Shown here one piece after another: positions 1-64,000 of a DNA stretch of 64,000 bases. The DNA lies in the IMG/VR virus record IMGVR_UViG_3300022468_000269, one strand, 5' to 3'. Both the position numbers and the translations under genes were made by a program. Under the pieces are notes generated by a model. It saw nothing but the letters and a program-made list of their open reading frames with translations, had not been told where the DNA came from and searched no databases. Source of the DNA: an uncultured virus (IMG/VR IMGVR_UViG_3300022468_000269) (lineage: Duplodnaviria > Heunggongvirae > Uroviricota > Caudoviricetes). Positions within the stretch are counted from its first letter, which is position 1; each line of letters opens with the position of its first letter.

Positions 1-467
1 TCGATTTCTGTTCCGAAATACCCAAGGTGATGGTCGCGGTAATTGAACATCACCCGGGCCCGCCAAGCTTGACGGCCAGCATCGAAGGACACACCAAGAG
101 ACTTTCTCTCGTCTGATCGGCGGTTTCTGGCGTTCTGGGCCTTCGAGACATTGCGCAGGTTGGCGATGCGGTTATCCGTGCGGTCGCCGTTGATGTGGTC
201 GGTCACGTCAGGCCATTCACCATAGAACGCGGCCCATGCTACGCGGTGACCTGCATAGGTTTTGTCAAAGATGCGCCCCGACTTGTAGCCCCGGCTGTCG
301 GTCGCCGTGAACGCTTCCCGCCCTGCGTGGGTGCTGTTGAAGGCAAGCGCGACACGGCGGATTGGGAACATCGCGACATCACGCGGCTTCCAGAACAAGC
401 GCCCCGTATCAGGTTCATAGCGAACCAAATCCGGGATCATGTCGGCGGTGATAACGATATCGCTCAT
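1..467 (-). CDS. HNH homing endonuclease with AP2-like C-terminus (3' truncated)
   Basis: Manual translation MSDIVITADMIPDLVRYEPDTG...HRVAW...DHINGDRTDNRIANLRNVSKAQNARN...WRARVMFNYRDHHLGYF. Confidence 0.85.
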   Translation of the reverse strand, partial: MSDIVITADMIPDLVRYEPDTGRLFWKPRDVAMFPIRRVALAFNSTHAGREAFTATDSRGYKSGRIFDKTYAGHRVAWAAFYGEWPDVTDHINGDRTDNRIANLRNVSKAQNARNRRSDERKSLGVSFDAGRQAWRARVMFNYRDHHLGYFGTEI

Positions 468-670
468 AGTTCCTCCAGCGCCGCTGCATTCGCGGCTGTC
501 ATCCATTCGGTTGCGGCGGTTCCGGCCAGCCATCCGGCCAGCGTCACGGCGACGGCCAGCACCAGCAGCACAAGGCGGCGGCGGGTGGCGGCGCGTTCAT
601 TCGCAACGGCGCGGGCGTGTTCCATCCACAGGTCGTCGGTGGGGATGCGGCGTTCGGTGTAGAGGCTCAT
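464..670 (-). CDS. small membrane protein
   Basis: 68-aa ORF with one hydrophobic helix, stop overlaps HNH start. Confidence 0.6.
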   Translation of the reverse strand: MSLYTERRIPTDDLWMEHARAVANERAATRRRLVLLVLAVAVTLAGWLAGTAATEWMTAANAAALEEL

Positions 671-842
671 TGGGCGGCCTCATCTGTGTTGTCGGGCAGC
701 AGGGCGTTGCGCTGTGCGATCAAAAGAGCAATCATGTCGTCAACATCGCCTGCTGTGACATCTCCCGTTGCGCGAACGCAAAAGGACATTTTTTTGGAAA
801 TTCTGGCGCGGAAAAATATTGGCCAAAACGCTGTTTCATCAA

Positions 843-1109
843 TCATTGCGCGGCTCCCTGTGCCAATGCGAAGTCCTTGAAATCATGCTCCCCATCACGC
901 GCCGTGCAGCACGTCTGGCAGACGACTTGATCCGGCACCCACCCTTGCAGCGGGTAGATGCGCAGTTCGGCCTGATCCTCGCCGCAGTGGTCGCAACTCA
1001 GGCGGCTTTCCCAGACGGCGGGCTTTGTCTCCACCAGCACGGCGCGGCCTTCACGTTCGGCGCGGGCGATCTGGGCAATGGCGAGGGATTGGGCGAGGGG
1101 GCTTGTCAT
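843..1109 (-). CDS. hypothetical protein with two CxxC pairs
   Basis: CDHC...CQTC; coupled to upstream ORF. Confidence 0.55.
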   Translation of the reverse strand: MTSPLAQSLAIAQIARAEREGRAVLVETKPAVWESRLSCDHCGEDQAELRIYPLQGWVPDQVVCQTCCTARDGEHDFKDFALAQGAAQ

Positions 1110-1339
1110 TTGCGGGCCTCCAGCATGGCGTCGGCCAGCGAGTAGGCACCGCCCGCGACGTGAGCGAGGAATTGCGCCTCAGTCAGGTGCGACATGTCCG
1201 GATGGGGGCCATGAGCAAGCATACCTGCCAGCGCCTGCCCTGCGAACCAATCGCGCAGGGACATGCCGTCCTGAGGTCCGCCCCATGCGTCGCTTGCGTT
1301 GGAGGGGAACGCAGGCCCGCCTTCATCTCTCTGTGTCAT
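1106..1339 (-). CDS. conserved phage hypothetical protein
   Basis: Widespread motif GGPAFP...GMSLRDWFAGQAL...AYSLADAMLEAR; start reassigned to MTQRDE. Confidence 0.75.
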   Translation of the reverse strand: MTQRDEGGPAFPSNASDAWGGPQDGMSLRDWFAGQALAGMLAHGPHPDMSHLTEAQFLAHVAGGAYSLADAMLEARK

Positions 1340-1638
1340 TCTGCGGCCATCACATATTCGGGGGCGATATGTTGCAGCCACCAAGGCCAAACATCCGTCC
1401 GGTTGAATTCAGCAGTTGCGTAGAAAAGCAGCGCGTCCTCAGTCACGTCGCGCGCTGTGCCAGTCTCCAAATCAGCGCAGATGACGCGGATATGTTCGGC
1501 GGCTTCTTCGTTGAATTCGCCGATGATTTCCGCGACTTCGGGCAGGGTGTGGGGGGTGAGCCATTCCGGCGTTTTCCAGTCCAGCCGCGAATAGCGCGTT
1601 GTCATCCAGCGGAAGCTGACGATGTAATGCTGCATCAC
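1336..1638 (-). CDS. hypothetical protein
   Basis: 3' part of ORF 1336..1734, coupled to next gene; start uncertain. Confidence 0.5.
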   Translation of the reverse strand: MMQHYIVSFRWMTTRYSRLDWKTPEWLTPHTLPEVAEIIGEFNEEAAEHIRVICADLETGTARDVTEDALLFYATAEFNRTDVWPWWLQHIAPEYVMAAE

Positions 1639-1751
1639 AGCGCCCACGCCGCAAACAGCACGACAGCGAAGAACAGGCCGACATGCGCGGCGATGACAGA
1701 GGCGTAGAAGGTGGGGGTCATGGCGGTTCTCCAAGCTGGGGCGTTGGAGAT

Positions 1752-1803
1752 AACCTACATGTGAAGTTTCACACCGTCAACCGGAAAAATGCGAAATTTC
1801 ACA
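1752..1803 (-). promoter_or_regulatory. PL-like promoter with two operators
   Basis: TTGACG-N17-TAGGTT on minus strand; palindromes TGTGAAGTTTCACA (1760-1773) and TGCGAAATTTCACA (1790-1803). Confidence 0.75.
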
Positions 1804-1890
1804 TTTGCATGTCAAGCGCGCTTCGCCCTACGGTTGCCGCATTGGCAAGGGGACGGGCCATGTTGACACATTTTCAGATGCTAATTGGTA

Positions 1891-2220
1891 TTATGGCTTT
1901 CCGTTCGGCGAACGCGGCAGGGCAGCTAGCGCCTGTAGAATGCGTTCTTGATCAGATACGTCATATTGCGACAGGTATTGGGCCAGAGACGGGGCAAGAT
2001 CAATGCGAGGGCCTAGCCCTAGCATCTCCCCAGGATCAGCCCCCAACGCCTTTGCTAGCGCAAACACGGTTGACACCTTCGGGCTGATCGTCCGGCGCTC
2101 TTCAATATCCTTCACCGCGCGGGCGTTCAATCCTGCGCGACGGGACAGCTCCGCCGCGTTCATGCCCTTTTCGGCCATGAGGCGCAATAGGTTGGTTCTA
2201 AACGATTCGTCCTGATTCAT
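1891..2220 (-). CDS. CI-like XRE-family HTH repressor (no peptidase domain)
   Basis: NLLRLMAEKGMNAAELSRRAGLN...ALAKALGADP HTH; divergent from cro; start reassigned to MNQDES. Confidence 0.85.
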   Translation of the reverse strand: MNQDESFRTNLLRLMAEKGMNAAELSRRAGLNARAVKDIEERRTISPKVSTVFALAKALGADPGEMLGLGPRIDLAPSLAQYLSQYDVSDQERILQALAALPRSPNGKP

Positions 2221-2257
2221 GCGGGCATCTTTACCCGTTCGCCTCGATTGGGGCGAA

Positions 2258-2300
2258 TGTGAAGTTTCATCTTGCCGCGTGTGAAAAATCACATTATGAT
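2258..2300 (+). promoter_or_regulatory. PR-like promoter with two operators
   Basis: TTGCCG(2272)-N17-TATGAT(2295); operators TGTGAAGTTTCATC (2258-2271) and TGTGAAAAATCACA (2280-2293); only 8 nt between -10 and the cro ATG, so probably leaderless. Confidence 0.75.
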
Positions 2301-2308
2301 CCCTTCCT

Positions 2309-2506
2309 ATGGATCAGCAAACAAGCCTCATTGCCGAGATAGAAGCCGCTGCTTCTGCTCTCGGTATCGCGCCCAGCACTGTGGGCGAACGCGCCGGACA
2401 AGGCGGGCGTTTCTATGCGCGTCTGAAAGAGGGACGCCGCGCATGGCCTGAGACCGCCGAACGTGTCCGATCATGGATCAGGGCTAACGTGGGGGTGACG
2501 CAATGA
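2309..2506 (+). CDS. Cro-like DNA-binding protein
   Basis: 65 aa, LGIAPSTVGERAGQGGRFYARLKEG, divergent from repressor. Confidence 0.8.
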   Translation: MDQQTSLIAEIEAAASALGIAPSTVGERAGQGGRFYARLKEGRRAWPETAERVRSWIRANVGVTQ

Positions 2507-2663
2507 ACCGCGAACAACTGTCGCCCGTTCTGGTTCCCTCGCAAGTTGCCGTGGCCGTCTTTGGGCCTTCGGGCTATCGCGCTGCCTCAAGCCATCAACA
2601 TGATCACGCACATGGCATCTGTCAAGCGATTGTTTCCGATTCGGCATATAATCGGGTGGTGGC

Positions 2664-3113
2664 ATGACAGAGCCGAATTGGATCACGCAGTTCTATGCGG
2701 GCTATGCTCCGTTCGGCGTTGAGAGCCACAAGCAAACCCGCCGCACCATCTACTGCATCAGCGAAGGCGTGGGGATGCCCGTTAAGATCGGGATGACCAC
2801 CGACATCGTTAATCGGCACATGGGCTTACAGGCGGCGACATGGCGTGTCGTGTATCTGTGCTGGGCGGTTCCGGGGTTTGCGCACCATGAGGCCGCGCTG
2901 AAAAGCATCTTCCGCGACATCCGTTCACATGGCGAATGGTTTCACGACAAGGACGACGCAACCAAGCTGGCGTTGTCCATGGATAGCACCACCGACGATC
3001 TGGAACGGCTGATCAACGATCTGGCTGCGCAGTTCGGGACACCCACCAAGCGCCCCCGTGAATCCAGATTGCCGCCGACACCGCTGCACACGTTCCCGCG
3101 TGGTGCCGCATGA
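2664..3113 (+). CDS. GIY-YIG/T5orf172-like domain protein
   Basis: IYCI...VKIGMTTDIVNR...LQ...HE...GEWF pattern. Confidence 0.7.
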   Translation: MTEPNWITQFYAGYAPFGVESHKQTRRTIYCISEGVGMPVKIGMTTDIVNRHMGLQAATWRVVYLCWAVPGFAHHEAALKSIFRDIRSHGEWFHDKDDATKLALSMDSTTDDLERLINDLAAQFGTPTKRPRESRLPPTPLHTFPRGAA

Positions 3114-3150
3114 ATCCCCCGCGTGTTCCTCCCTCCGCGTCGGGGCAACT

Positions 3151-3188
3151 GCCAGCGGGTGCGGTGCAAACCCCCGCTGGCGTTTTTT
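3151..3188 (+). terminator. intrinsic terminator
   Basis: GCCAGCGGG/CCCGCTGGC stem followed by T6. Confidence 0.65.
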
Positions 3189-3190
3189 CC

Positions 3191-3343
3191 ATGACCGAAA
3201 CCGAAGCCAAGCTGCGGATGATTGAACGCCTGCCCGCTGATGAACTCGCGGCCTACGCGGCTGAAATGCGCAAGCGGCCCCCGCTCGACGGCGAGGTTGC
3301 CGCATTGCAGGCACGGGCCAAGGCGCGCGGGGTGACGATATGA
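3191..3343 (+). CDS. hypothetical protein
   Basis: MTETEAK... part of ORF 3110..3343 downstream of the terminator. Confidence 0.5.
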   Translation: MTETEAKLRMIERLPADELAAYAAEMRKRPPLDGEVAALQARAKARGVTI

Positions 3344-3669
3344 GAGCCGCGAAGGTTGACACCAATCAGGCGGATATCGTCAAGGCGCTGCGCAAGGCTG
3401 GCGCGACTGTCCAGCTTCTGCATCGCGTGGGCGAAGGATGCCCCGATTTGGCGGTGGGATACAAAGGCCAGACCTACCTGATCGAGGTTAAGGACGGCGC
3501 GAAATCACCGTCCAAGCGCGGCCTGAATCCCATCCAAGTGGAATGGCATGACCAGTGGCGCGGCCATGTTGCCGTGGCGGAGAGCATTGACGATGCCCTG
3601 CGCATCATCGGTGTCAATCAGTGGCAGTCCATCGGATCTATCGCTGCGCGAATGGTGGGGAAAGTTTAA
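3340..3669 (+). CDS. VRR-NUC/Holliday-junction resolvase-like PD-(D/E)xK nuclease
   Basis: RAAKVDTNQ...GCPDL...LIEVKDG...Q..W. Confidence 0.8.
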   Translation: MRAAKVDTNQADIVKALRKAGATVQLLHRVGEGCPDLAVGYKGQTYLIEVKDGAKSPSKRGLNPIQVEWHDQWRGHVAVAESIDDALRIIGVNQWQSIGSIAARMVGKV

Positions 3670-4391
3670 TGAGCGCCCCGCCGTTTTTCCAGTTTTATCC
3701 GTCTGACTGGCTGGCCGGGACACGCGGGCTGACAGCCGCCGAAACGGGTATCTACATCACCTTGATAGCGATGATGTATGAGCGCGAAGCCCCGCTTTCG
3801 ATGGACAGCGCCCGTCTTGCCCGCCTGTGCGGATCGACTGCCAGCGCGTTTGAAAAGGCAGTTTCCAGCCTGGTTGAACAGGGAAAAATCATCAAGACGG
3901 ATGGTGGGTTCTGGAACGCCCGCGTTGCAATCGAGATCGAAAAGCGGAGCGAAAAAAGAAAAGTTGCCGCGACGAGTGCAAACAAAAGATGGGGAAAAAA
4001 TGAACAAAATCAACAAGCCCCTGATGCAAACGCATCCAATTCGCAATGCCAAGCCGATGCTAACCAGATACCAGATACCAGAGTAAAAGAAGAAGCTAAC
4101 GCTTCTTCCAAAAAACGGGGTTCCAGCCTGTCGCCTGAATGGCGGTTGCCGAAGGCGTGGGGCGAGTGGGCCGTGGCCGAAGGTTTGTCGGAAATCGACG
4201 CGCGGCGGGAGTCCGACAGGTTCCGGGATTACTGGATTGGCATTCCCGGTTCACGGGGCGTCAAGGCCGACTGGCTGGCGACGTGGCGGAATTGGGTTCG
4301 CAAGGTGATTGCCGACCGCGCAGCGAAGGCACGGCCAGCCCGTGACCCCGACACCTTCGGCGCATTTGGTAACATCCGGGAGGTGTCCTGA
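3669..4391 (+). CDS. DUF1376/YdaU-family replication initiator
   Basis: PFFQFYPSDWLAGTRGLTAAETGIYITLI; C-terminal FRDYW...DWLATWRNW. Confidence 0.85.
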   Translation: MSAPPFFQFYPSDWLAGTRGLTAAETGIYITLIAMMYEREAPLSMDSARLARLCGSTASAFEKAVSSLVEQGKIIKTDGGFWNARVAIEIEKRSEKRKVAATSANKRWGKNEQNQQAPDANASNSQCQADANQIPDTRVKEEANASSKKRGSSLSPEWRLPKAWGEWAVAEGLSEIDARRESDRFRDYWIGIPGSRGVKADWLATWRNWVRKVIADRAAKARPARDPDTFGAFGNIREVS

Positions 4392-4690
4392 TGGACTTGG
4401 ACGCCTTCGAGGAACGCGCGGCGATCATGGAATTTGACGGCGGCTTGTCGCGCTTCGACGCGGAAACCCAAGCGGCCAAGGCACAGGGCAAAACCCGGTG
4501 GGAGGCGATCAATGCCATCAAGCTACGAAATCTTGCAGCGGGCCGGGATCACGGTTCGCAAGCAGTCGGGAACGCAGCGGGCAACCTGCCCGGAATGCAG
4601 CCCGACGCGACGAAACAAAACGGATCAATGCCTGAGCGTGACGTTCAAGCCGGACGGGATCGTCTGGAATTGCTGGCATTGCGGCCATAG
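4391..4690 (+). CDS. conserved phage hypothetical protein
   Basis: N-terminal motif FEERAAIMEFDGGLSR; GGAGG SD; 3' part overlaps the next ORF. Confidence 0.65.
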   Translation: MDLDAFEERAAIMEFDGGLSRFDAETQAAKAQGKTRWEAINAIKLRNLAAGRDHGSQAVGNAAGNLPGMQPDATKQNGSMPERDVQAGRDRLELLALRP

Positions 4691-4871
4691 TGGCGGGGGA
4701 TATTTCGATGACGGACATTCGGAAATGGCTGACAGAAGTTCGCAAACTGGACGGCGCGCTTTTGGATCACATGGGGGTGGGCGCACGGCAGCACCCCCAA
4801 CTCGGCACAGTGGCGGCGTTCCCGTATCTGCGGGCAGGCAAGCCCTATGCCGCGAAGTTTCGCGCCGTTGA
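4512..4871 (+). CDS. primase zinc-binding domain encoded in a separate frame
   Basis: GGAGG at 4501, ATG 4512; TCPECSPTRRNKTDQCLSV...WNCWHCGHSGG resembles the T7 gp4/Twinkle-type Zn domain. Confidence 0.75.
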   Translation: MPSSYEILQRAGITVRKQSGTQRATCPECSPTRRNKTDQCLSVTFKPDGIVWNCWHCGHSGGGYFDDGHSEMADRSSQTGRRAFGSHGGGRTAAPPTRHSGGVPVSAGRQALCREVSRR

Positions 4872-6114
4872 GGCAAAGGACTGGCGTTCCAGCCAAGGCA
4901 TTTCGCGGGGCTTCTACAACGAAGATGCCCTGCGCAGCGGCGACGGGCCGATTGTCATCACCGAAGGGGAAATGGACGCCCTGAGCGTCATGCAGGCGGG
5001 TTACATCCGGGCGGTGTCCTTGCCAGATGGGTGGACGGCAGAAGGCGGCAAGCGCGAGGTGCTGGTGCAGGCGGAAGCCGATCTGCGCAAGTCGCCGTTT
5101 GTCATCGTGGCGGGCGACAACGACGACGCAGGCCAGAGCCTTCCCCGCACGGTGGCAAACATCCTTGCGGGGCATGATGTCCGCTATGTGACATGGCCCG
5201 AGGGCTGCAAGGACGCCAACGATGTGCTGGTGTCCTATGGCGAAGGCGAACTAGCCCGTTGCCTGACTGAGGCCAAGCGCATGGACCCGGAAGGCGGGTT
5301 TATCACCGGCATATCCGACATCCCGCCGCTGCCATCGCGCCGCGTTCTGCGCACGGGCATCCGGTATTGCGATTTGGTGATTGGGTTTGAGGTAGGGGCG
5401 ATGTCGGTTGGCACTGGCACCCCCGGCAGCGGCAAATCCACTTTCACTACATTCGCCGCGTTCCATGTCGCCATGAACGAGCGCGTCAAGGTGGGGATGC
5501 TGTCGTTTGAAACCCACCCTTACCGGACGCGGGATCACCTGTCGCGGCTGTTGACTGGCAAGGCGTGGGCCGATCTGTCGCGCGTCCAGCAAGTCGAGGC
5601 AGGGCAAACACTCGACGCCCATTTCCGCATCGTTCACCGCACCTATGACGCCGCCGCGCATAACTTGGGCTGGCTCAAGGACATGATCTACACGTTGGCC
5701 GTCCGCGACGGCTGCAAGTTGATCGTTGTTGATCCTTGGAACGAGTTGGAACACCTGCCCGAGACGGGCGAAAGCATGACGGGCTACATCAACTTTGCCC
5801 TGCAACAGATCCGGGTGTGGGCAGAGCAATTCGACACCCACATTTGCGTCATCGCCCACCCGCGCAAGATGCCGACAGAAGGCAAGCCTCGCCCGCCCGT
5901 GGGCTATGACATTTCCGACAGCGCCGCCTTTGCGAACAAGCCCAGCTTGGGTTTCACCGTCCATCAGGACGAGAGCGAAGCCGGATTGCCCCTTGTGAAA
6001 ATCGTGACGTGGAAGGTGCGGGACACGCAGCTTTACGGCTTCGAGAAGGGGCAGATCAAACTCGAATTCAACGCAACCGCGATGTCGTATCGCAAATTTG
6101 AGGCCGCAGCATGA
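4708..6114 (+). CDS. TOPRIM primase-SF4 helicase (T7 gp4/Twinkle-like) lacking the Zn domain
   Basis: ITEGEMDALS, GDNDDAG, KDAND, Walker A GTPGSGKS, IVVDPWN, VIAHPRK. Confidence 0.9.
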   Translation: MTDIRKWLTEVRKLDGALLDHMGVGARQHPQLGTVAAFPYLRAGKPYAAKFRAVEAKDWRSSQGISRGFYNEDALRSGDGPIVITEGEMDALSVMQAGYIRAVSLPDGWTAEGGKREVLVQAEADLRKSPFVIVAGDNDDAGQSLPRTVANILAGHDVRYVTWPEGCKDANDVLVSYGEGELARCLTEAKRMDPEGGFITGISDIPPLPSRRVLRTGIRYCDLVIGFEVGAMSVGTGTPGSGKSTFTTFAAFHVAMNERVKVGMLSFETHPYRTRDHLSRLLTGKAWADLSRVQQVEAGQTLDAHFRIVHRTYDAAAHNLGWLKDMIYTLAVRDGCKLIVVDPWNELEHLPETGESMTGYINFALQQIRVWAEQFDTHICVIAHPRKMPTEGKPRPPVGYDISDSAAFANKPSLGFTVHQDESEAGLPLVKIVTWKVRDTQLYGFEKGQIKLEFNATAMSYRKFEAAA

Positions 6115-6383
6115 ACCGCGCCGACATTCTCACAACCGCCATGCAAGCCGTCACAGTGGACCGCGCTGCCACCCACGGCGATGCAGAACGCAACTTCAAT
6201 CTGATCGCCGCCTATTGGTCGGCGCACCTCGATTACCCCGTCAGCGGCACAGACGTGGCCGTGATGATGAACCTTCTGAAACTCGCCCGCATCAAGTCCA
6301 ACCCCGCACACGCTGACAACTGGGTCGATGGTGCCGGGTATCTGGCTTGCGGCGGTGAAATCGCAACGGGAGACGCAGCATGA
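6111..6383 (+). CDS. DUF6378-like protein
   Basis: DRAATHGDAERNF..IA..WS...LLKLARI...DNWVDGAGY. Confidence 0.8.
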   Translation: MNRADILTTAMQAVTVDRAATHGDAERNFNLIAAYWSAHLDYPVSGTDVAVMMNLLKLARIKSNPAHADNWVDGAGYLACGGEIATGDAA

Positions 6384-6766
6384 ACGTTCAATCAACCGCC
6401 TGGATTATCCGCAACGCCTTTGCCTGCCCGGAACTGGCAACCGAGTGCAGCGCCATGATTGCCAAGCACATGAAGGACGCCGCATGGAAGGAAGGGCATC
6501 GCCGCTGTATGCCAAAATCGGCCAAGCCCGAGGGCACCACCGAACGCGAGGCCCGCATTGAAGCCCTGCTGTGGCGTCACATCATGGCCGAGGGGCAAGT
6601 CACCGCCACCCGCCTGAACAGCCTGACAGCCAAGGGCGAAAGCCCCATCCGCGAAGCCTTGGCGCGCATGGTGACGGATGGCCGCGTGGTGAAAACGCTG
6701 AAGCCCTGCCCGAACGTCAAGAACCACCGCATCGTGGCGTTTTTCAGCATCGCGGGGGCGAACTGA
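6380..6766 (+). CDS. hypothetical, possible winged-helix protein
   Basis: Coupled ORF with helical/wing pattern in C-terminal half. Confidence 0.55.
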   Translation: MNVQSTAWIIRNAFACPELATECSAMIAKHMKDAAWKEGHRRCMPKSAKPEGTTEREARIEALLWRHIMAEGQVTATRLNSLTAKGESPIREALARMVTDGRVVKTLKPCPNVKNHRIVAFFSIAGAN

Positions 6767-7038
6767 TGCAGCCCCCGGTTCGCACCATCATTCGCGGGGT
6801 GGAATACCCATCCATGGCCGCAGCCGCGCGGGCCTTGGGCGTCAACCGTGTCGCCGTGTGGCAGGCCGCAGAACGGGGCTGGCTGGACGGCGTAGGCACC
6901 GGCATGAAGCGCACCCCCGTAACCATCGACGGCATCACGTATCCATCCCTGTCGGACGCTGGCAAGGCTCTTGGCATCACCCGCCAAGCCGTCGCAAGCC
7001 GCGTTCGCTGGGGAACAGCACAGGCGGGCCGGGCATGA
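6766..7038 (+). CDS. NUMOD1-like tandem HTH protein
   Basis: Two repeats IRGVEYPSMAAAARALGV / IDGITYPSLSDAGKALGI. Confidence 0.7.
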   Translation: MQPPVRTIIRGVEYPSMAAAARALGVNRVAVWQAAERGWLDGVGTGMKRTPVTIDGITYPSLSDAGKALGITRQAVASRVRWGTAQAGRA

Positions 7039-7685
7039 TTGTTCTCAGCCTCTGTGATTTAACCGGCAACATGACGCGCCCATGGGTGGACGCCGGATAC
7101 ACGGCAATTCTTGTCGATCCGCAGCACCCGCCAGGCATCAACGTCGATGGCCGCGTGTGGCGTGTGGGGGAAGTCATCGACAGCCCATGCGTCTGGAAAC
7201 TCGTGCGCATGTTCGCCCCGAAAATCGCCTTCGTTGCCGGGTTCCCGCCCTGCACCGATCTGGCCGTGTCCGGTGCGCGTTGGTTCGAGGACAAGGCCAA
7301 GGCTGATCCGGCATTCCAGTTCAAGGCCATGCAGGTGGTTTGGCAATGCCACGCCATCGCGGAAATGATCGGCGCGCCTTGGATGATTGAAAACCCGGTA
7401 AGCCGCATCAGCACATTCTGGCGCAAGCCGGATTACACATTCCACCCGCACCAGTTCACCGGCCACGAGCCTGCCGACAATTACACCAAGGCGACATGCC
7501 TGTGGACAGGCGGTGGATTTGTCATGCCGCAGCCGTTCAAGGCCGATCTGGGCGCACCGGACGACAGGATACACAAAGCCCCGCCCGGTGAAGGCCGCGC
7601 CAATTTCCGCAGCGCCACGCCGATGGGGTTTGCCCGCGCCGTGTTCCAGGCCAATGCACCTAAGCTGATGGAGGCCGCAGCATGA
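7035..7685 (+). CDS. short phage DNA cytosine-5 methyltransferase (Dcm-like)
   Basis: Catalytic FPPC motif, ENPV motif, N-terminal VLSLCDLTG SAM-binding strand. Confidence 0.8.
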   Translation: MIVLSLCDLTGNMTRPWVDAGYTAILVDPQHPPGINVDGRVWRVGEVIDSPCVWKLVRMFAPKIAFVAGFPPCTDLAVSGARWFEDKAKADPAFQFKAMQVVWQCHAIAEMIGAPWMIENPVSRISTFWRKPDYTFHPHQFTGHEPADNYTKATCLWTGGGFVMPQPFKADLGAPDDRIHKAPPGEGRANFRSATPMGFARAVFQANAPKLMEAAA

Positions 7686-7894
7686 CTGACAACATAACGC
7701 CAAGCCTTCTGCCTTGCCCGTTCTGCGGCAGCGCAGATGTTGCAACAGAGACATATGGGGTGGAATGGTCTGTTCGGTGCCATAATTGTTTTTCCGTGTT
7801 TATTTGCCGCGCGGGCGGCTGGCAGTCGTTAGATAAGGAGCTGGAAAGCGTAGTTGTCGCATGGAACCGCCGCGCGTCAGGCGGTGCAGAATGA
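7682..7894 (+). CDS. Lar-family restriction alleviation protein
   Basis: LLPCPFCGS...VRCHNC...AWNRRA. Confidence 0.8.
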   Translation: MTDNITPSLLPCPFCGSADVATETYGVEWSVRCHNCFSVFICRAGGWQSLDKELESVVVAWNRRASGGAE

Positions 7895-8283
7895 CATTCA
7901 ACCGCATATTCATCTGCATCACGCTCTACCTAGCGCTTGCATTGCTTGCGATGCTGACATCGGTTGTGCCTGTCATCGCGGAAACCAGCCGCCATTGGGG
8001 CGAGTCCAGCGCCACCATCACGCCGGGGCAGGGCGGGCCCGTCGCCGTTGTCCTATGCCGCAACGAGTTAACGTTCACGGCTGAATCCACCTTCGCGTTC
8101 ATGCTGGAACTCGACGGGCTGGCCGTGCTGGTGCGCGTGGAGCAGGGGCCGAACACCGTGCCGGACAGATACACCGTGGAGCCGCCCGAGGGCTTCGTGG
8201 CTGTCCCGCCATTCATCGAACTGGACGAAGGCACAAGCGGCGAAATCCTGATTTACCAACTGGAAGGGGCGTTACTCGGATGA
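7891..8283 (+). CDS. hypothetical exported protein
   Basis: Hydrophobic N-terminus; coupled start. Confidence 0.55.
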   Translation: MTFNRIFICITLYLALALLAMLTSVVPVIAETSRHWGESSATITPGQGGPVAVVLCRNELTFTAESTFAFMLELDGLAVLVRVEQGPNTVPDRYTVEPPEGFVAVPPFIELDEGTSGEILIYQLEGALLG

Positions 8284-8465
8284 ACATCGCAATCAACATC
8301 GGCCTGTGCATCGCCTGCGCCGTCAGCGTCTACGCAATCGGGGCGTTCATCCTGTGGGATTGGCAATGGCCCGCGTCAGCCAGCGTTTTGGGCAGGTTCA
8401 TAGCTTTTGCCGTCTGGGCTTGGGTGATGATCGGCGCGGTGATGTTCGGCCCATTTCGGCGCTAA
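8280..8465 (+). CDS. small two-helix membrane protein
   Basis: Two hydrophobic segments. Confidence 0.55.
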   Translation: MNIAINIGLCIACAVSVYAIGAFILWDWQWPASASVLGRFIAFAVWAWVMIGAVMFGPFRR

Positions 8466-8489
8466 CCCCATCAACAAACGAGGCAGAGC

Positions 8490-9020
8490 ATGAAACGAGC
8501 AGCCAAGCGCCGGAAGCACAAGCCCGTCACCCTTGCCCCGATGCAGATGCACGGTGACATGGGCGCGACAGGCAGAGCCAATCAGGCGAACCTTGTCACA
8601 GAACCGCGCGGCGTTGTGGACCCCGAAACGGGCGAGGTGCGCAACCACAATTCCATGTATGGCAAGCGCCGATGTGACTGGATTGAGGTTTACGCCAAGC
8701 AAGGCAAGATCACCCGCGAACAACAGGCCGCAGCATCCCGCCTATACAACGCATACATGGGCAACCCCGACCGCGACCCCATCGCAGCCATAGGCGAACC
8801 GCAGCACCGCAGTCATGGCGGGGAACCGTTGGTTGCCGTGGTTGACAGCCGCCGCGAGTTCTATGCCATGTGGGAACATATACCCACGTCATCGCGCCCT
8901 ATCGTTCAGCATGTGGTGCTAGAAGAAAGCCCCATCCGCAGTATCGCAGGGTGCAGTAACGGCGCGTCACACGAAAGGCACAGGTTGCGTCTTTGTGTGG
9001 GGCTTGACGCCATACCTTGA
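8490..9020 (+). CDS. putative late-gene regulator (Q-like position)
   Basis: Last early gene, followed by a promoter-terminator pair; GKITREQQAAASRL motif. Confidence 0.55.
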   Translation: MKRAAKRRKHKPVTLAPMQMHGDMGATGRANQANLVTEPRGVVDPETGEVRNHNSMYGKRRCDWIEVYAKQGKITREQQAAASRLYNAYMGNPDRDPIAAIGEPQHRSHGGEPLVAVVDSRREFYAMWEHIPTSSRPIVQHVVLEESPIRSIAGCSNGASHERHRLRLCVGLDAIP

Positions 9021-9045
9021 CAAGGCCCAGTCCGTGGTGCATTCT
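9017..9045 (+). promoter_or_regulatory. putative late promoter
   Basis: TTGACA-N17-CATTCT. Confidence 0.55.
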
Positions 9046-9063
9046 GGGCATAATCGAAGATTT

Positions 9064-9098
9064 GCGCCCGGCAGGAAACTGCGCGGGCGTTTTCTTTT
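9064..9098 (+). terminator. intrinsic terminator just downstream of the late promoter
   Basis: GCGCCCG-GCAG-GAAA-CTGC-G-CGGGCGT hairpin followed by TTTCTTTT. Confidence 0.75.
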
Positions 9099-9129
9099 GC
9101 CGCCGTGTCACAACGCCGGAGAAAGCCCC

Positions 9130-9399
9130 ATGAATAAAATAGGCAACGAAAAAAATGTCGGGGCGCGAGGCCGTGGCAGACCGCAAGGCAGCGTCAACAA
9201 GACGACAGCCGCCGCGAAGGATGTCATCGCGCAAGCCGCAACCGAACTAGGCGGGGCAACGCGTTTGCTGGCATGGGCCAAGGAAGCGCCTGAGAATGAG
9301 CGCGCCTTCTGGGCCACGATCTATCCCAAGCTGCTGCCGCTTCAGGTGAACGGTTCCGGCGACAACGGGGAATTCGTGTTCAGGATCGCCTTTGATTGA
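9130..9399 (+). CDS. terS: terminase small subunit
   Basis: GRGRPQGSVNKTT...YPKLLPLQV; directly upstream of terL. Confidence 0.75.
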   Translation: MNKIGNEKNVGARGRGRPQGSVNKTTAAAKDVIAQAATELGGATRLLAWAKEAPENERAFWATIYPKLLPLQVNGSGDNGEFVFRIAFD

Positions 9400-10798
9400 C
9401 TTCCGCATCCGCCAGCATCAGCGCCCGTTCTTCTCGACATGGACAGGCATTGACAAGGGCGGCGTCAAGGTTCCGCAGAAGGATCGGCTGATCGAGATAG
9501 CCCATCGGCGGTGGGGCAAGGATGAAATCGCCCTGCGCGCCACGCTGATCAAGTCACAGCAACGCCCCGCAAGCTATTGGCACCTCTTGCCGGAATATGC
9601 CCAAGGCCGCAAAGCCCTGTGGACAGCGGTAAACCCGCACACTGGCAAGCGCCGCATTGACGAGGCATTCCCGCCCGAGTGCATCGAAAGCCGCGACGAA
9701 CAGGCGATGTTCCTGCGGTTCAAGTGGGGCAGCACTTGGCAGATTGTCGGGTCTGACAGGTTCGACAGCCTTGTGGGTGCTGGTGTTGCGGGTGTCGTGT
9801 TCAGCGAATGGGCTTTGGCGAACCCATCATCCTGGGGCTACATTCGCCCGATGGTGGAGGAAAACAACGGCTGGGCCGCGTTCATCACCACGCCACGCGG
9901 CAACAACCACGCCAAGTCGATGTATGACATGGCCCTGCGCAATCCCAAGTGGTTCGCGGAGGTGTCCAGCGTCAACGACACGGGCGCGCTGTCAGCAGAG
10001 CAACAGGCCGAGGCGCTGGAGGAATACCAAGCGATTTACGGCTTGGACTTTGGCCGCGCGATGTTCGAACAGGAATACCTGTGCAGCTTCTCGGGCGCGA
10101 TGATTGGCGCATTCTGGGGCGCAGAGGTGAACCGGGCCGAGCGGGAAGGCCGCATAGGCGACGTGGTGATTGACTGGACGCATCCTGTCCACACCGCATG
10201 GGATTTGGGCAAGGCCGCGAACAACCCGGTTTGGTGCTTTCAGGTCATCGCGGGTGTTCCGCTGATCGTGGACTTCTACCAGCCCGAAAGTGACGACCTG
10301 GCCGATTGGGTAAGATGGCTGGACGACAAGGGCTATCGCGGCAACGACTATGTGCCGCACGACATCATCGTGACGGAATGGGGCAGCAAGCGCACCCGTC
10401 TGGAAATCCTGAAAAGCCTTGGCCGCAATCCCAAGCGCCTGCCAATGGTGCCTGTGGCCGATGGCTTGCAGGCAGGGCGCGAGACGATCAACAAGGCCCG
10501 CTTTGCCGATACAGCGAATGTGCTGGCCGGGATCGAGGGGCTGAAGAACTACCGCCGCGACTGGGACGACGAACGGAAAACATTCCGCGAAATCCCGGTC
10601 AAGGATTGGGCCGAGCATATCGGTTCTGCATTCCGGTATCTGTCGCTTGCATGGCGCGATGTTGTTCCGCCCGTGGAAAAGCCGAAGAAACCGGATCAAC
10701 TCATCTACACCGCGCAGCCTGATGGTTCGGTGGTGGGCAACATGGACGTGCGCCGTGCCGTTGAGGCGATGGTGAAGCGTCGGAGAAACCGCGAATGA
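9392..10798 (+). CDS. terL: terminase large subunit
   Basis: HRRWGKD Walker A, VVFSEWA Walker B, FITTPRG, AWDLG nuclease motif. Confidence 0.92.
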   Translation: MIDFRIRQHQRPFFSTWTGIDKGGVKVPQKDRLIEIAHRRWGKDEIALRATLIKSQQRPASYWHLLPEYAQGRKALWTAVNPHTGKRRIDEAFPPECIESRDEQAMFLRFKWGSTWQIVGSDRFDSLVGAGVAGVVFSEWALANPSSWGYIRPMVEENNGWAAFITTPRGNNHAKSMYDMALRNPKWFAEVSSVNDTGALSAEQQAEALEEYQAIYGLDFGRAMFEQEYLCSFSGAMIGAFWGAEVNRAEREGRIGDVVIDWTHPVHTAWDLGKAANNPVWCFQVIAGVPLIVDFYQPESDDLADWVRWLDDKGYRGNDYVPHDIIVTEWGSKRTRLEILKSLGRNPKRLPMVPVADGLQAGRETINKARFADTANVLAGIEGLKNYRRDWDDERKTFREIPVKDWAEHIGSAFRYLSLAWRDVVPPVEKPKKPDQLIYTAQPDGSVVGNMDVRRAVEAMVKRRRNRE

Positions 10799-10967
10799 TT
10801 GACGAGGTAACGCTGGCAAAGTGGAACCTGATGGTCGGCAAGGCCCAGCCTGCGGCCCGTTCCATCACGCTGCCCGCCTGGCTTGTCCTGCGTGGCAATT
10901 CCCCGCGCCGCATCTTCGCAAGGTTCCGCATTGTCGCTGGCCCTACGCATTGCAAGGTTAGCTTGAA

Positions 10968-12926
10968 ATGACCGACGACGAGGGCAACAAAGCGGCCTAC
11001 ACCCGCGAGGATCTGGAAAAGATCGGCAAGAAGTGGATGGACCGCATCCGCATGTCGGAAAAGCGCGAGGAAAGCTGGCGCAGGGATGCCGCTGCGGCGG
11101 AAAAGGCATATCTGGCCGATGGGGAAAGCGACAGCGACGGCGATGTGCCTGAGTTCAACATCCTGCACAGCAACGTCGAAACCATCGTTCCCAGCATCTA
11201 CAACTCCACGCCCGTGCCAGACATTCGCCCGCGTCACGGCAACAAGGACGATCTGGGCAAGTTCGTCTCGGAAATCTACGAGCGCGCCATTTCGGTGCAG
11301 ATTGACGACAGCCGCCTTGATGCGGAGATCGAGAAATCCGCGCAGGATGCGTTCATGGCGGGGCGTGGCATTGTCCGGCTGAAGTTTGACGCGGATCTTG
11401 TGGACGCAGAGCCGATGCTGGACCCCATGACCGGGGAACTGATCCAAGGCCCGCAGACCGTCCAGAATGAGCGTGTGGACTTCGAAGTGGTGTCATGGGC
11501 TGACTATCGCCAAGGCCCCGCAAAACGCTGGAAAGACGTGCCTTGGGTGGCCTATCGCCATTTCCTGACACACGAGGACATGGAGCGGGTTGAAGACGAC
11601 GAACTGAAGGGGCTTTACGCCGAGGAATCCCCCGCGACAGAGACAACCGCCGACAAGGATGTGCCGGTCTGGGAAATCTGGTGCAAGGACAGCAAGCGGG
11701 TTTATTTCATCGCAGGCGACACCGGCAAGGTGTTGCGGATGCAGGACGACCCGCTGAACCTGAAGGGCTACTTCCCGCAGGCCGAGCCGGTTCAACCTAT
11801 CACCGCGACGAATTCGCTGACGCCGGTTTGCCCGTTCACGATCTACAAGCGTCTGGCCGAGGAACTGGAGATTTCCACGCGCCGGATCAACAGCATCACC
11901 AAGGCGCTGAAGCTGCGCGGGTTCTATGCTGGCAACGGCGGTGATCTGACAGCACTGGCCGAGGCCGAAGACAACGTGCTGATTCCGCTGTCGGACATGG
12001 AAGGCATGGTTGCTGCGGGTGGCAATCTGTCCAACTCGATTTCATGGTGGCCGCTGGATACCGCAATCGCGGTGTTGCAGCAGCTATACATCCAGCGCGA
12101 ACAGACAAAGCAGGCGATTTACGAAATCACCGGGATTAGCGATATTATCCGGGGCCAGGGCGCGGCGTCGGAAACGGCAACCGCACAGCAGATCAAGACG
12201 CAATGGGGAAGCCTGCGCATCAAGAAGATGCAGCGCGCGATTGAACGTCAGGTGCGGGATATTTTCGTCATCTGCGCCGACATCATCAGCCAGCACTTCA
12301 CGCCGGAAACGCTGCAAAAGCTGACGGGGCTGCAAATCCCGCCTGAAGCCATGGAATTGCTGCAAAAGCCGCTGGATCACTACCGCATTGACATTGAAAG
12401 CGACAGCACCGTTCGCGCCGACTTGACGCGCGGGCGGCAGGAAATGTCCGAATTCCTCAATGGCACGGCATCGTTCTTCAGCACCATGGCACCCATCGGG
12501 CAGGCTGCACCGGGCGCTGCGGGTGAACTGATTGAGATTTACGCCTCGTTCGCGCGGCAGTTCAGCTTGGGCAAATCGGCAGAGGATGCGCTGGATCGGC
12601 TTGTCGAACTGGCGAAGGAAGCGGCCAAGAACCCGCCCCCGAACCCGGAAGCCGAGGCGATGAAGGCCGACATGGAACTGAAGTCGCAGGACATGCAGCA
12701 GCGGTTCGCGCTGGATTCGCAGAAGATGCAACTGGACGTTCAGAAGGCGCAGTTGGACGTGCAGTTGAAGCAGGCCGATCTGCAACTGAAAGAACGCGAG
12801 TTGGGGCTGTCCGAGGCGGTGGAAACCACCAAGGCGGCGGGCATGATGCTGGAAGCGCAGCAGCGTGACGAAGAGATTGAAATGGAGCGCGATCAGCGCC
12901 GCGCCGTTGCCTTTGGCGACGACTGA
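10968..12926 (+). CDS. portal protein with C-terminal coiled-coil barrel
   Basis: 652 aa after terL; IYEITGISDIIRG...ETATAQQIK; Q/E-rich tail. Confidence 0.85.
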   Translation: MTDDEGNKAAYTREDLEKIGKKWMDRIRMSEKREESWRRDAAAAEKAYLADGESDSDGDVPEFNILHSNVETIVPSIYNSTPVPDIRPRHGNKDDLGKFVSEIYERAISVQIDDSRLDAEIEKSAQDAFMAGRGIVRLKFDADLVDAEPMLDPMTGELIQGPQTVQNERVDFEVVSWADYRQGPAKRWKDVPWVAYRHFLTHEDMERVEDDELKGLYAEESPATETTADKDVPVWEIWCKDSKRVYFIAGDTGKVLRMQDDPLNLKGYFPQAEPVQPITATNSLTPVCPFTIYKRLAEELEISTRRINSITKALKLRGFYAGNGGDLTALAEAEDNVLIPLSDMEGMVAAGGNLSNSISWWPLDTAIAVLQQLYIQREQTKQAIYEITGISDIIRGQGAASETATAQQIKTQWGSLRIKKMQRAIERQVRDIFVICADIISQHFTPETLQKLTGLQIPPEAMELLQKPLDHYRIDIESDSTVRADLTRGRQEMSEFLNGTASFFSTMAPIGQAAPGAAGELIEIYASFARQFSLGKSAEDALDRLVELAKEAAKNPPPNPEAEAMKADMELKSQDMQQRFALDSQKMQLDVQKAQLDVQLKQADLQLKERELGLSEAVETTKAAGMMLEAQQRDEEIEMERDQRRAVAFGDD

Positions 12927-12937
12927 AAGGAAACACC

Positions 12938-13186
12938 ATGCCAAGATCGTTTGAAGCGTCCATGCCGTCGCGCTGGGTGACTTGCACCCCGTCCGACGAT
13001 ACCGACTTGACCGGCAGCATCGGGCTGTATGTGGGCGGCACGGGCAACGTGTCTGCGCGCTGCCTAAATGACAGCGGCACGACTGTGGTGTTCGTTGCGG
13101 CTCCGGCTGGCTTTTATGTCGTCGGCAACTTCACCCGCGTGATGGCCGCGACAACCGCAACGTCGATCCTTGTCGCTTATCCCTGA
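12938..13186 (+). CDS. head-spike base protein (RcGTA Rcc01079-like)
   Basis: TPSDDTDL...LYVGGTGNV...RVMAATTATSI pattern. Confidence 0.7.
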   Translation: MPRSFEASMPSRWVTCTPSDDTDLTGSIGLYVGGTGNVSARCLNDSGTTVVFVAAPAGFYVVGNFTRVMAATTATSILVAYP

Positions 13187-13473
13187 TGGCCGTTTACGTC
13201 TACGACGCCCAGACGGGGCGCATGGTGGACAAGGTCACTGGCGAGGCGATGGTTGACCCATCCGCACCCTTGGCAACGCCGATGTTCTACGGCGACACGC
13301 CTGGATACCGCAGCCCGATTGACGGGCGCTGGATCGAGGGCCGCAGGGCGCGGAAATACGACATGGAAAAGCACAACTGTGTCGATGCGAACGAGTTGAA
13401 GTCACCGACTGACGGGAAGCTTCGCAACAAGAAATTCGCGGCCAAACACGGGCTGCAACACCTGCTGGGGTAA
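13186..13473 (+). CDS. conserved phage hypothetical protein
   Basis: YRSPIDGRWIEGRRARKYDMEKHNC motif. Confidence 0.65.
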   Translation: MAVYVYDAQTGRMVDKVTGEAMVDPSAPLATPMFYGDTPGYRSPIDGRWIEGRRARKYDMEKHNCVDANELKSPTDGKLRNKKFAAKHGLQHLLG

Positions 13474-13476
13474 GAC

Positions 13477-14610
13477 ATGCAAGCCCTGTGGGAATTCCTG
13501 TCACCGGAAGCGGGCCAGAAGCGCCGCGCATGGCTGGATGAGACAATCGGCGGTGCGGTGGAATATGCCACGCCCCCGGAAATGCGGCAGTTGCTGGGGC
13601 TTGCTTCCGAGGTGAATCCGGTTGTCAGCATGGAGCGGGCCGGGACCGCGGCCAAGACGGTTGCCAACCCCAACGCGACGGGCTGGGAACGTGTGGGCGC
13701 GGTTGGTGATGTGGCATCGAATATGGCGGGTGTTCTGGCCCCCATTGCGGGCGCGGGCAAGGCTGGCACCACAGGGGTGCAGGCTGTCACCGATGCGCTA
13801 ACGGGCGTGTCCATGGCCCCGCGCGCGGCTGTGGGTAATTTCGTCGCTGATCAGAGCGGCAAGCTGTCGTTGGGCGCGGGCGATGCGGTAACAGAACGCG
13901 GCGCGGCTGTGATGGACATGCTGAAAACGGGCCGCGCGGCAGATGTTACGGATGAAATGCTGGACCTTGGCGACTCGACGCTAAACGCGCGGCTGAATGA
14001 ATACCTGTATCAGAATTACGATTTGCCGATGGACACGGCCAGCCGCATGGATCGGGCCAAGGGCATCGGGATGGATACGGAGACGCCGCTTTATCACGGC
14101 ACGGCGAATGACTTCCCAAGTTTTGACGCTAATCGCATCGGCGCGCGTGAGACAGGCTGGTATGGCGATGGTGTTTATTCGACTGCCATGCCTGACTTAG
14201 CAAACGAATACACTAAATCGGCGCGCTTTGATGTGGGCGGCGAAAGCAATGTGATGCCCGTTCATGTAAGGCGCGGCCAAGAATATGTTTGGGGTAGCAA
14301 CCCCATTGCCACCAGCCGTGCAGAGTCGAAGGCGTTCAAGTCTAATCTGTCAAAAAACGGGTATGATGGGGTGCGCGTCCCGAACGATTACGGCGACGAC
14401 CTACTGACGCCCCAAGAGGCAGCGAATTACGAAGTTGTGACGTTCGATCCCAAGAATATCCGTTCCAAATTCGCCCGCTTTGACCCGCGCCTAGCGCACC
14501 TGAAAAACCTGTCAGCAGGTGCAGCCGGGGCGGTAACGCTTGGCTCGCTGCTGAACGGGGAAGATGAAGCCGCCCGCATGGAGCAGATGCGCGCGTATCT
14601 CGGATTGTAA
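13477..14610 (+). CDS. ADP-ribosyltransferase-like (ART-PolyVal-type) domain protein
   Basis: LYHGT...FD...YGDGVYST...A.EY...NVMPV...GYDGV...EVVTFDPKNIRSKFARFDP. Confidence 0.7.
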   Translation: MQALWEFLSPEAGQKRRAWLDETIGGAVEYATPPEMRQLLGLASEVNPVVSMERAGTAAKTVANPNATGWERVGAVGDVASNMAGVLAPIAGAGKAGTTGVQAVTDALTGVSMAPRAAVGNFVADQSGKLSLGAGDAVTERGAAVMDMLKTGRAADVTDEMLDLGDSTLNARLNEYLYQNYDLPMDTASRMDRAKGIGMDTETPLYHGTANDFPSFDANRIGARETGWYGDGVYSTAMPDLANEYTKSARFDVGGESNVMPVHVRRGQEYVWGSNPIATSRAESKAFKSNLSKNGYDGVRVPNDYGDDLLTPQEAANYEVVTFDPKNIRSKFARFDPRLAHLKNLSAGAAGAVTLGSLLNGEDEAARMEQMRAYLGL

Positions 14611-14631
14611 CAACTACAAAGGACATTCCTG

Positions 14632-15639
14632 ATGGAATTTGATGCAGCCGCGCCAGCGCCTGCAACCGAAACGGTTATTGCCGATCAGGTTGCCACCACG
14701 ACCGAAACCACAGACGACGATTACAGCGCGGTATTTGACCGCCTGATGGGCGAACCGGAAGCGCAGGACGTTCCCGAGCCACAGCCAGAAGCCCCCGTAG
14801 AGGCCGCAGAAGCGCCCGTAGAGGCCGAACCCGCGCCCACCGACCTACCGGCAGGCGTCAAGGCCACATGGGCATCCCTGACGCCGGAAGCGCGCGAAGC
14901 CGTCGCGGCATCGCATCGGGATATGTCGCGCAAGCTGGCCGAACAGGGGCGATTGGTGCAGGGCATTGCGCCCATCCGCGATGCGATGGTGGAAGCTGCA
15001 AAGCTGGCCCCGCATATGATGAACATGACCCCGCAGCAGGTCGCGGCGGAAGTCACGCAGCTTGTCGAATACGGGCAGGCATTGAACGCAAACCCTGTGG
15101 CCACGCTGGCAAAGCTGGCGAAGATCCACGGGGTTGAAGGACAACTAGGGCAAGCCCTTTCCGGCCAGCCCGTTCAGGACAACACAACTGCCCTGAAAAA
15201 CGAAATCCGCGCGCTGCAATCGCAGCTTCAGCGGGTGGCAGACCCCGGATACATCCGGGACCAGTTCACGCAATTCAAGGTGCAAGATTCCGCCTTGGAT
15301 GACGTGAAAACCTTCGCCAGCAAGGCCGAGCATTGGGCGGAACTTGAACCGCACCTGCCCGACCTAATTCCGCTGGTGCAGAAACAACTCGGGGCGGGTG
15401 CCTCCGCACAGGACGTGCTTTCCCGAGCCTACGATATCGGCCTTTCACTATACCTGCCCGACGCAAAGGCAACGCAAGCACCCGCCGTAGAGGCCCAAGT
15501 GGTTGCAGACCCTAAGAGAGCCGAGGCGGTCATGAAAGCCAAATCCGTCAATGTCACAGGCAAGCCCAGCGGGCAGCAGCGCGAACTCTCGGAAGATGAG
15601 CGTTACGCGGCTGTTTATGAGCGCGCCTATCGCAAATAG
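14632..15639 (+). CDS. capsid scaffolding protein
   Basis: Acidic/Pro-rich N-terminus, helical, directly upstream of capsid gene. Confidence 0.75.
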   Translation: MEFDAAAPAPATETVIADQVATTTETTDDDYSAVFDRLMGEPEAQDVPEPQPEAPVEAAEAPVEAEPAPTDLPAGVKATWASLTPEAREAVAASHRDMSRKLAEQGRLVQGIAPIRDAMVEAAKLAPHMMNMTPQQVAAEVTQLVEYGQALNANPVATLAKLAKIHGVEGQLGQALSGQPVQDNTTALKNEIRALQSQLQRVADPGYIRDQFTQFKVQDSALDDVKTFASKAEHWAELEPHLPDLIPLVQKQLGAGASAQDVLSRAYDIGLSLYLPDAKATQAPAVEAQVVADPKRAEAVMKAKSVNVTGKPSGQQRELSEDERYAAVYERAYRK

Positions 15640-15650
15640 GACAAAGAGAA

Positions 15651-16634
15651 ATGGCTACGCCTTCCTCCGTGTTCACGGAAATGGTGACGACCACCGACCG
15701 CTCTTGGGGTCGCAAAGTCACTGACAACGTGAGCGAAAACAACGCCCTGATGAGCCGCATGAAGGCCAAGGGTGGCATCAAAACCGTGTCCGGCGGTTAC
15801 GAAATCGCCGAACCGCTCGACTACGCCGAAAACGGCACTTACCAGCGTTACAGCGGGTATGAGGGCCTGAACACCTCCGCATCGGATGTGATCACCTCGG
15901 CGAAATACGCCTTCCAACAGGTCGCGCTGCATGTGACCGCATCGGGACGCGAACTGCGGATGAACTCGGGCAAAGAACAGATGATCAATCTGGTCAAGGC
16001 CCGCAAGGAAAACGCACTGCGCACCGCTGCGAACAACTTCAGCATCGACCTCTATTCGGATGGCGCGCTGACCAACCAGATCGGCGGCCTGGCCAACATC
16101 ATCCAGACCGCAGGCACCGGCACCGTGGGTGGCATCAACTCGTCCACCTACACGTTCTGGCGCAACCAGTTCAAGGAAATGACCGGCACCAACACCGCCG
16201 CGTCACCCTCGGCTGCAAACGCCATTTCGATGAAAGCGGACATGAACAGCCTGTGGCTGTCCCTGAACCGTGGCACCGACCGGCCCGATCTGATCGTCAT
16301 GACCCACGACTTCTATTCGCTCTATGAACTGGGCGAACAGCAGTTGCAGCGTTATGCCGACAGCGACTTGGCGAAAGCCGGGTTCACCACCCTGAAATAC
16401 AAGTCGGCTGACGTCATTTTCGATGACAACACCAACTTTGCGACCACGGGTGAAAAAGCCTACTTCCTGAACACCGACTATCTGCGCCTTGTCCAGCACC
16501 GCGATGCGGCCTGGACGATGGACAGCGAGAAGGTTCCCGTCAACCAAGACGCCGTTGTCATCCCGCTCTACTGGATGGGCAACCTCGTCTGCACGAACCG
16601 CGCGCTGCAAGGCGTCCTGTTCGACGCTGCATAA
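15651..16634 (+). CDS. major capsid protein
   Basis: 327 aa, strongly biased codons, position after scaffold. Confidence 0.88.
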   Translation: MATPSSVFTEMVTTTDRSWGRKVTDNVSENNALMSRMKAKGGIKTVSGGYEIAEPLDYAENGTYQRYSGYEGLNTSASDVITSAKYAFQQVALHVTASGRELRMNSGKEQMINLVKARKENALRTAANNFSIDLYSDGALTNQIGGLANIIQTAGTGTVGGINSSTYTFWRNQFKEMTGTNTAASPSAANAISMKADMNSLWLSLNRGTDRPDLIVMTHDFYSLYELGEQQLQRYADSDLAKAGFTTLKYKSADVIFDDNTNFATTGEKAYFLNTDYLRLVQHRDAAWTMDSEKVPVNQDAVVIPLYWMGNLVCTNRALQGVLFDAA

Positions 16635-16646
16635 GGAGCAAGCATC

Positions 16647-17123
16647 ATGGCTATTCTTCTGGGTGCTGACCTTGACGCCACCTACACCACGCTTGAAGAC
16701 GGCAAAACGCCGAAATTGGGCGATGTGTTCGAAGGCTCCAACGGTAAATGGTATAAGTTCGTCCTGTTCGACAACGGCGCGGGCAACGTCGCCGCCGTCG
16801 CGGGCAACGTGGCTTATATCCTCGCGGTCAGCGGTGCATCCGCTGGCCAGACCACGACCGTCACGTCCGACCTGTCGGACAGCGCGGGCCTTGGTGCTGG
16901 CGTGTTCCAGTCGGTTCCTGCCGATGGTGAATACTGCTGGATTCAGATCAAGGGCGTTGCGACCCTGACCACGGCACTGACTGCCGGGGCCGATGGCAAC
17001 GCACTCACCGCGGTTGGCGCGACGGATGGCACCTTGGACGTGTCGGCGCTCGTGACGGACGCGATCTGCGCCTATGCAATCGACGCATCGGCCAAGATCA
17101 TCTTCTGCGACTTCCCTTGGTAA
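16647..17123 (+). CDS. capsid decoration/cement protein
   Basis: Ala/Gly/Thr-rich, GEYCWIQIKG motif, follows capsid gene. Confidence 0.7.
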   Translation: MAILLGADLDATYTTLEDGKTPKLGDVFEGSNGKWYKFVLFDNGAGNVAAVAGNVAYILAVSGASAGQTTTVTSDLSDSAGLGAGVFQSVPADGEYCWIQIKGVATLTTALTAGADGNALTAVGATDGTLDVSALVTDAICAYAIDASAKIIFCDFPW

Positions 17124-17128
17124 CAACG

Positions 17129-17155
17129 GCGGGGGCTGTCATGGCCCCCGCTTCC
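17129..17155 (+). terminator. hairpin/weak terminator after head genes
   Basis: GCGGGGGC-TGTCATG-GCCCCCGC with poor T tract. Confidence 0.55.
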
Positions 17156-17180
17156 CTCCCTCTGTAGAAAGACGGAACAA

Positions 17181-17738
17181 ATGAGCCAATTCGTAATTCT
17201 GGGCTTCAAGACCGATTACAACGGCGAAAAGGCCGTGGATATGGTCGAAATCGCCCCCAGCGGTGAAGCGTTTGAACGGACGCACACATGGCACCGCATC
17301 AAGGACATCACCCCGCCCGCGCATCCGAATATGTCGTCGCCGTCGCACATTGCGATGGTTGAACGCTGGAAGGCCATCGGCCCCGCCTACGATGCGTGGA
17401 AGAAGGGCATGGATATTCCCGAGGACGGCACACCACTGGCTGTGTGGTCGGCTGTCTCGCCCGAGCAGGTGGACGTGTTCCGCCGCATGGGGCTTCGCAC
17501 CGTTGAAGATGTCAGCACCATGTCGGAAAGCGCCGTGGACAAGCTGCCCTTCCCGAACAAGCGCAAATTCCCGCAACTGGCCCGCGACTTCCTGGCGAAC
17601 CGCGACAAGGCCGGTGCGGCGGCTGAGATGGACGCCATGCGCGAACAGATGGCCGCAATGCAGGAAATGCTTGTCGAATACAGAAACGCCGAAAAGCGCG
17701 GCCCCGGTCGCCCCCGCAAGGAAGCTGAAGCGGCATGA
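17181..17738 (+). CDS. conserved phage hypothetical protein
   Basis: GTPLAVW...GLRTVEDV...; C-terminal KRGPGRPRK. Confidence 0.7.
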   Translation: MSQFVILGFKTDYNGEKAVDMVEIAPSGEAFERTHTWHRIKDITPPAHPNMSSPSHIAMVERWKAIGPAYDAWKKGMDIPEDGTPLAVWSAVSPEQVDVFRRMGLRTVEDVSTMSESAVDKLPFPNKRKFPQLARDFLANRDKAGAAAEMDAMREQMAAMQEMLVEYRNAEKRGPGRPRKEAEAA

Positions 17739-18445
17739 CCCTGATCGTTGACGCCCTGAACCGCATCGCGCGGCAGTGTTCCATTCAAGCGCCGTCATCG
17801 TGGCTTTCGGCCACGGCTGACGAGTTCGTTGAAATCCGTGACGACTTCCTGTCTGAGACGGTGGACGATGTGCTTGCGCGGGTGGATCTGGCCCAGCCAG
17901 TTGGGGCGTCAACAACCATCACTGGCACAGGCGTGGAAACCTACGCCTTGCCCGCGAATTTCCTGCGGATGCAGCGCGACGATTTGGCCGTCTATGACGA
18001 CGAATTGCAGCGGCAATGCTTCCCGATCACCACGGATGGGGAATGGACCGACCTGCAAGCCTTGGGCGCGGCGGGCGGTAGCAAGTATTATCGCGTGACG
18101 GGCTACGATGGGAATTTCGAGATTTCCTTCTATGATTTCCCGTCAACCGACATCACCGTGCATTACATCACAACCAACTGGATGGCGACGGCGGCAGGTG
18201 TGGCGGGGAATGAATTCACCTCGGCCACCGATGTGCTGTTGTTGCCGCGCCGGATCGTTGAGGCCGGGATTGTCTGGCGTTGGCGTGAACGCAAGGGCCT
18301 GCCGTTCGATGCCAAATATGCGGAATACACCGCTTTGCTGACGCGACTGGCGAATGACACCAAAGGCATCCGCTCCATCAATTTCGGCGACCGGAAGGTT
18401 GTGCGCTGGCAGGATCGTGTTCCCGCCTTTATCCCGGCGAGTTAA
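17735..18445 (+). CDS. head-tail adaptor (tail tubular protein A-like)
   Basis: Position and size; YALPANF, GIVWRWRERKGL. Confidence 0.7.
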   Translation: MTLIVDALNRIARQCSIQAPSSWLSATADEFVEIRDDFLSETVDDVLARVDLAQPVGASTTITGTGVETYALPANFLRMQRDDLAVYDDELQRQCFPITTDGEWTDLQALGAAGGSKYYRVTGYDGNFEISFYDFPSTDITVHYITTNWMATAAGVAGNEFTSATDVLLLPRRIVEAGIVWRWRERKGLPFDAKYAEYTALLTRLANDTKGIRSINFGDRKVVRWQDRVPAFIPAS

Positions 18446-18448
18446 TCC

Positions 18449-20236
18449 ATGCTCAATCGCGCCTCGCAGTCTCGCGTTCCGGTAACGCGGGATTTGACGT
18501 TCCCGGCCCCCACGAAGGGCTGGGTTCAGTCGGGCAACATCACAACGGCGGGCTTGGATCAGGCCGAGGTGCTGGACAACTATTTCCCCACAGCGCAAGG
18601 GGCAAGGCTGCGCGGCGGCTCGTCGGAATATGCCGATATTGGTGCCGCGATTGTGCGGATGATGGTTTATTCGTCGTCGGCTGATGAATTGTTCGCGGCC
18701 ACGGCATCGGGGATTTACGACGCCGACCGGATCAATGCCGGTGGGGCCGTGTTTGCCGATGTGGCGGGCTTGGCTGGGGGCGATTGGTCCACGTCGCAAA
18801 TGACGACCTCGGGCGGGCAGTTCATGGTCTGCGCCAATGGCACAGATCCGGTGCATTACTACAACGGCACGGCCTGGAACCCGATCAACGGCGTTGCGGT
18901 GAATGACGTTACCTACGACGCATTGACTGCGGCGTTTAGCGTGGGTGAGACGGTCACAGGCGGCACGTCCGGGGCTACGGCAGTGGTTGTCAGCATCGTG
19001 CAGACAAGCGCCACAGCTGGCGTCCTGCGCGTTGGGGCGATAACGGGTGGCCCATTTGCGGATAACGAGGCCCTGACCTCGGCGGCGGGCGCTGCGACGG
19101 CCAACGGGGCATCTGCGGCGGGTTCGGCCATTACCATCACCGGGGTGACGACTTCAACGCTGGAGCAGGTGTGGCTTTACAAGTCGCGGCTGTTCTTTGT
19201 GGAGAAAGACAGCCAATCGGTCTGGTATCTGCCGGTGGCATCCATCGGCGGGGCTGCGGTGGAAATCCCGCTGGGCCCGATCTTCCGCAAGGGCGGGGAA
19301 GTGCTGTTTGGGGCCACTTGGTCGCTGGACAGCGGTTCAGGGCTTGACGATGTGTGTATCTTCGTCAGCAGCAACGGCGAACTTGCCGTATATGAAGGTT
19401 CCGACCCATCCGACGCGAATAACTGGTCGCTGGCTGGTGTCTATGAAATCGCGCGGCCATTGAACAAACACGCCTATTTCAAGGCCGGTGGGGATCTGGC
19501 TATCCTGACAGAGGACGGGATTATCCCAATCTCTGAGGCGTTGCAGAAGGATCGTGCAGCCCTTCAGGCCGTGGCCATCACATATCCGATCGAGGATGCG
19601 TGGAAGTCGGCTGTTGCCAACCGCACGACATCCTTTCCCGTGACGCCGACGCTGTGGCAGTCGCAGGCGTTGCTGATGATTGGCGTTCCCGGCACGTTGG
19701 GGATTGCCTATGTGGCCAATGCCAGAACCGGGGCGTGGTGCAGGTTCACCGGCTGGGATGTTCGCTGCGGAACGGTGGCGAATGACCGGCTGTATTTTGG
19801 CACCAACGCCGGAAAGGTGATGCGTGGCCAGTCGGGCGGCAATGACGATGGGGTGGCTTATACCGCAAAGTATGTGCCGAAGTTCACCGATGCGGGTTCG
19901 CCGGTTGTCAAAGTCGCCAATCACGCGGGCCTGACGGTGAAATCAGCCGGTTCACCCAATTTCGTCATGACGTGCTTTTCCGATTATGCCGTGGGCGATT
20001 ATCCGGTTGCGACAAGCCTTGTGTCGGAAAGCGGCGACGTCTGGGGAACGGGTGTATGGGGCACGTTTGTGTGGGGTTCTGGCGCGGCTGAGAACGCCTA
20101 TACCGTCTGGAAAGCGGTGCGGGCATCGGGCTATTCGCTGGCCCCGGCTGTGATTGTCACGGCAAACCAGACAAGCCTGCCCGCGTTTGAAATCCTGGCA
20201 ACGCGGCTGCGGTATGAAGTCGCCCGCACGCTTTGA
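18449..20236 (+). CDS. tail nozzle / DNA stabilisation protein (tubular protein B-like)
   Basis: 595 aa beta-rich protein after adaptor; YKSRLFF, TGAWCRFTGW. Confidence 0.75.
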   Translation: MLNRASQSRVPVTRDLTFPAPTKGWVQSGNITTAGLDQAEVLDNYFPTAQGARLRGGSSEYADIGAAIVRMMVYSSSADELFAATASGIYDADRINAGGAVFADVAGLAGGDWSTSQMTTSGGQFMVCANGTDPVHYYNGTAWNPINGVAVNDVTYDALTAAFSVGETVTGGTSGATAVVVSIVQTSATAGVLRVGAITGGPFADNEALTSAAGAATANGASAAGSAITITGVTTSTLEQVWLYKSRLFFVEKDSQSVWYLPVASIGGAAVEIPLGPIFRKGGEVLFGATWSLDSGSGLDDVCIFVSSNGELAVYEGSDPSDANNWSLAGVYEIARPLNKHAYFKAGGDLAILTEDGIIPISEALQKDRAALQAVAITYPIEDAWKSAVANRTTSFPVTPTLWQSQALLMIGVPGTLGIAYVANARTGAWCRFTGWDVRCGTVANDRLYFGTNAGKVMRGQSGGNDDGVAYTAKYVPKFTDAGSPVVKVANHAGLTVKSAGSPNFVMTCFSDYAVGDYPVATSLVSESGDVWGTGVWGTFVWGSGAAENAYTVWKAVRASGYSLAPAVIVTANQTSLPAFEILATRLRYEVARTL

Positions 20237-20684
20237 GTTTTACGACGCCGAACACAGCGCCCCTTGGGCAAAATGGGCGGCAGATCGTATCTCAGGGTGC
20301 GCAAGGGGCTGGGATGCCTGCGTGACCATGCGGGTGTTCCGGCAAGAAACGATTGGGGTTGTGGTCTATCACGACTGGAACCCCGAGGCACAGGTAATCT
20401 GCATGTCTGCGGCGGGTTCGGATGGGTGGCTAACTCGTCCGGTTCTCTACGCGATGCACGACTATGTTTTCAACCAAGCGGGCTGTCAGTTGGCAGTCCT
20501 GCAAACCTCCGAACATAACGCGGTGATGAGACGGATAGCACTGGCCTATGGCTACTGCGAATACCTCATTCCCCGCTTGCGTGGCCGCAATGAGGCCGAG
20601 GCGCTGTTGACCCTGACCGACGATGATTGGCGGGCGTCACGATTCCATAAGGACCATGCCCGTGGGAAAACCGAAGGCCCCTAA
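20214..20684 (+). CDS. GNAT-fold tail-assembly protein
   Basis: GVVVYHDW...WLTR...YVFNQAGC...; conserved position before ejection genes. Confidence 0.7.
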   Translation: MKSPARFEFYDAEHSAPWAKWAADRISGCARGWDACVTMRVFRQETIGVVVYHDWNPEAQVICMSAAGSDGWLTRPVLYAMHDYVFNQAGCQLAVLQTSEHNAVMRRIALAYGYCEYLIPRLRGRNEAEALLTLTDDDWRASRFHKDHARGKTEGP

Positions 20685-21468
20685 GCCGCCTAGCCCGATG
20701 GAAACCGCGTCCGCACAGACCGGCACCAACATCGGCACGGCCATTGCCAACAACACCATGGGGATGGTGGACCAATACACCCCGGACGGTTCGCTGACCT
20801 ATGCGACCACGGGGATGCAGTCCTATACCGACCCCTACACCGGCAAGACATACGAAATCCCCAAGTATTCGGCCACCACGTCGCTGTCGGAAGCCCAACA
20901 GGCCATCAAGACGCAGAACGATCAGACGCAATTGGGCCTGTCGGAAATCGGCAACAACCAAACGCAATTCCTGAAGGATTACCTGTCCACCCCGTTCAGC
21001 GGGGATACAGCGGCAATCGAGGATCGGCTGTCGGAATTGGGCCGCGCGCGCCTTGACCCGCTGGCAGCACAGCGCCGGGATCAGTTGCAGACCCGTCTGA
21101 CAAATCAGGGCATTACGCCCGGTTCGGAAGCCTACAACCGCGAAATGGGCTTGGCCGGACAGCAGGAAAACGACGCTTACAACCAGTTGTTCCTGACGGG
21201 CCGGGGGCAGGCGTTTGGCGAATTGCAGGCGCAGCGCAACCAGCCCATCAACGAAATCAGCGCGCTTCTGAGCGGTTCGCAGGTGTCACAGCCAAATGTG
21301 CAGATGCAGAACCCTGGCGGGGCAGCAACCACGGATGTGGCGGGGCTGATTAACCAGAATTACAACCAGCGGCAGCAGAATTACCAACAGCAAATGGCGC
21401 AGCGCCAAGGGCTGATGGGCGGGCTGTTCGGGCTTGGGGCTTCTGCCATCACCGGGGGGCTGTTCTGA
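20656..21468 (+). CDS. DNA ejection/pilot protein
   Basis: Q/N-rich, C-terminal GGLFGLG; MPVGKPKAPKPP start. Confidence 0.7.
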   Translation: MPVGKPKAPKPPSPMETASAQTGTNIGTAIANNTMGMVDQYTPDGSLTYATTGMQSYTDPYTGKTYEIPKYSATTSLSEAQQAIKTQNDQTQLGLSEIGNNQTQFLKDYLSTPFSGDTAAIEDRLSELGRARLDPLAAQRRDQLQTRLTNQGITPGSEAYNREMGLAGQQENDAYNQLFLTGRGQAFGELQAQRNQPINEISALLSGSQVSQPNVQMQNPGGAATTDVAGLINQNYNQRQQNYQQQMAQRQGLMGGLFGLGASAITGGLF

Positions 21469-21469
21469 C

Positions 21470-23176
21470 ATGTCATTCATCTTCGGTGGCAACACAGGCA
21501 TGTCTTACGAGGACGTGCAGCGCAAGCGCGCCATTGCCGAGCAGCTTATTGCCGCGAACACCAGAACCCCGCAGAACGTAGGCGAAGGGCTTCACGCCAT
21601 TGGCCGCGCATTGGCTGGACGGGCGATTGAAAAGCGCACCGCGAAAGCCGACGAGGACAACCGCAGCAAGTTCGGGGAACAGTTCGCATCGGCCTTTGGT
21701 GGCGGTGCATCTGCGTTCGGCGGTGGCGGTGCTACGCCTTACGCTTCCCCAGCACCTTCACCCGACCCCAACAGCGGCGCAGGCGTGGCAAATGACGCCA
21801 TGTCTGTTCTGGGCAACTTCGGTTCACTGGAGCAGCAGCACGGGCTTCCGGCTGGCTATCTGGAGCGCACCTATCAGATTGAAAGCGGCGGCAACCCGAA
21901 CGCGCAGAACCCCAATTCCAGCGCAGGCGGCGGCTTCCAATTCATCGACAGCACGGCGAAACAATACGGGTTGGAAAACAAGTTCGACTTGGGCGCATCG
22001 GCGGCTGCTGCGGCACGGCTGGCAGCGGACAACAAGGCGCAGTTGGTGAAAGTCCTTGGGCGGGAACCCACGGCGGGAGAATTGTATCTTGCGCACCAGC
22101 AGGGCGGCGGCGGGGCTTCCAAGCTGCTGGCCAACCCGCAGGCGCGGGCTGTGGACATCGTGGGCGCGGATGCTGTTCGGCTGAACGGCGGCGATGCAAA
22201 CATGACGGCAGGCGAATTCGCGGGGCTGTGGCTGAACAAGTTCGGCGGCGATGCACAACCCCCGCAGGGCGAAGTGCGCACGGCACAGGCGGGCGGGCTG
22301 GACATCGCCACCATCGCGGATCTGGCCAGCAACCCCTACGCCACACCGGGGCAGAAGGCGGTGCTGGAAGCCTTGATGCAGCAGCAGATGCAAAGCGCCG
22401 ACCCGATGCGGCAGATGGAAATGGAACGCGCGCGGCTCGAACTGGACGCGCTGAAAAATCCGCAGCCGGACAAGCCAACTGCGACAATCCAAGAATACGA
22501 GTTTGCCAAGGCGCAGGGCTACCCCGGCACGTTCACCGAATACAAAACCGAAATGGCAGCGGCGGGCAAGTCGTCAACCAACGTCACCGTTGGCGGGCAG
22601 GGCGACATTGGCACCATCCCGCAGGGCTACGAGGTGTTTCAAGATGAAACCGGGCAGCGCAGAATGCGCCGTATCCCCGGTGGGCCTGAAGATAACACAC
22701 AGACGGATGCAGCGGCGGCAGGGAACCGTGATGTGGCGACGTCCACCATCACCACGGCGGCACAGCGCGCGCGGGAAGCGGCGGGGGAACGTGTGTTCTC
22801 TGGCCCCTTGAGCGGTGTTGCGGCCATGAACCCCTCTGGCGCAAACGCGGAAATCTACCGGCAGGTGGAAGTGCTGAAGTCGCAGGCCATTGTCGGCAAC
22901 TTGCAGGCAATGCGGGACGCTTCGCCCACAGGCGGCGCGCTTGGCGCGGTGACAGCGCCAGAATTGAAAATGTTGGCCGACAAGTCGGGCGCATTGGACC
23001 CCAGAAGCCCCAACTTCCTGCGCGACCTAGACGATTACGAGCGTTCGCTGCTGAACGTTATTCACGGGCCAGAAGTCGGCGAACGCATTTTCAACGAAAC
23101 GCGGGGCGGGGCAAACACCCCAGACGCTGACGGGTGGCAGACGATTAATGGCGTCAAGGTAAGGGTCAAGCAGTAA
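21470..23176 (+). CDS. internal virion protein with lytic transglycosylase domain
   Basis: QIESGGNPNAQNPNSSAGGGFQFIDST...YLAHQQG SLT motifs. Confidence 0.8.
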   Translation: MSFIFGGNTGMSYEDVQRKRAIAEQLIAANTRTPQNVGEGLHAIGRALAGRAIEKRTAKADEDNRSKFGEQFASAFGGGASAFGGGGATPYASPAPSPDPNSGAGVANDAMSVLGNFGSLEQQHGLPAGYLERTYQIESGGNPNAQNPNSSAGGGFQFIDSTAKQYGLENKFDLGASAAAAARLAADNKAQLVKVLGREPTAGELYLAHQQGGGGASKLLANPQARAVDIVGADAVRLNGGDANMTAGEFAGLWLNKFGGDAQPPQGEVRTAQAGGLDIATIADLASNPYATPGQKAVLEALMQQQMQSADPMRQMEMERARLELDALKNPQPDKPTATIQEYEFAKAQGYPGTFTEYKTEMAAAGKSSTNVTVGGQGDIGTIPQGYEVFQDETGQRRMRRIPGGPEDNTQTDAAAAGNRDVATSTITTAAQRAREAAGERVFSGPLSGVAAMNPSGANAEIYRQVEVLKSQAIVGNLQAMRDASPTGGALGAVTAPELKMLADKSGALDPRSPNFLRDLDDYERSLLNVIHGPEVGERIFNETRGGANTPDADGWQTINGVKVRVKQ

Positions 23177-25149
23177 TGGCAATCTTTGAAATCCAAGGCC
23201 CGGACGGCAAAATCTACGAGGTTGACGCCCCGTCGATTGAGCAAGCCGCGTCTGCCGTCAAATCGCTTGCGGACCCTGCGGGCGGTTCATCCGTCAACCC
23301 GCAGGCGGTGGACGAGATGAGCAACAAGGGCCGCGCATTGGCGACCGGCGTTGCCAATGGCGCGTCCTTTGGTTTCGGTGACAATATCGCGGGCCTGATC
23401 GAGGGTTCAAAAGAAGTGCTGCAAGGCCGCGACTTTGGGCGCGGGTATCAATACGGCCTAGGCACGGCGCGCGAAGGCATGGCGCGGGACGCAGCCGCAG
23501 AACCCGGCTTGACGACTGTTGGTAACATTGCGGGCGCTACCCTGCCAGCCTTAGCCTCTGCCCCGCTGGCGGGCGGTGCAGGCTTGCTTGGCACGATGGG
23601 GCGCGGCGGGGCTATCGGCGCTGTAGAGGGCGGGCTGCAAGGCGCTGGCAACGCTGACGGGCAGGACGTGCTGGGCCAGACCATCAAGGGCGCGGCTATC
23701 GGTGCCGGTGCTGGCATCGCGGCTCCTGCGCTAGTGGCCGGTGGCGCTGCCCTGAAGAATGGCGTCATGGACCCCGTTACCGGCGTCTTTGACTCCATGA
23801 TGAGCCGCGCCAGCAACAGCAAGGCCAACCGCGCAGTTTCTAAGGCACTGAGCAGCAGCGGCAAGACTGAGCAGGAAATCGTTGACGCATTGACGCGGGC
23901 GGGGCGTGAAGGGCAACCGGAATTTCGCCTGATGGATGCCTTGGGCGTTGCGGGCCAGCGGCAGGCGTCCGGCGTGGCGCGGGCGGGTGGCGATGCTGGC
24001 CGGGAAATCACGGAATTCCTGCAAAGCCGCCAACTGGACCAAGGCGACCGCGTGAGCGGGTTCATTGACGATGCTTTCGGGACCAAAGGCACCACGGCGG
24101 CGCAAACCCGCGAAGGGCTGACGACTGCGCGCGGTGCGGCTGCTGATACGGCCTATGCGGCTGCGCGTGGCAATGCGGCCCCTGTGGACGTGCAGGGCGC
24201 TTTGGGCGTGATTGACGCCCGTATCGGCGGCATGAGTGGCAGCGGCATTGCGGGCGACAGCATCGACGGCAAGCTGTCCAGCTATCGCAGCCGCCTTGCT
24301 GGCGATGGTGCGGGCCTTGGTAACGGCGTCACAGGCGCAGAACTGAGCGACTTTGACCGGGTGCTGGGCGTCAAGCAATCCATCCAGGACGACATCGGCG
24401 CGGCGGTTCGGGCGGGCCGGAACAACGAGGCGCGCGAACTCACCAAGCTGGCAAACGAACTTGACGCCGCCCTAGAGGCATCAAGTGATGGATACCGGGC
24501 GGCGAATGACGGGTTCCGCGAGGCGTCCCGCGTGATCGGGGCTGTTGACGAAGGCGCAGCCATGGCAACCCGTGGCCGCGCTGCTGACAACGTGCCAGCC
24601 TTCAACGCCATGCCGGGGCCACAGCAAGACGCTGCCCGCATCGGTTATGGCGACAACCTGCTGAACAAGCTGGAAGCCGTCACAGCCCCCACAGCCAACC
24701 GCGCAAAGCCGCTTCTCAGCACCAAGCGCACGACGGAAGCCGACGCGATGGCCGTTGGCCCGACAATCTACCGCGACCGTCTGGCCCGCGAAAATACGAT
24801 GTGGGAGACGCAGAACCGCGCGCTAGGCGGGTCCAAGACTGCGGACAACCTGCAAGACATTGACGCTATCGAAGGGCTGGCAGGCGGGGCGCTGGACGTA
24901 GCTCGCTCGGCAGGCAACTTTCAGTTTGGCGATGTGGTTGCCAAGATCAGCGCAATGCTCGGCCCGATGGCGCGTGGCCAGACGGATGAGACGCGGCAAC
25001 TGATTGCGAAAATCCTTATGTCAGACGACCCGGCGAAGGCGCTTGCCCCCGTTCTGCGGCAGGAACTGGCATCGGCGGCAAAGCGGCGCGTTGCGGAATC
25101 GTTGCTGCGCCAGCCTCTGCGCGAAGCCGGGATTGCATCAACTAAGTAG
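23176..25149 (+). CDS. large DNA injection protein
   Basis: 657 aa Ala/Gly-rich; FEIQGPDGKIYEV N-terminus; third ejection gene. Confidence 0.7.
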   Translation: MAIFEIQGPDGKIYEVDAPSIEQAASAVKSLADPAGGSSVNPQAVDEMSNKGRALATGVANGASFGFGDNIAGLIEGSKEVLQGRDFGRGYQYGLGTAREGMARDAAAEPGLTTVGNIAGATLPALASAPLAGGAGLLGTMGRGGAIGAVEGGLQGAGNADGQDVLGQTIKGAAIGAGAGIAAPALVAGGAALKNGVMDPVTGVFDSMMSRASNSKANRAVSKALSSSGKTEQEIVDALTRAGREGQPEFRLMDALGVAGQRQASGVARAGGDAGREITEFLQSRQLDQGDRVSGFIDDAFGTKGTTAAQTREGLTTARGAAADTAYAAARGNAAPVDVQGALGVIDARIGGMSGSGIAGDSIDGKLSSYRSRLAGDGAGLGNGVTGAELSDFDRVLGVKQSIQDDIGAAVRAGRNNEARELTKLANELDAALEASSDGYRAANDGFREASRVIGAVDEGAAMATRGRAADNVPAFNAMPGPQQDAARIGYGDNLLNKLEAVTAPTANRAKPLLSTKRTTEADAMAVGPTIYRDRLARENTMWETQNRALGGSKTADNLQDIDAIEGLAGGALDVARSAGNFQFGDVVAKISAMLGPMARGQTDETRQLIAKILMSDDPAKALAPVLRQELASAAKRRVAESLLRQPLREAGIASTK

Positions 25150-25350
25150 GGCAAACCCGCCCGACATGACGACCGGCGCGGCGATCAAGCCAAGGTAAAC
25201 CCAAAGTGGAAGCTGGTCGTCCTTGACGCCTTGCTTCTGCAATTTGCTGCATTTCATCGCGGCCATGAAGAACGCGAAGCAAAGCGCGTTCGCCAGGATG
25301 ATTGCCGAAACGAACGGCAAAATTGCCCAAATATCCAAGCGCGCCTCCAT
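25138..25350 (-). CDS. small antisense membrane protein (superinfection-exclusion candidate)
   Basis: MEARLDIWAILPFVSAIILANALCFAFF...LWVYLGLIAAPVVMSGGFALLS, two hydrophobic helices; fills the gap between plus-strand genes. Confidence 0.6.
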   Translation of the reverse strand: MEARLDIWAILPFVSAIILANALCFAFFMAAMKCSKLQKQGVKDDQLPLWVYLGLIAAPVVMSGGFALLS

Positions 25351-25393
25351 TTCAAGGCGCGGATGATACCCCACATCTGAAAGGAAGTCCACC

Positions 25394-26449
25394 ATGAGCC
25401 GAAATATGGCGGGCGTGTATACGCTTCCGGCAGGGTCAACGATTGCCAATGGCGACCTGAGCGATGCCACGGACCTTAACGGCCCTCTGGCTGACATCGA
25501 AGCTGATCTAAACGTAGTGCGCCCCATCGTTGCGGGCGGCACGGGTGCCAGCACGGCGGCGGGGGCTGTGACGGCATTGGGCTTCACCGCCACGGCTGCG
25601 GACATCAGCGCGGCGGCGGCGGGCTTGTCGGGCCTGACTGCGACGGCGGCGGAACTGAACATCCTGGACGGCGCGACTGTCACCACAGCCGAGTTGAACA
25701 TCCTCGACGGTGCCACGCTGACGGTCACGGAACTGAACTATGTGGACGGCGTGACATCGGCCATCCAGACGCAGTTGAACGCCAAGGCGGCGCTGGCATC
25801 CCCCACGTTCACAGGCACCCCTGCGGCCCCTACGGCTGCGGTAGGGACTAACACCACGCAGGTGGCAACAACCGCCTTTGTGCGGGCGGAATTGCTGGAC
25901 GAGGATAACTTTGCCACCAACAGCGCCACCCGGCCCCCATCGCAGCAATCAACGAAGGCTTATGTCGATGCGGCTGTGGCTGCTGTGGGTGGTGGTGGAT
26001 GGGAACCCTTCAACGGGACGGACGGCATTGTTTACAGCCATGCGGTGACGGGCAACGTGGCCGATGTGGAAAGCGCCGCGCTGGATGATGGCTATGAATA
26101 CTTGGCCATCTATGACGGGATCAGCGTAAGCGCCGGGACAATTGATTTCAACATCGCCTTGTATCGTGACACGTCCGCAGCCTATGCGGGCGACATCCCG
26201 CTTGGCGCAGTTGGGTTGGGTTCGAGTGGATTTTCCTACATCATGGCTCCGCGCGTGACGGCCAAGCAACACGCCGTTCAGTCGCAGTTTCTGGCAGACA
26301 GCACCAACGCCACCACGCTTGCGGCCATCACGGCATATTCCGTGCAGCACACCACCCGGCAGAAGATCGGCAAATTCCGCTGGCGGTTCAGTTCCAACAA
26401 CATCGACGCAGGTATCATCTACCTGTATCGCCGCGCGTTCACCGCATAG
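25394..26449 (+). CDS. tail fibre protein
   Basis: ELNILDG repeats and LASPTFTGTPAAPT...TTQVATTAFV fibre motif. Confidence 0.8.
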   Translation: MSRNMAGVYTLPAGSTIANGDLSDATDLNGPLADIEADLNVVRPIVAGGTGASTAAGAVTALGFTATAADISAAAAGLSGLTATAAELNILDGATVTTAELNILDGATLTVTELNYVDGVTSAIQTQLNAKAALASPTFTGTPAAPTAAVGTNTTQVATTAFVRAELLDEDNFATNSATRPPSQQSTKAYVDAAVAAVGGGGWEPFNGTDGIVYSHAVTGNVADVESAALDDGYEYLAIYDGISVSAGTIDFNIALYRDTSAAYAGDIPLGAVGLGSSGFSYIMAPRVTAKQHAVQSQFLADSTNATTLAAITAYSVQHTTRQKIGKFRWRFSSNNIDAGIIYLYRRAFTA

Positions 26450-26458
26450 GGGCCTGAC

Positions 26459-27253
26459 ATGCAGCTTGGATTGGGCCTTGGGGTTACACGGCAGCAGGGC
26501 GGGTATTCGCCGCTTTCGCTATTCGCAGCATCTGAACAGGGCGCGTGGTATGACCCGAGCGACTTATCAACGCTGTTCCAGGACAGCGCCGGGACAACAC
26601 CTGTCACCGCAGCGGGGCAACCTGTCGGGCTTATGCGGGACAAGTCAGGACGGGCCAACCATGCCACGCAGACCACGGCGGCCTCGCGCCCAACGTATCA
26701 AACCAGCGGCGGGCTGCATTGGCTGGTGTTCGACGGTGTAGACGACTTCCTTGTCACGCCGACGATCACGCCGGGGACGGACAAGGTGCAGGTGTTCGCG
26801 GGGGTGCGAAAATCGAGTGATGCGGCGTCGGGAATTGCCGTTGAACTTGGCACTGATTCAGCGGCTCAAAACGGGTCATTCGGCTTGTTTGCCCCTTCAG
26901 TCTCGGGCGCGAATTCATACCGCTTTCTAAGTAGGGGGACCGTCACTAAGGACGCAGGAACCGGAGTATTTGCCGCCGCACCGGATACAGCGGTTGTCAC
27001 GGTGATTGGGGATATATCCGGGCCTTTGGCTTCACTCCGCCGCAATGGTTCCGTTGTCACATCCACAGCGACAGACCAAGGCACAGGCAACTACCTTGCC
27101 TATCCGGTCTATATCGGACGCCGTGGGGGCACAGCCCTGCAATTCAACGGCAACGTCTACGGCATGACCATGCGCTTTGGCCCTAACCTGTCCGCAGCGC
27201 AAATCGCGCAGGCTGAAGCCTACATGGCCGGAAAAACAGGGGTGACGCTGTGA
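26459..27253 (+). CDS. head-spike fibre-like protein with LamG/lectin-like domain
   Basis: N-terminal LGLGLG anchor; WYDPSDLSTLFQDSAGTTPV...DKSG...FDGVDD. Confidence 0.65.
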   Translation: MQLGLGLGVTRQQGGYSPLSLFAASEQGAWYDPSDLSTLFQDSAGTTPVTAAGQPVGLMRDKSGRANHATQTTAASRPTYQTSGGLHWLVFDGVDDFLVTPTITPGTDKVQVFAGVRKSSDAASGIAVELGTDSAAQNGSFGLFAPSVSGANSYRFLSRGTVTKDAGTGVFAAAPDTAVVTVIGDISGPLASLRRNGSVVTSTATDQGTGNYLAYPVYIGRRGGTALQFNGNVYGMTMRFGPNLSAAQIAQAEAYMAGKTGVTL

Positions 27254-29460
27254 CGCTTACGCTCGTAACGGTATCGGGCCAAGTGACTTTGCCGGATGGT
27301 TCAACCCCCACAAGCGGGAAAATAATCTTCAAACTGGCGCGCTGGGATAGCGAGGGAAGCGCAGTTGTTATCCCCGACAAGGTGCAGGCGGCCATAACAG
27401 GCGGCAATGTCTCCGTCGAAGTGTGGGCATCAGCCGAAGGCGAGAATGATGTTTATTACCAGATCATCGCGCAATATTATTCCACTGAGTTTCGGCGGAT
27501 CGTGGATGTGGTTTTGGCGCAATCTGTCAGTGTTCCGGCGCTTTCGCCTGTCAATCTGTCGTCGCTGATCGAGCAAATCTATATCCCCGAGGTGCGGCAA
27601 TCGGTGATCGGCGTTGTCCGAGCCGACCGCATACTTGCGCAGGACGCAGCGACCCGTGCCGAGGCCGTAGTGCCATTCGCCAACGTTGCGGAAGTCATCA
27701 GCGATACAGGCTTTTCCTACAGCACTGTAACGACGGGGCAGATCCTGCGCACGGCGGATGAGGGTTTCGCCTATGAGGTGGCGGCGTCCGGGGCGTCAGA
27801 TCACGACATAACAACGGCAGGCGGCGTCAAGCTATATGTGCAACCTGTGGCGGGCCAGCTTCCATTGCTTGCATTCGGAAGCCCTGGCGACGGGACATCA
27901 GATTTTTCCGCTGCCGTCCAAAAAGCCTTAAATGCTGCGGCAACGCGCGGCATCATGGAAATTGTAGCCCCCGCTGGGCGGTATGGTATCGGAACAGCAA
28001 TTGCATGGCCGCAATTGGCGTCTGTCCGCATTGTCGGGATGGGGTATAAACTCCTGCCCATTATCGGGACGCTATCTGAGAAACGGGGCGGAACTTGGTT
28101 CCGTCGCATCTCTGATGTGGCAATTTTTGACATGACTGGCGTTAGCAGCTTATCAGGTGGCCCGCTGACGCACAGGCCAAATTTATCTGGTTTGTTGCTT
28201 GATGGGGCTGGGCTTACGGCCCCTCTAATTGAGGCGCATTCTTGCACTGAATTGGTTGTCGACAACTGTGGCTTTATCGGAGTGGATGGTGTCGGCATAG
28301 ACGCCTTGGAGTTATTCGACAGCAGATTCACCAACTGCCGGTTTACAGAAATGGGCAAAGCGGATGGCACTGCTTGTATAGCTTTGCGCTCTGGCTTTGA
28401 CGGGCGAGAGTCCTCTAACCAGATTCATTTTACTGGGTGCGTTTGGGAAAGCTTTCCGGGCAGCGCCATATCTGCGAGAAAGTTTGATTCCGGCTCCATT
28501 GATGTAAACGAGATTTATTTTACGAACTGCAAAATGGAAACTGCAACCGGGGCAACGCCAATCCTTGATTTGCAGGATGTGTCAGGGATACACTTTGGGC
28601 TGTTACAACTAGCTTTGGCGGGTGACGTATCCGACACCATAGCCTCTCTTGTGTCTTTTACAGATTCGTCGGACATTTCTGGAACATTGCACGTCGAACT
28701 TTTCCGATCCACCGGGGCTACAGTTACCAATCATGTAGTTCTAACCAACTGTGCAAACGTTGCCTTGCAGGTTTTTGATTATGGGGAACGCGATGTTGCA
28801 TCGGGCATTTCGTGTTCGTCAAGCGTTGTGAACCCGTCAATCCAGTATGATTATGTCGGCTTGCTGAAGACGACAGTCGGAACAAGTTTCTCGCCTTTCA
28901 TAAATTCCCGAGGTCGCGGAAGATTGCAGGGTAAATCGGCGTCCCCGGCGTTGTTGCTGGACCGCAGCGATATAGCCGACGAACTGTGGGATTTGGCTGC
29001 GATTAGCGCAGATGGTGCCGGTTCCCGCTGGGAAATTACCCACAACGGAACACCCGTTCTCCGTATTAACGATGACAATACGATAACAAACCTCTTTGCG
29101 ATGGTGTTGGGGGCATCGGTCAATGTCAACAATAACAGGCTGGCAAATATTTCCGCAATGAGTCGAAATGCTTGGGCTATAATCACGAGTATTGCGGGTG
29201 GTGTTCTGGCTTGCGCTAATGACGACCATATTGTTGTGAACGCTAGTGGGGGAGGGAACGTTACTGATATAACGTCAAGTTTGTCAGGCATTCCTACCGT
29301 GACAATTAGAAACGTTGATGCGTCAGCGGTTACGTTTGTTCACAACACATCGAAGCTTCGTTGTATAGGTGCGGTGGATAAGGTCGTCAACCAGCATGAG
29401 TCAATCCAATTTGCCTTGGTTAGCGGGACTATCTGGCAGCAGGTTGGTGGTAAGGTATAA
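27250..29460 (+). CDS. tailspike / polysaccharide depolymerase (beta-helix)
   Basis: FGSPGDGTSDFSAAVQKAL...PAGRY pectate-lyase-like cap followed by beta-helix rungs; GC falls after ~27850. Confidence 0.8.
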   Translation: MTLTLVTVSGQVTLPDGSTPTSGKIIFKLARWDSEGSAVVIPDKVQAAITGGNVSVEVWASAEGENDVYYQIIAQYYSTEFRRIVDVVLAQSVSVPALSPVNLSSLIEQIYIPEVRQSVIGVVRADRILAQDAATRAEAVVPFANVAEVISDTGFSYSTVTTGQILRTADEGFAYEVAASGASDHDITTAGGVKLYVQPVAGQLPLLAFGSPGDGTSDFSAAVQKALNAAATRGIMEIVAPAGRYGIGTAIAWPQLASVRIVGMGYKLLPIIGTLSEKRGGTWFRRISDVAIFDMTGVSSLSGGPLTHRPNLSGLLLDGAGLTAPLIEAHSCTELVVDNCGFIGVDGVGIDALELFDSRFTNCRFTEMGKADGTACIALRSGFDGRESSNQIHFTGCVWESFPGSAISARKFDSGSIDVNEIYFTNCKMETATGATPILDLQDVSGIHFGLLQLALAGDVSDTIASLVSFTDSSDISGTLHVELFRSTGATVTNHVVLTNCANVALQVFDYGERDVASGISCSSSVVNPSIQYDYVGLLKTTVGTSFSPFINSRGRGRLQGKSASPALLLDRSDIADELWDLAAISADGAGSRWEITHNGTPVLRINDDNTITNLFAMVLGASVNVNNNRLANISAMSRNAWAIITSIAGGVLACANDDHIVVNASGGGNVTDITSSLSGIPTVTIRNVDASAVTFVHNTSKLRCIGAVDKVVNQHESIQFALVSGTIWQQVGGKV

Positions 29461-29481
29461 AGGTAACTGCGTTACTAACTG

Positions 29482-29520
29482 AAAAGGCCCCAAGGAGAAA
29501 TCCAAGGGGCCTAATCATTT
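29482..29520. terminator. probably bidirectional intrinsic terminator between convergent genes
   Basis: AAAAGGCCCC-AA-GGA-GAAA-TCC-AA-GGGGCCT; T tract on minus strand. Confidence 0.75.
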
Positions 29521-29735
29521 CACGGTGCAGGTGGTACTTCCAAACAGTAGTCTTCTACGTATGGAAACCTTTGTCGGAGTAGTTCTGCTTCTACTACACC
29601 AGTCTCATTACACAGTTCTTCTGTAGCAAAGAGACTAGCCTTCCAACTCAGTACCCGGCACTCTGATACCATGTCTGCTGCCTCTAGTGAACCGGGATGG
29701 TGTACTTGGCAGACAAGAGCCAGTAGGTGAAACAT
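29520..29735 (-). CDS. hypothetical protein
   Basis: 71-aa ORF coupled to upstream gene. Confidence 0.55.
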   Translation of the reverse strand: MFHLLALVCQVHHPGSLEAADMVSECRVLSWKASLFATEELCNETGVVEAELLRQRFPYVEDYCLEVPPAP

Positions 29736-29932
29736 TACTCTTCAACCACTACTTCTTCAGGCACATGGTTACCCATCAGGTCAGGGCAGGAAGGGTTGTT
29801 GAAGTAGTTAGTACCTTCAACCTGAACCTGTTGAGCAGGGTCACACCCAGTATCACGATAACCGTCTTGCACATGACCACCTTGGGCAACAAGCAGTCCA
29901 ACAGCGATAGCACCAGCAGTAATAAAGTCCAT
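29735..29932 (-). CDS. small exported protein
   Basis: MDFITAGAIAVGLLVAQGG signal-like N-terminus, GGAG SD. Confidence 0.6.
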   Translation of the reverse strand: MDFITAGAIAVGLLVAQGGHVQDGYRDTGCDPAQQVQVEGTNYFNNPSCPDLMGNHVPEEVVVEE

Positions 29933-29933
29933 A

Positions 29934-30368
29934 TTATTTCTCCATTTTGTTGATAAGAAGTTCAGCATAGTGTATTACTTTACGGAGGTCTTCAATGCCT
30001 CCCTTTTGTTTGTAACGGCAAGTATACTTGATGATGTTGCCCTCACAAAATCCTAGTTCGTTGGCTAGGATAAACTCTACAGGTTGGATAGCCATATCTT
30101 TGTAGTGTTGGCCACCTACCTGTTTTTCTAGTGGTGTCTTTTCAGGTGTGTACGTATAAGTTATATCACTAGCAGGTTGTACATTCACCTCAATCTTTGG
30201 TCCTTTGTAGAAGCGTGGCTCATCTTGGTATTGATGTATCATGGGAGAGTCAAAGTCCATCTCTTTCTGTTCCTTTGCTTCACTCATTTCTTTGATAGCT
30301 TTCTGTAGGCGTTTGTTCTGATACTCGTGACCTACTGCTGAAAGAACAGAACCGTTAATGAACTCCAT
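29934..30368 (-). CDS. DUF3310 (T7 gp1.7-like nucleotide kinase) protein
   Basis: QVGGQHYK...QPVEFI...FCEGNIIKY..RYKQKGGIEDLRK. Confidence 0.85.
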   Translation of the reverse strand: MEFINGSVLSAVGHEYQNKRLQKAIKEMSEAKEQKEMDFDSPMIHQYQDEPRFYKGPKIEVNVQPASDITYTYTPEKTPLEKQVGGQHYKDMAIQPVEFILANELGFCEGNIIKYTCRYKQKGGIEDLRKVIHYAELLINKMEK

Positions 30369-30647
30369 CAGGTTTCCTTTTCAATTCAAACCCAATCTTA
30401 ATTGGTCTCTCCAGTAAGAATGGCCTACCATTTTGATCAAGAACTTTTGACTCTCTGTAGTCTTCTACTATAATGTCTGGGTTCGGAGTCCAACCAGAGT
30501 AACTACTACGGTTCATCTCTTTCCTCCTCTTCCATAGCTTCCCTAAGGATTGTCTCAAGACCTTTCTGAACCAAGAACCTGATGAACTCATCGTCAGCCT
30601 CAAGGTCTACAACACCATCTTCTAGGACTTCTAGTTTGTAGACTTGC

Positions 30648-30676
30648 ATTATAGTACCTTTCTATAGTTCTGTCAA
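30648..30676 (-). promoter_or_regulatory. consensus sigma70 promoter
   Basis: TTGACA-N17-TATAAT exact match on minus strand. Confidence 0.85.
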
Positions 30677-30681
30677 CAGGT

Positions 30682-32478
30682 TTATTCACATGTCCTCAAG
30701 CCAGTAGAGGGGTCATAGTAGCAAGCTCCTCCGTCTGTCTCATTTACAAAGCTGTCCACGCTTTCTTCTCCTGCGTCTGCCACATCCTCAACTGCTGAGG
30801 CATTGAGAATACCGTAGCGTTTGCCGGATGATCTGAACGTAGTGCAACCACTGGCTCCTCCCCGATAAGCCTCCATATATACTCGTTTAAAGTCATCCCA
30901 GTTTACCTCATCTCCTACGTTACAGGTCTTAGAGCAAGCAGAGTCAACATACTTGCTGGCTACGTTCAGTACTTTGACATGATCAAAGACAGATAGTTCA
31001 TTAGCAGTCTTACCCTTTACTCCAAACACTCGGTAGCCGTAGTCTTCCACTCGTTCAACGATGGCTCCATTGAATGTTTGGATAGTTCTGTCGTAGTAAT
31101 GTGAGAATACAGGCTCAATCCCGCTGCTAACATTATCAGCAGAGAGGCTAATGGTTCCGGTAGGAGCCACACTAAGCAGATGACTATTACGAATACCATA
31201 ATTGCGGATATCATCTTGGATGTACCTCGGTAGGGTTTGAGCAAAGCCAGACTGTAGGTATTTCTCTGCATCAAACAGTGGGAATGGACCTTTCTCAATA
31301 GCCAACGATACAGAGGCACGGTAGGTTGTATCTCGGATCACACCCATGACTTCCTCAGTCCACTCAAGGAACTCAGGAGAGCCGTAGGGGTAGCCTAGAG
31401 CCTCTCCAGCATTAGCCAAGCCAGTCACCCCTAGTCCCATCCTACGCTTGCTACGGGCCTCCTCTGCTTGCTGTGGAAGGGGGAAGATGGCCCTGTCTAC
31501 CACATTGTCCATAGCACGTACAACTGGTACGATGTCATGCTTCAGAAGCTCATAGTCAAAGTAGAACTCATTACCGGGTTGGATGTTACGAATGTATTTC
31601 ACTAGGTTGAAGGAGCCAAGGAGACAGGCACCGTAGGGTGGTAGTGGCTGTTCCCCACAGGGGTTGGTGGTAGCGATAGTCTCACAGTACCAGAGGTTAT
31701 TCTTCTGGTTGATACGATCAATGAACAGGATACCCGGCTCTGCCCAGTCCCAAGTACTACGAAGGATATCATCCCACAGAGCCTTGGCACTGACAGTCTT
31801 GTAAGCCTTGCCTTCAAAGACAAGATCAAACATGGTGTTGTTCTCTACAGCTTCCATGAACTTGTCAGTGATGCCTACAGAGATATTGAATTGAGTCAGG
31901 TTGGTGGAGTTGTTTTTGGCTTTGATGAACTCTTCAATGTCGGGGTGATCGACACGAAGTACTCCCATTTGAGCGCCTCTTCGATGGCCCGCCGATGCGA
32001 TTGTTTTACAGAGCGCATCGAAGATACCCATGAAACTAATTGGTCCGGAGCTACGACTGTCCAGCGACCTGATGTGGTCTCCACGAGGCCGAAGCGTGCT
32101 GAAGTCATAGCCGATACCTCCTCCAAGGCGCATAGTCTCAGCAGCTTCCTTTGCTGCCTCCATGATACCATCCATAGAATCAGGGAGGGTACGACTGACA
32201 AAACAATTGTATGGTGTTACAGCACGGGGAGCACCCATAGCTGCCTGTACCCTTCCTGCTGGTAGGAAGCGTTGCTCTAGTAGTGTCTCTCGGAAGAGAC
32301 GGTAATGTTCTTCATCATCCTTCAGTGCATCAGCAACACGAGTCATAGCTTCCTTGAATGACTCCCCTTTGCTGCGGTATTTCATCTTATGAATTTCTTC
32401 AGAGATGCCAAGCTTAGGTCCGTATTCTTTAATCAATCGTAGTGCTCCTCTTCTCCGTATGTACTTGTATAGTTCCAT
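30682..32478 (-). CDS. nrdJ: class II (adenosylcobalamin-dependent) ribonucleotide reductase
   Basis: FLPAGR, NCFV, TNPCGEQPLPPYGACLLGS, APTGTIS, C-terminal Cys pair; no beta-subunit gene nearby; true start probably ~32436. Confidence 0.88.
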   Translation of the reverse strand: MELYKYIRRRGALRLIKEYGPKLGISEEIHKMKYRSKGESFKEAMTRVADALKDDEEHYRLFRETLLEQRFLPAGRVQAAMGAPRAVTPYNCFVSRTLPDSMDGIMEAAKEAAETMRLGGGIGYDFSTLRPRGDHIRSLDSRSSGPISFMGIFDALCKTIASAGHRRGAQMGVLRVDHPDIEEFIKAKNNSTNLTQFNISVGITDKFMEAVENNTMFDLVFEGKAYKTVSAKALWDDILRSTWDWAEPGILFIDRINQKNNLWYCETIATTNPCGEQPLPPYGACLLGSFNLVKYIRNIQPGNEFYFDYELLKHDIVPVVRAMDNVVDRAIFPLPQQAEEARSKRRMGLGVTGLANAGEALGYPYGSPEFLEWTEEVMGVIRDTTYRASVSLAIEKGPFPLFDAEKYLQSGFAQTLPRYIQDDIRNYGIRNSHLLSVAPTGTISLSADNVSSGIEPVFSHYYDRTIQTFNGAIVERVEDYGYRVFGVKGKTANELSVFDHVKVLNVASKYVDSACSKTCNVGDEVNWDDFKRVYMEAYRGGASGCTTFRSSGKRYGILNASAVEDVADAGEESVDSFVNETDGGACYYDPSTGLRTCE

Positions 32479-32654
32479 TCAAGAATGACTGCTTCATCTC
32501 CTAGAACAATCTTACCCTTGTCTACTCCATGTCTTTTGGTCATAAAGGGGACGAAGGAAGGCCATAGGTTCTTGATCACAACTTCTTCATCATAGCAGTC
32601 CATAGTGTCGTTGATGGTAATTTGTAGATTAAAGATTGTCTGTTCTCTACTCAT
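32433..32654 (-). CDS. hypothetical protein
   Basis: Coupled 73-aa ORF. Confidence 0.6.
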   Translation of the reverse strand: MSREQTIFNLQITINDTMDCYDEEVVIKNLWPSFVPFMTKRHGVDKGKIVLGDEAVILEWNYTSTYGEEEHYD

Positions 32655-33028
32655 CGGTTATCTCCATCCCCACGTAGGACATTACGTTCAGCACGATCAG
32701 TCAGCTTGTCTACGTTCTGCTGTGCAATGTCAGACATATAGACTTCCAGTTCAGTACAGGCTCGGGCAAGGTACCAAAGCACATCACCCAGTTCAGCAGC
32801 AAGAGCGTCACGGTTTACCTTATCACCACGAAGAATTTTCTTGACCTTACCAGCAAACTCTCCTGCTTCATTGACCAGACCAAGAGCTACATACTCTAGA
32901 GCCTTGTCCTCAGGGTATATAGCGGTACTGTCTGTCCAGTCTTGGTACTCATCAAACTTGTACCAACGACCCATCTCTTCTTCGTCTACAGCCTGAGCCA
33001 ATAGCATGTCATAGTATTCAGTCGTCAT
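32651..33028 (-). CDS. mazG: MazG-like NTP pyrophosphohydrolase
   Basis: LGLVNEAGEFAGKVKK...ELGDVLWY...NVDKL..R. Confidence 0.9.
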   Translation of the reverse strand: MTTEYYDMLLAQAVDEEEMGRWYKFDEYQDWTDSTAIYPEDKALEYVALGLVNEAGEFAGKVKKILRGDKVNRDALAAELGDVLWYLARACTELEVYMSDIAQQNVDKLTDRAERNVLRGDGDNR

Positions 33029-33176
33029 CTTCTACATCCTCAAATTTATATTCTTCTGGATCAAACAGTCCACGTTCAATAAGAATCTCTAGGACTGTCA
33101 ACTCTTCAATATCATTCTGGATAAGTAGGGTCTCTAGGCCATAATCCTCCAACAGTTTCTCAAGTAGCTTGTCCAC
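33018..33176 (-). CDS. small acidic hypothetical protein
   Basis: Manual translation (GTG start) DKLLEKLLEDYGLETLLIQNDIEE...; GGAGG SD. Confidence 0.6.
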   Translation of the reverse strand: MDKLLEKLLEDYGLETLLIQNDIEELTVLEILIERGLFDPEEYKFEDVEDDD

Positions 33177-33429
33177 CCTTTACCTCCAAGATTTGTTTTA
33201 GAGCTAGTTGAAGCTCCTTTATTGCTTTTTCTTTTTCTTGTAGTTGTTCTTTTAATGTACTTATCATACCATTTAGAACTTCTATCTTTGTATCATTAAA
33301 GTCTTTAGGAGCATTATGGGGTGGTCGTGGTGATAGGTTCCACATACCGGGGTCTGGTTTAAGTGTTGTATGAGACTCGATAGTGTACTCTAGTGCCTTG
33401 TTGTAAGCATCCTTGATACCTTTATCCAT
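33160..33429 (-). CDS. coiled-coil hypothetical protein
   Basis: 89-aa coupled ORF. Confidence 0.55.
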   Translation of the reverse strand: MDKGIKDAYNKALEYTIESHTTLKPDPGMWNLSPRPPHNAPKDFNDTKIEVLNGMISTLKEQLQEKEKAIKELQLALKQILEVKGGQAT

Positions 33430-34192
33430 AGGTCTTCCTCATACGGTCAATTGATACCCACTCCAGATCATACCTACCATCTTCAAAGTCTCGTAGGATG
33501 GCTAGACCGGGTTGCCAGAGTTGGTTTACATTACCCGCCCATTTGCTTTCATAGTCTTGGTAGACGCCACATACCAGACCCATAATTGTCTTACCGTCAG
33601 CACGTGAGGCAACAGAATAATCAAAAGTATGGGAGTGAGCACAGATAGAAGAGCAGTGGTTTTTGGCAAGAAGAGAAGCAGCATGATTAATACCGCCGAT
33701 TGGACGACCCATGATACCACTGATAAAATAATGAGCAAAGAGAACACCATCCAGATTAAAGATACCGGGTGTTTGCCCTGAGTATGGAATGACTTTATCA
33801 TAGTACCTCTCGAACTCTAGATGCTTGGTGCTGATACCATACTTAGCTCCTGCAAGGTGGGGTTCGTACTCTAGTACCTTGTTGATACGATGCTCATGGT
33901 TACCTACCAAGACAATAGACTCAGGCTTACGCTTCTTAGCCTTGTTGATTGGTGCCCACATACGTTCTTGGAAGTCTAGATGGGCCTCAATATCTTTCTC
34001 ATAGGAAGCAGAGTTGAATGAAGCTTTACCTTTGTCATAGGAGGACAGGGAAGGTAGGTCTGCTGCATCACCCATATTGACCAGCACATCAGGCTTGAGG
34101 TCTACGATCAACTTACCTACCCAGTCAGCACGATTGTTGTGGTGCAATCGGTGGGCATGTTGGTCTGGTAGTACGAGTACTATTTTACTCAT
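33422..34192 (-). CDS. calcineurin-like metallophosphoesterase
   Basis: PDQH, GDAAD, GNHE, AHSH motifs. Confidence 0.88.
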   Translation of the reverse strand: MSKIVLVLPDQHAHRLHHNNRADWVGKLIVDLKPDVLVNMGDAADLPSLSSYDKGKASFNSASYEKDIEAHLDFQERMWAPINKAKKRKPESIVLVGNHEHRINKVLEYEPHLAGAKYGISTKHLEFERYYDKVIPYSGQTPGIFNLDGVLFAHYFISGIMGRPIGGINHAASLLAKNHCSSICAHSHTFDYSVASRADGKTIMGLVCGVYQDYESKWAGNVNQLWQPGLAILRDFEDGRYDLEWVSIDRMRKTYG

Positions 34193-34306
34193 TCAACTGT
34201 TCCTTTGTTTGACAATCATAGACTACAATAGAAGATTTGTTAGTTTCTTGTAGTACCCCAAGTACTCCTATTGCAAAGATTAGTATAAAGAACGGTACAG
34301 GTTCCA

Positions 34307-34507
34307 TCAGTCAACCTTTCCAAAGAACATAAGCCATACCATCACTGGCCAGAAGGGGATGTTAAGGAAAATCCAAGACAGTTTATACACTAGAGGCATA
34401 GGCTTACCAAAGTACAAAGTGCCGTAGTCATCGAAGTCTTTACGGAAGACGATGAATGTTGCAATGATAGCAAAGATAATGCCAACAGTCAAGTAGAGTT
34501 CAAGCAT
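34307..34507 (-). CDS. small membrane protein
   Basis: Two hydrophobic segments. Confidence 0.55.
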   Translation of the reverse strand: MLELYLTVGIIFAIIATFIVFRKDFDDYGTLYFGKPMPLVYKLSWIFLNIPFWPVMVWLMFFGKVD

Positions 34508-34667
34508 TTAGTTTCCTTTCACATCTTCATTAATGATCTTAATAGAGTACGAGTGGCCTAGAGCACCAAACCAATTATCAAAAGACTCTTCGATAATTTC
34601 TCTCCATTCCATAGCCTCCTCTTTTGTCTCAAAAGAAAATACTGATGCTTCAATAGAGTAGTTATTT

Positions 34668-35018
34668 TTAGCCATTCAATCTCTCCAAAAGTTCAAAGTA
34701 ATGGTCTGCATCAACCACTACAAGGGGTTTACATCTGTCTTGTTTAACTACCAACAAAGGCTCCATACCTTTAGGAGCGTTAGTCTTACACTGTGAGTAC
34801 CAGTCAGAGATAGCAAGAGACTTCCTAGCTTTACACTCTATGCTGTAAGGGAAGAGCTTACGAGCAGCAGGAGAGAGTTGTACGTCTTCCCCTGACTGCC
34901 CCATAGCTGTAGACCTTACATCATCAGCATGTAGAGAAGGATGTAGCTTAAGGATCAAGTCTCTTACCATTTGTTGAAGCTTCCTACCCTTCTGTTTAGC
35001 TGATGCTACGGTTACCAT
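34668..35018 (-). CDS. Holliday-junction resolvase-like endonuclease
   Basis: SAKQKGRKLQQ...GEDVQLSPAA...SIECK. Confidence 0.8.
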   Translation of the reverse strand: MVTVASAKQKGRKLQQMVRDLILKLHPSLHADDVRSTAMGQSGEDVQLSPAARKLFPYSIECKARKSLAISDWYSQCKTNAPKGMEPLLVVKQDRCKPLVVVDADHYFELLERLNG

Positions 35019-35422
35019 TAGAACTCCAATGCTTCTAGATTAGCAGGAGTACCAAAGATAATATCAAACAACTTGATACGTTCTTCTCTAGTCTTGGCAT
35101 CAACAGTCTTGATAAGCTCAGTAGCCATACAGTACTTCTTGAAGAAGTCTGCTTTACTGGTTACGATGAAGTTAAGTACCCCCTTTTTATAGGAAGTAAA
35201 CTCTTGTTCAGGCCGCTCTGACCCACCTACGCCAAAACCCCAACGGTCTACTAGTTGTTTAGAAAGTTTATCCTCTGGATCAAAAACTACATAGTCATAG
35301 TCAGACAAATCTTTCCAACCACTTTTAGTAACTCTTGATCCAGTAGGCTTAACCCATAGGCCCATGTTAACTACTAGGGCTACTGTTGTCAAGTCTGACA
35401 TTTTGAGAGTATCATGTGACAT
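35018..35422 (-). CDS. putative minimal nucleotidyltransferase (Pol beta fold)
   Basis: TGSRV...SDYDYVV (GS + DxD). Confidence 0.5.
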   Translation of the reverse strand: MSHDTLKMSDLTTVALVVNMGLWVKPTGSRVTKSGWKDLSDYDYVVFDPEDKLSKQLVDRWGFGVGGSERPEQEFTSYKKGVLNFIVTSKADFFKKYCMATELIKTVDAKTREERIKLFDIIFGTPANLEALEF

Positions 35423-36273
35423 TATTTAATCTCCGGTACTTGTGGTGTTTTTACCACAGTTGTCAACCACACTGGACCAGTAGAGTACATAAACTTCCTA
35501 GCCTTGGGCCAGCATTCACTCTTATGGTCACAGTAACTACATCCAGCAGGAAGCTTCATGTTACCAGACTTACCTTCTGGTACTGGCTTGAAGCCTCTCT
35601 CTGGCTCAATAGGCAAGGCAGAGAATGCCTTCACCTCTTTGACTTTCCGTTCCAGTAGTGCAAGCTCAGGACTAAGATCGTAAATATCAAGACAGATATG
35701 ACCATGTTGTTTATCCATTACAAGGAAGGCACCGTGACTCTTGTTGGTAACCAGAGGGTCATCTTTACCAGCGTGAACATAGCCAGTAAGTTGTTGGATG
35801 TAACCAAAGGGATCATCAGCACGAAGGGAGTTGTACTTGAATTTGTTGAACCCAATCGTAGAGGCTGACTTTACATCCACTGTATACCCATCTATTACAG
35901 CGTCTCGGTGGCCCTTGATACCGTAGGCATAGCATTCGTCTTGTTCTCCTTCTACCTTGTGGCCTGCTGCCTTAGCTAGAGACAGAAGAAGAGCTTCTAC
36001 AATATCTCCATAAGCAAACTTGAGAAGAGTAGAAGGACTTAGTTCTGTTGCTGGAGTATCAGAGTTAAGATGGTACCAAAGCTTTCTATGACAAGGAGTA
36101 CCAATGTTACTCATACGTAGAGTCTTGGTATACTCTTCATCTGTCTTGGTGAACCTACGTTCCATAGTAGAACCAGCAAGAGCATTAAAGTATTCTGTTA
36201 CCGTCTTATCCCATCCACCTTTCTGTTTGATGACTTCATTTATGTCTTCAATTAGGGTATGGATTGATTTCAT
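35422..36273 (-). CDS. PD-(D/E)xK Cas4-like exonuclease
   Basis: RMSNIGTPCHRKLWY, GHRDAVID...DVKS, Q..GY, CSYCDHKSEC. Confidence 0.85.
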   Translation of the reverse strand: MKSIHTLIEDINEVIKQKGGWDKTVTEYFNALAGSTMERRFTKTDEEYTKTLRMSNIGTPCHRKLWYHLNSDTPATELSPSTLLKFAYGDIVEALLLSLAKAAGHKVEGEQDECYAYGIKGHRDAVIDGYTVDVKSASTIGFNKFKYNSLRADDPFGYIQQLTGYVHAGKDDPLVTNKSHGAFLVMDKQHGHICLDIYDLSPELALLERKVKEVKAFSALPIEPERGFKPVPEGKSGNMKLPAGCSYCDHKSECWPKARKFMYSTGPVWLTTVVKTPQVPEIK

Positions 36274-36463
36274 TCAATAGCTCCTCTACTTCTTTTTCAT
36301 TTAGGACACGCCATCCTGTAGCATTACACCCTGCTTCAAAGGCATCTTTCAATGCAGTTTTCCAGATATTGTACTCTGTCTCTCCATCAAAGTCATCAGC
36401 AGTCCACAGCTTATAAGAAGGGTGGTTATCAAACCATTCATCAAAGGCTTCTTTAAAGGTCAT
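36248..36463 (-). CDS. hypothetical protein
   Basis: MTFKEAFDEWF start with GAGG SD. Confidence 0.6.
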   Translation of the reverse strand: MTFKEAFDEWFDNHPSYKLWTADDFDGETEYNIWKTALKDAFEAGCNATGWRVLNEKEVEELLNEINPYPN

Positions 36464-36473
36464 AGTGTCCTCC

Positions 36474-36974
36474 TCAAAAAGGGATTTCTGAATTAGGTTT
36501 GAAAGTCTTAGGAGGAGCAGCCTCAGGCTCATCAGCCTTGGTAGGTCGCTCTTCCATCTCTGCTTTCTCCAACACCACAATCTTCTCCAGTCGAGTACCG
36601 GGTACCTTGGAGGTGGTGTAGACAGTAACCTCTACCTGAACCTTGGAGCCGTTAGGAAGGAAGCCATCAGTGCTGAAGTCCCAAGGGGTACCATCTGCCT
36701 TGACCACATCAGGGGCACCTGAGGCCCACTCAAAGCGGTCCTTGTGTTTACGAGTGAACTTGACAATGAAGTTGCCATCATCATCAAACTTACCCTTCTT
36801 GGCAGAACCAGAAGCCTTCAGCAGTGCTTTGTTCTCCTTGTCCAGCATAACATCAATGGTGTACATACCATCCCATGCTGCATAGGCATCCTCGAATCCT
36901 TTCATGTCTCGGTTGGACTCAAAGACCTTAGCCCAGTAGGAGGTGCCAGTAAAGGTGTGCTTAGATGTTGCCAT
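36474..36974 (-). CDS. ssb: single-stranded DNA-binding protein (T7 gp2.5-like)
   Basis: GTSYWAKVF...NGSKVQVEV; acidic tail ending EIPF. Confidence 0.75.
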   Translation of the reverse strand: MATSKHTFTGTSYWAKVFESNRDMKGFEDAYAAWDGMYTIDVMLDKENKALLKASGSAKKGKFDDDGNFIVKFTRKHKDRFEWASGAPDVVKADGTPWDFSTDGFLPNGSKVQVEVTVYTTSKVPGTRLEKIVVLEKAEMEERPTKADEPEAAPPKTFKPNSEIPF

Positions 36975-37081
36975 AGTTTAGTTCCTCTTTCATTGAAAAA
37001 TAGATATCCATCAAGCTCTCATGGAGCCAGTAGTTCTCTGTAGTCTTGAAGTAGTATGAGTCTTCTTTCTTAGTGTAGACC

Positions 37082-37110
37082 ATTATAGATCAGTCCTTCC
37101 ATGTTGTCAA
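37082..37110 (-). promoter_or_regulatory. consensus sigma70 promoter overlapping the 3' end of a mini-ORF
   Basis: TTGACA-acatggaaggactgatc(17)-TATAAT. Confidence 0.85.
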
Positions 37111-37293
37111 GTGTGTTGTTGCTAGGACTGTACGTTCAGTGGTGTTTTGTAGGGTGTTGTATTTGTAGTCGTCTATCCATAGGAAATGTCTATAGCTAGC
37201 TGAGTGCGGTCTGAAGTGGTCCCTAATACCCACATATTTATAACTCTTTGGATTATCACTGAACTGTATAATACCCTGCTTCTCTACTTCCAT
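37090..37293 (-). CDS. mini-ORF family member (67 aa, divergent)
   Basis: MEVEKQGIIQFS...VLATTHLTTWKD. Confidence 0.65.
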   Translation of the reverse strand: MEVEKQGIIQFSDNPKSYKYVGIRDHFRPHSASYRHFLWIDDYKYNTLQNTTERTVLATTHLTTWKD

Positions 37294-37454
37294 GTGCTTA
37301 TCTCCGTAGGGCCAAGGAGTACATAACCGTTATAGCTATTGATGAGCATGGTTTCTAATGAGTTGACTCCAGTAGCACAGTTACGCCAAGACAACCCCGT
37401 GTTCGATGATACACCGTAAGGTATCCTAGTGTACTTATCATTCTTGATTATCAT
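37284..37454 (-). CDS. mini-ORF family member (56 aa)
   Basis: Manual translation MIIKNDKYTRIPYG...GYVLLGPTEISTWK. Confidence 0.75.
   Translation of the reverse strand: MIIKNDKYTRIPYGVSSNTGLSWRNCATGVNSLETMLINSYNGYVLLGPTEISTWK
37290..37324. repeat. direct repeat copy 1 (3' motif of mini-ORF)
   Basis: ccatgtgcttatctccgtagggccaaggagtacat; 26 of the first 27 nt identical to 39171-39197. Confidence 0.9.
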
Positions 37455-37621
37455 TTCCAGAATCCTAACTCTACTGGGGCTACCTTGGTGTCTTCAGCCC
37501 CTACACTCGTAGTCTGCTTGTAGAGTGTTAGTTCATTAAGAACATAGAATTTACAGTTACTTTGTATCAATGTTCTAACACTTCTAAAAGATGACTTATA
37601 GATACCAGTTCTATCACTCAA
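37451..37621 (-). CDS. mini-ORF family member (56 aa)
   Basis: TTG start overlapping polA stop; SDRTGIYKSS...KVAPVELGFWK. Confidence 0.7.
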   Translation of the reverse strand: MSDRTGIYKSSFRSVRTLIQSNCKFYVLNELTLYKQTTSVGAEDTKVAPVELGFWK

Positions 37622-38634
37622 TGGCTCTCTCCCCAGTTTCTACCAAGCTTACCTTCGATACCCATAGGGCAGAACAGGTTGAGTCTCTTGTTCACCCTGT
37701 CCATAGCCTCATGTTGTATCTGGATAAGTCTGTCTCCATCTTCCTTGGTCTGTACTTCTACCTGAACTTCATCATGTACAAAGTCTACATGTCTAAACCA
37801 CAGTCCCTCTGCTCTGGCTTGCTTACGCCATTCAACAACCCAATGCTTTGCAATAACACTCTCACCATTCTGTAGGTAACCAGCAAGCATCAAGTGCTCA
37901 GAGTTGCAATTAACTTTCCTACCATCAAGACCAATGAAGTAACCACGACTAGCATCAGTAGGAATCTTGAAGTCCTTAAGCTTCTTGAGTTCAGGGAAAG
38001 CCTCAAGGAACTTGTTACAAGCATCAGCAGCTTGCTTGATAGAGCAGCTAAGAATCTCTGCCACCTTAGGTACAGAGGCACCTAGTAGCCAAGCATAGAT
38101 GAATGTTTTACTGGTGTCTCTGTCTTTACACACTGAGCCTAGAGCACCCATATTAATGGTATGGATATCAGTACCAGCTTTCTTGTCACCACGCATGATA
38201 GCTGTACGCCATGTATCAGACTTCATGTAGCAGGTAAGGACACGTAGCTGTGCAGAGTCAAGGTCAGTACCTACAAGCCAGTGTCCCTCATCTACACCCC
38301 ACAAGGCACGAAGGTTGTAGTCGTACTTAGCCTTGACTTCCTCTACGGGGGTCTTAGGGTCACCGTGGAAGGGAGAGAAGATGTTAGCTTGATTAGGAGA
38401 GCTATGAGACATACGACCACTCCAAGCACCGATACCCCAGAACTTACCATGAATACGAGAGTCCTCTTCAGAGACACATCCTAGCCACTCTACAAGGCTC
38501 TGCTTACGTCCGTTAAGGGTGAGCCACTTGGCTAGGTCAGAGGCTTCCTTAGGGGCGCTGGAGGGGAGTGTGTTAAGGTTCTCCTCTGATGTCTTCCAAC
38601 CATACTTCTTGTAGTGTTCTGTCTTGTCTACCAT
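37618..38634 (-). CDS. polA: DNA polymerase A, C-terminal polymerase half
   Basis: SGRMSHSSPN, motif A DLDSAQLR, motif B RDTSKTFIYAWLLG, motif C VHDE. Confidence 0.92.
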   Translation of the reverse strand: MVDKTEHYKKYGWKTSEENLNTLPSSAPKEASDLAKWLTLNGRKQSLVEWLGCVSEEDSRIHGKFWGIGAWSGRMSHSSPNQANIFSPFHGDPKTPVEEVKAKYDYNLRALWGVDEGHWLVGTDLDSAQLRVLTCYMKSDTWRTAIMRGDKKAGTDIHTINMGALGSVCKDRDTSKTFIYAWLLGASVPKVAEILSCSIKQAADACNKFLEAFPELKKLKDFKIPTDASRGYFIGLDGRKVNCNSEHLMLAGYLQNGESVIAKHWVVEWRKQARAEGLWFRHVDFVHDEVQVEVQTKEDGDRLIQIQHEAMDRVNKRLNLFCPMGIEGKLGRNWGESH

Positions 38635-38819
38635 GCACTTATCTCCTTAGGGCCAATGAAATCCCACTTATACATCATAAACATACCATGCTCAGATTTC
38701 ATACAATCACTATAGTAATAGTCAGGTCCATAGTTTAGTGGGTAGTATTTTGTAGGACTCTTATGAAAGGTAATCTCACCAATATCCCTATCGCTAGCGT
38801 ACATCCCCAGTTCTACCAT
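38628..38819 (-). CDS. mini-ORF family member (63 aa)
   Basis: MVELGMYAS...FIGPKEISAW. Confidence 0.75.
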   Translation of the reverse strand: MVELGMYASDRDIGEITFHKSPTKYYPLNYGPDYYYSDCMKSEHGMFMMYKWDFIGPKEISAW

Positions 38820-38992
38820 GTCACCAACTCCTCTGGTCCTATTTTATAATGGGTACCTTTCATATCACTCCAAGGGCGTCTACGTATCATATCAAACTCT
38901 GTGGTATAACTTATTGTACTAGAGTTACAGATAAGATTCATGTAAGGTGTGTTAGGTTTCTTATACCATACTCCCATTTCTTTGCTTACCAT
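38813..38992 (-). CDS. mini-ORF family member (59 aa)
   Basis: MVSKEMGVWY...KIGPEELVTW. Confidence 0.75.
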   Translation of the reverse strand: MVSKEMGVWYKKPNTPYMNLICNSSTISYTTEFDMIRRRPWSDMKGTHYKIGPEELVTW

Positions 38993-39174
38993 TTGCATAC
39001 CTCACTAGGTCCAAGGTAGGCCCAACCGTTTTCCATAAACTCTTTATGGTCGGTATGTCTACATTGATAACAGCTAGTTCTGTGACTATTACTCAATTCA
39101 AAATACTCAATAAAACCATTCATAAAAGCTACCCTTTGACTACTGATGTACATACCCGGTTCGATGTCTACCAT
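38986..39174 (-). CDS. mini-ORF family member (62 aa)
   Basis: MVDIEPGMYISS...YLGPSEVCKW. Confidence 0.75.
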   Translation of the reverse strand: MVDIEPGMYISSQRVAFMNGFIEYFELSNSHRTSCYQCRHTDHKEFMENGWAYLGPSEVCKW

Positions 39175-39338
39175 GTGCTTATCTCCGTAGGACCAAGAAG
39201 AGTACATTTACTAGAAGTTTTATGCCTATAATAAGCACTCGCTATAGCTGTTGAATTATTAGGAGACTTAACCCAACCTCGAATTTTTCTAAGATTAAAC
39301 TTAGGTGCATAGATTACCTCATCAAATTTAATTATCAT
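39168..39338 (-). CDS. mini-ORF family member (56 aa)
   Basis: Manual translation MIIKFDEVIYAPK...CTLLGPTEISTW; ATGA overlap with polA-N stop. Confidence 0.75.
   Translation of the reverse strand: MIIKFDEVIYAPKFNLRKIRGWVKSPNNSTAIASAYYRHKTSSKCTLLGPTEISTW
39171..39207. repeat. direct repeat copy 2
   Basis: ccatgtgcttatctccgtaggaccaagaagagtacat. Confidence 0.9.
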
Positions 39339-40192
39339 TTACGTTTCTCCCTCAGGAATTTCTTGTGACCGTCAGTCATGTCTTTAGGTTTCCAACCAGC
39401 TTCCCAGAGAATGTCAATACGTTGTTGAGGGCTACCGGGATTGAACTCTTCATAGTCAAAACATATTAGGTCATCACCCTCAATCTTGGTAAGTGGGTAG
39501 CCTTCCATAGCATCGGTGACACTAGAGAACAAGCTACCATCTTTCTTGGTACGGTACTTGATACGCTTGACCTCAACTAACTTAGGTGGGAAGGCAGACT
39601 TGAAGCCATCCTCTAGCACCTTAATCTCTGACTCAATCTCCTCAAGCATAACCTTGGCCTTAGGGATATCAAACTTAAAGCCTTGCTTACCCATGTCATA
39701 GCAGACCATAGCTGTATCGTGCTCTACACGCATTGACAAGGCCCACGCAGGGTCATAAATCTGAGGCTTGTAGTGATTAAAGATAGCCTCAAGTACCTCT
39801 ACATCCTGCTCACCATACTCAATCATCTCTGGTGTACATTCATCCCAAGTACCAGTGTACTCACCCTTGAATACACCAAGGTATTCACCTAGTTCCTTGA
39901 GAGAATGAGTACTAAACTTGGAATAGTTAACTAGTTTGGAAACAACCATAGTATCAATGACAGAGAAAGGATTGATCAGACCTTCCTTGACCAACCTGTT
40001 GATCACCCAACAATCATAACCTAGACCGTTATGGAACACCCACTTGTCTGGTTGATAGAATGTAACCCATGCCTCAAAGGCTAGCATGTCAAAGAAGGTC
40101 ATAACAAATCCATCAAGAGTCTTGACCCTGATGAAGTGAATCTTAGTAGGTGTTAGGCCATTAGCTTCTACATCAGCTAGTACTATCTTCAT
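39335..40192 (-). CDS. polA: DNA polymerase A, N-terminal 3'-5' exonuclease and part of thumb
   Basis: ExoI DVEANGL, ExoII HNGLGYD, ExoIII YGEQDV, FNPGSPQQ...GWKP. Confidence 0.9.
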   Translation of the reverse strand: MKIVLADVEANGLTPTKIHFIRVKTLDGFVMTFFDMLAFEAWVTFYQPDKWVFHNGLGYDCWVINRLVKEGLINPFSVIDTMVVSKLVNYSKFSTHSLKELGEYLGVFKGEYTGTWDECTPEMIEYGEQDVEVLEAIFNHYKPQIYDPAWALSMRVEHDTAMVCYDMGKQGFKFDIPKAKVMLEEIESEIKVLEDGFKSAFPPKLVEVKRIKYRTKKDGSLFSSVTDAMEGYPLTKIEGDDLICFDYEEFNPGSPQQRIDILWEAGWKPKDMTDGHKKFLREKRK

Positions 40193-40400
40193 CGTAATAG
40201 TCCTCAATCAAGAGTTCCATAAGTTGTCTAGCTTTCTCCCTCATTCTATACGGCATTGGGTTACTGCCATGAGTCTCAAATTCTATTACACTCTTAGTAG
40301 GAACGTGAGTAAATGTCCACCTTTGATGCCAACCACCAATACCCATACCAACTCTTTGATCAGATACTTTAATCCATAGGTCTTCTTCTTTAAGTTTCAT
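40173..40400 (-). CDS. small protein resembling the peptide-chain release factor (RF-1) domain
   Basis: GIGGWH...FTHVPTKSVIE...REKARQLMELL resembles GGQ...ITHxPTG...NREKA. Confidence 0.5.
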   Translation of the reverse strand: MKLKEEDLWIKVSDQRVGMGIGGWHQRWTFTHVPTKSVIEFETHGSNPMPYRMREKARQLMELLIEDYYDEDSTS

Positions 40401-40403
40401 ATC

Positions 40404-40601
40404 TCACTCCCATCTCCATACCTCCAAGGGGAGTACTCTAGTATAGCTTTTTAAAGTATGTTCACCAGTTTCGACATCCCACCCTTTACCACCAAGACTG
40501 TATTTAGCATCTCTAAATGATGTATACCAACCTTTGCTATCCTCTACATGACAAATATCACTGGCTTTAAATGAACCATAGATTCCATCTAGCATTACCA
40601 T
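40404..40601 (-). CDS. mini-ORF family member (65 aa)
   Basis: MVMLDGIYGS...RVLPLEVWRWE. Confidence 0.7.
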   Translation of the reverse strand: MVMLDGIYGSFKASDICHVEDSKGWYTSFRDAKYSLGGKGWDVETGEHTLKSYTRVLPLEVWRWE

Positions 40602-40774
40602 AGGCTCAACTCCTTTGGTGCAATGATGGTGGTCCATTCAGTCTTAGGTATAGTGTGGTGTGTACCATAAGCGTACAGTCTCTCAGCGTAAGCAATTGAG
40701 CTAGGCTGGACTCTACGATAAGCCTTACCAGTCCAGAACATAATAAACTTTCTACTAGTTGTGGTCTTAATCAT
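40595..40774 (-). CDS. mini-ORF family member (59 aa)
   Basis: Manual translation MIKTTTSRKF...TIIAPKELSLW; GGAGG SD; ATGA overlap with primase stop. Confidence 0.75.
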   Translation of the reverse strand: MIKTTTSRKFIMFWTGKAYRRVQPSSIAYAERLYAYGTHHTIPKTEWTTIIAPKELSLW

Positions 40775-42297
40775 ATCTCTACCTCCTCAAGGAGTGTTGT
40801 CTCAGGTGAGTAGTATACTGCACCAGCATAACCAAGCTTACTAAAGGGCCTATTTTTTTCCACAAAAAATTTGGTGGTGTTAGCCACATCCTCGTCTGGG
40901 TTCTCTTTGTCTCTCTCAATACGAATACAGATGATAGCCTCTTCCTCTAGGCTACGAGCATACTTGGTATGACCATCTTCATTAACGTGAGAGATAAGGA
41001 TGATACCTACATTCAGTTCTTTCGCCAGTTGCGCAAGATTAGCAGCAAGCTTAGTAAGTATGCTAGTTGCACCGTCAATACCACCCAAATAAGCGAGACG
41101 TTGTACGTGATCAACAAAGATGTAGTTAGCACCATACACACCGGCAGCAAGACGACAATACTCAAGTACTTCCATAGGCTCATCACCAGACCTCATTTCA
41201 AATACAATGGTTCGTTCACCCTTGGTAGCAGCTACAGCAGCAGCCTCTACTTCAGCCTCAGTAACACCACGTTCCTTAGCATCATCCTTGGTACGTACAT
41301 TCTTCTTCAGTTCGTAAGTAGCCATACAGCGATAGGTAGTGGACTTCTGTTCCTCCATATGCAGCAAGCCAATCTTGCAATCACTTGATGACAGTAGTCC
41401 TGTTTCTATATACCGGAAGAACTCAGTCTTACCCGATCCGGGTGGGGCCTTAAGGAATGTCAGGCCACCCTTAACCATACCACGGATAACACCATCAAGA
41501 CCCTTGTGGCCAGTAGGGGTATACTCATAGGGGTTCTCTTCACGAAGGATGGAGATAACCTTATCATCAGAGCAGAAGAAGTTATCTGGTGTCCACCGTT
41601 GGGGACGTAGTGCAGTCCACTTAAGCTCTGCCAGATCACCAGCCTGAAGGGCCTCGTTAGCATCCTTCCACTTGGTAAGGGGGATGTAGTAGAACTTGTG
41701 TGGAAGGGCCTTGTAGAGCCTGTCAGCAGCCTTCTTACCTGTCTTGTCTAGTTCACCAGCATACACTACCTCTTGGAATGTGTTGAGGTAGTCATACTGT
41801 TTCTTTACAAAATCATCCCCAATAGAGCCGGAAGGTAGGGACAGTACTGGCCAAGTTGAATCCATAGATTGATAGAGTGAAGCTGCATCGAACTCTCCTT
41901 CGGTGATATAGATACGCTTACTAGAAGCAGGGTTGACCTTAGGGCCAAAGAATTCTTTCATACCAACACCAGAATCTTTGATCCAAGAGTTAGCCTTGTT
42001 GTTATAGTCACGATATTTGACAGTGTGGGGATACTTGAAGGCATACCGTAGAGGCTTGCCTGTCTCGTCTAGTTGTAGTTGGATACCGTACTTCTCAGCT
42101 ACCTTAGGATCAAGACCACGAATGCCTTCATAGGTAACAGAAGATGGTTCCTTATTTTTGATGTTCACATAACTCTCCGTTTTTATTGTTCTGGTACATG
42201 AATGACAATAACCAATGCCATTAGAGAATAGGCTAAAGGAGTCATTGGCATGGCACTCAGGGCATTGTTGGTGTGTCTTGATAGGTGCTTCACTCAT
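40771..42297 (-). CDS. T7 gp4-like primase-helicase
   Basis: CPEC...CHSC Zn domain, ITEGEFDA, KDANE, APPGSGKT, FVDH, LISH. Confidence 0.92.
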   Translation of the reverse strand: MSEAPIKTHQQCPECHANDSFSLFSNGIGYCHSCTRTIKTESYVNIKNKEPSSVTYEGIRGLDPKVAEKYGIQLQLDETGKPLRYAFKYPHTVKYRDYNNKANSWIKDSGVGMKEFFGPKVNPASSKRIYITEGEFDAASLYQSMDSTWPVLSLPSGSIGDDFVKKQYDYLNTFQEVVYAGELDKTGKKAADRLYKALPHKFYYIPLTKWKDANEALQAGDLAELKWTALRPQRWTPDNFFCSDDKVISILREENPYEYTPTGHKGLDGVIRGMVKGGLTFLKAPPGSGKTEFFRYIETGLLSSSDCKIGLLHMEEQKSTTYRCMATYELKKNVRTKDDAKERGVTEAEVEAAAVAATKGERTIVFEMRSGDEPMEVLEYCRLAAGVYGANYIFVDHVQRLAYLGGIDGATSILTKLAANLAQLAKELNVGIILISHVNEDGHTKYARSLEEEAIICIRIERDKENPDEDVANTTKFFVEKNRPFSKLGYAGAVYYSPETTLLEEVEI

Positions 42298-42460
42298 CCC
42301 AGTAGCCTAACTCCTTCGGTCCAAGGACTACATCAAATTTATCAAAAGTTTGTATACTTCTTACACCGATTTGATGTTCGACATACTCTTCCCTTTTAAA
42401 GTACCTCCAAGTTTTACTAGAACTCATGTAAGCAGGTCTGTTAGAAACTAACTTAATCAT
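42290..42460 (-). CDS. mini-ORF family member (56 aa)
   Basis: Manual translation MIKLVSNRPAY...DVVLGPKELGYWDE. Confidence 0.75.
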   Translation of the reverse strand: MIKLVSNRPAYMSSSKTWRYFKREEYVEHQIGVRSIQTFDKFDVVLGPKELGYWDE

Positions 42461-42599
42461 CTGCATCTCCTAGATCAAAGTCTTCATACTCTAAGAAGTC
42501 TTCAGAGATTAGTTCATCAATCCAATCCTGACACTCTACACAGTACCAGTCAGTACCATCAAACTTGGCATCTGGTGCATCACAGCAATGGCATCTCAT
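42453..42599 (-). CDS. small acidic zinc-finger protein
   Basis: Manual translation MRCHCCD...YCVECQDWIDELISEDF... Confidence 0.65.
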   Translation of the reverse strand: MRCHCCDAPDAKFDGTDWYCVECQDWIDELISEDFLEYEDFDLGDADD

Positions 42600-44434
42600 A
42601 GGTTTACCTTTCCACCAGTCAGGAGATTGGAGAGTTGAGTGAACACAGCACCAGAGAGGTCATTGACATTGGTGATAGCAACACTCTTGGGGTACAGTCG
42701 GTTGACATGTTCTGTCTCAATACCGATACCTACACATTCTACACCATCCTTGACACACTCGTCAATAGCATTCTTGAGAGCAGCCTCAAGACTACCACGA
42801 CCGGGACCACCAATCATATCGTTAGCAGGTTGACCATCAGACAAGACCATAAGAATCTTACGCTTATGAGGCATAGCCTTCAGTTCTTCCTTAGCCCAGA
42901 GTACAGCATCACGGTCAGAGTTGTTACCACCAGCACAGTCACGGATAGCATAGACAGAACCTTTAGACACTTGAAGAGACTCATTGAACCCCTTGAATTT
43001 GTATAGGTTAAGAGGTTCATAGCGATGATAGGTAGAGCTAGAAGAATGTGCCTTACGTACAAGTTCATTTAGCTCAGTAGTGATACCAGAGTTCTCAAAG
43101 CCACTGATCTGGTACTTGATCTGCGTACCCTCAAGGCACTCAGCAAAGGCCATAACAGTGTCAGCAGCAGTACGTACACGGTCACCAGACATAGACCCAG
43201 AGAGGTCTACAAGCAGGTGTACAGCAGTGTCCTGCTCAAGACGATCTTGACGCATCTTGTAGACAGAAGGGCTACCTAGTACACCAGCTACCAGACGCTT
43301 AGTATCAAGACGACCAAACTCTCTACCAAAGTCCCAGTCACGCTGTTCTTTAGCCATAAGAGCACGGCGAAGTTTAGCCTTCATGGTGTTAACAAGACCA
43401 CCAAGCTGTACCTTGTGGCGCTCATAGTCAGCAGCATTGTTAGCCTTCATATTCTGCCAACGACGATTAGAACGAACAGGGGTTTTGTCACGAGTGTACA
43501 CTTCATCAAAGCGAGTAGACAGTACACGATATTTCTGGTAAGATTTAGCCTCTGGTGCATCATAGAACAAGTCTACCTGTTGCTTAAGGTAGTCCTTGAT
43601 CCATTCATTGCTGTCACCAGTAACTTTCATCTTACCACTAGCAGGACCGGGCATAGGCTTACCCTTAACCTTGTCAGGAACAGGCTTACCTTGTGTGATG
43701 TCTGCATTAGGGTCGTACTCAAAGTTCTCAGGGTCACCAGCAAGGCCCTCAACAGGCTTACCAGCAGCCTTATCTTTCTTGTCCTGCTCCTTATCAGAGT
43801 CAGACTTGGACTCTTCCTTAGTCAGCATCTTGTCAATCTCAATAGCCATATTCATTACTTGGCTAGAGTTCTCACACTTGTGTACTTCCTCAATCCACTT
43901 GTTACCCCATGCCTTCCACTCAGGGGTGAGCATGTCATACATCTCAGCATTAACATCACCACCATAAGACAGACGACCAGCACGAAGGATAGCAGCAGCC
44001 ACACCTTGCTCAGTCATACCATCGTATACATCTTTATGTTCTACCATGTCTGCTAGTTCTTTAACACCAACAGTCTGACTAAGCTGACGAAGGTTCTTCT
44101 CTGCACCGGGGTACTCAGCCATAACCTTACGCTCTAGCCACATATCCTCCAGACAATTCCAGATTTTATGTTGGCGCTCAGTGCTAGTGCTGGAGAATTT
44201 ACGGTGTGCCTCGAAGTCCGTGTGGCGTACATGACCTGCCTCATGGTCTACATAACCACGAAGAACCATAGCAGCCTCATGTGTAAGCTCTACGTTCTGG
44301 TCAAGAGAAGGAAGAACAATCTGCTTACCATCTGTATAAGCCCCATCACCTTCAAAGGCTAGAGTTACTTCTTTGTCACGCCCAAAGATAGCTGACGTGG
44401 TTACAAGTTCATGGACAAGTTCATGCGTTTTCAT
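42596..44434 (-). CDS. cobT: CobT-like protein (HExxH N-domain plus VWA domain)
   Basis: AYTDG...DHEAGH, MIDAS DLSGSMS, KILMVLSDGQP; start reassigned to MKTHEL. Confidence 0.75.
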   Translation of the reverse strand: MKTHELVHELVTTSAIFGRDKEVTLAFEGDGAYTDGKQIVLPSLDQNVELTHEAAMVLRGYVDHEAGHVRHTDFEAHRKFSSTSTERQHKIWNCLEDMWLERKVMAEYPGAEKNLRQLSQTVGVKELADMVEHKDVYDGMTEQGVAAAILRAGRLSYGGDVNAEMYDMLTPEWKAWGNKWIEEVHKCENSSQVMNMAIEIDKMLTKEESKSDSDKEQDKKDKAAGKPVEGLAGDPENFEYDPNADITQGKPVPDKVKGKPMPGPASGKMKVTGDSNEWIKDYLKQQVDLFYDAPEAKSYQKYRVLSTRFDEVYTRDKTPVRSNRRWQNMKANNAADYERHKVQLGGLVNTMKAKLRRALMAKEQRDWDFGREFGRLDTKRLVAGVLGSPSVYKMRQDRLEQDTAVHLLVDLSGSMSGDRVRTAADTVMAFAECLEGTQIKYQISGFENSGITTELNELVRKAHSSSSTYHRYEPLNLYKFKGFNESLQVSKGSVYAIRDCAGGNNSDRDAVLWAKEELKAMPHKRKILMVLSDGQPANDMIGGPGRGSLEAALKNAIDECVKDGVECVGIGIETEHVNRLYPKSVAITNVNDLSGAVFTQLSNLLTGGKVNL

Positions 44435-44435
44435 T

Positions 44436-44666
44436 TTATTCCCACCATACGAAGTTTTCAGGGATAGTGAAGGCATACTTCTTAGCTACTACATACTTAG
44501 TAAAACCTGTTTCACTCCAGTAAAGACCAGTAACTTTGTTTCGTTCGTTTATATTTTTAAACAAATAGTGTAATCCGTTTGGACTAAAACCACTAGAGGC
44601 TCTACCATCTTGAACATAATCGTATACTCCACTTTGGCTTATATAGACACCATTAGGATACTTCAT
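44436..44666 (-). CDS. mini-ORF family member (76 aa, divergent)
   Basis: MKYPNGVYIS...DGRASSGFSP...TIPENFVWWE. Confidence 0.65.
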   Translation of the reverse strand: MKYPNGVYISQSGVYDYVQDGRASSGFSPNGLHYLFKNINERNKVTGLYWSETGFTKYVVAKKYAFTIPENFVWWE

Positions 44667-44845
44667 TCCCATTTTAGTACCTCATGCGTTGCTAGAAGAA
44701 TAGGAAATCTTTCTTCCTCATCTTCTAGTGGCCAACTTAGTTCTCTATCTCTAATGTACCTGTATAGACTGGAGGGACTACAATAAGATGCACGACCATT
44801 ACTCACAAGTATAAAGCTATTCTTATCTTGACTTAGTAGTTTCAT
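44663..44845 (-). CDS. mini-ORF family member (60 aa)
   Basis: MKLLSQDK...NGRASYCSP...LLATHEVLKWE. Confidence 0.65.
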   Translation of the reverse strand: MKLLSQDKNSFILVSNGRASYCSPSSLYRYIRDRELSWPLEDEEERFPILLATHEVLKWE

Positions 44846-45054
44846 TTGTCCCACTCCATAAGTAGTGAAGGGGCCAACCTAATGGCCCACTTCGTTTTAT
44901 AAACACTATCGTAGTGTTCTGTTGGTCTTTTGGTACGTTTTAGAAAAGGGACTATCTTATCATTACCGGAGCCAAGACAACCCCTACTCAAACCCCAACA
45001 ATAGTAAATCTCACCATCTTCTGTACCCTTCCTCCAGAGTTCATTTAACAACAC
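44842..45054 (-). CDS. mini-ORF family member (~70 aa, start uncertain)
   Basis: ...GEIYY...RLAPSLLMEWDK. Confidence 0.55.
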   Translation of the reverse strand: MLLNELWRKGTEDGEIYYCWGLSRGCLGSGNDKIVPFLKRTKRPTEHYDSVYKTKWAIRLAPSLLMEWDK

Positions 45055-46684
45055 GGTCAATAATCCCTCGAATAACTGCATAGTCGGACTGGGTGGCACG
45101 ATCAAGCACAGTCATTTTAAGAGCCTCGGTCATGTTATCCTTACGACCACGGAAGACAGTATTAAGGTGGGCAACAGCTTTACCAACAGCCAACATACCA
45201 CGGGGGCTAATAGGTTGGAGAATCTTGGCATCTTGGAATGCCTTAAGATGTTCTTCAACATATTTGTTGATGATAATAGTCTCCCCATCAGTCAGGCCGG
45301 GATTGTGGCGAGAGAGCAGATCAGCCCGCTGTTCTTTGTTCAGATAGTCTACCTTACCCCAGATGGTGAAGCGATCAAGGAAAGCCAAGGATTGAGGCCG
45401 AGCACCTTGATACATACCATGCTCATCACCTTGTCCAACAGTGTTACCAGTGGCAAACATACGGAACATAGGATCAGGAGACACAAGACGCCCACCATCC
45501 TCAGTGATACGGAATGAGTTACCCTCAAGCACAGACTGCATCACATAGGCTACATCAGGACGGCAGAAGTCAATCTCATCAAAGGCTACAATGTAAGGAG
45601 ACTGCATCAGACGAGGCAAGATACCATCAACAAAGACAGACTTACCATCCTTGAGAGTATCCCGACCGATCAAGTCCATACGGGTAATCTCAGAGTCAAA
45701 GTTGATACGAGCAAAGGGCCAGTTAAGGTGCGCTGCAATCTGCTCAAGAAGAGTAGTCTTACCAGCACCAGTATGCCCTTGAAGATACATACGCTGATTG
45801 GATACGATAGCATAGAGAGCCTTAACAAGCAAGTCTTCACGGAAGATATAGTGAGGGTCAATGGTAGGCACATCAGGGTGAGCACCATCCCATTCCCATA
45901 CAGGGATATCAAAGGCAGCAGAGGTAGTCAAGGGGAACACTTTATCAATAGCCTTCATAACAATCTTACCAGAAGGAATAGTACCATCAGAGGTAACCTT
46001 AGTATCCTTGAAGGGCTTGGCAGCAAGTTCAGACTGAAGGCCACCAAGGGCATCCTTAAGAGACTGTACAGCCTTGTCACTAATCTTACGCTGTTCCTCT
46101 GCTTGTTTCTTGATAGTCTCCATCTGACCAGCAAGAGAACCAACAGACTTGAACCCTTCAACCACCTCATTCCAAGTAGGTTGACCGTAAGACTTAAGCA
46201 CAGTGTTAAGGATGTTCAGTTGCTCTGCACTAGAAGGAAGGCTAGGCATAATGACACCAGAAGGCACAGTAACCTCAGGTGTAGCTACACCACCAGCACG
46301 AGCAGCTTCAAGCTTACGATAAGAGTCAAAGAGAACCTCAACAAACTTATCCTCTTCAATATAGTTACAGACAATCTCTGCATCAGAAGGAGCAGCGAGA
46401 ATCTTTTCACAGTATTCACGATACGAGATGTGACCAGCAGCCATCATCAAGACAATGAACGGGGGTGTCCGCTCAGTAGCCTTATAGAACGTATCGCTAA
46501 CGTGTGCCTCTACCTTGTCATACAGATCAGGTTCAGTAGCCTTGATGATACGCTTAACAGCATGGCGAATCTTGCCACTGTCCCGCTCATGGCCTTCCTC
46601 TTCAATGGTGATTTTACCCTCTGCATTCTCAGTGAAGTTGATGTGCAGAAAGGGTGCGATTTCTTTCATCAGTTCAGTTGTCAT
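45041..46684 (-). CDS. cobS: CobS-like MoxR-type AAA+ ATPase with long N-terminal extension
   Basis: GHTGAGKT, RMDLIG, FDEID, FATGNTVGQGD...YQG...AFLDRF; start reassigned to MTTELM. Confidence 0.8.
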   Translation of the reverse strand: MTTELMKEIAPFLHINFTENAEGKITIEEEGHERDSGKIRHAVKRIIKATEPDLYDKVEAHVSDTFYKATERTPPFIVLMMAAGHISYREYCEKILAAPSDAEIVCNYIEEDKFVEVLFDSYRKLEAARAGGVATPEVTVPSGVIMPSLPSSAEQLNILNTVLKSYGQPTWNEVVEGFKSVGSLAGQMETIKKQAEEQRKISDKAVQSLKDALGGLQSELAAKPFKDTKVTSDGTIPSGKIVMKAIDKVFPLTTSAAFDIPVWEWDGAHPDVPTIDPHYIFREDLLVKALYAIVSNQRMYLQGHTGAGKTTLLEQIAAHLNWPFARINFDSEITRMDLIGRDTLKDGKSVFVDGILPRLMQSPYIVAFDEIDFCRPDVAYVMQSVLEGNSFRITEDGGRLVSPDPMFRMFATGNTVGQGDEHGMYQGARPQSLAFLDRFTIWGKVDYLNKEQRADLLSRHNPGLTDGETIIINKYVEEHLKAFQDAKILQPISPRGMLAVGKAVAHLNTVFRGRKDNMTEALKMTVLDRATQSDYAVIRGIIDRVVK

Positions 46685-46694
46685 GTGGTATCCT

Positions 46695-46886
46695 TTACCA
46701 GTTGAGCATTTCATTAGTGCAGAGTAAAGTACCTCTACAGGCACTTAGATTATAATCATACGAGCTACTATTAAACAACTCTGGTTCAGCTTCGTTAACT
46801 TTGTCACCTACACTAGTAAAGAACAAGTTACGGGTTGAATACTTTGACGAACCTCTTAGGTAACAGTAGAGTTTATCTGCCACCAT
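46695..46886 (-). CDS. mini-ORF family member (63 aa, divergent)
   Basis: MVADKLYC...TLLCTNEMLNW; GGAGG SD. Confidence 0.6.
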   Translation of the reverse strand: MVADKLYCYLRGSSKYSTRNLFFTSVGDKVNEAEPELFNSSSYDYNLSACRGTLLCTNEMLNW

Positions 46887-47257
46887 GTCTTGTCCTCCAT
46901 GATATAGGTATAGTCTCCCTTGATTTCAGACTTGGAAACATTAGTCCAGATACCGAGATACTTTAGATTATTCGTACCCATTGCACTGCCTCTAGTCTCT
47001 GCTAGAACTTGGTTATCAGGAAAGATAAGAAGGATAGACTCTTGATGTTTTACCCATCCGTAGGCTAGAACATAGTTAAGAAAATCCTCTTGATCACAAA
47101 TAAAACTATACTCAGGCACACCTTTATAGGTGCCGATACATAGCTTGAAGTCACCTTTAAGTTTCTTCATAGCCCTAAGCTTGTCGATATTGTGAAGGAA
47201 CTTAGCTATACTGTGCAGCTTATCCCCATCATCAATAGAGAATACTACCCTAGTCAT
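46856..47257 (-). CDS. conserved phage hypothetical protein
   Basis: CIGTYKGVPEYSFI...QESIL. Confidence 0.7.
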   Translation of the reverse strand: MTRVVFSIDDGDKLHSIAKFLHNIDKLRAMKKLKGDFKLCIGTYKGVPEYSFICDQEDFLNYVLAYGWVKHQESILLIFPDNQVLAETRGSAMGTNNLKYLGIWTNVSKSEIKGDYTYIMEDKTWWQINSTVT

Positions 47258-47607
47258 TTAGACCTACCTTTCCCCGGATTATCAGGATCAGAACAACCAC
47301 CACCACGGCAGTCACCCTCATCACCGTTACCATGCCCTTTGTTGTCCTTTACTTTTTCAGGATCAGGCTCATTTTCCACAGGGTCCACAGGATCAGTAGG
47401 ACCAACAGGTTCATCAGGCACACTAGGCCCACCACAATCAGTGACACAATCAGGAACCAGATCAGGGTTAACACTACCTCCACGATCATCACAGTTTCCT
47501 TCCATAATAATGTGCCCAGTCCAAACAGGGCAAGGTGGTAGTTGGTTAGGAGTCACAGCACATGCTGACAGACTAATGACAGTAGTAAATGCAAGAATAG
47601 CTTTCAT
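47254..47607 (-). CDS. Pro/Asp-rich lipoprotein
   Basis: MKAILAFTTVISLSAC lipobox; PVDPV repeats; NKGHGNGDEG tail. Confidence 0.7.
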   Translation of the reverse strand: MKAILAFTTVISLSACAVTPNQLPPCPVWTGHIIMEGNCDDRGGSVNPDLVPDCVTDCGGPSVPDEPVGPTDPVDPVENEPDPEKVKDNKGHGNGDEGDCRGGGCSDPDNPGKGRSK

Positions 47608-47608
47608 G

Positions 47609-47845
47609 TTATTCAATCCTAAAGCTGGAGTAATCTTCTTTCTTGATGATTGTGTTACCAATCCTTACCCAAGGCACATCTTCCATAAGCATAGCAAACA
47701 CATCATCAATAGCTTGTTGCCTATCGGCAGGGTCAAGGACAGAGAAGCTATTCAATGGCACAGCCTTACCATCCCAGATACCATAGACAACGATAGGGAA
47801 TAGTTCTAGTGCTACGATGTTATCAGGAGTTTCCATCTGCTTCAT
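47609..47845 (-). CDS. hypothetical protein
   Basis: 78-aa ORF in early arm. Confidence 0.55.
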   Translation of the reverse strand: MKQMETPDNIVALELFPIVVYGIWDGKAVPLNSFSVLDPADRQQAIDDVFAMLMEDVPWVRIGNTIIKKEDYSSFRIE

Positions 47846-47961
47846 CCGTATAATACTGTTGCATCTCCAGCCTGAAATCTTCCTCAGTCTGTGACATTAG
47901 AGACTGAATAAAATCATCCCAAGCCTCTAGCTCTACTTCTTTATAGTCTTTCTCCATAGCC

Positions 47962-48210
47962 TTAGCTCCTATGTGTGATACATGACAGGATGCGAGTAGT
48001 ATAATCTACTTGTGCTGCGGCCTTGGCTGCATCAGTGGTGTCGAACATCAACTCTGAGCCTATGGTGAGAACAGAAGCGCCTTCTGCACCACTAGGTAGA
48101 CGTAGACGATAGGTTTGCCCGTATCCTCGACAGTCATGGACTACATAATTACCAAATGGCGTAGTTGCAACATGACCGTTCCAGACTAGGGGTATAACTT
48201 TATCTTTCAT
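47962..48210 (-). CDS. hypothetical protein
   Basis: MKDKVIPLVW...AKAAAQVDYTTRILS; AGGAG SD. Confidence 0.6.
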   Translation of the reverse strand: MKDKVIPLVWNGHVATTPFGNYVVHDCRGYGQTYRLRLPSGAEGASVLTIGSELMFDTTDAAKAAAQVDYTTRILSCITHRS

Positions 48211-48459
48211 AGTCTTAACTCCTATGTGAATGCCAACACAAACAGGAAACAACCTGTTGCAAAGCCTAGTCCAAAGAAGAATGCTGCCCCACTCATTCTT
48301 TATCACTCCTAGCTAGTATCTCTTTCTGGATAGTGTGGCCCATTTCCCTAGCATAGGTAAGCCCACTGTTATGATATGGGGTATGGTCAAAGACAATCTG
48401 CCAACAGGCTTGACGCTCGGCCAATACAGCCTTCTTGATATCCTCTTCTGTATAGGTTG

Positions 48460-48600
48460 TCATTCATCCCACTCCTCTAGATAAAGGAAATACAAGAACT
48501 CATCATACGACAGCATATCTTCTTCGCTAGGGTCGATATAGTCAGCGGAATCTTCCCCTTCGTAGTAAGAGTAATTCCGATCATCCAGATTTACACGCAT
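48460..48600 (-). CDS. very acidic 46-aa protein
   Basis: Manual translation MRVNLDDRNYSYYEGEDSADYIDPSEEDMLSYDEFLYFLYLEEWDE. Confidence 0.6.
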   Translation of the reverse strand: MRVNLDDRNYSYYEGEDSADYIDPSEEDMLSYDEFLYFLYLEEWDE

Positions 48601-48856
48601 GATTGCACCTTATTTCATTGAGGTTATAGCAGACATGGGAAGATACGCCTAAGCCGACAGCCTAAGCGCATGGTGGCAATGATGACAGTAGTATATATTC
48701 TATACCCTATTCATCAGACCCCTTTCTTTCCAATGATGGTGATATTAGTATCTCTGATCAGATGATACCATCCATGCAGCCTTACCATTGCTTCATAGAT
48801 CATCTCATCTTTGATAGGGTAGCGCTTACCCTGAATCTCTGCATAGTAAGCCATGA

Positions 48857-49069
48857 TTAGTTTCCCTTCCCTACCTTGAATATCCTTGCCTTAGTAACAG
48901 GATAGAATCCTTTGCCATTAGGGTATGCCTTAGGCGTGTCTGTCACCTCGTCCCAATACCGCTTTATCCACAAGGCCAACATCCTTTGGGCTGTAGCAAA
49001 GTCCATATTATCTTTGCAATACACGCGGCATTCCCCGGCGTATTCGTAATAGATATTACACTTAGCCAT
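48857..49069 (-). CDS. early hypothetical protein
   Basis: 70-aa ORF with AAGGGA SD. Confidence 0.6.
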   Translation of the reverse strand: MAKCNIYYEYAGECRVYCKDNMDFATAQRMLALWIKRYWDEVTDTPKAYPNGKGFYPVTKARIFKVGKGN

Positions 49070-49144
49070 AGTTATTCCCTTTTGTTATCAAGACAAGCTA
49101 AAGAGATAGCCTAAGTTTCCATAGGCTACCCTTGTTAGACTGTC

Positions 49145-49699
49145 TTACTTGGCTTCAAGAGTATGGATCAAGACAGCCAAAGCAATACCATTATCATCGC
49201 ACCATTTCTTTAGTGCATCCTTCTTTGCTGCTAGCAATTCGGCGTCAGTCTTGGCAGGCTTTTCAACGGTAATAGCGGGGAACAATTCCTTGAACGTCTT
49301 ACCACGCGGGCCTTCGTTCTCCGCCTTCAGCATACGCAACACTTCAAGCTTGTCGCGTTGGATCAGGTCATTGTCTTCTGTCTTAGTGACAACCCATTTC
49401 ACACCGAAGTCAGACCCTGCCTCATACTTGGCATTAGCAGTCGGAATGATGTGTTGAATGATGCGCTTGAGGGGCTGAAGATAGGGTAGTTTGTTCCCTT
49501 CAATGTTACGAATGCGCTTAGCTTTCTTGCCAGAGGTGACAACCAAAAGCTTGGCCAAAGGATCGCGGTTCCCTTCACCAAATTGTTCCAGCGCATGGAT
49601 ACATGCAGAAAAGAAACCATACTCTGCATCCTTGGCAGACGACAGCCATGCAGATACAGCATCCATAGACAGTTTTGCAGTGTCGATAGTGTCAGTCAT
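49145..49699 (-). CDS. first early-arm hypothetical protein
   Basis: 184 aa, GGAG SD. Confidence 0.75.
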   Translation of the reverse strand: MTDTIDTAKLSMDAVSAWLSSAKDAEYGFFSACIHALEQFGEGNRDPLAKLLVVTSGKKAKRIRNIEGNKLPYLQPLKRIIQHIIPTANAKYEAGSDFGVKWVVTKTEDNDLIQRDKLEVLRMLKAENEGPRGKTFKELFPAITVEKPAKTDAELLAAKKDALKKWCDDNGIALAVLIHTLEAK

Positions 49700-50782
49700 T
49701 GTTCTAACTCCATTGAATGTATGTGACGTAAAACAACGTCTGAATACCCACTGTTTCCAATGGGTATAAGGTCATTGTTTAGTTGCTTTGCTATACTCGT
49801 TAACATTTTATATCCCTGAATTGATTGTGCCGCATGACACCGTATCACTAGGTTAATATTCCCTAGCCTTTAGTCACACCTTAGTGTGATGGTCTGTCCT
49901 ATACGCAATCAATTCAAGTTAGGCTAATATCCCTTAAAGGTATCCTAAGGGATGCGAGCTAGCCTTCCCGCCGTCATTCCTTACACGCTAGGCCATATGC
50001 CGTAAAAGGTTTGTCCATGATCGGGCTTGCCATGCCCTAAGACTAGACAGGAAAGCTACCTGTCACCCTAGCGTTGTTCCAACAATGTCAAAGAGCTAAG
50101 ACAGACTAGACAGACCTTTCCCGTCCCCAGAACAGAAGGGCTAACCTTCGATGTCCTAGCTTGTGGAACCCTTATCGAGTCCGAATACGATCAAGGCGGT
50201 GTGCCTCTTTCGATAACCAATGTATAGGCCAAGGCTGTATCCAATGTCTAGTAACGTTTTCGTGATAGGATTGAAACAATTCAGAAGGTGAATGCCAAGG
50301 CATAACCTAATGCAAAGACGCACGCGCGTAACATATGACAGAAGGATAGTCAACAGATAATGTGGTGGATAACATATCGTTATATCTGAATGTATACAAC
50401 GGTATACAATAAAGGACGGGGTGACCTATGGTATTATCATATTCATATCATTGAATAAACTAAATGTATACACTCGTATACAAAAGGTTTATGCCCATGG
50501 TGCAAGCCACGTATGCAAGAGGTGTGTGCGTGGAGGGGTAGGCAGGGGGTAGGGGGGTGCTCTTGGTTCTATGTATTGCACCTCAAGATTATCTCTGCAA
50601 AATTTTGCCATAGGAGAAAGCGTAGGAGAGCCGTACAGAGCCTCTAGGGTATCTTTCCATACCGAGGTAGCCAAAACAGCTACAGCCCCTCTAAGGCCCC
50701 TCCCAGAGCCTCTACGGGGAAAAGCCCCTCTGGAGTATACCTTGCCTTCCTCAAGGCACTAAGATTTATTTTCTCTTGCCCC

Positions 50783-50811
50783 TTGACAAAGTACGCAAGG
50801 CCCCCTATATA
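50783..50811 (+). promoter_or_regulatory. sigma70-like promoter
   Basis: TTGACA-N17-TATATA. Confidence 0.55.
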
Positions 50812-50973
50812 TACTTATAGTATACCTTAAGGTACTTCAGGTAAGCTGTAGTATTATTATCTTTAGAAAGAACACTCATGTACTCTAAGTGCACCTTAAG
50901 TACCTGTAGGTCATTTTTGTCTTATATTTCTATAGAAAAGTACATTTTTCTGTCTCCATACTAAAGATTTCTC

Positions 50974-51002
50974 TTGACATCCTCTAAGTTATACTGTATA
51001 AT
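50974..51002 (+). promoter_or_regulatory. consensus sigma70 promoter for the virion arm
   Basis: TTGACA-N17-TATAAT exact match. Confidence 0.85.
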
Positions 51003-51036
51003 GCAATGAAGATAACGAATCACCTAAAGGTACCTT

Positions 51037-51294
51037 ATGCTCTGGCAACCAATTGAGACAGCTAAGAAAGAGTTTGGTACAGGCATACTAGCCTACGTAG
51101 AAGGTGCTGATGGAAGACCACTAGTCTTTGTAGCTCACTGGACACACCCTTCTAGTATGTTCTCGTCTCAGTACGTAGAAATAAGTCCAGATGACCCAGA
51201 GTGTGAATGGACTACAAGTCTTAGTAGGATAAAGCAACCGACACATTGGATGCCGTTACCTCCAACACCCAAAGGAAACCATGCCTCTCTTTGA
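51037..51294 (+). CDS. DUF551-like protein
   Basis: WQPIETA...PTHWMPLPPTP. Confidence 0.8.
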   Translation: MLWQPIETAKKEFGTGILAYVEGADGRPLVFVAHWTHPSSMFSSQYVEISPDDPECEWTTSLSRIKQPTHWMPLPPTPKGNHASL

Positions 51295-51793
51295 ACGCTC
51301 CGATCTGTACAACAAGTCCAACCGTGCCTTCTCTCGTGAACTCTTTGTCCAGTACAATCCTAGCGGACCACTGACTCTGGAACGAGAAGACAAAGACGGT
51401 AAGATCAGCCTTTACAAGCTATTTGTAGCACTCACCATTGAAGACCCTACGGAGATGCACTTCGCAGAGGAAATCTTTGGTGACTGCATGTACTGGATGA
51501 AGATCAGGGATGATACGTTCATCAGTGGTCATCTCCGTGAGTGGAGACTTATTGCTGCTCAGAAACGTAAAGAGATTGCCTTTAAAGCCATCCTAGATGT
51601 CATCAAGACCAAAGGCCCCTCCAGCTTCACTGCTGCCAAGTATTTGATTGAAGAACCTTGGCTCACTGGTAACTCTGTTGCTCACAAGAAACTTCTCCGT
51701 AAACAGTCTGAAGAAACTTCCAACAAAGCCTATAAAGATAGTTCTGTCTCCCAAGACTTCATCCGACTGAAAGAAGAAGGTTTGATTAACTGA
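51281..51793 (+). CDS. putative terminase small subunit
   Basis: Helical 170-aa protein at start of packaging arm; DPTE..FA...W, AAKYL. Confidence 0.55.
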   Translation: MPLFERSDLYNKSNRAFSRELFVQYNPSGPLTLEREDKDGKISLYKLFVALTIEDPTEMHFAEEIFGDCMYWMKIRDDTFISGHLREWRLIAAQKRKEIAFKAILDVIKTKGPSSFTAAKYLIEEPWLTGNSVAHKKLLRKQSEETSNKAYKDSSVSQDFIRLKEEGLIN

Positions 51794-52128
51794 TGGCCAA
51801 AGGACTTCCATCTCTATATGATCTAGTTAAGAGTGGGATTAAACCCTCTGCTAACTCTCCCAAGACTACCCCTCCACAGTCTAAAAGTAAAAGAACTAAA
51901 GCTTCTTCTATGCCAACTGACTGGCCTACTAAAGCATCTAAAGCTAAAGATAACCTTAAAGCAGCCAACAATCCTTCCTACAAGAAGGCTAAATCAAAGG
52001 TTAAGCCTGCCGCCAGAGTTACTGTCTCCCTACCTAAACGAGGAGGTGGGGGTGGTGGAATCTACGATATCTCTCGTCCTATCAAGAACGCTGCACGTAA
52101 TTACATGAAACCAGAGAAGTTGTTTTAA
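51793..52128 (+). CDS. Lys/Ser/Pro-rich basic protein
   Basis: Composition; coupled to neighbours. Confidence 0.6.
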   Translation: MAKGLPSLYDLVKSGIKPSANSPKTTPPQSKSKRTKASSMPTDWPTKASKAKDNLKAANNPSYKKAKSKVKPAARVTVSLPKRGGGGGGIYDISRPIKNAARNYMKPEKLF

Positions 52129-53552
52129 TGCCCAAGGCACCTACCCTTCCTACTATTACAGGTCAGTACGCCAGTGCTTCTCAGCTTAATGCTGCCTTCA
52201 GGGATATCGAGACTTCCTTTGAAAACACAGTCTCTCTGGATGGCTCGACTCCTAATGCCTTGACTGGTGATCTGGATGTTAATGGTAACGATATCATTAA
52301 CGTTGGAAGTATGGTTGTTACTGGTACACTTACAGTTGATGGGGAAGACCTGTCTTCTCTTGTCACCGCTGCTGCTGAAGCTTCTGCTGCCGCTGCTGCC
52401 GCTGCTGTATCCGAGACTAACGCTGCTGCCTCTGAAGCCTACGTAGCCTCTGTAGAAGCCTCTCTCCCAGACTGGCAAGGTGCATGGCTTACTGCCACTG
52501 CCTACGCTACTGGAGACTTGGTACGTGAGAGTGGTAGTGTTTATATCTGTCTTGTCGCCCATACCTCTGGTACCTTTGCTACTGATCTGAGTGCAGTCAA
52601 GTGGGAACTGTTCGCTCAGAAAGGTGCTGCTGGTGCTGGTACTGGTGACATGATTGCAGCCAACAACCTTTCTGACGTAGCCAGCCCCGCTACCTCTCTT
52701 GTTAACCTTGGTCTTACTGCTACTGCTGCTGAACTGAATACCTTAGATGGTATCACAGCTTCTGTCGCAGAACTAAACGTACTAGACGGTATTACTGCCA
52801 CTGTATCTGAACTCAATGTCTTGGATGGTATCACCTCCACAGTTACAGAACTAAACCATACTGATGGTGTTACCTCTAACATCCAGACTCAGCTTGATCT
52901 TAAAGCTCCTCTAGCCTCTCCCACATTCACTGGTACTCCTGCCGCACCTACTGCTACTGCCGGGACAAACACCACTCAAGTTGCTACCACTGCCTTTGTT
53001 ACCACTGCTGTAGCTGGTGTAGGTAGCACTGGTGGTACAGAGTTTATTGAGACACAAGACTATGCTGGCACAGCTACTGGAGACTTTGTACTCCCTTCTG
53101 GTTACGATGCTTACAAGCTTGTGTTTGCTAACGTTATTCCAGCCTCTGCTGCTGACCTCTGGGTACGTACCTCCACTGATGGTGGCTCTATTTATGATAC
53201 GGGTGGTTCAGCATACTCTTGGGCTTACACCACCACTAGGTTTAGTACAGCCCCTACTGTTACTACCGTAGGTGATGACGCAGACTCGGAGATTACTCTA
53301 GCACCCGCCGTAGGTACAGGTGGTGGAGAAGATGGGGTGTCTGGTGAACTTACTATCTATGGACCTCATCTTACTAAACGTACTATGGTAACCTTTAAAG
53401 GTGTATTCTTTCCAAGCACAGGTCTTTCCACTATGGTAGAATCTGGTGGAGTACGGAACTCTGCTGCTCTAGTAGACGCTGTTCGTGTTATGTTTGCATC
53501 TGGTAATATTGAATCTGGTACCATCACTTTGTATGGTATGGTAAACGCTTAA
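52128..53552 (+). CDS. tail fibre protein
   Basis: WQGAW...YATGDLV...YICLVAHTS module, ELNxLDGIT repeats, LASPTFTGTP motif. Confidence 0.8.
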   Translation: MPKAPTLPTITGQYASASQLNAAFRDIETSFENTVSLDGSTPNALTGDLDVNGNDIINVGSMVVTGTLTVDGEDLSSLVTAAAEASAAAAAAAVSETNAAASEAYVASVEASLPDWQGAWLTATAYATGDLVRESGSVYICLVAHTSGTFATDLSAVKWELFAQKGAAGAGTGDMIAANNLSDVASPATSLVNLGLTATAAELNTLDGITASVAELNVLDGITATVSELNVLDGITSTVTELNHTDGVTSNIQTQLDLKAPLASPTFTGTPAAPTATAGTNTTQVATTAFVTTAVAGVGSTGGTEFIETQDYAGTATGDFVLPSGYDAYKLVFANVIPASAADLWVRTSTDGGSIYDTGGSAYSWAYTTTRFSTAPTVTTVGDDADSEITLAPAVGTGGGEDGVSGELTIYGPHLTKRTMVTFKGVFFPSTGLSTMVESGGVRNSAALVDAVRVMFASGNIESGTITLYGMVNA

Positions 53553-55084
53553 TGAAGCTTGAAGAAATCAGAACCGCAGCAGAGAATGACTTGGTGTTCT
53601 TCATCAAGCTTATTGCTCCTGAGCAGGTTCTGGGTTCTTGCCATGAGGAAGTTCTTAACTGGTGGACTCGTCAAACCTCCAAGACTCACCAACTTCTTCT
53701 GTTCCCTCGTGACCACCAGAAGTCTCGTCTTGTAGCCTACCGTGTTGCATGGGAGCTTACCAAAGACCCCACCATTCGTGTACTGTACATCTCTGCTACT
53801 GCCAACCTTGCAGAGAAACAACTTGGTTTTATCAAGTCTATTCTTACCAGTGAAATCTATCGTCGTTACTGGCCCCTCCACGTAAACCAAGATGAGGGTC
53901 GTCGGAAGAAATGGACTAACTCTGAAATCATGCTGGACCATCCATCCCGTGAAGCAGAGAAGGTTCGTGACCCTTCGATCTTTACTGGTGGTCTGACTAC
54001 CTCCCTTACGGGTATGCACTGTGACATTGCAGTACTTGATGACTGCGTTGTATACGAGAATGCCTACACCAAGGAAGGTCGGGAGAAGGTAAAGTCTCAG
54101 TACTCCCTTCTGTCGTCCATTGAAGCTGCCAATGCTAAAGAGTGGGTAGTTGGTACTCGCTACCATCCTGCTGACCTCTACAATGATCTGATGCAGATGG
54201 AAGAGGAGACCTTCAACGAAGAGGGTGATATCGACGGTAAGGAGCCTATTTACGAAATCTTTGAACGTGCTGTCGAAGACCGTGGGGACGGTACAGGCGT
54301 TTTCCTTTGGCCTCGTCAGCAACGTAAAGACGGGAAATGGTTTGGTTTCGATCAGAAGATTCTGGCTAAGAAACGTGGTCAGTACCTAGATCGGGGTCAG
54401 TTCCGTGCCCAGTATTATAACGATCCATCCGATCCTGATAACGTTCCTGTCTCCCGTGATAAGTTCCAGTACTATGAACGTAAGTTCTTGAAACAGGAAA
54501 ATGGTTATTGGTTCTACCGTGGTAATCGTTTGAACGTCTTTGCCGCTGTTGACTTTGCTTTTAGTCTCAATAAGAAGGCTGACTACACAGCCATTGTTGT
54601 GGTGGGCATCGACAGTGAAAACCAAATCTTCGTCCTTGACATTGATCGTTTTAGGACTGACCGTATTAGTGAGTATTTTGAACACCTGCTTACGCTCTCA
54701 AATAAGTGGGGATTTAGAAAACTTAGAGCAGAGGTTACAGTCGCCCAAAATGCCATTGTCAGACAAATTAAAGACCTTGTTAGAGAAAACGGACTAGCCA
54801 TATCTATTGATGAGTTCCGTCCTCAACGTGGTTCTAAAGAAGAGCGTATCTCTGCTACCCTAGAGCCTCGCTATGACAATATGGCTATTTGGCATTACAA
54901 AGGTGGTGAGTGCCAGACTCTTGAAGAAGAACTTAGCACTCGCAACCCTCCACACGATGACGTGATTGACGCTCTAGCATCAGCCATTGATATCGCAGTC
55001 AAGCCTACTCGTAATCTTTCCAATCAACGTAAGTCTTCCATCATTTGGGAAGCACAAAAGTTTAGAGGTACTAGAGCCGCATGA
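53552..55084 (+). CDS. terL: terminase large subunit
   Basis: PRDHQKS Walker A, VLDD Walker B, GTRYH, AVDFA, HDDVIDA. Confidence 0.92.
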   Translation: MKLEEIRTAAENDLVFFIKLIAPEQVLGSCHEEVLNWWTRQTSKTHQLLLFPRDHQKSRLVAYRVAWELTKDPTIRVLYISATANLAEKQLGFIKSILTSEIYRRYWPLHVNQDEGRRKKWTNSEIMLDHPSREAEKVRDPSIFTGGLTTSLTGMHCDIAVLDDCVVYENAYTKEGREKVKSQYSLLSSIEAANAKEWVVGTRYHPADLYNDLMQMEEETFNEEGDIDGKEPIYEIFERAVEDRGDGTGVFLWPRQQRKDGKWFGFDQKILAKKRGQYLDRGQFRAQYYNDPSDPDNVPVSRDKFQYYERKFLKQENGYWFYRGNRLNVFAAVDFAFSLNKKADYTAIVVVGIDSENQIFVLDIDRFRTDRISEYFEHLLTLSNKWGFRKLRAEVTVAQNAIVRQIKDLVRENGLAISIDEFRPQRGSKEERISATLEPRYDNMAIWHYKGGECQTLEEELSTRNPPHDDVIDALASAIDIAVKPTRNLSNQRKSSIIWEAQKFRGTRAA

Positions 55085-56826
55085 GTGGAACTACACTCGA
55101 CTTTGAACACGTCATCGGCCCCGATAACCTCGCCTGCGAGATTGGGAACCGTTGGCGTTACTGGAACACTCTTCGCCAACCTTGGATCGAAGAGAAGAAG
55201 GAGCTTAGGAACTACCTCTATGCTACCTCCACTGCCTCTACACGTAACGCCCTCCTGCCGTGGTCTAACACTACCACGACTCCTAAACTGACCCAGATTG
55301 CTGATAACCTCCATGCTAACTATTTTGCTACTCTATTCCCTCAGAACAAGTGGATGCGGTGGGAAGCACTGGACAAGGACTCGAACACCAAGCAGAAGCG
55401 GGATGTGATCCAGTCCTATATGGACAACAAGCTTCGGCAGTCAGACTTTACCAAAGTAGCTGCTACTCTTGTCTCAGACTACATCCAATACGGCAACTGC
55501 TTTGCTACAGTTGAGTTTGATCGGGTATACCGCACCAAGGATACTGGTGAACAAGTCGTAGACTATATTGGCCCTCGTCTGGTCCGTATCAGCCCCTACG
55601 ATATCACCTTCAATCCTACTGCTGTCTCATTTGACCGTTCTCCCAAGATCATCAAGTCTATTCTGTCTATTGGTGAGATTAAGAGGATGGTTGATAACGA
55701 TCCCTCCAAGGCTTACTACAAAGATGTCTTTACCAAGATGATGACTGCCCGTGGGGCTATCCGTGGTGGAGACCAACAGCTAACCAAGACAGAGGGTTTC
55801 ATTGCTGATGGGTTTAGTTCTATCCAGCAGTACTACGAGTCTGACTACGTAGAGGTACTGACCTTCTACGGTGACCTATACGATTTCGAGACTAACACTC
55901 TCATGGAAGACCGTATCATCACTGTAGTGGACCGTGCGTACGTCCTAGACAACGTAGAGAACCCCTCGTGGGCTGGTAAGGCTCCTATCTTCCATGCAGG
56001 CTGGAGAGAGCGCCCAGACAACCTGTATGCTATGGGTCCACTGGATAACCTTGTCGGTATGCAGTACCGCATTGACCACCTTGAGAACCTTAAGGCTGAT
56101 GTCTTCGATCAGATTGCTTATCCGATCCTGAAGATCAAAGGTGACGTAGAAGACTTCGACTTCCAGCCCGGTTCTCGTATTTATATGGGTGAAGAAGGTG
56201 ATGTAGGTTATCTTGTCCCAGATGCCACATCTCTCCAAGCAGACTTCCAGATTCGTGCGTTGGAAGACAAGATGGAAGAGATGGCTGGTGCACCTCGTCA
56301 GGCTATGGGTATCCGTACCCCCGGTGAGAAGACTGCCTTTGAGGTACAGAGTCTACAGAACTCCTCCAGCCGTATCTTCGAGCACAAGTGTGCCCACTTC
56401 GAGCGAGTCTTCCTTGAGCCTATCTTGAACTGTATGCTTGAGACTTCTCGTCGTAATCTGGATATGTCAGAGCAAATCTCCATCTTGGATAAAGCCTCTG
56501 GTGCTCAAATCTTCGTAGAGATTACCAAAGAAGATATCATTGGTAACGGAAAGATTGTTCCTATTGGTGCTCGTCACTTCGCTGAACGTGCTCGTAGGAT
56601 TCAGAACCTGACTACCCTGTGGCAAGTCAAGACTAGCGATCCTAGTGTTGGTGCCCATATGTCGGGTAAAGAGTTTGCTAGGATTCTCTCTGAAGAACTG
56701 GGTGAACCAGAACTGTTCGGTGAGAATGTTGGTGTTACTGAGCAAGGTGAGACCACTATGGCTGCACAAGACCAAGAGGCAGGTATGATGGATCAACTGG
56801 CGGTATCAGCAGAGTTGGGTATCTAA
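55081..56826 (+). CDS. portal protein
   Basis: 581 aa after terL; MGPLDNLVGMQYRIDHLEN, GIRTPGEKTAFEV. Confidence 0.88.
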   Translation: MSGTTLDFEHVIGPDNLACEIGNRWRYWNTLRQPWIEEKKELRNYLYATSTASTRNALLPWSNTTTTPKLTQIADNLHANYFATLFPQNKWMRWEALDKDSNTKQKRDVIQSYMDNKLRQSDFTKVAATLVSDYIQYGNCFATVEFDRVYRTKDTGEQVVDYIGPRLVRISPYDITFNPTAVSFDRSPKIIKSILSIGEIKRMVDNDPSKAYYKDVFTKMMTARGAIRGGDQQLTKTEGFIADGFSSIQQYYESDYVEVLTFYGDLYDFETNTLMEDRIITVVDRAYVLDNVENPSWAGKAPIFHAGWRERPDNLYAMGPLDNLVGMQYRIDHLENLKADVFDQIAYPILKIKGDVEDFDFQPGSRIYMGEEGDVGYLVPDATSLQADFQIRALEDKMEEMAGAPRQAMGIRTPGEKTAFEVQSLQNSSSRIFEHKCAHFERVFLEPILNCMLETSRRNLDMSEQISILDKASGAQIFVEITKEDIIGNGKIVPIGARHFAERARRIQNLTTLWQVKTSDPSVGAHMSGKEFARILSEELGEPELFGENVGVTEQGETTMAAQDQEAGMMDQLAVSAELGI

Positions 56827-57044
56827 TGGATTCCAGACTCTTAAAGAATGGGAGAACGAAGGAGGAGATTATGGCTTACCGTAATGCCTTCGATGCTCTT
56901 AAAGAAATCCTGATTGCAGAGTTTCAAAAGAAGCCTGCCGTCAGGGACTACGCACCCGGATGGGAGCACAAGCAAATCGCTACTAACGAGTACAATGCCG
57001 TAGTAGATGATGTACTGAAACTAATCACCTTAACCAAGGATTAA
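56826..57044 (+). CDS. hypothetical protein
   Basis: Coupled ORF between portal and scaffold. Confidence 0.7.
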   Translation: MDSRLLKNGRTKEEIMAYRNAFDALKEILIAEFQKKPAVRDYAPGWEHKQIATNEYNAVVDDVLKLITLTKD

Positions 57045-57047
57045 TCA

Positions 57048-57803
57048 ATGAGTATCTTCGACCAAACCACGGGTCAAAACACCAACCAGACCACCACTCA
57101 ACAAACCACTGAAGATTGGCTGGCGAAGGTTGTAGAGGCAAAGGGAGAGACGTTTAAAGACGTTCAAGTTCTTGCTAAGTCTAAACTCGAATCGGATAAC
57201 TACATCAAGACGCTTGAAGAACAACTCAAGCAGATGCGGGACGATCTGAGTAAGCAGGACTATTCGGCTAAACTTCTCGAACAACTACAGAACAAGGCAC
57301 CAGTCACCAATGGTAATCCTGTAGCGCCCAATCAGAATAACGGTGGCACGAACACGAGCGAGACCAAGCCCGAAATTAGTGAAGACATTCTAAAAGCCCT
57401 TGTAGAGAAAACGTTGACTGAACGTGATGCTACGAACACTGCCAAACAAAATGCAGAGATTGTTCGTAATGAGTTGGTTGCCAAGTATGGTACTGACGCT
57501 AAGGCTCACGTAGAACGGAAGGCACAAGAACTCGGTATGACCACTGCTCGTCTTGAGCAACTCGCCACTGAGTCTCCGAATGCGTTCTTTTCACTGATTG
57601 GTGAACCCAAGAAAGACTTCCGGCCAGTTGTCAGTGGTTCGATCAATACTCAGTCGATGTCTATGCAAGCCCCTGTTGACCGTGACTGGAACTATTACCA
57701 GCAACTACGGAAGACAAACAAAAACCTTTACTACGATCCCAAGACACAACAACAACTCTTTGCAGATAAGCAACGACTTGGTGATCGCTTCGGAAACCGA
57801 TAA
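57048..57803 (+). CDS. capsid scaffolding protein
   Basis: Coiled-coil, Q/T-rich, upstream of capsid gene. Confidence 0.75.
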   Translation: MSIFDQTTGQNTNQTTTQQTTEDWLAKVVEAKGETFKDVQVLAKSKLESDNYIKTLEEQLKQMRDDLSKQDYSAKLLEQLQNKAPVTNGNPVAPNQNNGGTNTSETKPEISEDILKALVEKTLTERDATNTAKQNAEIVRNELVAKYGTDAKAHVERKAQELGMTTARLEQLATESPNAFFSLIGEPKKDFRPVVSGSINTQSMSMQAPVDRDWNYYQQLRKTNKNLYYDPKTQQQLFADKQRLGDRFGNR

Positions 57804-57817
57804 ATAGGAGATAAACA

Positions 57818-58783
57818 ATGTCGGGTATGACTACCACTAACTCGGCCCAGTTGATTCGCTCGGAACTTTGGTCCTCGGAACTCAAAGATATCCTGCGCGA
57901 TGAGATGATGGCTCAAAAGTACGTCCGTATGCTGGACGGCTTCCCTGATGGTGATACGTTCACCATTCCGTCGATTGGCCAACTGGCTGTTGACGACTAC
58001 GAAGAAGACACGGATGTGCTCTTCCGCCCGATGGACACTGGCGAGTTCCAGTTCACCATCACTGAGTACCTGTCGTCCGGTACCTACATCACGAAGAAAG
58101 CTCAACAGGATGCGTTCTATGCAGCCCAGTTGGAAGCTGCCTTTGTGCCGGAACAGGAACGTGCAATCATGGCACACTTTGAGACGACCACTCTGGCCGC
58201 TCCCGAATCTGGTGTTAGCGCCAACTCCAACCAAAGCATTGACGGTATCGAACACCGTTGGGCTGCTGGTGGTTCGGGTGCTATCTTCCAAGTGCAAGAC
58301 TTTGCCCGTGCTCGGTATGCGCTGAAGAAAGCAAACGTTCCTGACACGAACCTGATCGCTATTGTCGATCCTTCGGTCGAATACACCCTGAACACCCTGA
58401 CGAACCTCGTCTCGGTTGCGGATAACCCGCGTTGGGAAGGTATCGTCTCGGATGGTATTGCCACTGGCATGAAGTTCGTCAAGAACGTCTATGGCTTCGA
58501 CGTGTACACCTCGAACTATCTCAAGAGTGTTACTGACTCGGCACTGCCTACTGCCGCTGATGCAAACGTTGACTTCTCGACTGTTAATGGGAAAGCCAAC
58601 CTTTTCTTCTCGGCTGCTCAGAACGTCTCTCCTCTGGTTGGCGCATGGCGTCAGGCTCCTCAGGTGGACTATGAGTACAACAAGAACAAGCAACGCCACG
58701 AATATGTGACGACTGCTCGTTATGGTGTCAAGCTGTTCCGTCCTGAGAACATGGTTAGCATCGTCTCGAAGACGAACGTGTAA
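57818..58783 (+). CDS. major capsid protein
   Basis: IRSELWS...FPDGDTFTIPSIG...YGVKLFRPE; biased codons. Confidence 0.9.
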   Translation: MSGMTTTNSAQLIRSELWSSELKDILRDEMMAQKYVRMLDGFPDGDTFTIPSIGQLAVDDYEEDTDVLFRPMDTGEFQFTITEYLSSGTYITKKAQQDAFYAAQLEAAFVPEQERAIMAHFETTTLAAPESGVSANSNQSIDGIEHRWAAGGSGAIFQVQDFARARYALKKANVPDTNLIAIVDPSVEYTLNTLTNLVSVADNPRWEGIVSDGIATGMKFVKNVYGFDVYTSNYLKSVTDSALPTAADANVDFSTVNGKANLFFSAAQNVSPLVGAWRQAPQVDYEYNKNKQRHEYVTTARYGVKLFRPENMVSIVSKTNV

Positions 58784-58798
58784 TAGGAGAAATAGAAC

Positions 58799-59281
58799 AT
58801 GTCTTACACTAACGCTGACGGCCTCTACATTCGCACTCGTGTGGATGAAGGGGAACCCCTGCTGCAAGGCACCACTGCTGGCTGTGCTCGTAAAACCTTG
58901 GTCATGGACCTTGATTGGACGACCATTGGCTCCAGCTTTGGTTCGAGCAACATCAACCCGATGAACCCGATCATCCCGGCTAAGTCGATTATCGTCAACG
59001 CAGACCTTGTTATTCTTACCGCATTCACTGGTAGCTCGTCTACCCTGACTATCGGTACGTATAACTCTGCTGGTACTGCTGTTGATGCTGACGGCATTGA
59101 TGCCACCATCGCTCTGACAGCTATCGACGCTGATAACGATGTGGTTCAGTGCGACGGCGCTCAGGTATCTGGTATCGTAAACGTGGGTAACGCTGATTGC
59201 TATGTCGGTGCTATCTGGGGTACCGCTGCCTTTACGGCTGGTGTCGCCAAGCTGGTCATCGAGTACATCGAACTGACCTAA
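58799..59281 (+). CDS. capsid decoration / minor capsid protein
   Basis: YTNADGL...DADGI...FTAG...IEY; follows capsid gene. Confidence 0.7.
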   Translation: MSYTNADGLYIRTRVDEGEPLLQGTTAGCARKTLVMDLDWTTIGSSFGSSNINPMNPIIPAKSIIVNADLVILTAFTGSSSTLTIGTYNSAGTAVDADGIDATIALTAIDADNDVVQCDGAQVSGIVNVGNADCYVGAIWGTAAFTAGVAKLVIEYIELT

Positions 59282-59287
59282 TCGGTT

Positions 59288-59312
59288 GGGGGCTGTAATG
59301 GCCCCCTTCCTT
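59288..59312 (+). terminator. hairpin/weak terminator after head genes
   Basis: GGGGGC-TGTAATG-GCCCCC followed by TTCCTT. Confidence 0.55.
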
Positions 59313-59329
59313 AACCTTGGAGGGTTAGA

Positions 59330-59476
59330 ATGATTAATCGAACTGTTAGTACTCTTCGGGCTGCTTCCAAGAACAAGAAGCCTGATGTGGTCAAGAAGGT
59401 ACAAAAACTTGGGATGGAAGCCAAAGGTTACTTTACTAAGCAATCTGGTAAACCAAAGAAAAGGCCAGTCAAATGA
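59330..59476 (+). CDS. small Lys-rich protein (48 aa)
   Basis: Manual translation MINRTVSTLRAASKNKKP...KPKKRPVK; GGAGG SD. Confidence 0.6.
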   Translation: MINRTVSTLRAASKNKKPDVVKKVQKLGMEAKGYFTKQSGKPKKRPVK

Positions 59477-59583
59477 AGAAAGTCAAAGTAGGCGACAAGA
59501 ATACCACTTCTGCAAAGATGGTGAAACCCGGAGACAAGAATACGACTTCGGCTAAGTTTGTTAAAGTTAAGAAGAAGAAATAG
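59473..59583 (+). CDS. small Lys-rich protein (36 aa) with internal repeat
   Basis: MKKVKVGDKNTTSAKMVKPGDKNTTSAKFVKVKKKK. Confidence 0.65.
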   Translation: MKKVKVGDKNTTSAKMVKPGDKNTTSAKFVKVKKKK

Positions 59584-59587
59584 TCAG

Positions 59588-59833
59588 ATGGTTAAGAAAA
59601 CCACCCGGTCTCCTGCTACTGTTAACAAAAGCCGATCCTCTCTTATCAAAGCTAAAGATAAGACTGTAAAGGGACTGTATGACAGGGCACAGGCTAACAA
59701 TGCTGTAAGTAACTCTCTTAATAAAGCTGAGAAGCTCAAAGAAGACAGAGATACTCTGGTTAAAGACTCTAAAAGAATCAAGAAAGCTGGTGCCCGTATG
59801 GCTAAAGCTCAAGCTTACAGTAAGAAGAAATAA
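59588..59833 (+). CDS. Lys-rich protein
   Basis: MVKKTTRSP...AYSKKK. Confidence 0.6.
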   Translation: MVKKTTRSPATVNKSRSSLIKAKDKTVKGLYDRAQANNAVSNSLNKAEKLKEDRDTLVKDSKRIKKAGARMAKAQAYSKKK

Positions 59834-59848
59834 CAGGAGACGCATCCA

Positions 59849-60460
59849 ATGGCTCTACACTCTGCACTCACCGACCCGGAACTCCACGAACCTAAGGGTG
59901 CGTCAACTGCTGTTGTTAACACTGTCTACGTAGCCGATGGTGCTGCCAGTGGAGACTGGTACAAGATTTACACCCAAGGGTTTGAGGATTACCAGAATAC
60001 TGGTGGTGCCCAATCTCCTGCTGCTGCCACCTTCACAGACCTTACAAACAATGGTCTTGGTGCTAATACACTAACTACATACACTCTCCCTAGTGTCACT
60101 GGTGGTCTATGGGATACCGCTACGAACTCTTTTGACTTTAGTGAACTGTCCCTCGGTGATACTGTAGATATTCGATTTGATATGAGTGTCACTACTGCTG
60201 CTGCTAACGAAGAAGTTGTTGTAGCTCTTGATCTAGCCCACGGTACTGGTTCTGAATACCAACTGATTGCTGCCCAACGTAGTTACAAGACCGCTGGTAC
60301 ATATGAGCTTGGTGGGGCTATTTCCATCTATATGGGGAATACAGCCACTCTCAATAACCCCGGTAAGATGGCTATCAAGTTTGGTGGAGCAAGCTGTAGC
60401 GTCACTGTCGATGGATGGTACATCCGTGTGATCCCACGTAATCCTATTCTAGGTGCCTGA
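59849..60460 (+). CDS. virion structural protein
   Basis: HSALTDPELHEPKG N-terminus, beta-rich. Confidence 0.7.
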   Translation: MALHSALTDPELHEPKGASTAVVNTVYVADGAASGDWYKIYTQGFEDYQNTGGAQSPAAATFTDLTNNGLGANTLTTYTLPSVTGGLWDTATNSFDFSELSLGDTVDIRFDMSVTTAAANEEVVVALDLAHGTGSEYQLIAAQRSYKTAGTYELGGAISIYMGNTATLNNPGKMAIKFGGASCSVTVDGWYIRVIPRNPILGA

Positions 60461-60462
60461 TA

Positions 60463-61182
60463 ATGAAAAGAACGTTGCTTGAGCTAGTTCAGAGTATCCT
60501 GTCTGATATGGACAGTGAAGCTGTGAACTCCTTGGCTGACTCTGAAGAAGCTACACAGATTGCTTCAGTTATCCAAGATACCTACTACAACATCATAGCG
60601 GCAAGGAACACACCAGAACATGACAGACTTCTAAAGCTTACTGCTCTCTCTGACACTGACACCCCTACGCACTTCACTTACCCTACCAATGTCAAAGAGA
60701 TTCGACTGTTTGAATATGATAGCAGAGAAGTTTACTTCCGAGACCCTATTGACTTCCTGAATAACATGCCTAACCCTGACGATGATGCTGCTGTACTAGT
60801 TCTTGATCCTATCAGTTCTACAAAGCTGTACATCCGTAACGATAAGGCTCCTCGGTACTACACCACCTTTGATGATGAGTATATTGTCTGTGACTCTTAC
60901 GATGCCACTGTAGACTCTACCCTCCAAGCCAGTAAGACCCGTTGTTGGGGCACACAGTACCCTACCTTCAGTATCACTGATGAGTTTGTCCCTGATATCG
61001 ACGAAGTACTGTTCCCATACCTACTAGCCGAATCCAAGTCTGTATGTTTCTCTTTGTTCAAGAGTGGTAGTGATCCTAAGGTAGAGCAAGCTGCTCGTCG
61101 TCTTAAGTCCTATGTACAGAATGATCAGTATAAAACAAAGAGAGAAAATGTTAGGAACTTCTATGGTAGAAATGGTCGTTGA
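60463..61182 (+). CDS. head-tail adaptor (tail tubular protein A-like)
   Basis: TLLELVQSILSDMDSEAVNS; position. Confidence 0.75.
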   Translation: MKRTLLELVQSILSDMDSEAVNSLADSEEATQIASVIQDTYYNIIAARNTPEHDRLLKLTALSDTDTPTHFTYPTNVKEIRLFEYDSREVYFRDPIDFLNNMPNPDDDAAVLVLDPISSTKLYIRNDKAPRYYTTFDDEYIVCDSYDATVDSTLQASKTRCWGTQYPTFSITDEFVPDIDEVLFPYLLAESKSVCFSLFKSGSDPKVEQAARRLKSYVQNDQYKTKRENVRNFYGRNGR

Positions 61183-61501
61183 CGTAGAGAAGCAGACTGC
61201 TGTAATCTCTAGCCCCAAGAGTAAGACTGATTACGTAATCTATAAGCCAAGGGACCAGACAGCATTCTTCAAGGTCCGTACTACCGTAGGTAGCCTGCCA
61301 TCAGAACTAAGCGGTCACTACTCAACTCTAAACAAAGCAATCCAACTAGTCTCACACTACGTAGAGCACTCTAAAGAAACTTTTGCAGTACGATCAGACA
61401 GACTAGATAAGGAACGTAAAGAACGCCATGCCGCAAAGTCTAACAGCAAAGACAGTCAACAGCTTCAATCAGGGTCTGATAACGGAGTTCTCGGAGCTTA
61501 A
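61163..61501 (+). CDS. hypothetical protein
   Basis: GSLPSELSGHYST motif. Confidence 0.6.
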   Translation: MVEMVVDVEKQTAVISSPKSKTDYVIYKPRDQTAFFKVRTTVGSLPSELSGHYSTLNKAIQLVSHYVEHSKETFAVRSDRLDKERKERHAAKSNSKDSQQLQSGSDNGVLGA

Positions 61502-63599
61502 GTTCCCAGAGAATGCTTCGCTTGATGAACTGAATTGTACGCTGTCGCGGGATGGTTCTCGTGCTCGTAGGCTTGGCCTTGAGTATGAAACCGGAGCTAC
61601 TAACTCTACCTTTACTGTCGTGGAAACTGAAGTCTTCCATACTGGTACTTGGTACAACGCCGGGGGCGTTACTGACCTTAACCTTCTTGTGGTTCAACAT
61701 GGTTCTACCTTGTCGTTCTACGGGACTACCACGCCTCCTTATTCTAACCAAGAAAAGTCTTATACCGTAAACCTTGCGACATATGAGACTTCAACAGGAG
61801 ACTCTAGCCTTGCTAAGTGCCAGTTTACTAGCCTTGCTGGTGTGCTTGTGGTTGCCTCATCTGCGATCAACACACTATACGTGGTCCTCAATGCAACAAC
61901 AGAAACCCTCACAGTCAATCAGATCGACTTCCGAGTTCGAGACTTCGAGTGGCAAAGCGACCTATGTGACCTCAGTGACCAAGTTCCGGTAGCAACTGTT
62001 ACTGCTAAACGGAAATATGATACACTGAACACTGGTTGGGTTGGTGATAAAGGTACCGCTGCTCTTAACACGTACATAGCTGCTGAGGCTGCTTACCCTC
62101 CCTTGTCTCATCCTTGGTACTCTGGTAAGAATGCTGATGGTGACTATCGCCAGAGCAAATGGGAGCAAGTCTATAGTGGCACTAGCATTATTGCTAATGG
62201 TCACTTCATTCTAGACTTCTTCAACAAAGACCGTAGCACTGAATCTGGTATTGCTGGTATTACTACTGAGGTAGAGACTTCTAGATTTAGTACTGTGGCT
62301 GCTCATGCTGGTCGTATCTGGTATGCTGGACTTGGTTCTGGACAGAACTCTGGTAAGATTCTCTACTCACAGATTGTTACAACGATCAAGGATACTGGTT
62401 CTTGCACTGTTATTGGTGAATGCTTCCAGCAGAATGACCCCACCTCAGAAGACTTCAGCGATTTGTTGGAGACTGATGGTGGTGAACTTATCATTCCTGA
62501 TGCAGCCAATATCAAGATCATCTACTCTTATGGCCCATTCCTCTATGTCTTTGCAGATAACGGAGTATGGATTGTTGGTGGTGTTGATGATCGGTTCAGC
62601 CCTACGTCCTACTTTGTATCCAAGGTGACTAACAACGGTATCCTTACTGCTGAGTCCTTTGTGTCTGCTGAAGGTATTCCCTTCTGGTGGTCCAAGTACG
62701 GTATCCATACCTTCTCCTTTGATGAGTCCAGTGGTCGTCCTATTGAGAATAACTTATCTCTCACCACTATCCAGACCTTCTGGGACTTGATTGATACTAA
62801 TGCCAAGACTAGTGTTACTTCCTACTATGACCCTATCAACAAGAAAATCTTCTGGCTCTATCCAGAGAACGATGAGACTCTTCTGAACAAGAGCAGGAAG
62901 ATTCTTATTCTTGATATCCCTCTACAAGCCTTCTACCCTTGGGAAATAGCAGAGAACGCAGACTATGTTATGGGCCTTTATTTCTACGATGGCTACGGTA
63001 ACGCTCTGGTTAGCGTTGATGTTACTGATAGCCTCCTTGCTGACGTTACTGATTCTACTACTGAAGTAGTGACTGTCCTGAGGGCTGGAACCCTAGCGAA
63101 TGCTGATACACAGCTTGCTGCTCTGGTCTATAACAACGGATTTATGAGTATCGGTCTATTCTCTTCTGAAACCTTCCTAGACTGGGGTACAGCGAACTAC
63201 AGCAGCTATGCAGAAGCAGGTTATGACTTCCTTGGTGACCTGAACCTCAAGAAGACTGCACCGTATGTCACTGTGTACTGTAGGACCACTGAGGAAGGCT
63301 TTACTGGTAACGAGACAGATGGTTATGAAGCTATCAATCCTTCTTCTCTTACTATGAAAGCTTACTGGGACTTCAAGACTGTACCCTCTAGCTCTCAGCA
63401 AGCCTACCGTATCAAGCCATTCATCATTGTGGATGCAGATGACCTTACCAACAACCAACAGGTAGGCACTGTAGTCACCACAAGGCTCAAGGTGAGGGGT
63501 AAAGGTCGGTCCATGAGGCTTCGGTTTGAGAGTGAAGAAGGTAAGAACTTTGTCTTGCTAGGTTATGGAGTGATTGCTGGTGTCAATACCAACATCTAA
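61428..63599 (+). CDS. tail nozzle (tail tubular protein B-like)
   Basis: 723 aa beta-rich; FNQGLITE, AGRIWYAG, KVRGKGRSM. Confidence 0.8.
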   Translation: MPQSLTAKTVNSFNQGLITEFSELKFPENASLDELNCTLSRDGSRARRLGLEYETGATNSTFTVVETEVFHTGTWYNAGGVTDLNLLVVQHGSTLSFYGTTTPPYSNQEKSYTVNLATYETSTGDSSLAKCQFTSLAGVLVVASSAINTLYVVLNATTETLTVNQIDFRVRDFEWQSDLCDLSDQVPVATVTAKRKYDTLNTGWVGDKGTAALNTYIAAEAAYPPLSHPWYSGKNADGDYRQSKWEQVYSGTSIIANGHFILDFFNKDRSTESGIAGITTEVETSRFSTVAAHAGRIWYAGLGSGQNSGKILYSQIVTTIKDTGSCTVIGECFQQNDPTSEDFSDLLETDGGELIIPDAANIKIIYSYGPFLYVFADNGVWIVGGVDDRFSPTSYFVSKVTNNGILTAESFVSAEGIPFWWSKYGIHTFSFDESSGRPIENNLSLTTIQTFWDLIDTNAKTSVTSYYDPINKKIFWLYPENDETLLNKSRKILILDIPLQAFYPWEIAENADYVMGLYFYDGYGNALVSVDVTDSLLADVTDSTTEVVTVLRAGTLANADTQLAALVYNNGFMSIGLFSSETFLDWGTANYSSYAEAGYDFLGDLNLKKTAPYVTVYCRTTEEGFTGNETDGYEAINPSSLTMKAYWDFKTVPSSSQQAYRIKPFIIVDADDLTNNQQVGTVVTTRLKVRGKGRSMRLRFESEEGKNFVLLGYGVIAGVNTNI

Positions 63600-63603
63600 G
63601 AGT

Positions 63604-63885
63604 ATGACTATCTACGAAGGGGAGGATTACGCTATTCGTCTTGAATATAACAAGCAATACGTGATCTTCCACCTACCCTACGTCCATAAGATGAGTAAGG
63701 AAGTCTTCCAAGACATGCAATTCAGACTAGGTGACTGGCATACCTTCTTTTCTAACCTAGATTACAACGGTATTTGGGCAGCAGTAGACCCTGATAACGA
63801 CAAAATCAATAAACTCTTGTCTAAACTAGAGTTTGTATTCCAAGGCCAAGCAGACGGCATGTCTGTTTACAGATACGGAGGTTAA
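63604..63885 (+). CDS. GNAT-like tail-assembly protein
   Basis: Position after nozzle; N.KINKLLSKLEF. Confidence 0.55.
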   Translation: MTIYEGEDYAIRLEYNKQYVIFHLPYVHKMSKEVFQDMQFRLGDWHTFFSNLDYNGIWAAVDPDNDKINKLLSKLEFVFQGQADGMSVYRYGG

Positions 63886-63886
63886 T

Positions 63887-64000
63887 ATGGGTCCGATAGC
63901 AGCAGTAATTGGTGCAGTAGCTACAGTAGGGGGCACTGTCCTCTCCTATTCGGCACAGCAGAAGGCAGCTTCAGCACAGAAGAAGCAACAGAACCTAGAA
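63887..64000 (+). CDS. internal virion protein (3' truncated)
   Basis: MGPIAAVIGAVATVGGTVLSYSAQQKAASAQKKQQ; GGAGG SD. Confidence 0.65.
   Translation, partial: MGPIAAVIGAVATVGGTVLSYSAQQKAASAQKKQQNLE

Follow-up and report, generated by a model that had tools for sequence, protein, structure and literature searches.

This locus raises the question of what occupies the junctions between the replication genes of a tailed phage, where many small open reading frames that differ along most of their length nevertheless end alike. The window, by which we mean the whole 64,000-nucleotide stretch of viral DNA that was analysed, contains, at about 29.5-64 kb, sequence of a cobavirus-like roseophage, a small marine podophage, with its replication operon. 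The operon, on the minus strand, includes a cobS-like AAA+ (MoxR/AAA_5) gene (45041..46744), a cobT-like gene with CobT and VWA domains (42596..44476), a primase/helicase with Toprim and DnaB_C domains (40771..42297) and a polA gene in two pieces, an N-terminal exonuclease piece (39335..40207) and a C-terminal piece with the polymerase domain, polA-C (37618..38634). The 14 minus-strand ORFs that the first-pass annotation had placed at six junctions of this operon were all found in the sequence, and encode 56-78 aa. We conclude that these mini-genes are a real, undescribed family of small genes at gene junctions.

All of the mini-genes lie on the minus strand. Mini-gene A (46695..46886, 63 aa, C-terminus LLCTNEMLNW) is upstream of cobS. 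Mini-gene B (44842..45105), the start of which is uncertain, overlaps the 3' end of cobS and has the C-terminus RLAPSLLMEWDK; it is followed by C (44663..44854, 60-63 aa, LLATHEVLKWE) and by D (44436..44672, 78 aa), directly upstream of cobT. Mini-gene F (42290..42466, 56-58 aa, VLGPKELGYWDE) stands before the primase, and G (40595..40774, 59 aa, IIAPKELSLW) after it, as does the adjoining H (65 aa, VLPLEVWRWE), which runs over 40404..40601 from its coupled ATG, the ORF being listed to 40637. Four mini-genes lie between the polA pieces: J (39168..39338, 56 aa, LLGPTEISTW); K (62 aa; 38986..39174 from an ATG that overlaps the W codon of J, listed to 39207); L (59 aa, KIGPEELVTW; 38813..38992 from its coupled ATG, listed to 38998); and M (38628..38819, 63 aa), whose final codons hold the Shine-Dalgarno (SD) sequence and ATG of polA-C. 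Three more follow polA-C, namely N (37451..37621, 56 aa, TTG start), O (37284..37454, 56 aa), whose final 10 residues are identical to those of J, and P (37090..37293, 67 aa), which has the divergent C-terminus LATTHLTTWKD and an end that overlaps a 12-of-12 sigma-70 consensus site. The C-termini quoted earlier were correct on re-check, and of the four genes said to be exactly 171 nt J, N and O are so as listed, whereas F has this length only from its second ATG (MIK...). After P, a 40-aa minus-strand ORF (36961..37083) is aromatic-rich and resembles the N-terminal half of a mini-gene but lacks the C-terminal motif; it is possibly a mini-gene remnant, with a weak match to the profile of the relatives (E 3.6). 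The reported AT-richness was borne out, with a GC content of 38.8% in the mini-genes against 46.1% in ten flanking genes. GC is flat across their codon positions (GC1 about 0.39, compared with 0.55 in core genes), which is unusual for well-constrained proteins.

Every mini-gene overlaps or abuts its neighbours, as had been noted. Stop-free frames cover 0.99-1.00 of the six junction regions, compared with 0.10-0.40 in shuffled sequences (2000 for each), and the observed coverage was attained, junction by junction, in 0, 0, 2, 2, 24 and 83 of the 2000 shuffles; the tiling of the six junctions by ORFs exceeds chance. An SD-like site begins 9-15 nt (mostly 11-14 nt) upstream of each mini-gene start examined, a spacing resembling that of the core genes. 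At 7 of the 14 window junctions the next start codon is formed as A-TGG and, since several ORFs begin at such an internal ATG overlapping the preceding W codon, these are shorter than listed. The N-terminal MV(D/E) and MII forms are a by-product of starts that overlap TGG-TAG/TAA and TGA-TAA. These MV/MII starts, together with the A-TGG overlap and the Glu of the window C-termini (GAG, at -4/-5), represent a coupling signal rather than a property of the protein.

The common C-terminal motif, in contrast to these coupling signals, is conserved as amino acids, exceeds chance and is more than a coupling signal. It reads [LIV][LIV]-[GAS]-P-x-x-[LIVM]-x-x-W. Among 41 copies from three genomes, aligned on the last W, L/I/V is found at position -8 in 38, G/A/S at -7 in 34, P at -6 in 30 and L/I/M/V at -3 in 39, frequencies that are partly circular because the copies were chosen by a loose regular expression and then anchored on W. 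All four Pro codons are used (CCT 15, CCA 9, CCG 3, CCC 3), and Leu is written with both CTN and TTR codons. Among the 188 small coding-strand ORFs in the phage part of the window, the expression matches 13 of the 14 mini-genes and one false ORF; in the 22 sources taken together, the opposite strands yield 9 matches among 2334. When minus-strand ORFs above position 28000 were taken from stop to stop with at least 40 codons, W fell within the last three residues in 22, of which 14 are the mini-genes and one further is an out-of-frame ORF inside cobS.

Outside the motif, most pairs are unalignable and the family signal is thin. With the motif removed, Z was above 5 in 13 of 946 pairs, with a mean of 0.32, and the likeness of J and O is confined to the last 10 residues. 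The earlier description of the middles as unalignable is correct for the majority of pairs; an exception is the pair K and M, which can be aligned from end to end (BLASTP E 3e-9). No near-identical copies were found within genomes, the closest paralogs sharing 38% amino acid identity. A profile built from the window and searched on a relative, L005, gave E values of 0.007-0.1; a profile built from relatives only placed 9 window mini-genes within the top 20 of 454 window ORFs, and scored the window mini-genes at E 0.29-7.5. In agreement with the suggestion that this is not a described family, no match to a known family was found in Pfam, PHROG, PADLOC or PDB, nor, beyond the phages used for the query, among 1.84 billion representative proteins. 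AlphaFold models were poor (pLDDT 62 for mini-gene H in the first run and 56 in the second), as were the models of the ESM Atlas itself (pLDDT 0.38-0.39).

The family is restricted to one small clade of cobavirus-like roseophages. There are 14 copies in the window, about 16 in L005, about 13 in L004 and 2 in L017, with a range of about 13 to 17 per genome in the window phage and its closest relatives; the primase is 71% identical in two relatives with the motif. Among small coding-strand ORFs, the expression matched 17 of 89 in L005, 8 of 95 in L004 and 2 of 7 in L017, and none in CRP-9 or CRP-13; of the other primase-related loci, all except three were likewise without a match. The family is absent from CRP-9, CRP-13 and 54 other cobT phage loci. 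Within the clade, the set of copies turns over by gain, loss, internal deletion and relocation, and related genomes differ in the number of copies at each junction and in their order. Although the primase and polA flanks of L017 and L005 share 85-86% nucleotide identity, whole copies have been inserted or deleted between them. Given that sister phages lack the family, and that one copy in L005 has shrunk to its start and its motif/ribosome-binding-site end, individual copies are dispensable. The mini-genes also evolve 3-10 times faster than their neighbours. Orthologs in L005 and L004 are 29-39% identical, compared with 67-91% for core genes, and dN is 0.63-0.79 against 0.07-0.34; the rough dN/dS of 0.41-0.95, with dS saturated, fits weak constraint on the proteins.

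What, then, is conserved at these ends? One reading denies that there is a protein family: the recurring ends would be no more than the SD and start codon of the following gene, seen in a different frame. The GAG that supplies the SD in the window, the A-TGG starts and the MV(D/E) and MII forms speak for it. We regard it as extremely improbable, and it is largely refuted: the motif persists irrespective of coupling. L004 and L005 retain [LIV][GAS]PxxLxxW even though their copies do not conserve the Glu and have the next ATG 0-20 nt away from the W codon. The role of the W codon itself varies by junction, overlapping the next ATG in some and forming part of GGAG in others. None of the eight coupled core genes of the replication arm ends in the motif, and some mini-gene pairs are alike over their full length. 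In other coupled phage operons the expression matches at a background rate of 0.4% (37 of 8932 ORFs in 54 unrelated cobT phage loci). A different reading places the function in the nascent C-terminal peptide, which would act in the ribosome at termination and promote or tune re-initiation on the overlapping next start. The conserved part is some 10 residues beside the stop codon, a size comparable to that of known arrest motifs; both Pro and Trp occur in it, there is little restriction on variation in the bodies, and all copies lie in tightly coupled junctions. However, anything from 0 to 7 residues separates W from the stop in different copies, and the array-final copies of L005 (ending at 14604) and L004 (ending at 15488) keep G-P-x-x-L-x-K-W with no coupled gene downstream, and we judge this reading very improbable.

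The remaining alternatives concern how the copies spread and why they are kept. That the mini-genes are active mobile elements, cassettes that transpose or home into junctions, would accord with their presence at six or seven junctions including the split-polA joint, with the differences in number and order between relatives, with the relocation of D, whose full-length ortholog in L005 (9397-9642; BLASTP E 1e-10) sits at a different junction, and with a 197-aa Cys-rich ORF, by its look a putative HNH endonuclease, at the primase-polA junction of L004. Yet the best pair within a genome is the 38% pair above, and L004 and L005 copies are mostly syntenic orthologs (9 of 16 best matches positional). 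The DNA repeat at mini-gene 3' ends is 33 nt long (reference copy 37287..37319, minus strand; the other copies, 64-91% identical to this one, start at 38628, 38986, 39168, 40595 and 42296). Apart from it no long repeats were present, and terminal inverted repeats were likewise lacking. As had been reported, no integrase, reverse transcriptase or transposase was seen among the scanned ORFs of the arm, nor any nuclease domain, and the copies match no Pfam or PHROG family. The mini-genes had also been described as lying inside polA; however, the cobavirus ICBM2 also has polA as two pieces although it carries no mini-genes, and in L024 the two polA pieces are separated by an unrelated 83-aa ORF. 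The mini-genes therefore sit at a joint that was already there, and the split need not be their doing. Of the proposed cassette spread, the diversified small genes at junctions are real while the mobility is not borne out, and we hold active mobility to be quite improbable. Somewhat unlikely, in our view, is that the mini-genes are selfish or near-neutral cistrons filling junctions, ORFs that arose through duplication at the stop/start junctions of an essential operon, whose bodies have little or no function and which are kept, as by a ratchet, mainly because their 3' ends became the ribosome-binding site and start of the next essential gene. The 3' ends are indeed both the best-conserved part and downstream ribosome-binding sites; three window ends share 82-100% identity across 33 nt, whereas their bodies cannot be aligned; the L005 copy deleted to its start and motif/ribosome-binding-site end retains a 45-nt end 89% identical to L017; and the high dN/dS, flat codon-position GC and poor models point the same way. 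Against this, it is the amino acids of the motif that are conserved, third positions being free and Leu being written in both codon families, and the array-terminal copies keep it; the codons for P and [LIV][GAS] are outside the SD, 16-24 nt upstream of that for W; reading frames of about 60 codons have remained open in three genomes although dS is saturated; and among close variants of one L005 copy, taken from Logan, residues 1 to 17 do not vary and replacements in the aromatic core are all conservative. The explanation we favour, with about even confidence, is a lineage-specific, duplicating and fast-diverging family of small accessory proteins, encoded by genes with 3' ends that also serve as the ribosome-binding site of the next gene.

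Several known systems resemble this family in part. Phage T7 has small non-essential class II genes (4.3, 4.5, 5.5, 5.7, 5.9 and others) interspersed among its replication genes, and several of their products act on host proteins. Like the mini-genes, these are short ORFs amid primase/helicase, DNA polymerase and SSB genes in a T7-like replication module and are co-transcribed with the replication genes; in contrast, the T7 genes are mutually unrelated, whereas the mini-genes are one family of 13-17 copies per genome with a common C-terminal motif. Hyperplastic regions of T4-type phages reportedly contain gene cassettes flanked by PeSLs, which are likewise small uncharacterised ORFs varying in number and order between related phages, and in both cases a short conserved border sequence could mediate shuffling. 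A PeSL is, however, an intergenic promoter and stem-loop, whereas the stretch in the mini-genes is protein-coding and its conservation is at the level of amino acids, with no RNA structure predicted at the junctions (mean z -0.09, n = 41) and no enrichment of promoter-like sites in the region (19 found, 21.7 expected). In Aeromonas phage Aeh1, nrdA is said to be split by the homing endonuclease mobE. There, as in the window polA, where this is predicted, an essential gene of replication or nucleotide metabolism is in two separately translated pieces with foreign ORFs between, but the Aeh1 element is a free-standing homing endonuclease, while the mini-genes have no nuclease domain and polA is split without them too. 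Mycobacteriophage mobile elements (MPME), of about 440 bp, are similarly very small, with one small ORF, and occupy several positions in phage genomes; their copies are near-identical with inverted repeats, whereas mini-genes are at most 38% identical and lack such repeats. Finally, the multigene families or 'gene accordions' of large DNA viruses, such as the ASFV MGF and poxvirus K3L arrays, are linked to host conflict and are also tandem, fast-diverging paralogs, present in different numbers in closely related viruses. Hosts and scale differ, the mini-gene arrays being embedded in an essential coupled operon of a small podophage.

Based on these observations, we propose the following model. 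The mini-genes would encode paralogous, aromatic-rich proteins of about 55-80 aa, belonging to one clade of cobavirus-like roseophages and probably translated as cistrons of the replication operon, among cobS, cobT, the primase and the split polA. Translation would be handed from one cistron to the next by stop/start coupling, with the last 10 or so codons encoding the conserved C-terminal segment and, at the same time, the Shine-Dalgarno of the next gene and often its start codon. The family may have grown by duplication and by recombination at the junctions. We infer a small beta-rich fold for the proteins, with the Trp segment closing the domain; the conserved tail is perhaps an element that all copies use for docking or as part of their structure. 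An anti-defence or host-takeover role would be in keeping with the fast evolution and the lineage restriction, and the mini-genes may serve this clade as dispensable accessories in phage-host conflict or in modulation of the replisome.

The 14 mini-genes (A to P, omitting E and I) lie on the minus strand between 37090 and 46886, at six junctions of the replication operon, and are in our view best explained as a lineage-specific family of small accessory proteins. Their positions and C-termini are as the first-pass annotation had them, as is their AT-richness (GC 38.8%, against 46.1% in neighbouring genes). The six junction regions are fully tiled by ORFs, with a stop-free coverage of 0.99-1.00 compared with 0.10-0.40 in shuffled sequence; depending on the region, 0 to 83 of 2000 shuffles equalled the observed value. 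An SD-like site starts 9-15 nt upstream of each mini-gene start examined (mostly 11-14 nt), and core genes are alike in this respect. It is these SD sites and the maintenance of the ORFs that point to translation, which would proceed through coupling within the replication operon.

The arm that hosts the mini-genes runs, on the minus strand, from a cobS-like AAA+ gene through a cobT-like VWA gene, a 48-aa zinc-finger ORF and the primase/helicase to a 75-aa ORF, a two-piece polA and then genes that are SSB-like and exonuclease-like. The window is composite, with 60% GC from base 1 to ~28,000 and 41-49% GC in the remainder. The low-GC part is a cobavirus-like roseophage: its large terminase shares 74.9% identity with that of Roseobacter phage CRP-5 and 73.4% with that of Lentibacter phage ICBM2, and its primase/helicase shares 57% and 56% with those of CRP-9 and CRP-13, both sister phages. 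Within 1-29460, the first 28 kb carry a second, different phage-like gene set on the plus strand, including a Toprim/DnaB-type primase-helicase (4690-6114), a P22-like portal (10968-12926), an ART-PolyVal domain protein (13477-14610) and an SU10-type adaptor (17735-18445). The GC shift is located within a 736-aa pectate-lyase-like tailspike ORF (27250-29460), and this suggests either a genuine mosaic or a chimeric assembly whose parts were joined in a tail-fibre gene common to both.

Several other small ORFs on the minus strand lie among or beside the mini-genes. Two share junctions with them and stand outside the family: the 48-aa ORF (42453-42599), acidic and zinc-finger-like with a CxxC...CxxC pattern, which is conserved in the related contigs L004 and L005, and the 75-aa ORF (40173-40400), which matches phrog_37515, of unknown function (E 1.9e-14). 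Directly upstream of mini-gene A (46695-46886), a 133-aa ORF (46856-47257) matches the S-adenosylmethionine lyase family PF23780 weakly and below the curated cut-off (E 3e-4), and may be a candidate anti-restriction SAMase. After the array lies a 166-aa ORF (36474-36974) with no Pfam match; it ends in ...SEIPF, and its orthologs end in ...EIPF in L004 and ...EVPF in L005. This ending resembles the C-terminal tip of bacterial SSBs. A sigma-70 consensus matching at 12/12 positions (TTGACA, 17 nt, TATAAT; 37082-37110, minus strand) sits within the last codons of mini-gene P (37090-37293), just upstream of a 40-aa ORF and the SSB-like gene. In L004 and L005, too, a TTGACA comes after the final mini-gene.

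Whether the recurring C-termini reflect translational coupling rather than a protein family was a fair challenge, raised by the first-pass annotation itself, and it holds for part of the motif. Seven of the window's 14 junctions have the next start overlapping the W codon in the form A-TGG, with TAA or TAG following, hence the many downstream ORFs that begin MV(D/E/S/M); the 'MII' starts likewise follow from AAATGATAA. The Glu that lies 4-5 codons before the W is encoded by GAG within GGAG or AGGAG, the SD of the next cistron, and the 3' ends of J (39168-39338), O (37284-37454) and M (38628-38819) are 82-100% identical over 33 nt. The window's motif is thus in part a signal at the nucleotide level. 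The core of the motif, however, is kept at the protein level. L004 and L005, two IMG/VR contigs whose primases share 71% identity with that of the window, have ORFs of this kind at the corresponding junctions. The Glu is no conserved feature of their mini-gene ends. The ATG that follows may overlap the W codon as A-TGG, beginning 1 nt ahead of it, or may come as much as ~20 nt behind it, and in many cases the W codon is instead part of a GGAG; despite the varying start distance, [LIV][LIV]-[GAS]-P-x-x-[LIVM]-x-x-W is retained. Of 41 copies, 38 have L/I/V at position -8, 34 have G/A/S at -7, 30 have P at -6 and 39 have L/I/M/V at -3, frequencies that are somewhat inflated because the relatives' copies were partly chosen by regular expression, with the last W as anchor. 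Synonymous choice is free in these copies, which use all four Pro codons and draw on both Leu codon families, and the last copy after polA in both L005 and L004 keeps a G-P-x-x-L-x-K-W end with no coupled gene downstream. A pure coupling signal without a protein family is largely refuted on these grounds. The motif is absent from the ends of the arm's eight coupled core genes, and a loose version of it is found in 37 of 8932 small ORFs (0.4%) in 54 other cobT-carrying phage loci, compared with 13 of the 14 window copies. The mini-gene motif mixes nucleotide-level and protein-level constraint, and a protein-level motif remains when the two are separated.

Beyond the tail, the family signal consists mostly of a loose aromatic pattern (G-h-Y near the start, a Y-x-Y stretch and an internal W). 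The middles had been described as largely unalignable. This is true of most pairs, since with the tail removed only 13 of 946 pairs exceed a Z of 5 and the mean Z is 0.32, but K (38986-39174) and M align over their full length (BLASTP E 3e-9). A full-length alignment is also obtained between D (44436-44672) and a copy in L005 (9397-9642; E 1e-10). The best within-window pair, J and O, reaches 38% identity from the two ends only, with the last ten residues in common. A profile built from the relatives alone placed nine window copies among the top 20 of 454 window ORFs, but at E 0.29-7.5, and an iterated HMM search over the fetched loci stopped at 16 hits, the family being too divergent for strict thresholds. 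We read the mini-genes as a probable network of old, fast-diverging paralogs.

Across the sources sampled, the family is confined to a small clade. The window has 14 copies, L005 ~16 plus remnants and L004 ~13; L017, a 2-kb contig with a partial primase at 70% identity, has two, and in L003, whose primase locus is 100% identical to that of the window, copies were not counted separately. No copies occur in CRP-9 and CRP-13, where the primase (56-57% identity) directly overlaps an intact 652-aa polA, in more distant loci with primases at 55-64% identity, in the cobavirus ICBM2, or in the 54 other cobT loci (cobT 24-41% identity; 50-53% in two partial loci). Within the clade, copy number varies by junction. 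Window, L005 and L004 have three, four and one (degenerate) copies between cobS and cobT, one, three and two between the zinc-finger ORF and primase, four, two and two at the polA joint, and three each after polA, none of these junctions being covered by L017. Between primase and polA, the window has two copies, L005 one plus remnants, L004 three plus a 197-aa Cys-rich ORF, and L017 two. The window has D upstream of cobT, and L005 has its ortholog after the zinc-finger ORF. L017 and L005 share 85-86% nucleotide identity in the flanking primase and polA, and of the two copies intact in L017, the first is truncated in L005 and the second reduced there to a start fused to the C-terminal motif, 16 codons in all; L005 has an extra copy preceding polA-N relative to L017. 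The differences among L004, L005 and L017 and the relocation of D bear out the gain, loss and shuffling of copies that a cassette-like arrangement implies. As an assembly, L017 (1-2061, IMG/VR) is rotated, or circularised, with overlapping ends, and its 526-aa ORF joins the start of polA-N to the primase C-terminus; the natural order is primase, two intact mini-genes, polA-N. Just upstream of cobS, ORFs in L005 (4498-4707) and L004 (5049-5255) carry the motif with Phe for Trp (...MPINLVKF... and ...MPFNLLQF...) and may be divergent family members.

Copies had also been placed inside polA. Mini-genes do lie at the joint between its two pieces, polA-N (39335-40207) and polA-C (37618-38634), but the joint exists independently of them: in ICBM2 polA consists of two overlapping ORFs with no insert, and in the contig L024 the joint holds an unrelated 83-aa ORF. 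Alignment to the intact CRP-9 and CRP-13 enzymes places the break in the linker joining the exonuclease and polymerase parts, with ~18 linker residues absent and an identical position in the window, L004 and L005. The mini-genes occupy this joint and need not have caused the split.

The mini-genes evolve fast. When L005 is compared with L004, identity is 67-91% for core proteins and 29-39% for mini-gene orthologs in syntenic positions, with dN of 0.07-0.34 and 0.63-0.79, respectively. Crude dN/dS is 0.41-0.95 for mini-genes and 0.05-0.22 for core genes, with dS saturated (~0.8-1.6 wherever computable); these ratios show weak constraint and cannot show positive selection. Variants of one copy in Logan assemblies retain its first 17 residues and its aromatic core, with mostly conservative changes elsewhere, a pattern suggestive of a folded protein under a degree of purifying selection. 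The flat GC over codon positions in the mini-genes counts against this, as do two poor AlphaFold models, one with a pLDDT of 62 that shows a beta-hairpin plus two further strands, the other with a pLDDT of 56.

Searches support the view that the family is undescribed, and the mini-genes do not resolve into several unrelated known families. None of the 14 window copies matched Pfam and none of the 41 copies matched PADLOC; PHROGs gave four single weak matches among the 41 (best E 0.0028, for one window copy), and a PDB profile search gave no hits at E up to 10. In an exhaustive HMMER search of 1.84 billion representative proteins, the 41-copy profile returned four hits at E <= 0.001, all of them query sequences. 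The 14-copy profile in a word-indexed protein search recovered the window's own proteins only; beyond the queries, such searching added nothing but near variants of two L005 copies, from Logan assemblies. No phage record matched 37000-47000 by Megablast, an exact scan of IMG/VR for a 24-nt junction pattern returned this phage's own contig only, and a metagenome scan with polA-C found one relative at 56%, without the family. For H and D, the ESM Atlas gave no usable feature match, and all structure rows had TM < 0.45. Literature searches, at the level of listings and abstract openings, brought up no description of such a family, and the matched passages of the CRP-9/CRP-13 paper (PMC8528129) do not mention one.

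The first-pass annotation had also raised the idea of selfish mobile elements, and had seen no integrase, reverse transcriptase or transposase in the arm. The latter observation is upheld: Pfam scans of the arm's larger ORFs, with smaller ORFs included within 35-49 kb, found no transposase, integrase or other mobility enzyme. The former fares badly if active transposition is meant, which is unlikely given that near-identical copies, inverted repeats and a mobility enzyme are all absent; the only repeat detected in 36900-47000 was the 33-nt direct repeat at mini-gene 3' ends, and no inverted pair brackets any copy. By these tests the mini-genes lack the hallmarks of a transposable mini-element of the IS, MITE or MPME type. 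A free-standing homing endonuclease gene or GIY-YIG relic was rejected, as Pfam at E up to 0.1 detected no GIY-YIG, HNH, LAGLIDADG or similar nuclease domain in the copies; the N-terminal 'G-I-Y' seen in some of them lacks the remainder of the GIY-YIG domain behind it. A target of a diversity-generating retroelement was rejected because the scanned ORFs have no reverse-transcriptase domain and no long repeat pair turned up, and a RiPP precursor because no RiPP enzyme domain was detected among the neighbours, which are cobS, cobT, the zinc-finger ORF, primase and polA. The defining features tested for mobile elements, homing endonucleases, retroelement targets and RiPP precursors are absent in the mini-genes. 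An RNA element was rejected because a fold test predicted no structure at the junctions (mean z -0.09), and promoter cassettes because promoter-like sites are not enriched. A clamp-binding or PIP-box-like tail, suggested by a possible resemblance in spacing, was set aside. The Cys-rich ORF of L004 (11568-12161), between primase and mini-genes and found in L004 only, looks by its N-terminal Cys pattern like a candidate HNH-type endonuclease; from its position, the primase-polA junction would then admit a probable homing endonuclease as well.

As the main rival, the mini-genes would be largely selfish or neutral fillers, retained by owning the ribosome-binding site downstream. In favour of this stand the L005 remnant and the weak constraint; a purely nucleotide role is opposed by a motif that is kept at the amino-acid level and retained without a coupled neighbour. 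In a bolder reading, which we consider rather improbable, the mini-genes would be enzyme-free selfish cistrons, with a tail serving the cistron and not the phage. Such small ORFs would colonise the stop/start junctions of an essential coupled operon, even the split-polymerase joint, and multiply by recombination between their conserved ends; they would be hard to lose since the essential gene that follows has its ribosome-binding site in their last ~30 nt, and the C-terminal peptide would act at termination and re-initiation or keep the product harmless. We favour the family of small accessory proteins, which may have been multiplied at junctions by duplication and recombination, and which diverge rapidly, with 3' ends that would do double duty as protein tail and ribosome-binding site of the next gene. 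Fast evolution, lineage restriction and dispensability suggest a role in phage-host conflict or in the modulation of replication. We rate the family as real and as belonging with the expanded small-gene families in phages. Its nearest analogues are the small genes, unrelated to one another, that intersperse the replication genes of T7, the PeSL cassettes of T4-type phages, the genes in pieces made by homing endonucleases, the mobile elements of mycobacteriophages (MPMEs) and the multigene families of large DNA viruses.

It is unusual for a podophage of ~40-55 kb to commit ~2.7 kb to a single tiny gene in 14 divergent copies, the more so as all 14 lie inside the replication operon. On either reading, recurring ORF ends in coupled operons need their nucleotide and protein constraints separated before a motif is called. 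If functional, the mini-genes would form a compact natural library, in marine Roseobacter phages that are abundant, of small domains that vary while their C-terminal tail stays fixed, and would be candidate host-interaction or replisome-modulating factors without known relatives. If largely selfish, they would be genes that persist by owning an essential neighbour's ribosome-binding site, which bears on the origin and spread of new small genes in viral genomes.

What the first reader, a model, noticed from the sequence alone, without database searches (positions are those of the whole stretch)
37618..40192. DNA polymerase A split in the thumb region by four tandem mini-ORFs rather than an intron, intein or homing endonuclease
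Seen: the exonuclease half ends ...GWKPKDMTDGHKKFLREKRK* at 39335 and the polymerase half starts MVDKTEHYKKYGWK... at 38634. Both halves keep intact catalytic motifs. The ~700 nt between them is four head-to-tail ORFs with no non-coding gap. Known: phage polA interruptions are typically group I introns, inteins or HNH genes; none of those signatures is apparent here. Inference: a two-subunit PolA whose second subunit is made through a chain of coupled mini-ORFs, showing that these cassettes can enter an essential gene and be tolerated.
Basis: partly seen in the sequence, partly recalled or inferred. Interest (0 to 1): 0.82.

Follow-up and report, generated by a model that had tools for sequence, protein, structure and literature searches.

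The report
Two-piece phage DNA polymerase A
This SIO1-related phage makes its DNA polymerase as two separate proteins, cut in a tolerant loop at the thumb tip as many relatives also do; the four tiny genes in the gap belong to a genome-wide set of orphan proteins sharing one short tail of unknown purpose.

Summary
Observation confirmed: exonuclease/thumb half (40192-39335, 285 aa), four overlapping mini-ORFs (56, 62, 59, 63 aa), polymerase half (38634-37618, 338 aa); catalytic motifs intact, no residues lost. The break lies in a length-variable helical hairpin at the thumb tip, and split/fused switched at least 6 times on the tree. Best reading: a two-subunit PolA whose gene boundary is one of many collecting mini-ORFs. 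These are 4 of about 13 fast-evolving orphans here sharing a tail (hydrophobic-P-x-E-hydrophobic-x-x-W) that is selected as peptide and also supplies the next gene's ribosome site. Tail families track a CobS/CobT-like MoxR-vWA pair, with exceptions. Split phage polymerases with intervening genes are published (T4-like gp43, MEP401); my searches found no discussion of this site. The scan noted tail-plus-MoxR/vWA patterns before on other genomes. No reads or complex model were available.

The parts
39335..40192 (-). PolA N-terminal subunit gene, 285 aa: 3'-5' exonuclease plus first half of the thumb; basic C-terminal tail
   Evidence: thumb assignment
39168..39338 (-). mini-ORF 1, 56 aa, tail LLGPTEISTW; last 33 nt 91% identical to the tail of ORF 37284-37454
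38986..39174 (-). mini-ORF 2, 62 aa, tail YLGPSEVCKW
38813..38992 (-). mini-ORF 3, 59 aa, tail KIGPEELVTW
38628..38819 (-). mini-ORF 4, 63 aa, tail FIGPKEISAW; its last codons hold the ribosome site and ATG of the pol half
38643..38648 (-). Shine-Dalgarno-like AAGGAG, 8 nt before the pol-half ATG, in the Lys-Glu codons of the mini-ORF 4 tail
   Evidence: read from sequence
37618..38634 (-). PolA C-terminal subunit gene, 338 aa: second half of thumb, palm, fingers; motifs A, B, C intact
40404..40774 (-). two further tail-bearing mini-ORFs (40595-40774, 40404-40601) after the primase-helicase
40771..42297 (-). primase-helicase, 508 aa, uninterrupted; starts inside the tail of mini-ORF 42290-42460
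42290..42460 (-). tail-bearing mini-ORF (VLGPKELGYWDE)
37090..37621 (-). three mini-ORFs after the pol half (37451-37621, 37284-37454 with full tail; 37090-37293 with degenerate tail)
44436..45048 (-). three mini-ORFs between CobS-like and CobT-like genes (44842-45048, 44436-44666 with tail; 44663-44845 degenerate)
45041..46684 (-). CobS-like (MoxR-type AAA+) ATPase, 547 aa, with an N-terminal region of no known family; candidate reader of the tail, unproven
42596..44434 (-). CobT-like protein, 612 aa: N-terminal HExxH-type domain plus vWA domain with DLSGSM MIDAS motif; candidate reader, unproven

Best explanation
The phage makes a family A DNA polymerase as two polypeptides that associate non-covalently. 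Shown: both genes are intact and complete, and the cut lies in the turn of a lineage-specific, length-variable helical hairpin at the thumb tip, a site that is split in many Cobavirinae-like phages with 0 to 4 small genes, a homing-type nuclease, or the primase-helicase gene between the halves. Inferred: the halves assemble through the two long thumb helices and the exonuclease-palm interface; each has its own start. The four mini-ORFs are not parts of the polymerase and most likely did not cause the split: they are members of a genome-wide set of about 13 fast-evolving orphan genes that fill gene boundaries of the replication arm, and their shared tail doubles as ribosome site and start for whatever gene follows, which lets them come and go between essential genes without cutting off translation.
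For: Same-site split without insert in cultured ICBM2 and CRP-5. Of distinct loci with both halves and at least 44% pol-half identity: 46 fused, 27 split-adjacent, 24 split with insert (incl. the window's own copy), 3 with the primase-helicase between; spacers 157-3204 nt. 114 of the 119 non-self top hits are stand-alone proteins of 331-347 aa (fused forms lie outside that search's length range). Linker 16+10 = 26 residues here against 21-40 in 47 fused relatives. Break maps between T7 gp5 D358 and K359 (counted) and to turn 281-283 between helices 276-280 and 284-293 in the model of natural fused relative L120, the lowest-confidence block (pLDDT 81); fold matches T7 gp5 (TM 0.75-0.79). Both halves under purifying selection: dN/dS 0.09 and 0.02 (L101/L178), 0.04 and 0.06 (L092/L097). 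24 of 29 adjacent splits start the pol half at an ATG spanning Tyr-Glu/Asp codons with a purine-rich site in Lys-Gly codons, so no cassette is needed. L120 is fused yet carries tail-type mini-ORFs; L115 and L125 are split without insert yet carry them elsewhere. In 30 clade loci the primase-helicase (21 of 21), CobS (13/13), SSB-like (24/24), Cas4-like exonuclease (19/19) and phosphoesterase (17/17) are single ORFs; the two exceptions (RNR 12/13, CobT 14/15) are an intron-like stretch and a region with N.
Against: No protein or transcript data; association of the halves is inferred. All 10 neighbours in the window's subclade carry inserts, and split forms are not one clade (AU p 6.7e-7, at least 6 changes), so a mini-ORF insertion as the cause in this one lineage, with later loss in L093/L115/L125, is not excluded. 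Deep branches of the quick tree are weakly supported. 27 of 29 adjacent splits share one relative frame, which would also fit a +1 frameshift in those relatives.
Confidence: 0.82

Rival explanations
1. One reading: tail-bearing cassettes inserted into an intact polA of this lineage and created the split, their 3' tail supplying the new ribosome site and start codon.
For: The tail does encode AAGGAG plus ATG of the pol half; the split has several origins or reversals; fused L120 and L130 fall among or near tail-bearing phages.
Against: 27 distinct loci are split at the site with no insert, 3 of them among the tail/CobS-clade phages (L093, L115, L125); no tail-type ORF interrupts any other large gene in 30 clade loci; in the Veravirus-like clade inserts are clearly later, e.g. 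L161 (HNH) beside insert-free sister L013.
Confidence: 0.12
2. One continuous polymerase is restored by RNA splicing, ribosomal bypass or protein trans-splicing.
For: No residues are missing; an RNR gene of relative L039 carries a probable group I intron that Rfam also missed, so the Rfam negative is weak.
Against: Gap fully coding, unstructured (z +0.96), GACTA/TAGTC in the wrong order for group I; spacer 157-3204 nt and sometimes holds the primase-helicase; half termini vary in length and show no intein Cys/His-Asn ends (intein features from my own knowledge).
Confidence: 0.03
3. On the tail: it is an address label read by the phage's CobS/CobT-like MoxR AAA+ and HExxH-vWA pair, which remodels, delivers or processes the small proteins.
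For: Hydrophobic positions -2 and -3 before Pro, not used to select the set, carry information at codon position 2 (0.71, 0.39 bits) with little at position 3 (0.24, 0.03); tail spelling is genome-specific while bodies are mostly unrelated (108 of 144 singletons); tail-minus-middle score median 8.1 in 15 loci with the pair against 0.6 in 37 without; L093, nested among them, shows neither in the 19 kb held.
Against: The correlation is largely one clade. CRP-810, ICP2 and the part of nickie examined have the pair but no visible shared tail; L133 has a shared acidic DL(F/L)Y tail on small proteins with no CobS/T hit in the locus; L115 has the pair and a low score (0.9).
Confidence: 0.3
4. On the tail: it is the last strand and turn of a small, very diverged beta-barrel fold shared by a paralogous family, and/or a 30-nt recombination and re-initiation module homogenised by gene conversion; no dedicated reader exists.
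For: Some members begin like KOW/SH3 barrels by eye (VGD-x-V in L106, L099, L133; motif recalled); within-genome paralog pairs exist (4 pairs); two window tails are 91% identical over 33 nt; Glu codon GAG 67 versus GAA 16 fits the ribosome-site role.
Against: The model of the tail family was uninformative (pLDDT 57, pTM 0.20); 118 of 119 such proteins hit no PHROG; a purely structural end does not explain genome-specific spelling, and a purely DNA-level module does not explain codon-position-2 conservation.
Confidence: 0.45
5. Assembly artefact or decayed gene.
For: The window joins two unrelated stretches near 29460 (GC 60% versus 44%); reads could not be examined.
Against: 19 other distinct loci of the clade show inserts at the same site; the halves are under purifying selection in relatives; the pol-half cluster stands on 7 contigs.
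Confidence: 0.02

Closest known systems
Split PolA of cultured Veravirus phages ICBM2 (MF431616) and CRP-5 (MK613347), and oyster phage T5S1-k141_653015 (PQ867845)
   Same: Same break after the GWxPxxKTxGH motif; two annotated CDS. T5S1 also has tail-bearing mini-ORFs and the CobS/T pair.
   Different: ICBM2 and CRP-5 halves overlap with no insert; T5S1 puts the exo half upstream of the primase-helicase. The word 'split' does not occur in the main text of the two describing papers (PMC6775973, PMC6918029; supplements not seen).
Split DNAP of OM43 phages MEP401/MEP402 (Zobellviridae; PMC10580990, passages read)
   Same: Family A polymerase in two ORFs with a small unknown ORF between, widespread in their group.
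   Different: Break is later, inside the polymerase domain (389 + 236 aa); single acidic 77-aa insert without the tail.
Bicistronic gp43 of T4-like Aeromonas/Acinetobacter phages (Petrov et al., known to me only through PMC3061061 passages)
   Same: Natural two-subunit replicative polymerase cut in a variable tip loop, subunit ORFs 2 bp to 3 kb apart.
   Different: Family B, fingers tip; here family A, thumb tip.
Split PolA of clade B T7-like cyanophages (P-SSP7, S-TIP37; PMC12695635, PMC3350473 passages)
   Same: Family A polymerase in two ORFs in cultured phages.
   Different: Break at the end of the exonuclease domain (180 + 423 aa), overlapping frames, frameshift not excluded; no insert.
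MoxR AAA+ / metallopeptidase-vWA pair of group 2.2 jumbo phages (PMC7824862, passage read)
   Same: AAA+ ATPase plus vWA protein with an N-terminal HExxH-type domain.
   Different: Proposed there for virion assembly; no tagged small proteins described; the ATPase here has an extra N-terminal region without known family.

Membership tests
Family A (T7 gp5-like) DNA polymerase | Exo I-III and motifs A, B, C with catalytic acids | tested here: met
Family A (T7 gp5-like) DNA polymerase | T7 gp5-like fold | tested here: met
   model of natural fused relative L120, TM 0.75-0.79 to T7 gp5; the window's halves themselves were not folded
Naturally split (bicistronic) phage DNA polymerase | Two ORFs covering the whole enzyme without loss, break in a variable loop | tested here: met
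Naturally split (bicistronic) phage DNA polymerase | Both halves maintained by purifying selection | tested here: met
   dN/dS 0.02-0.09 in two pairs of relatives; no close partner for the window itself
Naturally split (bicistronic) phage DNA polymerase | Two polypeptides that assemble into an active enzyme | not testable with these tools
   needs protein work; no complex model available for this window
Group I/II intron | Structured ribozyme core with ordered conserved elements | tested here: not met
   no Rfam match (weak negative), z +0.96, elements in wrong order
Intein or split intein | Hint domain with splice-junction residues at the termini | tested here: not met
   no Pfam hit; termini KKFLREKRK* and MVDKTEH
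Free-standing homing endonuclease insertion | HNH, GIY-YIG or EndoVII domain in the insert | tested here: not met
   none in the four ORFs; present at the same site in relatives L033, L158, L161
Programmed frameshift or translational bypass | Short fixed gap with conserved shift or hop site | tested here: not met
   700-nt coding gap, 157-3204 nt in relatives; not excluded for adjacent-type relatives
Integron-like gene cassettes | Palindromic non-coding att sites and a dedicated integrase | tested here: inconclusive
   no non-coding DNA between the ORFs and no long inverted repeat at the tails; the repeat is a coding direct repeat; integrase not searched for
Clients of a MoxR-vWA machine | Tail-dependent binding to the ATPase or vWA protein | not testable with these tools
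   only co-occurrence tested

The most novel reading that the evidence does not exclude
In one clade of SIO1-related phages, 10-16 hypervariable orphan mini-proteins per genome end in a genome-specific peptide label read by the phage's own MoxR AAA+/HExxH-vWA machine, and the same codons act as a portable ribosome site plus start codon, so the genes shuffle freely among replication-gene boundaries, including the boundary inside a two-subunit PolA that has split and re-fused repeatedly at its thumb tip.
Probability: 0.27. Interest if true: 0.78.

Novelty: new variant of a known kind. Interest (0 to 1): 0.45.

Why it matters
It names a natural, repeatedly used split point in the thumb of a T7-like polymerase, present in cultured phages (ICBM2, CRP-5) and so testable at once; useful for polymerase engineering and a warning for polA-based phage phylogeny and annotation, where halves get called pseudogenes or introns. 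It does not show that cassettes invade essential genes. The open question of more interest is the tail-labelled orphan family: near-neutral or diversifying bodies (pooled dN/dS about 0.7 against 0.02-0.09 for the polymerase halves) with a conserved tail suggest host-interaction proteins handled by one common partner.

Tried and rejected
Intron, intein, homing endonuclease, bypass: rejected. Internal promoter or terminator for the pol half: 11 promoter-like sites against 11.9 expected, two weak 9/12 matches in the insert, nothing convincing. Fold of the mini-protein family: uninformative; Atlas searches for mini-ORF 4 and the CobS N-terminal region gave no usable hit; CobS 1-235 has only 7 homologs. 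No complex model and no read mapping could be obtained for this window, so binding of the halves, binding of the tail and expression stay open. Whole-record check for CobT in five metagenome contigs was not possible, so its absence in L093 and L133 holds only for the stretches fetched. The regex count of tails misses variant spellings (L120, L123, L127, L116 seen by eye), hence the unbiased test, which left out loci with under 5 small ORFs or under 5 kb upstream (L120, L116, L130 among them). The third AU test did not finish. The start-site script had a frame bug, redone. Literature searches that found nothing on this site or the tail family: 0 papers; precedents at other sites only; subscription journals are not covered.
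Full report
Setting. The window joins two unrelated stretches near position 29460 (GC about 60% before, 44% after). The second is a Cobavirinae-like phage: its pol half is closest to T5S1-k141_653015 (57%), ICBM2 (52%), CRP-9, CRP-13, CRP-5, CRP-4 and SIO1 (42%) among phage records, and its replication arm carries CobS/CobT-like genes, a primase-helicase, the polymerase, a Cas4-like exonuclease and a phosphoesterase.

Observation. Confirmed as written. The exonuclease half runs 40192-39335 (285 aa), four ORFs of 56, 62, 59 and 63 aa cover 700 of 700 nt, and the polymerase half runs 38634-37618 (338 aa). All six catalytic motifs are present and the halves tile PHROG 17 end to end. The insert has no Pfam or convincing PHROG family, no Rfam match and no unusual RNA structure. 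The Rfam negative is weak on its own, because the same search missed a probable group I intron in the RNR gene of relative L039, but the two short core elements that lie in order there lie in the wrong order here. Record L001 is identical over 13,014 nt but may come from the same assembly; reads were not available.

Where the break lies. Aligned through fused CRP-4 to T7 gp5, the break falls in an insertion of about 18 residues between T7 D358 and K359 (counted), just after the thioredoxin-binding region at the thumb tip (domain names from my own knowledge). In a confident model of the natural fused relative L120 (pLDDT 93.7, TM 0.75-0.79 to T7 gp5) this insertion is a two-helix hairpin, and the split corresponds to its turn, residues 281-283, in the least confident block. 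The linker is 21-40 residues in 47 fused relatives and 16 + 10 here, so nothing is lost. One long thumb helix (174-198) stays with the first half, the other (311-334) with the second; that they pair and hold the enzyme together is inference.

The split does not depend on mini-ORFs. Cultured ICBM2 and CRP-5 are annotated as two overlapping CDS broken at the same place; T5S1 places the exo half before the primase-helicase, 2.7 kb from the pol half. Of 169 loci with a pol-half hit, 92 were fused, 60 split and 17 lacked the exo region (duplicates included). After removing duplicates and the distant L085, and keeping at least 44% identity: 46 fused, 27 adjacent, 24 with insert, 3 with the primase-helicase between. 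Of 119 non-self top protein hits, 114 are 331-347 aa (fused proteins are outside that search's length range). In 24 of 29 adjacent loci the pol half starts at an ATG spanning Tyr-Glu/Asp codons of the other frame with a purine-rich site in the Lys-Gly codons, a latent start that lets one indel split the gene. On a 64-row tree split and fused change at least 6 times and a single split clade is rejected (AU p 6.7e-7), so this is a hot spot. Both halves are under strong purifying selection in two pairs of relatives (dN/dS 0.02-0.09). In the Veravirus-like clade the same boundary later took EndoVII (L033, L158) or HNH (L161) genes. Against this reading: all 10 neighbours in the window's subclade carry inserts and deep branches are weak, so insertion as the trigger in this lineage is unlikely but not excluded; and 27 of 29 adjacent splits share one frame, so frameshifting in those relatives is open.

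What the mini-ORFs are. They are 4 of about 13 in this genome: 11 end in P-x5-W and two are degenerate; P-x5-W occurs once in 3579 residues of the large proteins. They sit at gene boundaries from CobS to past the polymerase, where 17 of 19 junctions overlap; the primase-helicase also starts in such a tail. Related phages carry up to 16, each genome with its own spelling (IPKEY in L106, PxEFL in T5S1, GPxxLxxW in L092/L097). Bodies are mostly unrelated (108 of 144 singletons; 4 within-genome pairs) and orphan (118 of 119 without PHROG hit; 119 of the 139 candidates at hand were sent). Six orthologous pairs of L101/L178 stay open but evolve fast (dN/dS 0.46-1.2; about 0.7 pooled by hand). The tail is constrained as peptide (codon-position-2 information at -2 and -3, positions not used for selection) and as ribosome site (GAG 67, GAA 16). 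In 30 clade loci none interrupts another large gene. L120 has them with a fused polymerase; L115 and L125 have them with an insert-free split. So the polymerase boundary is one of many places where they gather.

Who reads the tail. Tail sharing, scored without a motif, has median 8.1 in 15 loci with the CobS/CobT-like pair and 0.6 in 37 without, and L093, nested among them, shows neither in the DNA held. But this is mostly one clade; CRP-810, ICP2 and part of nickie have the pair without visible tails (by eye), and L133 has a different shared tail next to amidotransferase/ligase-like genes (labels by eye and recall) with no CobS/T hit. The CobT-like protein has an HExxH-type N-terminus and a MIDAS motif, like the jumbo-phage pair of PMC7824862. 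I put a dedicated MoxR/vWA reader at 0.3 and a structural or recombination/re-initiation role at 0.45. I reached the label idea; the scan's notes then showed the same pattern reported on other genomes, unchecked and not counted as support; one of them supplied the structural rival.

Comparison with what is known. It works like the bicistronic gp43 of T4-like phages, whose subunit ORFs lie 2 bp to 3 kb apart (PMC3061061), and like PhiKZ's two-gene polymerase, shown to form a 1:1 active heterodimer split within an insertion (10.64898/2026.09.30.755723). Split family A enzymes are known in clade B T7-like cyanophages (break after the exonuclease) and in MEP401/402, with a small unknown ORF between, at a later site. 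The thumb-tip site is visible in GenBank annotation, but 'split' does not occur in the main text of PMC6775973 or PMC6918029, and searches found no account of this site or of the tail family. For all eight papers I read term-matched passages only, no supplements; gene tables there may mention the split. Petrov et al. 2006/2010 I did not see.

Verdict. Real; a new variant of a known kind. The two-subunit reading stands (0.82), the cassette-invasion reading largely falls. Interest 0.45, carried by the recurrent thumb-tip split and the unexplained tail-labelled orphans; 0.78 if the label-and-reader system proves true (probability 0.27).

Noticed in passing
window ~29460: Abrupt change from GC about 60% to 44%; the window looks like two unrelated phage sequences joined.
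   Followed up: partly
L039:16269-16453: Ribonucleotide reductase gene interrupted by about 185 nt with GACTA and TAGTC in group I order; probable small group I intron not detected by Rfam.
   Followed up: partly
L133:4987-11243: Seven small proteins share an acidic DL(F/L)Y(Y) tail, interleaved with amidotransferase/ligase-like and replication genes; fused PolA, no CobS/T hit in the locus.
   Followed up: partly
L085:3243-3683: Separate PolA split in a distant group, about one helix further along the thumb, with a 356-nt spacer.
   Followed up: no
L033:6199-6636, L158:462-899, L161:2095-2484: EndoVII and HNH genes inserted at the same boundary between the polymerase halves.
   Followed up: partly
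L003/L169, L101, L117, L178: Exo half lies upstream of the primase-helicase gene, 2.5-3.2 kb from the pol half.
   Followed up: yes
window 37110-37082 (-): Perfect TTGACA-17-TATAAT promoter match inside the last mini-ORF, upstream of the 36474-36974 gene.
   Followed up: no
window 42453-42599 (-): 48-aa CxxC...CxxC protein with acidic tail, found near the primase or CobT gene in many relatives.
   Followed up: no
window 39335-39370 (-): The free C-terminus of the exo half is basic in most split forms (mean net charge +2.5 over the last 12 residues, 55 loci); it may touch DNA or the start of the pol half.
   Followed up: partly
window 46000-46684 (-): N-terminal ~235 residues of the CobS-like ATPase have no family and only 7 homologs at E 0.001.
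   Followed up: partly
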